Part shown: positions 1 through 30,837 of the stretch, piece after piece
Layout: each line of letters starts with the position of its first letter
Numbering within the stretch: the stretch's first letter is position 1
DNA from: Candidatus Eiseniibacteriota bacterium
GTDB lineage: Bacteria > Eisenbacteria > RBG-16-71-46 > JABDJR01 > JAWXBZ01
Assembly: GCA_034440375.1 (NCBI GenBank)
Contig: JAWXBZ010000023.1
Location: 1 to 30,837, forward strand
Reading direction: 5' to 3'
Length of the DNA: 30,837 bases
Notes under the pieces: generated by a model
Told to the model about the DNA's origin: nothing
The model's input: the letters and a program-made list of their open reading frames with translations, nothing else
The model's database searches: none
Program-made: the position numbers and the translations under genes

Positions 1-923
1 ACCTGGCCGGCATCGAGATCGGCGAACAGCGTGTCGAGCCGGAGGGGCACCTCCACGAAGTCGAGTTCCGTGCCATGCCGTCGGCGATAAAAGCAACGGA
101 CGCGGACGCCCGCCAGCCGGGACCGCAGCACCGGATGCTCCGGATGCAGGTTGACGAATTCGAGCGGCTCATTGCCCCTGAGGTAGATGCCGTCCAGGTA
201 TTGATCCGGCGGCGCCGCGTTGAAATAGCGCCAGTCGAAGTCGGCGGGGTACCAGGGCCAGCGTTCGGCCAGCCAGGAGGCGTCGAACGTGCCGATCCGG
301 CTCATGCGCTGGGGCCATTCCGGGCTCAACGGACCGAACCCGATCGGCGCGGCATCGTGCAGCGAATCGGAGCCCCGACCTTCGAGGGACTGGATGTTGG
401 GCGCCATGCGAACGGCGCGGCCGTCGACGACGACGTTCTCGTCGATGCCGCGCCCCACCGGATTGCGGGCGAACCCCGGCCCGCCGTAGGCGCGGCTCCA
501 CTCCAGGCTCATCGACCGGAACGGGACGGGGTCCGAGAGGCTGGGGCCGACGACGCCGCGACGGATCAGCCGGTCTCCCACGACCACCGCCGGCTTGCGG
601 AAGGCTCCCACGGCAAACGCTACCGGCACGATCGGCTCCGCCCGCCCGCCGGGAGCGTGGCAATGAGCCGCCAGAAGGAGGTCCGTTCCCGGCTTGAACG
701 GCGCGAAGTCCGAGGCCCGGCGCAGGCCGCGCGCGGGGTCGTCGTCCCACGGGGCGTCGCCGTCCAGGTGAGGATGGTCGTCCTCTGGAAGCTTCTCGAC
801 GGCGCCGTCGTGCCGGAGGGTAAAGGATCCCTTCACGATGAACGTCGCGGTCAGGGAGTCGGCCAGGACATGATTGGCGATGACGCCGAAGCGCATCGCC
901 GAGTCGTTCACGACGATCGGCAT
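1..923 (-). CDS. DUF2169 family T6SS accessory/adaptor protein (3' end outside window; absent from the ORF track)
   Basis: Manual translation from ATG at 923 is open to base 1: MPIVVNDSAMRFG...TFIVKGSFTL...ASDFAPFKPGTDLLL...RAYGGPGFARNPVGRG...GFGPLSPEWPQRMSRIGTFDASWLAERWPWYPADFDWRYFNAAPPDQ...LRGNEPLEFVNLHPEHP...LDTLFAD, all hallmark DUF2169 motifs. Lies downstream of vgrG. Confidence 0.9.
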   Translation of the reverse strand, partial: MPIVVNDSAMRFGVIANHVLADSLTATFIVKGSFTLRHDGAVEKLPEDDHPHLDGDAPWDDDPARGLRRASDFAPFKPGTDLLLAAHCHAPGGRAEPIVPVAFAVGAFRKPAVVVGDRLIRRGVVGPSLSDPVPFRSMSLEWSRAYGGPGFARNPVGRGIDENVVVDGRAVRMAPNIQSLEGRGSDSLHDAAPIGFGPLSPEWPQRMSRIGTFDASWLAERWPWYPADFDWRYFNAAPPDQYLDGIYLRGNEPLEFVNLHPEHPVLRSRLAGVRVRCFYRRRHGTELDFVEVPLRLDTLFADLDAGQ

Positions 924-930
924 GGAAGGA

Positions 931-2421
931 TCAGGCCCACTTGATTTCGCTGCCCTGCATCTCGGCGACCATGTCGCAGACGATGTTGTAGCGGTTTCCG
1001 GCGTTGCCGAAGAAGCGATCGGCGCTGATGTCCACAGCGCCGTCCACCAGAAACTTGATGAACGATTCGGAATTCATGGCGTAGTTCTTGGCCTGGACCT
1101 TCAGGTCGTCCAGCTTGGCCTCCAGGACGTCCACCTCCTCGGTGCTCTTCTTGAGATTGGCCTGGTAATGCTTGGCGCGGGAGGCGATCGAATCCATGGC
1201 CCGCTTCTGCTCTTCGTAGTCCACCTTGAGGGTCTTCCGGAATTCCTCGAGCTTGTCCTTGTACTTCTCGACGATGTCCGTCGCCTTGTGGTTCAGTTCC
1301 TTTTCGCACTCCGCCCGCTTCTTCGGATTCTTCCCGTGGTAGAAGGTCGGGTCGAGTTCGACGCGGCTCCCCATGATGGTTTCCGTCACGTCTCCCAGCA
1401 CGTGCTCCACCTTGATCCCCACGTTGCGTTCCCACCGGTATCCCTTGACGTACCGGGTGTCGTCCATGAAATCGCACTTGAGCTCGATCCCGAACGTTTC
1501 GTCCAGCTTGCCGCCCAGCACGACCGACACTTCAGCCGAGACGGTGTGGGTGATCGTGTTTCCCTCCGTGAGCTCGACAAGCTTTCCTTCGATCTTCTGG
1601 TAGTCGTCGCCCCCGATCAGGAACTTGTTGAACTCCTTGAAAGCCGTCGTGAAGTTCCCTTCGGTCCACGAATGGATGCCGGGGCCGTTCTCCGGTTGAG
1701 CCGGGCATCCGCAGAGGGCCGCTTCCCCGGTCGTCGAGGGATGTTTCGGCGCGTCCGCCGCCTTGGCCGCCGCGGCGGCCTCCGCGATCTCATTCTTGAT
1801 CGATTCGACCTGCTTCTGGGCCACGTCGGCCAGGGCCGCCTTCATGACGGCAAGGGTCCGCAGACCTTCCGCCTTCGTTTCCGCGGCCTTCGCGGCCTTC
1901 TCCAGTTCGTCCGACCTCGTGCGGTCGCTCGTGGCGGCGGCTCGAGCCGTCCCGGCCCTCTCCGCGTCCGCGGTGGCCTGCTTCCTGGCTTTGGCCGCCC
2001 GCTCGCAGGCGGACTCTCGCTGTTCTTTCGCCGTGGTCAGCCGGGTCTCAGCCGCCATGACGGCGTTGTCGGCGGCGGCCGTTTCGGCATTGCACTCACC
2101 CGGGTTCAACGCCCGGACCTGGGCGGCCTCCTTCTGCTTCTGGGCCAGCTCGCTCTCGGCCTTCGACTGGTTCTCCGTCGCCGATCCGCACGCACCCTCG
2201 GCGGCCTTGGCCGTGCCGTCCGAATTCGCGGCCACCTTCTCCATGGACCCGGCAACGCCTTCGGAGCCGTCGGCGACGGCATCCGCCGCCTGGGCATCCC
2301 GCGCCGCCGAGCCGGCATCCAGCTTCGCCTGGTCCGCAGCCAGATGGGTCTCCCTGGATTCGGCCGCGGACGTCGCCGCGGTCTTTTCCTGCTCGGCCAG
2401 TTTTTCTTCGAGTGTGGACAC
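931..2421 (-). CDS. Spike/needle-like protein C: Ala-rich helical N-terminal half plus gp5-like beta-helix C-terminal half (496 aa)
   Basis: GTG start with GGAG 6 nt upstream. From GIHSWTEGNF (nt 1680) there is 8-residue Gly periodicity (YQKIEGKL/VELTEGNT/VSVVLGGK/LDETFGIE/TRYVKGYR/WERNVGIK/VEHVLGDV), ending MQGSEIKWA like a spike tip. Confidence 0.6.
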   Translation of the reverse strand: MSTLEEKLAEQEKTAATSAAESRETHLAADQAKLDAGSAARDAQAADAVADGSEGVAGSMEKVAANSDGTAKAAEGACGSATENQSKAESELAQKQKEAAQVRALNPGECNAETAAADNAVMAAETRLTTAKEQRESACERAAKARKQATADAERAGTARAAATSDRTRSDELEKAAKAAETKAEGLRTLAVMKAALADVAQKQVESIKNEIAEAAAAAKAADAPKHPSTTGEAALCGCPAQPENGPGIHSWTEGNFTTAFKEFNKFLIGGDDYQKIEGKLVELTEGNTITHTVSAEVSVVLGGKLDETFGIELKCDFMDDTRYVKGYRWERNVGIKVEHVLGDVTETIMGSRVELDPTFYHGKNPKKRAECEKELNHKATDIVEKYKDKLEEFRKTLKVDYEEQKRAMDSIASRAKHYQANLKKSTEEVDVLEAKLDDLKVQAKNYAMNSESFIKFLVDGAVDISADRFFGNAGNRYNIVCDMVAEMQGSEIKWA

Positions 2422-2437
2422 CTTCTGCTCCCGGGGC

Positions 2438-3265
2438 TCAGGTCGCCTTGGTGATCGTTGCGGCCAGCTTCACCATGCTGCCGGCCATGAACCGCACCTC
2501 GCTCTTAAGATTCTTCTCCACCTTGGCGCTCGAGGTGATCTCATGCGCCGTGGCGGCGATGCTTTTGAAGGTGCCCGAGTACTTGGCCTCGGTGGTCTTG
2601 CACTCTTCCTTCAGGTCCTTGATCTTCCCCTGAAACTTGGTCGTCTTCTCGATCCACTTCTCGACTTCCATGTTCGCGTTGTTGACCTCGGTCTCCCGCG
2701 TCTTCAGAAGCGCCTCGACCTTGTCGTGCTCCGCGAAGAAATTCTTGATGTCCTGGTCCAGCTTGGTCGACAACTCCCGCTCGATTGCCTGAACGTGCTG
2801 CTCGAAGATCTTCATCTTTCGCTCGTGCCGGACGTCGTCGTCCTTGGTCGCCTTGCCGGCCTCGTGAAGCGCCCGGTCCGCGTCATATCGCTCGTATTTT
2901 GCCCCGATGACGTACTCGGAGCGGTTTCGCGTTGTCTCCTCGTGACGCCCCTTGCGGATGAAGGCGAAAACTACCCCGAGGTTGAACTTGTTCTCGAACA
3001 GGAAGACCACCGACCGGGCGTATCCGAAGGTCGTGTTGTGCGAATGGCCCCGGGTGATCGACGTCGTCAGCGAGCCGACGAACCTCGCGGTGACGCCCAA
3101 CGTCCGCTTGTACGAACTGAGCTTGAACGCCTCGGACAAGTCCTTGTGGCGCTTGAACCAGTGCCCCGGCGACACGAAGAACGCGCCGCCATCCGCGGGC
3201 GGCGCAGGCGGCTGGGCCTTGTCCCCCGGCTCCTTGCCGGGAACGGCGCCGTCACCATCACCCAT
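2438..3265 (-). CDS. Spike/needle-like protein B, gp5-like beta-helix (275 aa)
   Basis: ATG with GGAGG SD. Short Pro-rich leader, then GAFFVSPGHW (aligns with GIHSWTEGNF of protein C) and 7-8-residue strand repeats (TSITRGHS/HNTTFGYA...SEVRFMAG/SMVKLAA/TITKAT). Confidence 0.6.
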   Translation of the reverse strand: MGDGDGAVPGKEPGDKAQPPAPPADGGAFFVSPGHWFKRHKDLSEAFKLSSYKRTLGVTARFVGSLTTSITRGHSHNTTFGYARSVVFLFENKFNLGVVFAFIRKGRHEETTRNRSEYVIGAKYERYDADRALHEAGKATKDDDVRHERKMKIFEQHVQAIERELSTKLDQDIKNFFAEHDKVEALLKTRETEVNNANMEVEKWIEKTTKFQGKIKDLKEECKTTEAKYSGTFKSIAATAHEITSSAKVEKNLKSEVRFMAGSMVKLAATITKAT

Positions 3266-3288
3266 TTCGGCAACCTCCGGAGGGCACG

Positions 3289-4125
3289 CTACTCACCCAG
3301 CTTGACGAGATCGGCCGTGAACTTGATGACCTGCGCCTTCAGCTTCATCGACTTCTTCTTGGAAGCGCAGTCGGCGCCCTTGATCTTCATCAGGGACGAC
3401 ACCGCTTCCTTCATCGAGCCGGTACGGCGCTCAAACTTGCCGCAGTCCATCTTGATTTCGTCGATGGTCAGGCTCATCTCCTTGACGAGCGTCTGGATCT
3501 TCTTTGCCTTGAGCCGCATCTCCTGGCTGACCTGTATCTCCATCAGCCGGATCTTCTCGTCCATGTCCTTGACCTTTTGCTGGCACTTCTTCGCCTTCTC
3601 CTCGAGCAGCGATCCGACCTTGGTCGCGAGCTGCTCGATGAGAATTTTCTCCATCACGTGCCGTTCCTGGCTCAGCTTGGCGTTCTTGGAAGTGTACTTG
3701 CCCTTCGTCAGGTGCTTGTACGGGCCGAGGAAGCCCTCCTTCTTGTCCCCCATGACGATCTCGGTCTTCTTGCCGAGGATCTCGTACTTGGCCGCGGCCA
3801 TCTCGCTGGCGAAGATGCCGTACGTCCGGGCGTTCGAATTGGTGGCGACGATTTCGCTGGACGACCCCTGGATGACCGAGTGCTTGGTGCCGACGATGAA
3901 CTCGAAGTAGCCGAGGGCGCGGAATTCGTTCTTCCCCTCGCCGACGTTGAGCCACGCATTCCCCTCGGTATGGGATACATGGTTCTTGACGTCGACGCAG
4001 TGGGCCTTGTCCGAAGTCGCGTTGATGCCGGGCGAGTCGGGAGGCTTGGCCGCCTTCGCGTCATCGGCGACCGCACCGGGGTCCTTCGGATCGACGCCGC
4101 AACCGCCGACAGGTCCGCCTGCCAT
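3289..4125 (-). CDS. Spike/needle-like protein A, Lys-rich gp5-like beta-helix (278 aa)
   Basis: SD GGAG overlaps the vgrG stop (TAGGAG-7nt-ATG). Repeats SHTEGNAW/FEFIVGTK/HSVIQGSS/TEIVMGDK, then heptads EMRLKAK/KIQTLVK/EMSLTID/EIKMDCG, ending VIKFTAD/LVKLGE. Confidence 0.6.
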   Translation of the reverse strand: MAGGPVGGCGVDPKDPGAVADDAKAAKPPDSPGINATSDKAHCVDVKNHVSHTEGNAWLNVGEGKNEFRALGYFEFIVGTKHSVIQGSSSEIVATNSNARTYGIFASEMAAAKYEILGKKTEIVMGDKKEGFLGPYKHLTKGKYTSKNAKLSQERHVMEKILIEQLATKVGSLLEEKAKKCQQKVKDMDEKIRLMEIQVSQEMRLKAKKIQTLVKEMSLTIDEIKMDCGKFERRTGSMKEAVSSLMKIKGADCASKKKSMKLKAQVIKFTADLVKLGE

Positions 4126-4135
4126 GTCGTCGCTC

Positions 4136-6163
4136 CTAAGCCGGCTTGTCGCCGATGGAAAAGTAGGTGTTCGCCGTGGGTGAGGTCATCGCGACCCGCT
4201 GCCCCCCCGCCGTATCCTCGATGACGATCTTGTTCCCCCCACCCGTATGAATCACCGACTGCGTCTGGTTCGCCCCCGTCACCGGGCTCTTCGTCTCCGG
4301 ATTCGGTACGCTCCCGACGATGATGGGCCTGTCCGGATCACCATCGAGATGGATCAGAAGCACCTCCGTCCCCTTGTGCAGCGGAAAGTGCATTCCCATG
4401 CCGGGGCCGGAATAAGGTTGCGCCATGCGGAAGTAGCCGGATGCCTTGCCGGCGCCGGCATCCGAGAGGTCATACGGCAACCGGCACTTGTACCGGCCGA
4501 GATCATCGATCTCCGCGTACTCGCCCGAGCCGCCGGCATCGATCTGGGCCTTCATGTACCCCTTCACCACCGGCCGGGGCGTCACGCGCGGCGGCCGGAA
4601 CATCGTGGCGGCGGGGATGGCCGTGAAGCTGTTCACGTAGGAGGGCCGCTCCGATTTGCCCCCCGCGGAGGCGCCGACGGCGCCCATCTGGCGGCCGGAA
4701 TGGTGAACGTCGGTGAGCAGATATTTCTGGTTGTGCCCCTTGATGAAGTGATCTAGGAGTTCGAACGTGGCGCCGGCTCGCAACTGACGCACGGCGCTCT
4801 CGCCCAGGTAGATCTTCTCCTTGCAACTCTGCTCCTCGGCCCGCACCTTGGCCAGGCGTTTGCCGTCGTCCGGATCCTTGAAGTGATTGCCGTACTCCAT
4901 GAAGGTGCCGAAACCGGTCTTGACGACGTCGGATTCGCCTTTGATTTCCAGCGACGGCTTTCGATAGTTGTAATCCTTGAGCAGGATCTCCTTCGAGAGC
5001 TGCTGCTGACGGAAGATCAGCAAGCCGACCGCCTCCCCGGCCGTGCTGATGGCCTGGGCGTCGCGGAACGGCACCTTGGGATCGCCCTCGATCGGCAGGT
5101 GCGATTCCTTCATGTCGGTGATGATCAGCTTTTCCTGTTCCTCGCCGTGCTCGAAGAAATAGAACATCCCCTCGTGCTCCATCCGGCGGCTGATGAAGTC
5201 GAAGTCACTTTCCTGGTACTGGACGACGTACTCGCGTTCAGGGCCCGGTTCCTTGATCTTGATGTCGAAGTCGCGCCCCTTCGACATCCCGTTTTCCTCG
5301 AGGACTTCCTTGATGATCACGTCGATCGTCTTGGCCAGGAAGACCTGGCTGGTCTTGGTAAACGTGAGATTGTGAAGGCGCGGCACCAGGGCCACGCGGA
5401 AGTAGGAGTACTCCGGCCCTTTGCCCCGCTGCTCAAACTGCGTGACGATGCCGTGGAAGCGGCTGACCTCATCCGCGCGATGAATCAGGAGCACCGCCGA
5501 CTTGTTCAGGACCGTGGCCGGGTCGATGCTCGGGTCATTGGCCGCGAGGTCGATGTCGAAGCGGTAAAGGCGGGAGATCCCTTCGTCCCCTTCCACGCCG
5601 ACCGGCGTGAAGGTGGCCGGGTCGAGCCCCAGGACCTGAAATTCAAACAGGATGTCACCCTTCGAGGCCTCACCTGGTTCGCCGGGCTCGGCGGCAGGGG
5701 TCGGCGACGGAGAAGTGGCGGGGGACGCGGCCGGCGCTGCGGCGGCCGGCTGGATCGCGGGTGCGGCGGGCGCCGCTGGAGCCGCGGGTGTCGGAGCAGC
5801 GGGTGCGGCCGGAGTCGGCGGCGCCGATGGGGCCGCCGGAGGCATGGAGACACTCGCTGCACCCGGAATGCCGGGCACCGATGGCACACCGGGGACCGAT
5901 GGCACGCCCGGAACCAACGGCACGCCCGGTACTTTCGGGATCTCCGGTACGCCCGGCACCTTGGGAATTTCCGGCACCTTCGGAATCGTCGGCACGCCGG
6001 GAATGTCCTGTAGTCCCGGCACCTTCGGCACCTGGGGCACGCCGGGAATAGCCGGGGGCGTCGGCACGCCGGGAATGGCCGGCACACCCGGCACCGGCGG
6101 AATACTCGGCGGCTTCGGCACGGGAACAGGCGGTATGCCGGGTGGGTCCGGAATCGGACTCAT
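4136..6163 (-). CDS. vgrG: Type VI secretion spike hub VgrG (TssI), 675 aa, with N-terminal Pro-rich extension and no C-terminal beta-helix
   Basis: Motifs EGDEGISRLYRFDI, REYVVQYQESDFDFISRRMEHEGMFYFFEH, DYNYRKP, IDDLGRYK, GMHFPLHKGTEVL..GDPDRPIIVGSVPN. True start judged to be ATG 6163 (GAGGA SD), not 6436. Confidence 0.95.
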   Translation of the reverse strand: MSPIPDPPGIPPVPVPKPPSIPPVPGVPAIPGVPTPPAIPGVPQVPKVPGLQDIPGVPTIPKVPEIPKVPGVPEIPKVPGVPLVPGVPSVPGVPSVPGIPGAASVSMPPAAPSAPPTPAAPAAPTPAAPAAPAAPAIQPAAAAPAASPATSPSPTPAAEPGEPGEASKGDILFEFQVLGLDPATFTPVGVEGDEGISRLYRFDIDLAANDPSIDPATVLNKSAVLLIHRADEVSRFHGIVTQFEQRGKGPEYSYFRVALVPRLHNLTFTKTSQVFLAKTIDVIIKEVLEENGMSKGRDFDIKIKEPGPEREYVVQYQESDFDFISRRMEHEGMFYFFEHGEEQEKLIITDMKESHLPIEGDPKVPFRDAQAISTAGEAVGLLIFRQQQLSKEILLKDYNYRKPSLEIKGESDVVKTGFGTFMEYGNHFKDPDDGKRLAKVRAEEQSCKEKIYLGESAVRQLRAGATFELLDHFIKGHNQKYLLTDVHHSGRQMGAVGASAGGKSERPSYVNSFTAIPAATMFRPPRVTPRPVVKGYMKAQIDAGGSGEYAEIDDLGRYKCRLPYDLSDAGAGKASGYFRMAQPYSGPGMGMHFPLHKGTEVLLIHLDGDPDRPIIVGSVPNPETKSPVTGANQTQSVIHTGGGNKIVIEDTAGGQRVAMTSPTANTYFSIGDKPA
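5690..6150 (-). repeat. Low-complexity coding repeat: ~9-bp P-x-(V/I) units followed by Pro/Ala (PAAP) units in the vgrG 5' region
   Basis: PGVPTIPKVPEIPKVPGVPEIPKVPGVPLVPGVPSVPGVPSVPGIPG then PTPAAPAAPTPAAPAAPAAPA; recurring ggcacgccg/ggcaccttc on the + strand. Confidence 0.9.
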
Positions 6164-6231
6164 GACAGATCCTCGATCGACGAAGGTCGACGGCCGTGGC
6201 GGTTGAGCCGGGATGGCGAAACCGAAAACGC

Positions 6232-6237
6232 AGTATA
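6232..6237 (-). promoter_or_regulatory. Possible -10 element for the vgrG operon
   Basis: TATACT on the minus strand ~68 nt upstream of the vgrG ATG; no convincing -35. Confidence 0.3.
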
Positions 6238-6384
6238 GCCGCCCGGCCTGTGGGCTGCATCGTCGAAATTTCCGCGCGAAAGATTGGCTGCGGGGTGCCG
6301 TACGGGACTCGGAGTCGCCCCGCCACCCGTGTATGATCCATGGCACCTTGAACAGAGTAAATGTCCCCGCCGGTGGGAGTCCGA

Positions 6385-8358
6385 ATGCCTGACGAGTTGC
6401 CCCCAGATCCCGACGCCACCGTCGCCCATACCCCATCCTCCGGCCGTTCGTCCGGTCCGGAATTGCCGATCGTTCATGCGAAGTCCGGCGAGGAGTTGCC
6501 CGAGACCGCGGCCAGCCAGCTCAAGGCCGGACAGATCCTCTTCAGCCGATACGCATTGAAACGAGTGTTGGGCCGGGGCGGCTTTGGCGTGGTCTGGCTG
6601 GCGGACGACCGTGAACTCGACATCGAGGTGGCGCTCAAGTTCCTGGCCGACCACATCGCTTCCAGCCACGATTCGGTTCAGGACTTGAAGGGGGAGGCCC
6701 GACGCAGCCTGCGGCTCACGCACCCGAACATCGTCCGGATCTTCAACTTCATCCAGGAAGGCTCGCTGGTCGGCATCAGCATGGAGTATGTGTCTGGGGG
6801 GTCGCTGCCGCAGATCCGTGCGGCGCGGGGGCTCCGCGCCTTTCCGCTCGCCGATCTTTTGCCGCTGGTCGGCCAGCTGTGCGATGCCCTCGAATATGCC
6901 CACACCAAGCCGCGCATCGTTCATCGCGATCTGAAACCGGCAAACCTGATGCTCGATTCTCACGGCGAACTCAAAATCGCCGATTTCGGCATCTCCCGCA
7001 GCATCTCCGATTCGCATACGCGCCTCACCTCCCCTGGCGACTCCTCCGGCACGCTGGCCTACATGAGTCCGCAGCAGATGATGGGCGAATCACCGCGCCC
7101 TTCGGACGATGTGTACTCGCTCGGGGCCACGATCTTTGACCTGGTGACCGGCAAACCCCCCTTTCACTCGGGCGATGTCGTGCGGCAGGCGCTGAACCTG
7201 ACACCATCCTCCATGGCCACGCGGCGCATCGAACTGGGCACCGAGGGGGAGTCGATTCCGCCGGAGTGGGAGGAGGTCGTGGCGGCCTGCCTCTCCAAGG
7301 AACCGCTGGAGCGACCGATCGGCGCCCTGGCCGTTGCCGAGCGGCTGGGACTGCGGACTGTCTCGGCTTCCGGATCGTCGGTCAGCGGGCGACCCTCCTC
7401 TTCGGCCCCTCCCGATGATGCAACGATGGTGCTCGGTTCGATTCCGGCGGGCGCAAAGGTGACGCGAACCCCGTCAGCCGAGTCGGCACGGACCGTGACG
7501 GCGCCAACCCGGACACAGGAACAAGGCTCGATTGCCGTGCCGGTTGCGCCCTCGCGACGCGGCATGAGCCCGTTGCTGCTTGCCGGTGCGCTGGGCGGCA
7601 TCTTGCTCGTCGTGGCAGGCATTCTCTTCGTGCCGCGCTGGCTGCGCCCGAAGTCTCCGTCAACCGTCGCGGTCAACCCCCCGATGACGCAGCCGGCAGA
7701 CGACGTGCCGATTGAGCCCCCCCCGGTTCCTGCGGCGCCTTTTGATTCTGGACGCGCGGTGAGCCGCGTCGAACCTGACCCGACCGACCGCGCTCGCGAA
7801 GCAGCCCTTGAGGCGCGTCGCCGCGAGCGGGACGTTGAGTCGGCCCGCCGCGAGGCCGAGGATCGGGCGCGCCGGCTCGAATCCGAACTGGCCGAGGCGC
7901 GGCGTGTCCGCGAATCGAGGCCGCCGGCGGAGACGCGCGTGATTACCCCGGCCTCGCCACCGGGCGATCCGCCCGCACGCACGCCGCCGACTGGTACCAC
8001 GGATCGCGCCGCAACCGAGCGGGCCGATGCCGAACGGGCCGCGAATGATCTCGTCCATCGCTACGAAGCCGCGATCGAGGCCCTCGACATCGGCGCCTAC
8101 GCCGCCCTCTGGCAGCGATTGCCCGACGCCTCGCGGAAGGCGCTGGCAAGTTCCTTCCGTGACACCGAAAGCCTGTCACTCGAAATTACCAACATGCGCA
8201 TCGAGCCGGAAGGCGAGAGGACCGTGGTTCGCTTCCGCGAGAATCGCTCGATCCAGCCGAAAGCGGGGCCGAAGCAGTCGGTGGGGCGCGATGTCCGCAT
8301 GACACTGATCCGTCCGGCGGGCGGCGACTGGCAGATTGGCGAGCTGACCGGCTCCTGA
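6385..8358 (+). CDS. Membrane-anchored Hanks-type Ser/Thr protein kinase (PpkA-like by context) with C-terminal NTF2/SnoaL-like domain
   Basis: GRGGFG, VALK, HPNIV, HRDLKPAN, DFG, GTLAYMSPQQ, DVYSLG; TM LLLAGALGGILLVVAGILFV; Pro-rich and coiled linker; terminal domain LVHRYEAAIEALDIGAY...WQIGEL. ATG 6385 follows GGGAG (alternative start 6361). Confidence 0.93.
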   Translation: MPDELPPDPDATVAHTPSSGRSSGPELPIVHAKSGEELPETAASQLKAGQILFSRYALKRVLGRGGFGVVWLADDRELDIEVALKFLADHIASSHDSVQDLKGEARRSLRLTHPNIVRIFNFIQEGSLVGISMEYVSGGSLPQIRAARGLRAFPLADLLPLVGQLCDALEYAHTKPRIVHRDLKPANLMLDSHGELKIADFGISRSISDSHTRLTSPGDSSGTLAYMSPQQMMGESPRPSDDVYSLGATIFDLVTGKPPFHSGDVVRQALNLTPSSMATRRIELGTEGESIPPEWEEVVAACLSKEPLERPIGALAVAERLGLRTVSASGSSVSGRPSSSAPPDDATMVLGSIPAGAKVTRTPSAESARTVTAPTRTQEQGSIAVPVAPSRRGMSPLLLAGALGGILLVVAGILFVPRWLRPKSPSTVAVNPPMTQPADDVPIEPPPVPAAPFDSGRAVSRVEPDPTDRAREAALEARRRERDVESARREAEDRARRLESELAEARRVRESRPPAETRVITPASPPGDPPARTPPTGTTDRAATERADAERAANDLVHRYEAAIEALDIGAYAALWQRLPDASRKALASSFRDTESLSLEITNMRIEPEGERTVVRFRENRSIQPKAGPKQSVGRDVRMTLIRPAGGDWQIGELTGS

Positions 8359-8370
8359 TGGGCCGTGTGA

Positions 8371-8901
8371 TTAAAAGGGCGCCCCTCCCGGCCGGCATCC
8401 CCCTGGATTCAGCCACCTCCCCTCGAACGAAACACGGGTCTGGCAGTCGGATCGACAGGCATAGGGATCGGCGGGATCCACCTTGTAGATTCCGAAAAGG
8501 AGGAAGTGCTCCGGATTGACCACATCGAGGGTACCGTCAAATCGAATTTGAGAGGGACAATTCTCCCAGAGTACTTCCGCGAGACAATCGAAGTGGCCGT
8601 CTTCAGCGTCCGGCGTGAAGGGACAGCTCTCGATTCCGGCGAGTCCGAGAATGTCCGGTGGAATGCAAATCGTGTCAGCGAAGATGAACCCACCGGAGTT
8701 GAAACAACCCGATGAGCCCTGGATGTCGATGAACCGGACTCGAACGTCAAAAACGCCGGGCCGAAGCTGCGGCGGCGTGTCATCATCCTCGCTCTGACAG
8801 CCTGCCGCGATGGCGGCCACCAGGAGCAGAGGAAGCAGGAGCCGCCCGACCAAGGGAATGGCCTGGAGAGTCGATCGATTCATGAGCCCGCCTGATTTCA
8901 C
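8371..8901 (-). CDS. Cys-rich hypothetical lipoprotein (176 aa)
   Basis: TAGGAG-6nt-GTG coupling to the upstream gene; hydrophobic signal and lipobox IAAG-C; multiple Cys in the mature region. Confidence 0.75.
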   Translation of the reverse strand: MKSGGLMNRSTLQAIPLVGRLLLPLLLVAAIAAGCQSEDDDTPPQLRPGVFDVRVRFIDIQGSSGCFNSGGFIFADTICIPPDILGLAGIESCPFTPDAEDGHFDCLAEVLWENCPSQIRFDGTLDVVNPEHFLLFGIYKVDPADPYACRSDCQTRVSFEGRWLNPGGCRPGGAPF

Positions 8902-8910
8902 GGGTGACTC

Positions 8911-11900
8911 CTACGGCCGAAGCCCCTGCTGAATCCAGGTCAGAACCGTGTTGTAGTCCGTCTGGCCGGTCTGGAAATTGGCGAAACTGCCGCCGCTGTG
9001 GTCGCCGGTCGGGGCGCCCGGCCTGGTCAGGATCGGGCTGGCCGGCGGGTTGCCGGTGTTGCCATAGGGCGTGGCATTGCTGTAGATGGTGAGATCGACC
9101 ACCGCGACGCCGTCGTGACAGCCAAGGTTGTTACAACCGCTGGCGATGAGGATCGGCCGGACGGAACTCGCGAAGCCGGCCGCGCCCGTGCCGGTGGCCT
9201 GAACGTCGATCGCGCAGGCAGTGCCGAGGTCGATGGCGCAGTTCTGGGCCCCAAATGTCGTCGGACTGAAGCGGATGGTCACGATCCGTGAATTGCCGGA
9301 CATCAGGCCGAACCCTCCCGCCCCGGCGATGATCGTGTAGGCCTGGCACGACTCAGTGACGCTTCCCGACAGTGTGCCGCCGCCGCCGTTCGTGATCGTG
9401 AAGCTCTGGTCAACCGACTGGCCGGTCGTGACCAGGCCGTACGTCAGACTCGTCGTCGAGAGGTTGCAAACCGGCTGGGTTTCGCCGGTGCCGGTGGCCA
9501 TGATGTCGGCGCAAAGCGCCGATCCCGTCTCGATCGAGCAATTTTTGGCGCCGACGCTGGTGGGCTGGAATCGGACGATGACCGTGTGCGATTGCCCCGC
9601 TGTCAGGCCATAAGGGATGCCGCCCCCCACGATCGTGAAGTCGGGGCAATTGATCGACGGGATGCCGGCCAGCGTGCCACCGCCGGTATTGGTGATGTCG
9701 AAAGAGCTCTCAGCGGTCAGGTTGATGCCAACGCTGCCGAAGGCGAGGTCAGGCGGCGAGATGCGGCACTCGGGGGGCGGATCCCCCTGCCCCTGTGCCG
9801 GCAGATCGGCGCATCGTGTCGTGCCGGTCTCGATCGTGCAGAAACGATTGCCCGCGGCGGCGGGCGTGAATCGGACGGTTATCGGTCGGACAACCCCGGC
9901 GGCGAGAGAGTAGCTGCCGCCCCCCGATACGATCGTGAACTCCGCACAGGGGGAGCTGATCGTGCCATCGAGCATGCCGCCGCCGGTATTCGAAAGGGTG
10001 AAGCTGATTTCCGACGAGGCGCCCACCGGCGTCAGCGGAAAACTGAGCAGCGTCGTCGACAATCCGCAGGCTGGCATGGGGTCAGCCACGCCGCTCAATG
10101 TGATCGTTCCGCAGCGCTCGCTGCCGGTGACCAGGGGGCACAACTTGGTGCCGGCCGTGAGCGGACGGAATCGAATCGTGGCCGTGCGCGTCAGCCCGGC
10201 CGGCAGGCTGAACGACCCACCGCCGGTCACGATTTGAAAATCATTGCAGTCCTCGATCAGGGTGCCGGTCAGCGTACCACCGCCGCTGTTGGTAATGGTC
10301 AGCATCCGATCCACCGACCCGCCGACCGTGACGGTGCCGAAGTCGATGGCGGTGGCCGACAGCTGGCAGGCTGGCTCGACATCTCCGAAGGCTGACGCGG
10401 GAATCGGTGGACAGTCACTGGTGCCCGTATCGATGTCGCAGAGCCTGGAGCCGGTGCCCGACGGGGTGAATCTAACCGTGACCATCATCCCCACTCCGGG
10501 AGCCAGGGTGAATGGGCCACCGCCGGAGATTATCGTGAAATCAGCGCACATCTCGGCGAGCACTCCGCTGATGGTCGTTCCGCCCAGGTTTGTCAGGGTA
10601 AAGCTTCGGTCGGCCGATTGACCGATGAACACCGTGCCGAAATCAAGACTGGTCGGCAGGACGCGGCAGAGGCTGGCGGCAGTGCCGTTTCCCGAGGCCG
10701 CCACATTGTTGCAGTTGACGCTGCCGAGCCCGATGCCGCAGGTGCGGAGGGCCTGAAGGGTGGGTCGGAAGCGGACGGTGACCTTCAGACTCTCCCCCCC
10801 GCTCAGACCGTAGGGGCCGGTCCCTTCGATGACCTCGAAATCGTTGCAATTTTCGGAGATGGTGCCGGAAAGCACGCCACCGCCGATATTGGTGACGACA
10901 AAGGACTTTTCGGCAGACGTATTGACCGTAACGCCGCCGAACTGGAGCACGGACGGCGAGAGCGAGCAAAGCGGCAGGGCATCACCGACGCCGGCGAGCG
11001 TGATTCCGGGGCAATCCGTGCTCCCCAGGCTGAGCAGGCAGCTGCGCTCCCCCGCGTTCGGCGGCAGGAAGCGGACCGTGACCGTTCGCGACACCCCCGC
11101 AGCGAGCGAGTAGGGTCCGCTGTTATTGGTCACGGTGAAGGCATTGCAACCAGTGGCCACACTTCCGGAGAGGACCCCGCCGCCATCGTTTCGAATCGTG
11201 AATTGGAGTGTCCGACTCTGGTTCGGTGTCACGGTGCCGAAATCGAGGAGTTCCGGGGTGATCACGCAGACCGGCACGGCGAATCCCCGGCCAGCCAGTG
11301 ACAGCGGTGCGCAGCCGCCGCCGATATCGAGGGAGCACGACACGGAGCCGGCGGTGTTTGGCGTGAAACGAACGCGGACCACCCGCGACTCACCGCTGGG
11401 AAGCGTCCAGGCGCCGCCCCCTTCGATCACTTCAAATGTCTGGCAGCCAGCCGATACGAAGCCCGAAGCCGTGCCGCAGCCGGCGTTGTTGATTGAAAAC
11501 GCGGCAGTGGCCGACTCCCCCTGCGGCACCGAGCCCAAGTCAAGCAGCGAGGTGCTGAGTTGACACACGACCGGCGTCCCGGCCTCCCCCGACAGCCCGA
11601 CCGGCGCACAGGTCGTGATGCCAAACGACAACGTGCCGCTCCCGCTTCCCTGAGCCAGGGGCGCGTAACGCACCATCACCATGCGGGTCTCGTTGGCGCC
11701 AAGCGTATACGGACCGGCCCCCGCCGTCAGCGTGAAATCAGCCCCGCTCACGGCAACGCTGCCCGAGAAAGCGGTCGTCCCCGGATTGCGGAGGGTCACC
11801 GACCGCTCGGTGCCCGCACCGGGGCAGACGGAACCAAAGGTGAGCATGGCCGGCACGACCTCGCAGACGGCCGGATTGGTGGCCAGGCCAACCGCCGTGA

Positions 11901-12591
11901 CATCGAGACAGGCCGCGGCGCCGGTCTCGATCAGACAGGTTTCATTCCCGGCTCCGGTCGGAGCAAAGCGGACCCTGACCTCGCGGCTCTGGCTGGGGGC
12001 CAGCGTGTAGAGGCCCCCGCCCGACACAATATTGAAGGAGCCGCACGGGGCCTCGACGAAACCGGAGTACGCTGTCGGGCCGGTGTTCGTCATCGTGAAT
12101 GTCCGTTCAACGGCGGTGCCACCGACCTCGACCGTTCCGAAGTCGAGTGTCCCGGGCGAGACAAGGCAGGCATCACCGGGGGTGGCACGGCCGGTGAGTG
12201 CGACAAAGCGGCAGGCGGTGCCGAGTCGGATTTGAGCGGCGTGATCACCCGGAGTTCCCGGGCGGAAACGGACACCCACCCGCCGGAGCTGACCCGGGGC
12301 CAGTGAAAAGGCCCCACCTCCCGAAACGATTTCGAAGGCGCCGGCGTCGAGGGCCACCTGGCCGCCGAGCGTCCCGCCGCCCGTGTTGCGGATAAAGAAT
12401 GTCTTTTCGGTCGACGTCTGGCCGACTGTCATGGCGTCGAAGTCGATGGCGGCCTCCCGAACCTGGCAGGTCGGCTCGGCATCCGATGACGTCGGACCGA
12501 ACACGTCGTTCTCGCAGGCAGCCAGAACAATCAGCAACAGGAGCGCCATTGCGGCAAGCAGCCGGGAGGCAATGCGAGGAAGGGGGTTCAC
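8911..12591 (-). CDS. Large surface lipoprotein: 11 tandem ASH/choice-of-anchor-D-type Ig-like repeats plus C-terminal cytochrome c-like domain
   Basis: Signal/lipobox LLLLIVLAA-C after GTG 12591; repeat consensus C.lsp..ldFG.v.vg......FtitNtGGg.l.g.....C..F.i..Ggg.y.La.g.sr.vtvrF.P...g...C.i..g...C; C-terminus FASSVRPILIASGCNNLGCH...DHSGG...VLTWIQQG. Confidence 0.85.
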   Translation of the reverse strand: MNPLPRIASRLLAAMALLLLIVLAACENDVFGPTSSDAEPTCQVREAAIDFDAMTVGQTSTEKTFFIRNTGGGTLGGQVALDAGAFEIVSGGGAFSLAPGQLRRVGVRFRPGTPGDHAAQIRLGTACRFVALTGRATPGDACLVSPGTLDFGTVEVGGTAVERTFTMTNTGPTAYSGFVEAPCGSFNIVSGGGLYTLAPSQSREVRVRFAPTGAGNETCLIETGAAACLDVTAVGLATNPAVCEVVPAMLTFGSVCPGAGTERSVTLRNPGTTAFSGSVAVSGADFTLTAGAGPYTLGANETRMVMVRYAPLAQGSGSGTLSFGITTCAPVGLSGEAGTPVVCQLSTSLLDLGSVPQGESATAAFSINNAGCGTASGFVSAGCQTFEVIEGGGAWTLPSGESRVVRVRFTPNTAGSVSCSLDIGGGCAPLSLAGRGFAVPVCVITPELLDFGTVTPNQSRTLQFTIRNDGGGVLSGSVATGCNAFTVTNNSGPYSLAAGVSRTVTVRFLPPNAGERSCLLSLGSTDCPGITLAGVGDALPLCSLSPSVLQFGGVTVNTSAEKSFVVTNIGGGVLSGTISENCNDFEVIEGTGPYGLSGGESLKVTVRFRPTLQALRTCGIGLGSVNCNNVAASGNGTAASLCRVLPTSLDFGTVFIGQSADRSFTLTNLGGTTISGVLAEMCADFTIISGGGPFTLAPGVGMMVTVRFTPSGTGSRLCDIDTGTSDCPPIPASAFGDVEPACQLSATAIDFGTVTVGGSVDRMLTITNSGGGTLTGTLIEDCNDFQIVTGGGSFSLPAGLTRTATIRFRPLTAGTKLCPLVTGSERCGTITLSGVADPMPACGLSTTLLSFPLTPVGASSEISFTLSNTGGGMLDGTISSPCAEFTIVSGGGSYSLAAGVVRPITVRFTPAAAGNRFCTIETGTTRCADLPAQGQGDPPPECRISPPDLAFGSVGINLTAESSFDITNTGGGTLAGIPSINCPDFTIVGGGIPYGLTAGQSHTVIVRFQPTSVGAKNCSIETGSALCADIMATGTGETQPVCNLSTTSLTYGLVTTGQSVDQSFTITNGGGGTLSGSVTESCQAYTIIAGAGGFGLMSGNSRIVTIRFSPTTFGAQNCAIDLGTACAIDVQATGTGAAGFASSVRPILIASGCNNLGCHDGVAVVDLTIYSNATPYGNTGNPPASPILTRPGAPTGDHSGGSFANFQTGQTDYNTVLTWIQQGLRP
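9181..12468 (-). repeat. 11 tandem ~300-bp (~100 aa) Ig-like domain repeats
   Basis: Units start CQVREAAIDF, CLVSPGTLDF, CEVVPAMLTF, CQLSTSLLDL, CVITPELLDF, CSLSPSVLQF, CRVLPTSLDF, CQLSATAIDF, CGLSTTLLSF, CRISPPDLAF, CNLSTTSLTY. Confidence 0.9.
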
Positions 12592-12597
12592 GGCGCC

Positions 12598-12626
12598 AGT
12601 ATCAGGAGGGGACGGCGGATTGTCAA
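12598..12626 (-). promoter_or_regulatory. Putative sigma70 promoter of the Ig-repeat lipoprotein (likely leaderless)
   Basis: TTGACA-17 nt-GATACT, then 6 nt to the GTG at 12591. Confidence 0.55.
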
Positions 12627-12645
12627 CGAATTCGAAGCACTTCAT

Positions 12646-12674
12646 TTGACGGCCGGGAAGGCAAGTGCCAAGAT
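12646..12674 (+). promoter_or_regulatory. Putative sigma70 promoter of the beta-barrel gene
   Basis: TTGACG-17 nt-CAAGAT with an extended TGn, ~48 nt upstream of ATG 12723. Confidence 0.4.
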
Positions 12675-12722
12675 GCGCCGTCCATTTAGAAAATTTTGCC
12701 ACAGGCTTCCAACGGAGGCGTC

Positions 12723-14033
12723 ATGCGGTCAATATTTCTCGGCTCCCTGCTCGGTTTCGGGCTCCTTCTCTCCCCCACCTCTGCCCGGGCCCAGAGCCTC
12801 AATCTCCGTGATCTCCTGCCGGACTTCCTGCGGCGAGGGGTTTCGCTGGCCCCACCCGCGGTGGGAACCGATCACTCGGCCCACTTCAACTCGGGGGTTG
12901 ATCAGTTCGACGCCGTCGACCAGATCAATTCGGAAATCGCCTACCAGCTTTCGGCCTTTCCCCTCTCCTCCTCCGCCGGCGGATTCGCGTACGAGTACGA
13001 CGCCAACCTGGGCGTATTCAACCGGCCCACGCGCAGCTTCGGCCCGGTGTACACCGAGCGCGCCTTCAATGTAGGCCAGGGAAAGATCAACTTCGGCGTC
13101 AATTACAGTCGATTCACCTTCGACGAAATCGATGAAATTGACCTGCGGGGCGACGGTCTCCAGTTCGTCTTCCAACATCTCGACTCGAACAACGACGGCA
13201 ACAACACACAGTTCTTCTTCGAGGGGGATGTCGTCGCCGCCGATGTCTTCGTGAACATCGAGAGCAGCGTCACGGCGCTCGTCACCACCTTCGGCGTCAC
13301 CGACCGCTTCGACGTAGGTCTCGTGGTCCCGGCGGTCGACGTCAGCATGGACGTCCGGGTCGACAGCCATGTCGAGCGTCTGGCCACCGGCGGTACCGCG
13401 CCCGACACCCACGCCTTTCCCAACGGTACGGGTGTCCAGACCACCCAGACCGGCGCCAGCGCAAACGGTGTCGGCGACATCCAGATCCGGGCCAAGTACC
13501 GCCTGACCGACGGCCGGGCACTGGCGGCGCTCCTGGGGGAGGTTCGCCTCCCCACCGGCGACGAGGACAATCTGCTGGGTGTCGGAGCGCTCGGTGGGCG
13601 GGTGACCTTCGTCGGCACGCTGAACAGCGACGTCCTGGCGCCCCACGTGAACCTGGGCTACCAGGCCAACGGGAAGGGACTCCCGGACGAACTGACCTAC
13701 CGGCTCGGCGCCGACCTGGTGCTCGATCCCAAGATCACTCTTTCCGGTGAAATTCTGGGACTCACCCAGTCCGATGTCCGGAGCGTCGCGGTCGAGGAAG
13801 TCACCCTTTCGGCCAACACCAGCCCCACGGGGCCGCCGAACATCGTGGAAGGAACCTTCGAGCGGACCACGTACACCCCCGGGGAGAGCCGATCCACGCT
13901 GGACGCGGCCATCGGGATCAAGATCAACCTGGCCCGGACGCTGCTCATCTCCCTGAACGGCGTTTTCCCCCTGACCAGTGACGGGCTTACGGACGAATTT
14001 ACCCCCCTGATCGGATTTGACTACAGCTTTTGA
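12723..14033 (+). CDS. Outer-membrane beta-barrel protein ('transporter'/MetA-pathway-like family)
   Basis: GGAGG SD; Sec signal ending ARA-Q; motifs TFGVTDRFDVGLVVP, GVGDIQIRAKYRL, LPTGDEDNLLG; C-terminal beta-signal IGFDYSF. Confidence 0.8.
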   Translation: MRSIFLGSLLGFGLLLSPTSARAQSLNLRDLLPDFLRRGVSLAPPAVGTDHSAHFNSGVDQFDAVDQINSEIAYQLSAFPLSSSAGGFAYEYDANLGVFNRPTRSFGPVYTERAFNVGQGKINFGVNYSRFTFDEIDEIDLRGDGLQFVFQHLDSNNDGNNTQFFFEGDVVAADVFVNIESSVTALVTTFGVTDRFDVGLVVPAVDVSMDVRVDSHVERLATGGTAPDTHAFPNGTGVQTTQTGASANGVGDIQIRAKYRLTDGRALAALLGEVRLPTGDEDNLLGVGALGGRVTFVGTLNSDVLAPHVNLGYQANGKGLPDELTYRLGADLVLDPKITLSGEILGLTQSDVRSVAVEEVTLSANTSPTGPPNIVEGTFERTTYTPGESRSTLDAAIGIKINLARTLLISLNGVFPLTSDGLTDEFTPLIGFDYSF

Positions 14034-14084
14034 GGCGGCCGGCCGGGGGCGCCGTACGCCCGGCCACACGTCCGACCGATTCAA

Positions 14085-14113
14085 TTGACACGCTAGTCGA
14101 ATCAGCTTAAGTT
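14085..14113 (+). promoter_or_regulatory. Putative sigma70 promoter of hcp
   Basis: Perfect TTGACA (14085-14090), 17-nt spacer, TAAGTT (14108-14113) in an AT-richer intergenic stretch. Confidence 0.65.
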
Positions 14114-14215
14114 CCGATCGCCGGGTCCATCCAAACCGTTGCAACCCCGGCAACGTCGAACCTGAAATGCTCAGGGCGCACGGTAACAAAGACTCCCGCA
14201 CCGTGAGGAGCCAGC

Positions 14216-14722
14216 ATGCCAAACCCAATTTATATCTGGTACACAGGCGTCACTCAGGGGAAAATGGAAGGATTCGGCTCGTGGGCCGGTGAGGACGATC
14301 AGGCCGGCAAGGAAGGCTCAAGCCTGGTCCTGTCACTCACGCACGAGGTCACCAGCCCACGTGACCAGGCCACCGGCCTTGCCAGCGGCCGCCGCATCCA
14401 CCTGCCCCTCACCATCACCAAGCGCATCGACAAGGCATCGCCGAAGCTGTACATGGCGCTGACCAAGAACGAGCAGCTGAGCGATGTCACCGTGAAGTGG
14501 TTCCGCGTCGTGCAGGCCGGCGGCGGCGGTCAGGAACACTACTTCACGACCAAGCTGGAAGGTGCCGTCGTGTCGAGCATCCGGCAGTGGTTTCCGATCA
14601 TCAGTGATCCGACCAAGCGTGAATACTCCCATCTCGAGGATGTCTCGTTCAGCTACAACAAGATCACCTGGACCTGGGAAGATGGCGGTATCACGCACAC
14701 CGATGATTGGCGCGCGGGCTGA
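14216..14722 (+). CDS. hcp: T6SS tube protein Hcp (TssD)
   Basis: HEVTSPRDQATGLASGRRIHLPLTITKRIDKASPKLYMAL..NEQL, EHYFTTKLEGA, HLEDVSFSYNKITWT, DDW; GAGGAG SD. Confidence 0.97.
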   Translation: MPNPIYIWYTGVTQGKMEGFGSWAGEDDQAGKEGSSLVLSLTHEVTSPRDQATGLASGRRIHLPLTITKRIDKASPKLYMALTKNEQLSDVTVKWFRVVQAGGGGQEHYFTTKLEGAVVSSIRQWFPIISDPTKREYSHLEDVSFSYNKITWTWEDGGITHTDDWRAG

Positions 14723-15561
14723 GTCAAGAGAATCGCAATTGGGCCGTCCTGGGGGTTGAACTCGGCACCCCGGACGGCCCGCTGCGCGGTCAGGTCCGAA
14801 TCGATACCGGCCCGATGTCGCTGGCCGAAATGGTCCCCTCGGCGCTCGAGCTCACCAGCGTCCTGGCCGGCCGGGCCAATCAGAAGTCGGCCCGATTGGG
14901 AAAGCCGGTCTCGTGCTGCAAGGGGTGCGGCGCCTGCTGCCGCCAGTTGGTTCCCCTGTCGATCCCCGAGGTCTTCTACCTCATGGACCGGGTCGATGGG
15001 CAGGATCCGATCCGACGGGCCGCCACCATCAGCCGCTTTACGGCCATCGACTCGACTCTCGACGGGCGCGGGATGGTCGAGCCGCTGCTCGACATGCGTG
15101 TTGGCGGCGATCCCTTCCGCTCCCTGAATCAGGCCTACTTCGAGATGCAGATGGCCTGTCCCTTCCTCATCGACGAATCGTGTTCCATCCACCCCGAGCG
15201 CCCGGTGGCCTGTCGCGAGTACAGTGTCACGTCGGATCGGCGTCTCTGCGATAACCCCTTTGCCGCCGGGATCGACAAGGTGCCGATGCCGCTGCCGCTC
15301 TCGGCCAGCCTGTCCTGGCTGACCTCCGAGCTGCTCGGCGAACCGCCTATCCTGGTTCCGCTGCCGCTGGCGCCACGTTTCGCGGCGGAGCATGAGGAGT
15401 GGCGCGAACAGCGCTGGCCTGGCCTCGAAATATTTCAGCATTTCATGCGGATCGCAGGCGGGCCACCACCCGACTGGGCCATGAACACGCCGAACGACCC
15501 GCCGCCCGCCGGCATCTCGCCGGTGGCCTCCGCCCCGCCCGCCCCGCCATCCGAAGCCTGA
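14707..15561 (+). CDS. YkgJ/CxxCxxCC (FliB-like) cysteine-cluster metal-binding protein; start uncertain (14707, 14719 or 14815)
   Basis: SCCKGCGACCRQLV, ACPFLIDESCSIHPERPVACREY. Confidence 0.85.
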   Translation: MARGLSQENRNWAVLGVELGTPDGPLRGQVRIDTGPMSLAEMVPSALELTSVLAGRANQKSARLGKPVSCCKGCGACCRQLVPLSIPEVFYLMDRVDGQDPIRRAATISRFTAIDSTLDGRGMVEPLLDMRVGGDPFRSLNQAYFEMQMACPFLIDESCSIHPERPVACREYSVTSDRRLCDNPFAAGIDKVPMPLPLSASLSWLTSELLGEPPILVPLPLAPRFAAEHEEWREQRWPGLEIFQHFMRIAGGPPPDWAMNTPNDPPPAGISPVASAPPAPPSEA

Positions 15562-15567
15562 CTCGCC

Positions 15568-17034
15568 CTAGCGCAGCGGCAGCTGAACTTCGAACTCGAG
15601 CGGCTTTTCCTGGATCTTGAACGTCGGCGTGATCTTGACCGCGGCCGCCACGCGCCCGTCGGGCAGCTGGATTGGCGTGGCCAGTACATGCGTACCCGGG
15701 GCATCGCCGACGAAGGGTGACAGCTCGGCGAACAGCTGGTGCTCGAGCCATCGACAGACCTCGGTCGGGTCCCCGGCCGGCAGGCGCCCGGACAAATCCA
15801 GCAGCCGGTGCGATACCTGTCCGGCATAGAGCTGGTAGGTCAGTGCCTGGTCCAGCGTCACGCTTCCGGGGGCGTGGCGGTAAGTGGTGGCGAGGAATGG
15901 GAAATAGGCGATATCGCCGTTCTGTTGCCCAACCAGCGGCGTGAAGCCGGCCCGGCAAAGATCCCACGCCTTTTCGTCCGGCAGGATGACCTCCGTCGGC
16001 ACCACAACCCTGGTCATTGGCCCCTGCTGCAGTTCACGGGTCGGCAGATCGCGGTGCCCGCCGGTGCCGGACAGGCCGTCGGCCGCAGCGCAATGGCCGT
16101 GCTGGGAATAGCTGGCGGCCAGGCTCACGCCGAGTGCCCAGATGGGGCTTCCCCACGCCAGCCACTCGGGATGGGCCGGATCGACGGTTTCATTGTAGAA
16201 GGCGTCGGATCCTCCGCCACCGTAGGGCGCGCGGAGGAGGAACCGGTTGACCGAAAGGCTTACCCAGCGCGCGGCGTTCTCGCGCTGAAAGAGATTCCAG
16301 CCGGCCCACGGGCCGCCAAACGTCTTGGTAGCCAGGTCGGGAAGCGACGGCAGGTGCGCCAGGTTCTTGAGGCCGAACATGGCCGGGCCGACCGAGGCCG
16401 CTACCGGCGTCTGGATCGCCGCGGCAAGTTCGCCGAGGAGATGAAGCCGCTCGATGGAGGCCATCTGATGATCAAATTCCTGGTCGATCAGCAGGGCCGA
16501 GGCGGCCACATCCGATGTCCCCTCGTAATCCGGATCAAAGATCTGGGCACGATAGCGATCCGCCCACTCCTCGCCGATTCCCGTGACCAGGGCATCCAGT
16601 TGCAGCGGCACCAGCCGGCCAATGCCGGCCTCGCCCCGTTTGGCCAGGTAGGCGAGCCCCAACCATGCGGATTCGAGCTTCGCGAAATCCGGATGATGAA
16701 CGATGGCATCGAGCAACGGCGTGCAGAGCGCTCGATCATCCGGCGACCCCTTGAGGGCGCCTCCCGCCGTGAGCTGTGGCGCCGCCTGGGCCCAGATCTC
16801 CTTCGGTTCGAAATCCCGCCGCTTCCGGAATTCCAGCGAGAGCGGGGCGCCGGCAATCTTGATCGACAGGCTCGGGGCCACCCGCTCGACGGCGCCGTCC
16901 AGATCGTCCGCCGCGACACGCATCGGCCCCCCGGGACGTGCGGGGTTATGCCCGGCCAGTGGCGCCACGACGACCAGTCGCAGCGGCGTCCAGGATAGTT
17001 CGTCGCCGGACGGACTCTTGGTTTCGTCATTCAT
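15568..17034 (-). CDS. tssC: Fused contractile sheath protein: TssB-like N-terminus plus TssC core (488 aa)
   Basis: N-terminal PLRLVVVAPLAG...RVAADDLDGAVERVAPSL...LSLEFRKRRDFEPKEI resembles TssB; LDAIVHHPDFAKLESAWLGL, LGELAAAIQTP, ARWVSLSVNRFLLRAPYG, WGSP, PTEVILPD..AGFTPL are TssC motifs. ATG 17034 overlaps the tagF end. Confidence 0.85.
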   Translation of the reverse strand: MNDETKSPSGDELSWTPLRLVVVAPLAGHNPARPGGPMRVAADDLDGAVERVAPSLSIKIAGAPLSLEFRKRRDFEPKEIWAQAAPQLTAGGALKGSPDDRALCTPLLDAIVHHPDFAKLESAWLGLAYLAKRGEAGIGRLVPLQLDALVTGIGEEWADRYRAQIFDPDYEGTSDVAASALLIDQEFDHQMASIERLHLLGELAAAIQTPVAASVGPAMFGLKNLAHLPSLPDLATKTFGGPWAGWNLFQRENAARWVSLSVNRFLLRAPYGGGGSDAFYNETVDPAHPEWLAWGSPIWALGVSLAASYSQHGHCAAADGLSGTGGHRDLPTRELQQGPMTRVVVPTEVILPDEKAWDLCRAGFTPLVGQQNGDIAYFPFLATTYRHAPGSVTLDQALTYQLYAGQVSHRLLDLSGRLPAGDPTEVCRWLEHQLFAELSPFVGDAPGTHVLATPIQLPDGRVAAAVKITPTFKIQEKPLEFEVQLPLR

Positions 17035-18043
17035 GGCTGAAGGACTCCTTCCCATCGAGATAATCGGACAGCCGGGCATCCGGGCGCGTCACCCGGCGCG
17101 CCATGGCCGGTGACAGCTGCTCGCGGGTGAACCCGGGATACGTTCGCTTCAGGACGCTCAGTGATTCCAGTTCGACATCGGGGTCGATCAGCGCCGCCCA
17201 CTGCGGACCCGAAGGCTGGCTGAAGAAGACCAGCACTTCGGCCGCCGGTCCTTCGCTGCCGGCCCGCCAGAAGATGGCGCCCGATTCCAGCGGCCGTCCC
17301 AGCTCGCGATTCAGCATGTCCAGCCAGAAGGCGGCGGCCGGGGTGGTCGTGACGGACGGCGTGGTGGTCGCTCCCGCCCCTTCCGCTCGATTCGCAACAG
17401 CAACCGGCAGTGGCATGGCGAGTCCGTAGCGGGTACCGGAAGGATCGCGGCCACGAAGCGGCGCCGTCGACTCCTCGAGATTCGACAGCACCACTCGCCC
17501 GCGCGCGGCGTCGGTTCCCCCGAAAACAGCGCCCCAAAAATCCTCGGCGCGCGTGGATTGCAGCCAGCGATTCAAGGCGGCCTCGCTCACTTGCTCGTCG
17601 GGCGACGGCGGGGCAGGCTCCCGGCGTACGGCTTCCAGGGCCCCGGCCGGCGTGCCGGCCTCGCGGCACGTCTGGAGCAGCCGTTCCATGATCGGTGTCA
17701 GATCATCCAGCGCGAGAAGCGTGGCGCCGGTCAATGGCCCGAGCGACTCGCACCAGGCCAGGATCGTGAAGGGATGACGGCGGCCGGCGCCATCCTCACC
17801 GGCCACCATGAGACCGTGGAGCCATTTGTGCGAGCGACCGCAATTCCAGAGGAAGCGCCAGGCCGGAAATTCCGCCACCAATCGATCGGCGCGGGGGCCG
17901 AAGCGGGCCTTGGCCAGCCCAAGCCCCTCCCCGACCCAGCGATCAAATCCCGACTCCGACAGGCGACGCGGATCGTCAACCAGGAATTCGCGGCTGACCG
18001 GGAGCTTGCCGAAACACCCGAAGCGCTCGATGCGGAGAGCCAT
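17027..18043 (-). CDS. tagF: T6SS-associated protein TagF (338 aa)
   Basis: FGCFGKLPVSREFL, FDRWVGEGL, WRFL, GLMVAGEDGAGRRHPF; directly downstream of tssM; ATG 18043. Confidence 0.9.
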   Translation of the reverse strand: MALRIERFGCFGKLPVSREFLVDDPRRLSESGFDRWVGEGLGLAKARFGPRADRLVAEFPAWRFLWNCGRSHKWLHGLMVAGEDGAGRRHPFTILAWCESLGPLTGATLLALDDLTPIMERLLQTCREAGTPAGALEAVRREPAPPSPDEQVSEAALNRWLQSTRAEDFWGAVFGGTDAARGRVVLSNLEESTAPLRGRDPSGTRYGLAMPLPVAVANRAEGAGATTTPSVTTTPAAAFWLDMLNRELGRPLESGAIFWRAGSEGPAAEVLVFFSQPSGPQWAALIDPDVELESLSVLKRTYPGFTREQLSPAMARRVTRPDARLSDYLDGKESFSHE

Positions 18044-18053
18044 GGCGTTTTCG

Positions 18054-21000
18054 CTACGGCCCGGAGAGGATGTTGTCGGGGAGAGCCCCCGGGAGCTTGC
18101 GGAACGACGAGCCGCGAACGAACGGACACTCGGCGCCGCCGCGCATCGACACCTCGAACTGGACTTCCAGTCCCGATTCCGGCAACTGCCAGGTGACGAC
18201 GGTTGCTCCGCCCCCCCCGCCGGTTTTCCCCTTGTCAAACAGCTCCGCGATGGCCCATGGGGAGTCGAAGCGGAGCGCGTCGACGGTCTGGTTCTTCCGG
18301 GTGTACTTGAGTTCAATCCCGCAATCGGTTGAGGTGGCACTGCTTGACCATTCGATCGTGGCCTCATCGCCGTCGGACTGGAAGCTCTGCTTCGCGCCGC
18401 TGACGATGACATCGACCTGGTCGACCCGGGAGAGGTTGGCCTCACCCGTGTCGTTCCCTTCGACGGCCGTGACCGAGAGGCGCTTCCAGGTCATCACCGA
18501 CTTGAGCTCGTCGCCGGTCATCCGCACACCGGTGCGAACCTTGGAAAGCCGGGAGAGGAACGAGTCCATCGCTCCACTGAGTGTCTGCCCGGACCGCCGG
18601 GCCTCGGCTGCCGCCGACTCAATGAGGCCGTCCGGTTTGAGGAGACTGAGGACGTCGTCAAAAACGGCCGGGTTTTCAGGACTGCCGCCGAAGGGGTAAC
18701 GATTGGCCAGCCGTTCCTTGACCGGTTCGGCAGCCTCGGCGTCGAACTTCCCCTTGGCGTCCTTGGCGACCGCATCGATGAAGGAGCCCTTCAGGACGCC
18801 CGCCGAGACGTTGGTCGGCGCGTACAGTAGCGCGGCCATGCCGGTTGCCACCGCATTGGCCCGTTCGCGATCGGAGAACTGGTCCACCCAGTCCTGGGCG
18901 TCCTTCAGCGCCCCCTTGGCCGTCTCCTTCGCCGGGTCCTCCGCGCATGCCTGGACATCGCGATAGAGGTCGCCCAGGAGGTCCGCATACTCATCAGCCG
19001 GCGAGGGCTTGTCCTTTTCGGCCACGGCGAAGGTGATCAAGGGCTCCATGGCGTCGTTGATCTTCCGAACGCGCCCCGGGAAGACGCTCTCGGACAGCTT
19101 CTCGTCGAGCTTCGCCGCGGCGGCCGCCGATTCCAGGAGGCCGATCAGCGCCGATCCGTTGCGCTGGCGCAACTTCTTGAGCAGGGGCTCGAACTCGGCG
19201 CAGTCGTTCACCGCCGGGAGTCGAACGACCTCGATGAAGTCGGCCCATTCGCGCGGGTACTCCTCCGTGTAGAGGTCAAAGACCTGGTCGGTGGATGGCG
19301 GTGGTCCGCTCGTAGCCACGCCGATCCGAGTCAGCATCTTCCGATCCTTCTCGAGCGTGCTCTTGAGATCCTTCAGGCTGGTGCTCACGCACCCCTCGAA
19401 TCCGGCCTTGGTGAACGCCGCACGGATTCGCGCCGATTCCGGTGCCGAAAGCACGCGACCGTTGTTCGACAGGTCTTCCAGGCGGAGATCCTTGCAGCCG
19501 CGGCTGGCCGCGGCGATGAGACCATCGAGCATCGCGTCCGGGCGGTGCGTCTCGGCCAGGCGGCGCCCGCCGGTCACGAGATCGTTGCGCCGGCTTTCGA
19601 AACTGCGCAACGGCTGTTTCGAACCGAGGTATTCCTCGACGATGCCGGTGAGCGGTCCCATGGCCTTCGCCTCGTTCCCGGTGAAGCCGTAGTCGGCCAG
19701 GATGGCGGCCAGTTCCTCCGGTGTGCCGAATTCTTTTGCATTGTCCGGATCGAGGAGCATCAGTTCCGCAGTCAGCGCCCGGCGGACGCGGTCGGCATCG
19801 AGATCGAAGGGCGTGGCCAGGTCCCGGGCGATGTCCTGCTCGATCGGGACGAGCACCTGGTTCCGTGACACGCGCGAGTAGACCGACAAGGCCGAATCCC
19901 GCACGCTGTTGGCCACGACAAGGGGAAAGGCCTGCCACCCGCGGCGGGCCGACACGCGGATCCCGTCGAGCCGAACGAGGAGGTCGGCATCGGCGGCCCC
20001 ACCACCGGCCGGCAGCGCGGTCACGGCATTTTTGGTGGCTCCCATCCGCCCTCCCAGGCGAACGCACGAGCCGACGATCCAGGCGCTCGACAGGAGCGAG
20101 AGTGCCAACAGGCCGGTCGACGCGGCAAACGAGAACCGGTGGTACTTGCGCCGGGCGGCATCCGTCTTGCCGATCAGCTCCCGATCCCCCTTCAGGACCT
20201 TTGTGAAGAGGTCGCGCACGAAGAAGGCGTCTTCCTTCTCCGGCTGCACTTCGGCCACGACGCGGGAACCGCCGAGCATCGACTGGATCTGGCTGATGAT
20301 CATGTCGAACGGGCGTCCCATCTGGCGGCCGCTCGAAAAGTAGACGCCGCGGAAGATCGGCATGTCCTTCTTGAACGGGTTCACCTCGAAGAGCGTTTCG
20401 ATGAAGAGGTGGGCCCGGTTTTCGAGCGCCGCGAACTCCTCGGGAAAGAGGAAGGCGCGCCCCCAGGAATCCCCCTGCTCGAGGCGCCCCATGCGCCGGA
20501 TGCGGTACTCCCGGAGCCGGCGCACCAGGGCCGCGAAGCCGGCCCGAAACCGATCACCGACCGGCTGCCCCGCCGGCCCCTCGACCGCGTAGGCGGTGCC
20601 CCAGACCTGTTGCCGTTCGGCCGGCGAGAGGCTGGAGAAGAATTCGACGAAGCCGGAGATCAGGTCGCACTTGGTAAAGAGGACATAGACCGGGAACGAC
20701 CAGTGAAGCTTCTCCATCATCTCGTCGAGACGCTGGCGCAGCTCGCGCGCCTCGTGAACGAGCTGGTTCTCGTCCAGCTGCCCCAGCGATTCCGCGCTGT
20801 AGCCGAGGATCAAGCCGTTGATCGGACCCTTCGGCCGGTTCTTGCGCAATAGCTCGAGGCAGCCGAACCATTCGGATTCAGCCTCGGTCCGGTCTTCACT
20901 CAGCGCGTAGCGGCCGGCCGTGTCGAGCAGGATGGCGTCGGTGGAAAACCAGAAATCCCACTGGCGCGTGCCGCCGGTTCCGCGCATCCGCTTGGCCGCG

Positions 21001-21446
21001 GTGAGGCCTGGAAAGTTGAGCCCCGAGTTGACGATCAGCGTCGTCTTGCCGATGCCGGGTGGTCCGATGACCAGGTACCAGGGGAGGTCGTAGAGCGCCC
21101 GCTTCCCCTGGGGCGAATTGTTCAGCGTGGCCATCGCCTCGAGGAGGCTCTTCCGGATTTCCTCCAGGTCGCCGCGGCGGGCGGGCGCGGCGTTCTCGAC
21201 GCCCCACTGCGCCTGCTTCAGCAACCCCTGCTCGATCGCCTTCGCGCGGCGCCGCGCCGCCAGCCAGCTCCAGAGGATGACAATGGCCCAGATCAGCAGC
21301 AGCCCGAGGACGAGAACCCAGAAAATCCAGGGTGGCAATTTGGCGAGGAAGGGGACCCGCGGTCGGGCCAGGAAAAAAACCGACAGGATCAGAACGATCG
21401 GCAGGCCGAACGGCAGCAGGGTTCGCATGACCAGGCTCATGAACAT
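18054..21446 (-). CDS. tssM: T6SS membrane complex subunit TssM (IcmF)
   Basis: Two N-terminal TMs, LYDLPWYLVIGPPGIGKTT, LLDTAGRY, PINGLIL, FPVYVLFTKCDLISGF, FRGVYFSSG, third TM, periplasmic RYPF and PWAIAELFD. Confidence 0.96.
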   Translation of the reverse strand: MFMSLVMRTLLPFGLPIVLILSVFFLARPRVPFLAKLPPWIFWVLVLGLLLIWAIVILWSWLAARRRAKAIEQGLLKQAQWGVENAAPARRGDLEEIRKSLLEAMATLNNSPQGKRALYDLPWYLVIGPPGIGKTTLIVNSGLNFPGLTAAKRMRGTGGTRQWDFWFSTDAILLDTAGRYALSEDRTEAESEWFGCLELLRKNRPKGPINGLILGYSAESLGQLDENQLVHEARELRQRLDEMMEKLHWSFPVYVLFTKCDLISGFVEFFSSLSPAERQQVWGTAYAVEGPAGQPVGDRFRAGFAALVRRLREYRIRRMGRLEQGDSWGRAFLFPEEFAALENRAHLFIETLFEVNPFKKDMPIFRGVYFSSGRQMGRPFDMIISQIQSMLGGSRVVAEVQPEKEDAFFVRDLFTKVLKGDRELIGKTDAARRKYHRFSFAASTGLLALSLLSSAWIVGSCVRLGGRMGATKNAVTALPAGGGAADADLLVRLDGIRVSARRGWQAFPLVVANSVRDSALSVYSRVSRNQVLVPIEQDIARDLATPFDLDADRVRRALTAELMLLDPDNAKEFGTPEELAAILADYGFTGNEAKAMGPLTGIVEEYLGSKQPLRSFESRRNDLVTGGRRLAETHRPDAMLDGLIAAASRGCKDLRLEDLSNNGRVLSAPESARIRAAFTKAGFEGCVSTSLKDLKSTLEKDRKMLTRIGVATSGPPPSTDQVFDLYTEEYPREWADFIEVVRLPAVNDCAEFEPLLKKLRQRNGSALIGLLESAAAAAKLDEKLSESVFPGRVRKINDAMEPLITFAVAEKDKPSPADEYADLLGDLYRDVQACAEDPAKETAKGALKDAQDWVDQFSDRERANAVATGMAALLYAPTNVSAGVLKGSFIDAVAKDAKGKFDAEAAEPVKERLANRYPFGGSPENPAVFDDVLSLLKPDGLIESAAAEARRSGQTLSGAMDSFLSRLSKVRTGVRMTGDELKSVMTWKRLSVTAVEGNDTGEANLSRVDQVDVIVSGAKQSFQSDGDEATIEWSSSATSTDCGIELKYTRKNQTVDALRFDSPWAIAELFDKGKTGGGGGATVVTWQLPESGLEVQFEVSMRGGAECPFVRGSSFRKLPGALPDNILSGP

Positions 21447-21448
21447 GT

Positions 21449-22168
21449 TCAGTGCCCCGCCAGCGCGTTCAGGATGCTGTCGCGATTCCGGTCGATGACC
21501 CCGTAGGCCAGGAGCATCACGAGGAGCGGCAGGAAAATCGCGGTGATCACGACGGCCGGCCAGGGGAATGCGCGGAGCCGGTTCACGGCCCCTTCGCTCT
21601 CGGCCAGCTGTCCTTCCGGCGAGAGGATCTTGATCGGGGCCGACAACTCCGGCGCCAGGTCCTCCACCAGCTTGTGCAACTGGGCGGGCTCCTCGACCAA
21701 CTTTCCCTGGAAACCGGCAACAAGGCAGTAATAGAACACTTCGAGCGCTTCGGGACGCGCCGTTCCGCCTCTCCGGATCTGGTTCAGCTTGTCGAAGAAG
21801 CCGATGCCCACGAATTCATCCTGGCACCAGGTCCTGGCCAGGGTGTCGCGCTCCCAGGCGTCGCGGCCGGCAAATCGTGCGTTGAGGAGAATCTCATCGA
21901 TGGTGGCGGCGAGGGCATAGGTGGCGTCATCCACATCGGTACCCGAGGCGCCCTGGTCGCGCGCCCTGGCACGAAAATCGCCGATCAGCCGCTCCACGGT
22001 CAGGCGGAGTTCCTTGAACTGATCCAGATCCGTCGATCGACGCAGCAGCAGAATCAGGGAGAGGAGTGACCCGGCGGCGTCGGCCAGGCGCGGTGCCACC
22101 TCGAGGCGGGCTGCCCTTGGCGCCGCCGGAACGGCCGGGGCTTTCTTCTTCGCCAGAAGCGCCGTCAT
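21449..22168 (-). CDS. tssL: T6SS membrane subunit TssL (DotU), no OmpA extension
   Basis: YALAATIDEILL, GIGFFDKL, EVFYYCLVAGFQGK, C-terminal TM; ATGA overlap with tssK. Confidence 0.93.
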   Translation of the reverse strand: MTALLAKKKAPAVPAAPRAARLEVAPRLADAAGSLLSLILLLRRSTDLDQFKELRLTVERLIGDFRARARDQGASGTDVDDATYALAATIDEILLNARFAGRDAWERDTLARTWCQDEFVGIGFFDKLNQIRRGGTARPEALEVFYYCLVAGFQGKLVEEPAQLHKLVEDLAPELSAPIKILSPEGQLAESEGAVNRLRAFPWPAVVITAIFLPLLVMLLAYGVIDRNRDSILNALAGH

Positions 22169-23535
22169 GAACGGGCCTCAAGGCCGAGCAACTCGATCTG
22201 CGCCGCCTGCAGTTCGGTGGGAATATCAATGGCCAGGTTCAGGGCCGCCCGAATCGCCTCCCAGTCGGCGCCGCGGGAATCAAGCTGGAAGTACCAGGTG
22301 TTGCGCCGCCTGGGAATGGCCGGCGGCGGCACCGGCAGCGGGTGGAGCGCGAGGCCCGGCAGGCGATTGTTGAGCTTCTGCTGGATCTTGTCCTGCGAGG
22401 CCACCACCAGTCGGCGCACGCCTCCGGAAACGTCGGCCTCGCCGAGACTCTCCCCGCCGACCGTCAGGATCAACGCGGCTCCCGGCTCGAAGAACGTGGC
22501 ACGCGGAATGCGGGCATTGACGCGGCCTTCACCTGCCGGCACCAGCGGAATCACCTCGTAACCCTGCGACACCTCGAGTTCCAGGAGGTCGAGCAGGATC
22601 CGTTCGAGCGTCTTCATCACCGGGCCTGGCTCGAAGTGGTCGTAGTCGGGCAGGTCGCGCGGATGAAGGCGCCGGGCGTTGAACGTGGCCAACTGACCGG
22701 CCAGCGCGGCCAGGAATCGGTGCAGCGTTTCCGGATGCACCAATGGAGCGCTGCGGAAGTGTGCCAGGGGCGGTATGGCCCCGTTGACGACAAAGAAATT
22801 CATGAAGGCCCGGAGATTGGCGTTGGTGACATCGCGGGCATCGGAGCCGGCTTCCGTGAAGCGGGCACCCAGTTCGGAGGAACGCGCCGACAGCCGTTCC
22901 ACGAGGCCGCGGACCATTTCGGTCACCACCGCGGACGCCTTGATGTTCAGCAGCGGCGGCACGAAGTCCGCGTGGAGCTGGTACCCGCCGGAGGAACTCC
23001 GGACGATTCGCGCCAGCGGCAGGGTCTCAAAATTGTCTCGCTGATCGCTCGACTGAAGTAACCGGAGGTTCTGGTCCGCGCGCAGGATCGGCCGATCGTT
23101 CTTTCCGCTGTTCTCATCCGGAACGGTGACCGGCCGGGCCACATAACGGACCTCGCCGGCGGCATCGCCCGACTCGCCGGGCAGCAGGCAGTTGGCCCAG
23201 CCGTTTCGGCGCAACGGCAGTCCAAGGAAGATATCCATCGACTCGGCGCGACCGTCGAAGGTGTCCTTGAACGAAATCGAGGCCGGCAACGGATCGATGT
23301 CGGGGGCTTCGATGCGCGCACCGCCCGGCAGCATTGCTGACAGCGTGAGGAGCCGAAAGGTGCCCCGCGCCAGCATCTCGCTGTCCAGGGACAGGTCGTG
23401 AATTCCCCACGGCCACACCTGCGTCAATCGCCGGGCACCGGCATTCTCCGACTCCTGAAACAGATCCCATTGCTGAAAGTGCTGGGGCAGCAGGAATTGC
23501 CCCTCACTCCAGAGAATGCGGTGAAAACGGCTCAT
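22165..23535 (-). CDS. tssK: T6SS baseplate subunit TssK
   Basis: ILWSEGQFLLPQHFQQWD, DFVPPLL, HPETLHRFLAALAGQL, LPDYDH, LPGLALHPLPVPPPAIP..WYFQL. Confidence 0.96.
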   Translation of the reverse strand: MSRFHRILWSEGQFLLPQHFQQWDLFQESENAGARRLTQVWPWGIHDLSLDSEMLARGTFRLLTLSAMLPGGARIEAPDIDPLPASISFKDTFDGRAESMDIFLGLPLRRNGWANCLLPGESGDAAGEVRYVARPVTVPDENSGKNDRPILRADQNLRLLQSSDQRDNFETLPLARIVRSSSGGYQLHADFVPPLLNIKASAVVTEMVRGLVERLSARSSELGARFTEAGSDARDVTNANLRAFMNFFVVNGAIPPLAHFRSAPLVHPETLHRFLAALAGQLATFNARRLHPRDLPDYDHFEPGPVMKTLERILLDLLELEVSQGYEVIPLVPAGEGRVNARIPRATFFEPGAALILTVGGESLGEADVSGGVRRLVVASQDKIQQKLNNRLPGLALHPLPVPPPAIPRRRNTWYFQLDSRGADWEAIRAALNLAIDIPTELQAAQIELLGLEARS

Positions 23536-23545
23536 TGATCCTTCC

Positions 23546-24019
23546 TCAATCCTTCTTGATGACGAGGCACGACTCCTCGACTGTCACCTTGAGTTTCAGC
23601 GTCTGCCCCTTCTTGACCGGCAGCTTCTGGCGCGTGCAGGCGCCGCCTTTCAGGTTGGCCACCAGCACGATCCAGCGGATCGACTCATCAGGGGCCTCCT
23701 TGAGAATCACGACCGGCTCGTCGGGATAGACCGGGTTGATCTCCTTCATGACGATGCCGGCCACGCCGGCCAGCTTTTCCTCGGCCTTGCTGCGACTGAC
23801 CAGGTCGCTCGCTTCGAAGGCGTCGATGGCCGATTCCTGGCTCAGGTAGTAGATGCCGACCCATGCCGGCTGCTTCTGGTCCGCGCCTCGTTCCAGATCC
23901 GCGCGGATGTAGGAATCGCCGCCACATCCGAAACAGCCGGAGAGCAGGAGGGTCATGAGCCCCATGCCAGCCGACAGCAACCAGGAAGCCGCCGAACGTT
24001 GCCAAAAGGAAATTCTCAC
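23546..24019 (-). CDS. tssJ: TssJ-like outer-membrane lipoprotein
   Basis: Lipobox LLSG-C; PAWVGIYYLSQ...SDL...EINPVYPDE...IRWIVLVANL parallels TssJ; lies immediately upstream of tssK-L-M. Confidence 0.7.
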   Translation of the reverse strand: MRISFWQRSAASWLLSAGMGLMTLLLSGCFGCGGDSYIRADLERGADQKQPAWVGIYYLSQESAIDAFEASDLVSRSKAEEKLAGVAGIVMKEINPVYPDEPVVILKEAPDESIRWIVLVANLKGGACTRQKLPVKKGQTLKLKVTVEESCLVIKKD

Positions 24020-24915
24020 GATCGTCCCTCCATTTTTTCCACGTAGATGCGTCGGAACACATCGCGATAGTAGTGTTCCACATTCTTGTCAAGTTCATCC
24101 CAGAACTGTTCATAGCGTCGGCGCTGCTCCTTGAGCACCGCCGCCTCGCGGAGGCCCGGAAGGCGTTTCGGCACCGCGGCTTCGATCTTTCGGGGATCGA
24201 GTTCTTCGAGGACCCCCTGTGTGCCGGCCTTCCATGATTGCGCGAGGCCGGCCAGCAGGGCGGCCGGGAGCCTCGTCATCGCGCCGAGCCGCCGCTCCAG
24301 CTCGGCGACCACCGTCTCGGGGCTCCCCTCCCCTTTCGCCAGCTTCCGGAGAAGATCGGCCACGGAAGGCACGGCACCGGCCGCGCGACCCAGCGTTTCG
24401 TCGACACCGGTCATGGCCGTTTCCTGAGCCTGGACGAACGCCATCAGCCGGACGATGGCCGGCGTCAGCCGCCGAATGCCGTCGGCATCCATCAGGGTGC
24501 CGAGGAGTCCGTCGGCCGCCGCCCCCTTCGACCCACCCGTGTTGTCGAGGATACCCGCCAGCAGCACCTCGGCGGCGCGCATGCGGGCTTTCAGATTGTC
24601 GCGTTCCATGGCAAGGCTCTCGGCCCGCGCCTCAAGTTCCTTGCGGCTCGATTCCGATTCGAGGAGGCGGTTCGTCGCCTCATAGACGCGGTCTGGAAAG
24701 CGGGCTCGGAGTTCATCCACGTAAACGCGGGCCGCCAACGCGTCGAGTCCAGCCACCGATTCGTGCAGGATCTTGCGCAGCGATGCCTTTCGCTGATTCT
24801 CGGTCCGGTATTCCGGCGAGACCAGCGCCACGCGCAGCCTCCGTGCGGTTTCGGCCGGGCCGACACGGGCGCCGCGGAAAACTCGATTCCGCCGGGTCTC
24901 GCTCCCCGTGCTCAC
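24016..24915 (-). CDS. Coiled-coil protein with a TagH/Fha C-terminal-like domain, lacking an FHA domain (299 aa)
   Basis: ALLAGL...GVLEELDPRKIEAA...AAVLKEQRRRYEQFWDE...YRDVFRRIYVEKM resembles the C-terminal helical domain of T6SS Fha/TagH; sits in the usual fha position before tssJ; GTGA overlaps on both sides. Confidence 0.55.
   Translation of the reverse strand: MSTGSETRRNRVFRGARVGPAETARRLRVALVSPEYRTENQRKASLRKILHESVAGLDALAARVYVDELRARFPDRVYEATNRLLESESSRKELEARAESLAMERDNLKARMRAAEVLLAGILDNTGGSKGAAADGLLGTLMDADGIRRLTPAIVRLMAFVQAQETAMTGVDETLGRAAGAVPSVADLLRKLAKGEGSPETVVAELERRLGAMTRLPAALLAGLAQSWKAGTQGVLEELDPRKIEAAVPKRLPGLREAAVLKEQRRRYEQFWDELDKNVEHYYRDVFRRIYVEKMEGRS

Positions 24916-30837: not shown

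Follow-up and report, generated by a model that had tools for sequence, protein, structure and literature searches.

To our knowledge, the needle of every described T6SS spike is carried on the VgrG chain and is threefold symmetric. The single VgrG encoded in the window, which is the whole stretch of 30,837 nucleotides analysed here, stops about 30 residues into its beta-prism. Three genes, A, B and C, lie directly downstream of vgrG and most likely supply the missing needle as separate chains. We know of no earlier description of a needle supplied by three separate chains.

The VgrG hub and its stop point

The domain content of this VgrG (Table 1) is that of a spike hub. A Pro/Ala-rich N-terminal extension runs to about residue 169, and codons 199 to 280 of the open frame contain no start codon. 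The gp27-like hub was identified at residues 194 to 492 (Phage_GPD, E 1.4e-76) and the gp5-like OB-fold at residues 560 to 619 (Phage_base_V, E 2.4e-7), both with Pfam. The match to TIGR03361 scores 362.9 bits (cut-off 186), covers model positions 2 to 491 of 513, and ends 15 aa before the stop codon. Alignments to solved VgrGs in the PDB end at residue 640 to 662 of 675, which is residue 474 of 645 in 7q5p and 520 of 841 in 6sjl; past this end the solved proteins have 120 to 320 aa more. By TIGR03361, the PDB alignments and the fused homologs described below, the chain has no C-terminal triple beta-helical prism beyond those first residues, and the needle-less VgrG proposed in the first-pass annotation is confirmed.

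The same junction is present in a second assembly record (L004). In a genome from a different genus (G055, locus L003), VgrG stops at the same point and the genes for A, B and C come next; its A is 36% identical. The genome studied here (G000), which is 93.7% complete, contains one VgrG and one DUF4150 gene, and no PAAR was found in it.

Table 1. Features of the spike locus and of the T6SS genes in its neighbourhood.
Feature	Position	Strand	Size	Details
vgrG (tssI)	4136..6163	minus	675 aa if the ATG at 6163 is the start	gp27-like hub and OB-fold
chain A	3289..4125	minus	278 aa	leader 1-32; Gly-octad beta region about 33-148 (nt 3682-4029); predicted helix about 149-250; C-terminal part ends VKLGE
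chain B	2438..3265	minus	275 aa	leader 1-26; beta region about 27-145 (nt 2831-3187); helical region about 146-245; C-terminal part contains VKLA
chain C	931..2421	minus	496 aa	N-terminal helical hairpin 4-219 (nt 1765-2412), then linker; Gly-octad beta region 248 to about 365 (nt 1327-1680); helices 366-460; C-terminal strand region 464-495, ends IKWA
tvpAB, 5' part	3..923	minus		DUF2169 domain (Pfam); cut by contig end
tvpAB, full	L004 and contig C19, same genome		791 aa	DUF2169 and pentapeptide repeats
tvpB	after tvpAB, L004 and contig C19		719 aa	pentapeptide (Pfam; ORFs of L004, L005)
tvpC	after tvpB		180 aa	DUF3540, E 2.1e-17
DUF4150/PIPY PAAR-like gene	after tvpC		137 aa	Tox-PAAR-like, E 1.7e-30
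core T6SS genes, whole span	15568..23535	minus		Pfam
tssC-like	15568-17079	minus		VipB
tagF	17027-18445	minus		TagF_N
tssM	18054-21446	minus		IcmF-related
tssL	21449-22168	minus		DotU
tssK	22165-23535	minus		T6SS_VasE

Fused VgrGs of the same phylum continue at the point where this one stops. The hubs of the G135 VgrG (750 aa; 45% identical over VgrG residues 173 to 671, G135 9 to 506) and the G014 VgrG (849 aa; 49% identical over residues 171 to 671) share the boundary motif with the split protein, but in these the hub and its continuation are in one chain, so the spike is expected to be a homotrimer. In G135 the continuation is an all-beta Gly-octad prism of 243 aa, starting at the stop point of this VgrG, compared with the 246 to 249 aa of A, B and C. 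The 339 aa extension of G014 has no detectable similarity to any of the three.

Residues 29 to 129 of chain A align with G135 VgrG 508 to 603 (BLASTP E 4e-4), and columns 244 to 354 of the C family with 511 to 605 (hhalign E 2.7e-4). A Smith-Waterman alignment of A to the G135 prism scores 66, where residue shuffles give 32.3 +/- 5.2 (0 of 1000 reach it) and shuffles of 8-residue blocks reach it in 4 of 1000; with the G135 hub as a control, the observed score is equalled or exceeded in 183 of 1000 shuffles. For C, block shuffles reach the score in 176 of 1000 cases with G135 and 35 of 1000 with G047, the latter being a canonical class III example, which suggests that its likeness to VgrG prisms is mostly of the repeat type. 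B has no significant similarity to any VgrG prism (340 and 434 of 1000 block shuffles reach its scores).

Architecture of the three chains

The gaps between vgrG and A, A and B, and B and C are 10, 23 and 16 nt. Each of the three genes is preceded by AGGAG, GGAGG or GGGAG, and vgrG and A are read in different frames, so the separate ribosome-binding sites and the frame change described in the first-pass annotation are borne out. GC3 is 0.86 to 0.89, similar to the vgrG body. The aligned anchor Gly codons are at nt 4029 (A), 3187 (B) and 1680 (C), and recomputation from these to the C-termini gave the same matched lengths as before, 246, 249 and 249 aa. Net charges of these parts are +14, +11 and -8, in keeping with the earlier contrast between a basic A and an acidic C.

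Profile comparisons show that A, B and C are distant paralogs. The A and B families align collinearly (hhalign probability 91%, E 1e-6), the A-family profile matches B at E 2.5e-15, and C is matched to the A family at 94% and to the B family at 93% (hhalign). No Pfam, NCBIfam or PHROG family was matched by the three chains; the Pfam and NCBIfam searches gave nothing for A and only weak coiled-coil-type matches for B. None of the three chains matched Gp5_C (PF06715) or DUF2345 at E up to 0.1, and none of 15 A-family members did so at E up to 10.

In each chain a stretch of about 100 aa with Gly-octad beta repeats is followed by about 95 to 100 aa of predicted alpha-helix and a short beta-like C-terminal part. 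The gp5-like character claimed for the chains at first is only partly borne out: the beta-octad part makes up about 40% of the matched length in each, and the predicted alpha-helical part about 40% as well. The first-pass annotation had itself named helical predictions as evidence against its reading, and such predictions are found here for part of each chain. Gly residues spaced by 8 or 16 in the first approximately 118 aa form 8 pairs in A (2.4 expected; reached in 41 of 20000 shuffles) and 12 in C (2.8 expected; 0 of 20000), while the same repeat is marginal in B, with 4 pairs (1.4 expected; 806 of 20000). As a control, the prism of a Burkholderia class III locus has a period of 7 rather than 8. 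The features in the ESM Atlas nearest to A and to the beta part of C belong to Gp5_C-bearing clusters (scores 0.88 to 0.92, to be taken as leads only). As pLDDT is below 50 for the beta parts in the monomer models of both A and C, the fold proposed for this part rests on sequence patterns.

What had been read as 7-residue alternating repeats are the heptads of amphipathic helices rather than beta strands. AF2 monomer models place a helix at residues 149 to 277 of A (pLDDT 70 to 83) and helices at 366 to 460 of C (pLDDT 50 to 73), and the predicted helix starts 129 to 130 residues before the C-terminus in A and C alike. Hydrophobic power at period 3.5 rises to 54 to 65 in the helical parts, a value without shuffle control, and at most 18 in most windows of the beta parts of A, B and C. 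Long helices with such heptad periodicity are what a parallel three-stranded coiled coil would have. The prisms of G135, G047 and the Burkholderia locus, which are all-beta, contain nothing comparable to this helical half.

The N-terminal hairpin of C, about 220 aa and overlooked in the first-pass annotation, is modelled with pLDDT 80 to 98. The three chains do not qualify as a tripartite alpha-pore-forming toxin of the ClyA family, which has an all-alpha tail bundle and a beta-tongue head: no such family was matched in Pfam or NCBIfam, and the C hairpin gave only weak Foldseek matches (E 0.04-0.05; TM by query 0.27-0.37), below generic hairpins.

The Tvp genes and the proposed spike

The genes downstream of C form a complete class III set and place the locus with the class III Tvp-associated spikes, of which S. 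marcescens VgrG1 with TvpAB, TvpB, TvpC and Paar1 is the described case (Monlezun, Earl and Coulthurst, EMBO J 2026, PMC13373197). A TvpA (DUF2169)-pentapeptide fusion is followed by a separate TvpB, a DUF3540 TvpC and a DUF4150/PIPY gene, the accessory order being the same in both. In G047, a canonical case in the same order, a 736-aa VgrG lies directly 5' of tvpAB; here three paralogous genes stand between the two instead. According to that paper, class III VgrGs have longer prisms, the cap is modelled as enclosing the tip of the TvpC prism with Paar1 and likewise the tip of VgrG1, and TvpC has no gp27 domain. The need of the cap for a long prism tip would be the same at this locus, but its VgrG ends where the prism starts, and the proposal is that A, B and C act as the long prism. 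Gene position alone does not imply a structural role, since in S. marcescens the interval from vgrG to tvpAB is occupied by an immunity gene and an unrelated gene (PMC13373197).

The locus probably encodes a split T6SS spike, with a VgrG hub and the rest of the needle on A, B and C, as the first-pass annotation had suggested; this is supported by the fused homologs that continue at the stop point, the alignment of A with one of them, the Tvp set, and the co-occurrence of the truncated VgrG with the three chains in 2 of 206 genomes. VgrG would form the trimeric hub, made of the gp27-like domain and OB-fold, together with the first prism strands, and the three separate polypeptides would dock on it. 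In each, a flexible leader would lead into the 8-residue Gly repeats extending the VgrG triple beta-prism, the helix would join a three-stranded coiled coil, and the short C-terminal beta part would form a blunt tip. The DUF4150/PIPY cone may bind there, at the C-termini, with assembly through a TvpC pre-complex and capping by TvpAB and TvpB on the pattern of the class III systems.

A 1:1:1 ratio of A, B and C in each spike is favoured, as suggested by the matched and conserved lengths and the conserved three-gene sets; it would give each spike a single copy of the C hairpin. In its most specific form, which is put forward tentatively, an obligate A:B:C needle made of the beta-prism, a coiled coil of about 14 nm and the beta tip would be docked non-covalently on the needle-less VgrG, and the break of threefold symmetry would leave each spike with one PIPY cone and exactly one C hairpin, which would be 15 nm long and might serve as a membrane-active payload. 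After firing, unzipping or refolding of the coiled coil could release or insert this payload.

Distribution, alternative explanations and related systems

Of the 206 genomes of the phylum, G000 and G055 are the only two with A, B and C, and the only two in which VgrG ends after model position 491 without a further open frame. The two genomes are kin, from one family, and the co-occurrence thus counts as one evolutionary event. In both complete loci a truncated vgrG is followed by exactly three chain genes, in the same order and with no copy-number variation. Anchor-to-end lengths are 246 in five of five lineages for A, 249 in four of four for B, and 247 to 249 in five of five for C, with between-family differences of at most 3 residues across lineages; in full-length A-type members the range is 246 to 250 (13 of 13, at 23 to 88% identity). 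In metagenome lists, the A, B and C types all occur on contigs of one size.

These observations bear on three other explanations. It is scarcely credible that decay or mis-assembly of vgrG accounts for the locus and that A, B and C are unrelated ORFs: the metagenome assembly has 264 contigs and a contig break inside tvpAB, but the same split is found in another genus at 36% identity, the GC3 of the chains resembles that of vgrG, and all three families have homologs of conserved length. That A, B and C are alternative homotrimeric needles, giving three kinds of spike on one VgrG hub, is unlikely. VgrG and gp5 needles are normally homotrimers, the charges of the chains differ, and the hairpin, found in C only, could mark different payloads. 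However, the two loci show the same three genes without variation in copy number, the three types are on contigs of one size in the metagenome lists, and the agreement in length to within 3 residues across lineages would be unnecessary for swappable modules. PIPY and the Tvp set are each present only once, although none of these counter-points is decisive.

It is also improbable that the chains are secreted cargo riding the spike, for example a three-component membrane-active effector, with VgrG working with TvpC or PIPY alone. Effector genes often lie directly after vgrG, the long amphipathic helices weakly match apolipoprotein-type sequences, and the C hairpin weakly matches the alpha-pore-forming toxin components AhlB and SmhB (Foldseek E 0.04-0.05), although these are matches of generic long hairpins and chemoreceptors and SMC rank higher. 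The S. marcescens class III VgrG1 pathway depolarises target membranes, according to PMC13373197; by the same source, TvpC, lacking a gp27 domain, could not replace a fired spike. Against cargo, the resemblance of A and C to the VgrG prism begins exactly at the truncation point, the near-constant length of the A-type proteins fits a structural rod better than a toxin, and inspection of the ORF lists revealed neither an immunity-like gene nor a signal peptide or transmembrane stretch.

The split spike has partial parallels in other systems. In the phage T4 gp27-gp5-gp5.4 device the hub and needle are on separate polypeptides, and a needle of 8-residue repeats carries a small cone cap, as is proposed here; however, T4 is split before the OB-fold and has a homotrimeric needle of one protein, whereas this locus is split after the OB-fold and has three different chains. 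The gp26 tail needle of phage P22 is a membrane-penetrating trimeric fibre with both a triple beta-helix and a long coiled coil, as is proposed for the needle here, but it is a homotrimer from a podovirus tail, which is not contractile, and has no detectable sequence relation to A, B or C. That different VgrG paralogs can combine in one spike is generally accepted, and PMC6960284 states that 'VgrGs can form heterotrimeric assemblies', but those assemblies mix whole paralogs, while here the needle alone would be heteromeric on a homotrimeric hub.

If the hub does carry a detachable needle of three different chains, the modularity of spikes extends to the needle itself, and nature would offer a case in which symmetry is lost ahead of the PAAR/PIPY cone. 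It would also extend the class III Tvp model, the cap being handed from TvpC to a separate needle complex instead of VgrG. A coiled-coil segment in a piercing needle would be unusual among contractile injection systems. The strong constraint on length makes the A/B/C family a clean target for structure determination. The family is rare, with 17 representatives among 1.84 billion. One of the more distant A-type proteins is named by NCBI as coming from a Planctomycetaceae bacterium.

Operon structure and the truncated VgrG

The vgrG gene opens a tight minus-strand operon in which, by ORF reading, it is followed by the genes for chains A, B and C and by a DUF2169 gene, with intergenic gaps of 10, 23, 16 and 7 nt. 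The first-pass annotation had given each chain its own ribosome-binding site and placed A in a different frame from vgrG. Both claims hold, the sites being AGGAG-like sequences upstream of A, B and C. The presence in the window of tssC-like, tagF, tssM, tssL and tssK genes identifies the locus as a genuine T6SS cluster.

A gp27-like hub and an OB-fold were found by Pfam in the window VgrG. The match to TIGR03361 ends at model position 491 of 513, 15 residues short of the stop codon, and alignments with solved VgrG structures end at query residues 640-662, corresponding to residue 474 in 7q5p, which has 645, and residue 520 in 6sjl, which has 841. VgrG is present in 54 of the 206 genomes of the phylum. 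In most of them the TIGR03361 match extends to position 512-513 and the open frame is at least 700 aa long; among the 54 VgrG-bearing genomes, only the window's genome and the related genome G055 have a VgrG that stops right after position 491. The window VgrG is the only one found in the window's genome, which is 93.7% complete.

The window VgrG has a Pro/Ala-rich N-terminal extension with PGVP-type repeats, partly encoded by tandem repeats, and its GC3 is lower than that of the gene body (0.70-0.76 versus 0.82-0.94). The VgrG of G055 is without it. Since there is no start codon between open-frame codons 199 and 280, translation starts either at the ATG at 6163, with GAGGA upstream, or at the ATG at 5845. 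The extension would face the Hcp tube.

Features of the T6SS locus and of the compared loci
Feature	Record	Positions	Strand	Remarks
vgrG	window	4136-6163	-	first gene of the operon
VgrG extension	window	5657-6163	-	residues 1-~169
Tandem repeats in vgrG	window	5871-6094		18 and 27 bp
A	window	3289-4125	-	278 aa
B	window	2438-3265	-	275 aa
C	window	931-2421	-	496 aa
Hairpin of C	window	1765-2412	-	residues 4-105 and 112-219
DUF2169 gene	window	3-923	-	runs past contig end
tvpAB				791 aa; DUF2169 and pentapeptide repeats
tvpB				719 aa; pentapeptide repeats
tvpC				180 aa; DUF3540
PIPY gene				137 aa; DUF4150
Ser/Thr protein kinase gene	window	6361-8358	+	read by eye
Repeat-protein gene	window	8911-12702	-	1263 aa
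tagF	window	17027-18445		
Kinase gene	L003 (G055)	18649-20802		Pfam Pkinase match
Class III VgrG	L014 (NZ_CP117780.1)	6214-8505		Burkholderia sp. plasmid
VgrG	L028 (G007)	4286-6847		beside DUF2169 gene
VgrG	L030 (G014)	5936-8485		beside DUF2169 gene

Paralogy of the chains and likeness to fused prisms

Pairwise BLASTP matches among A, B and C are weak. Profile comparison relates all three (A-B, 91% probability, E 1e-6; A-C, 94%; B-C, 93%), with alignments that are collinear across nearly the whole part from the anchor Gly to the C-terminus. Searching the window's own genome with a profile built from 15 A-type proteins also recovers B (E 2.5e-15) and C (E 4.1e-4). The matched lengths reported from the window alone are borne out across lineages: 246 residues from anchor to end for A in five of five, 249 for B in four of four, and 249, 249, 249, 247 and 248 for C in five. 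The full-length A-type proteins, 13 in all and with identities of 23-88%, each measure 246-250 residues over this part and end in [VI]KLGE.

The chains are rare. A word-indexed search of 5.8 billion proteins gave four matches for each, and 17 came from running HMMER in full against 1.84 billion representatives. None of these 17 is a VgrG fusion, the sole one above 300 aa being a weak 627-aa coiled-coil match. The source of one distant A-type protein (CAG0959878.1) is named by NCBI as Planctomycetaceae bacterium. Within the phylum, A, B and C are found in two of 206 genomes, namely the pair whose VgrG is truncated; because both belong to one family, this co-occurrence is a single event to which no statistic is attached. 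Pfam, NCBIfam and PHROGs assign none of the three chains to a family. Searched against PDB sequences, the A-family profile matched only coiled-coil noise, apolipoprotein A-IV being the best match (E 7.6e-4).

Two same-phylum genomes with fused VgrG, G014 and G135, show what lies beyond the boundary at which the window VgrG stops. Their VgrGs are 49% identical across window VgrG residues 171-671 (G014) and 45% across 173-671 (G135 residues 9-506), both alignments stopping four residues short of the window VgrG stop codon, and by their sequences they are of the same hub subfamily. Past that point the same chain runs on for 339 aa in G014 and for 243 aa in G135. The G135 stretch is a Gly-octad prism, and a DUF2169 gene directly follows the G135 vgrG. 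Residues 29-129 of A match G135 508-603 (BLASTP E 4e-4), and columns 244-354 of the C family match G135 511-605 (hhalign E 2.7e-4, probability 42%); for B, nothing was found against the G135 continuation.

The Smith-Waterman score of A against the G135 prism is 66, compared with 32.3 +/- 5.2 for residue shuffles, none of 1000 of which reach it; shuffles of 8-residue blocks reach it in 4 of 1000. Against the G135 hub, the observed score of A is reached by 183 of 1000 shuffles. Under block shuffles, B and C lose most of their excess over residue shuffles; these two chains share the repeat grammar of prisms but show no collinear signal. B would be placed in the prism-like group through its paralogy with A and C. 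At lead level only, the ESM Atlas clusters nearest to A and to the beta part of C bear Gp5_C (scores 0.88-0.92). Nothing significant was obtained by hhalign for the three families against the Burkholderia class III, G047 and G014 VgrGs or the TvpC family; the best of the weak alignments with the VgrG of G047, another same-phylum genome with fused VgrG, fall within its prism.

The chains had been described as gp5-like, and this applies to the first part only. Gly pairs at lags 8 and 16 were counted in the ~118 residues that follow the anchor and compared with 20000 shuffles. A has 8 (2.4 +/- 1.4 in shuffles; reached by 41), B has 4 (1.4; reached by 806) and C has 12 (2.8; reached by none), and the score is 0 in the C-terminal halves and in the N-terminal domain of C. 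The second half has a strong 3.5-residue hydrophobic period, and the weak family matches of the chains are coiled-coil proteins in every case. In AF2 monomers, A 149-277 is one long helix (pLDDT 70-83), and C 366-460 is helical (pLDDT 50-73) with short strands at low confidence in 464-495; the helix starts 129-130 residues before the C-terminus in both, and the beta parts of A and C were left unmodelled. Taken together, the Gly spacing of the first part and the predicted helix and 3.5-residue period of the second give a beta-octad, a helix and then a short beta part. In G135, G047 and Burkholderia the fused prisms are all-beta, with no counterpart of the helical segment.

The Burkholderia prism, intended as the positive control of the lag-8 test, scored 0. 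This long prism has a near-perfect 7-residue repeat (26 Gly pairs at lag 7, none at lag 8), an 8-residue repeat being usual in VgrG. The VgrGs of G007 and G014 have C-terminal modules of ~340-370 aa in which beta-repeat stretches flank Ala-rich or hydrophobic non-octad inserts. The modules may be in-cis equivalents of the beta-helix-beta arrangement of the three chains, or may contain effector inserts, and they suggest that C-terminal modules interrupted in this way exist in cis within the phylum.

Only C carries an N-terminal two-helix hairpin (AF2 pLDDT 80-98), each helix being ~100 residues and rich in Ala, Glu and Lys. Its length is kept in four lineages, with total proteins of 485-496 aa. 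Foldseek of the C model returned only generic long hairpins (chemoreceptor, SMC, and weakly AhlB and SmhB).

The Tvp capping set and a candidate needle in trans

The contig break on the 1-923 side of the window lies inside the pentapeptide-repeat part of tvpAB/tvpB. The operon is completed by a longer record of the locus (L004) and by contig C19 of the same genome (L005), which carries the 3' end of tvpB, tvpC, the DUF4150 gene and, after it, a convergent clpV. The downstream genes are the class III Tvp set as set out in the main account of Monlezun et al. (PMC13373197). According to that account, TvpC consists of an OB-fold and a short prism, on which the TvpAB, TvpB and Paar1 cap first assembles, VgrG1 then taking over from TvpC in the complex finally formed; the prisms of class III VgrGs are significantly longer, 186 A in S. 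marcescens VgrG1 compared with 81 A in VgrG2 (PMC13373197).

In canonical loci tvpAB lies directly after vgrG, as on the Burkholderia plasmid (VgrG of 763 aa), and in G047, a genome of the window's own taxonomic order, tvpAB directly follows a VgrG of 736 aa. G055 shares the split layout of the window: clpV, VgrG (513 aa), A (277 aa), B (273 aa), C (493 aa), tvpAB, tvpB, tvpC, the DUF4150 gene and a kinase gene. The DUF4150 protein is the sole PAAR-like protein of the window's genome, and the capping machinery is also present. The VgrG offers no prism to either. Within the locus, only A, B and C are candidates for supplying one, and on balance the needle is probably provided in trans by these chains.

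In such a spike the hub trimer would end with the first prism strands, and the octad parts of the three chains would dock on these and extend the VgrG prism in the same direction. Their helices would then form a three-stranded coiled coil, and the C-terminal strands a blunt tip to take the PIPY cone, passed on from the TvpC pre-complex beneath the TvpAB/TvpB cap. With continuous helices, such a spike is estimated to extend ~24-26 nm past the hub, at 0.73 A per prism residue (a value derived from the 81 A and 186 A prisms in PMC13373197) and 1.5 A per helix residue. The C-terminal ends are alike (IKLG in TvpC, VKLGE in A, IKWA in C, with VKLA contained in B), a likeness noted post hoc and given no profile support by hhalign; the end of TvpC in G047 likewise resembles that of the G047 VgrG. 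As a lead, the TvpC-like C-termini may form the PIPY-binding tip.

The three genes could encode three alternative homotrimers. A single particle containing one copy of each chain is favoured over these by the match of lengths among the three families and its conservation across lineages, by the constancy of the three-gene set and its order, and by the tight operon spacing together with a single PIPY and Tvp set. Complex prediction for A 28-278, B 22-275 and C 240-496, with alignments, scored 0.05 and 0.11 against a mark of 0.32 and was counted neither for nor against binding. The full A:B:C heterotrimer, with one chain of each type per particle, is put forward tentatively and at less than an even chance. 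In the full-text literature, outside the appendix survey of other phyla in PMC13373197, no description was found of three needle genes that are paralogs or of a VgrG split after its OB-fold. The spike would be a variant of the known Tvp-capped T6SS spike of class III, in which the split VgrG and the three needle genes appear new.

Kinase genes adjoin the spike operon in both the window and G055, and kinase and tagF may be part of a phosphorylation-based T6SS switch. The gene for the 1263-aa protein, which has ~12 tandem repeats of ~90 aa with recurring Cys, separates the window's kinase gene from the core genes of the T6SS.
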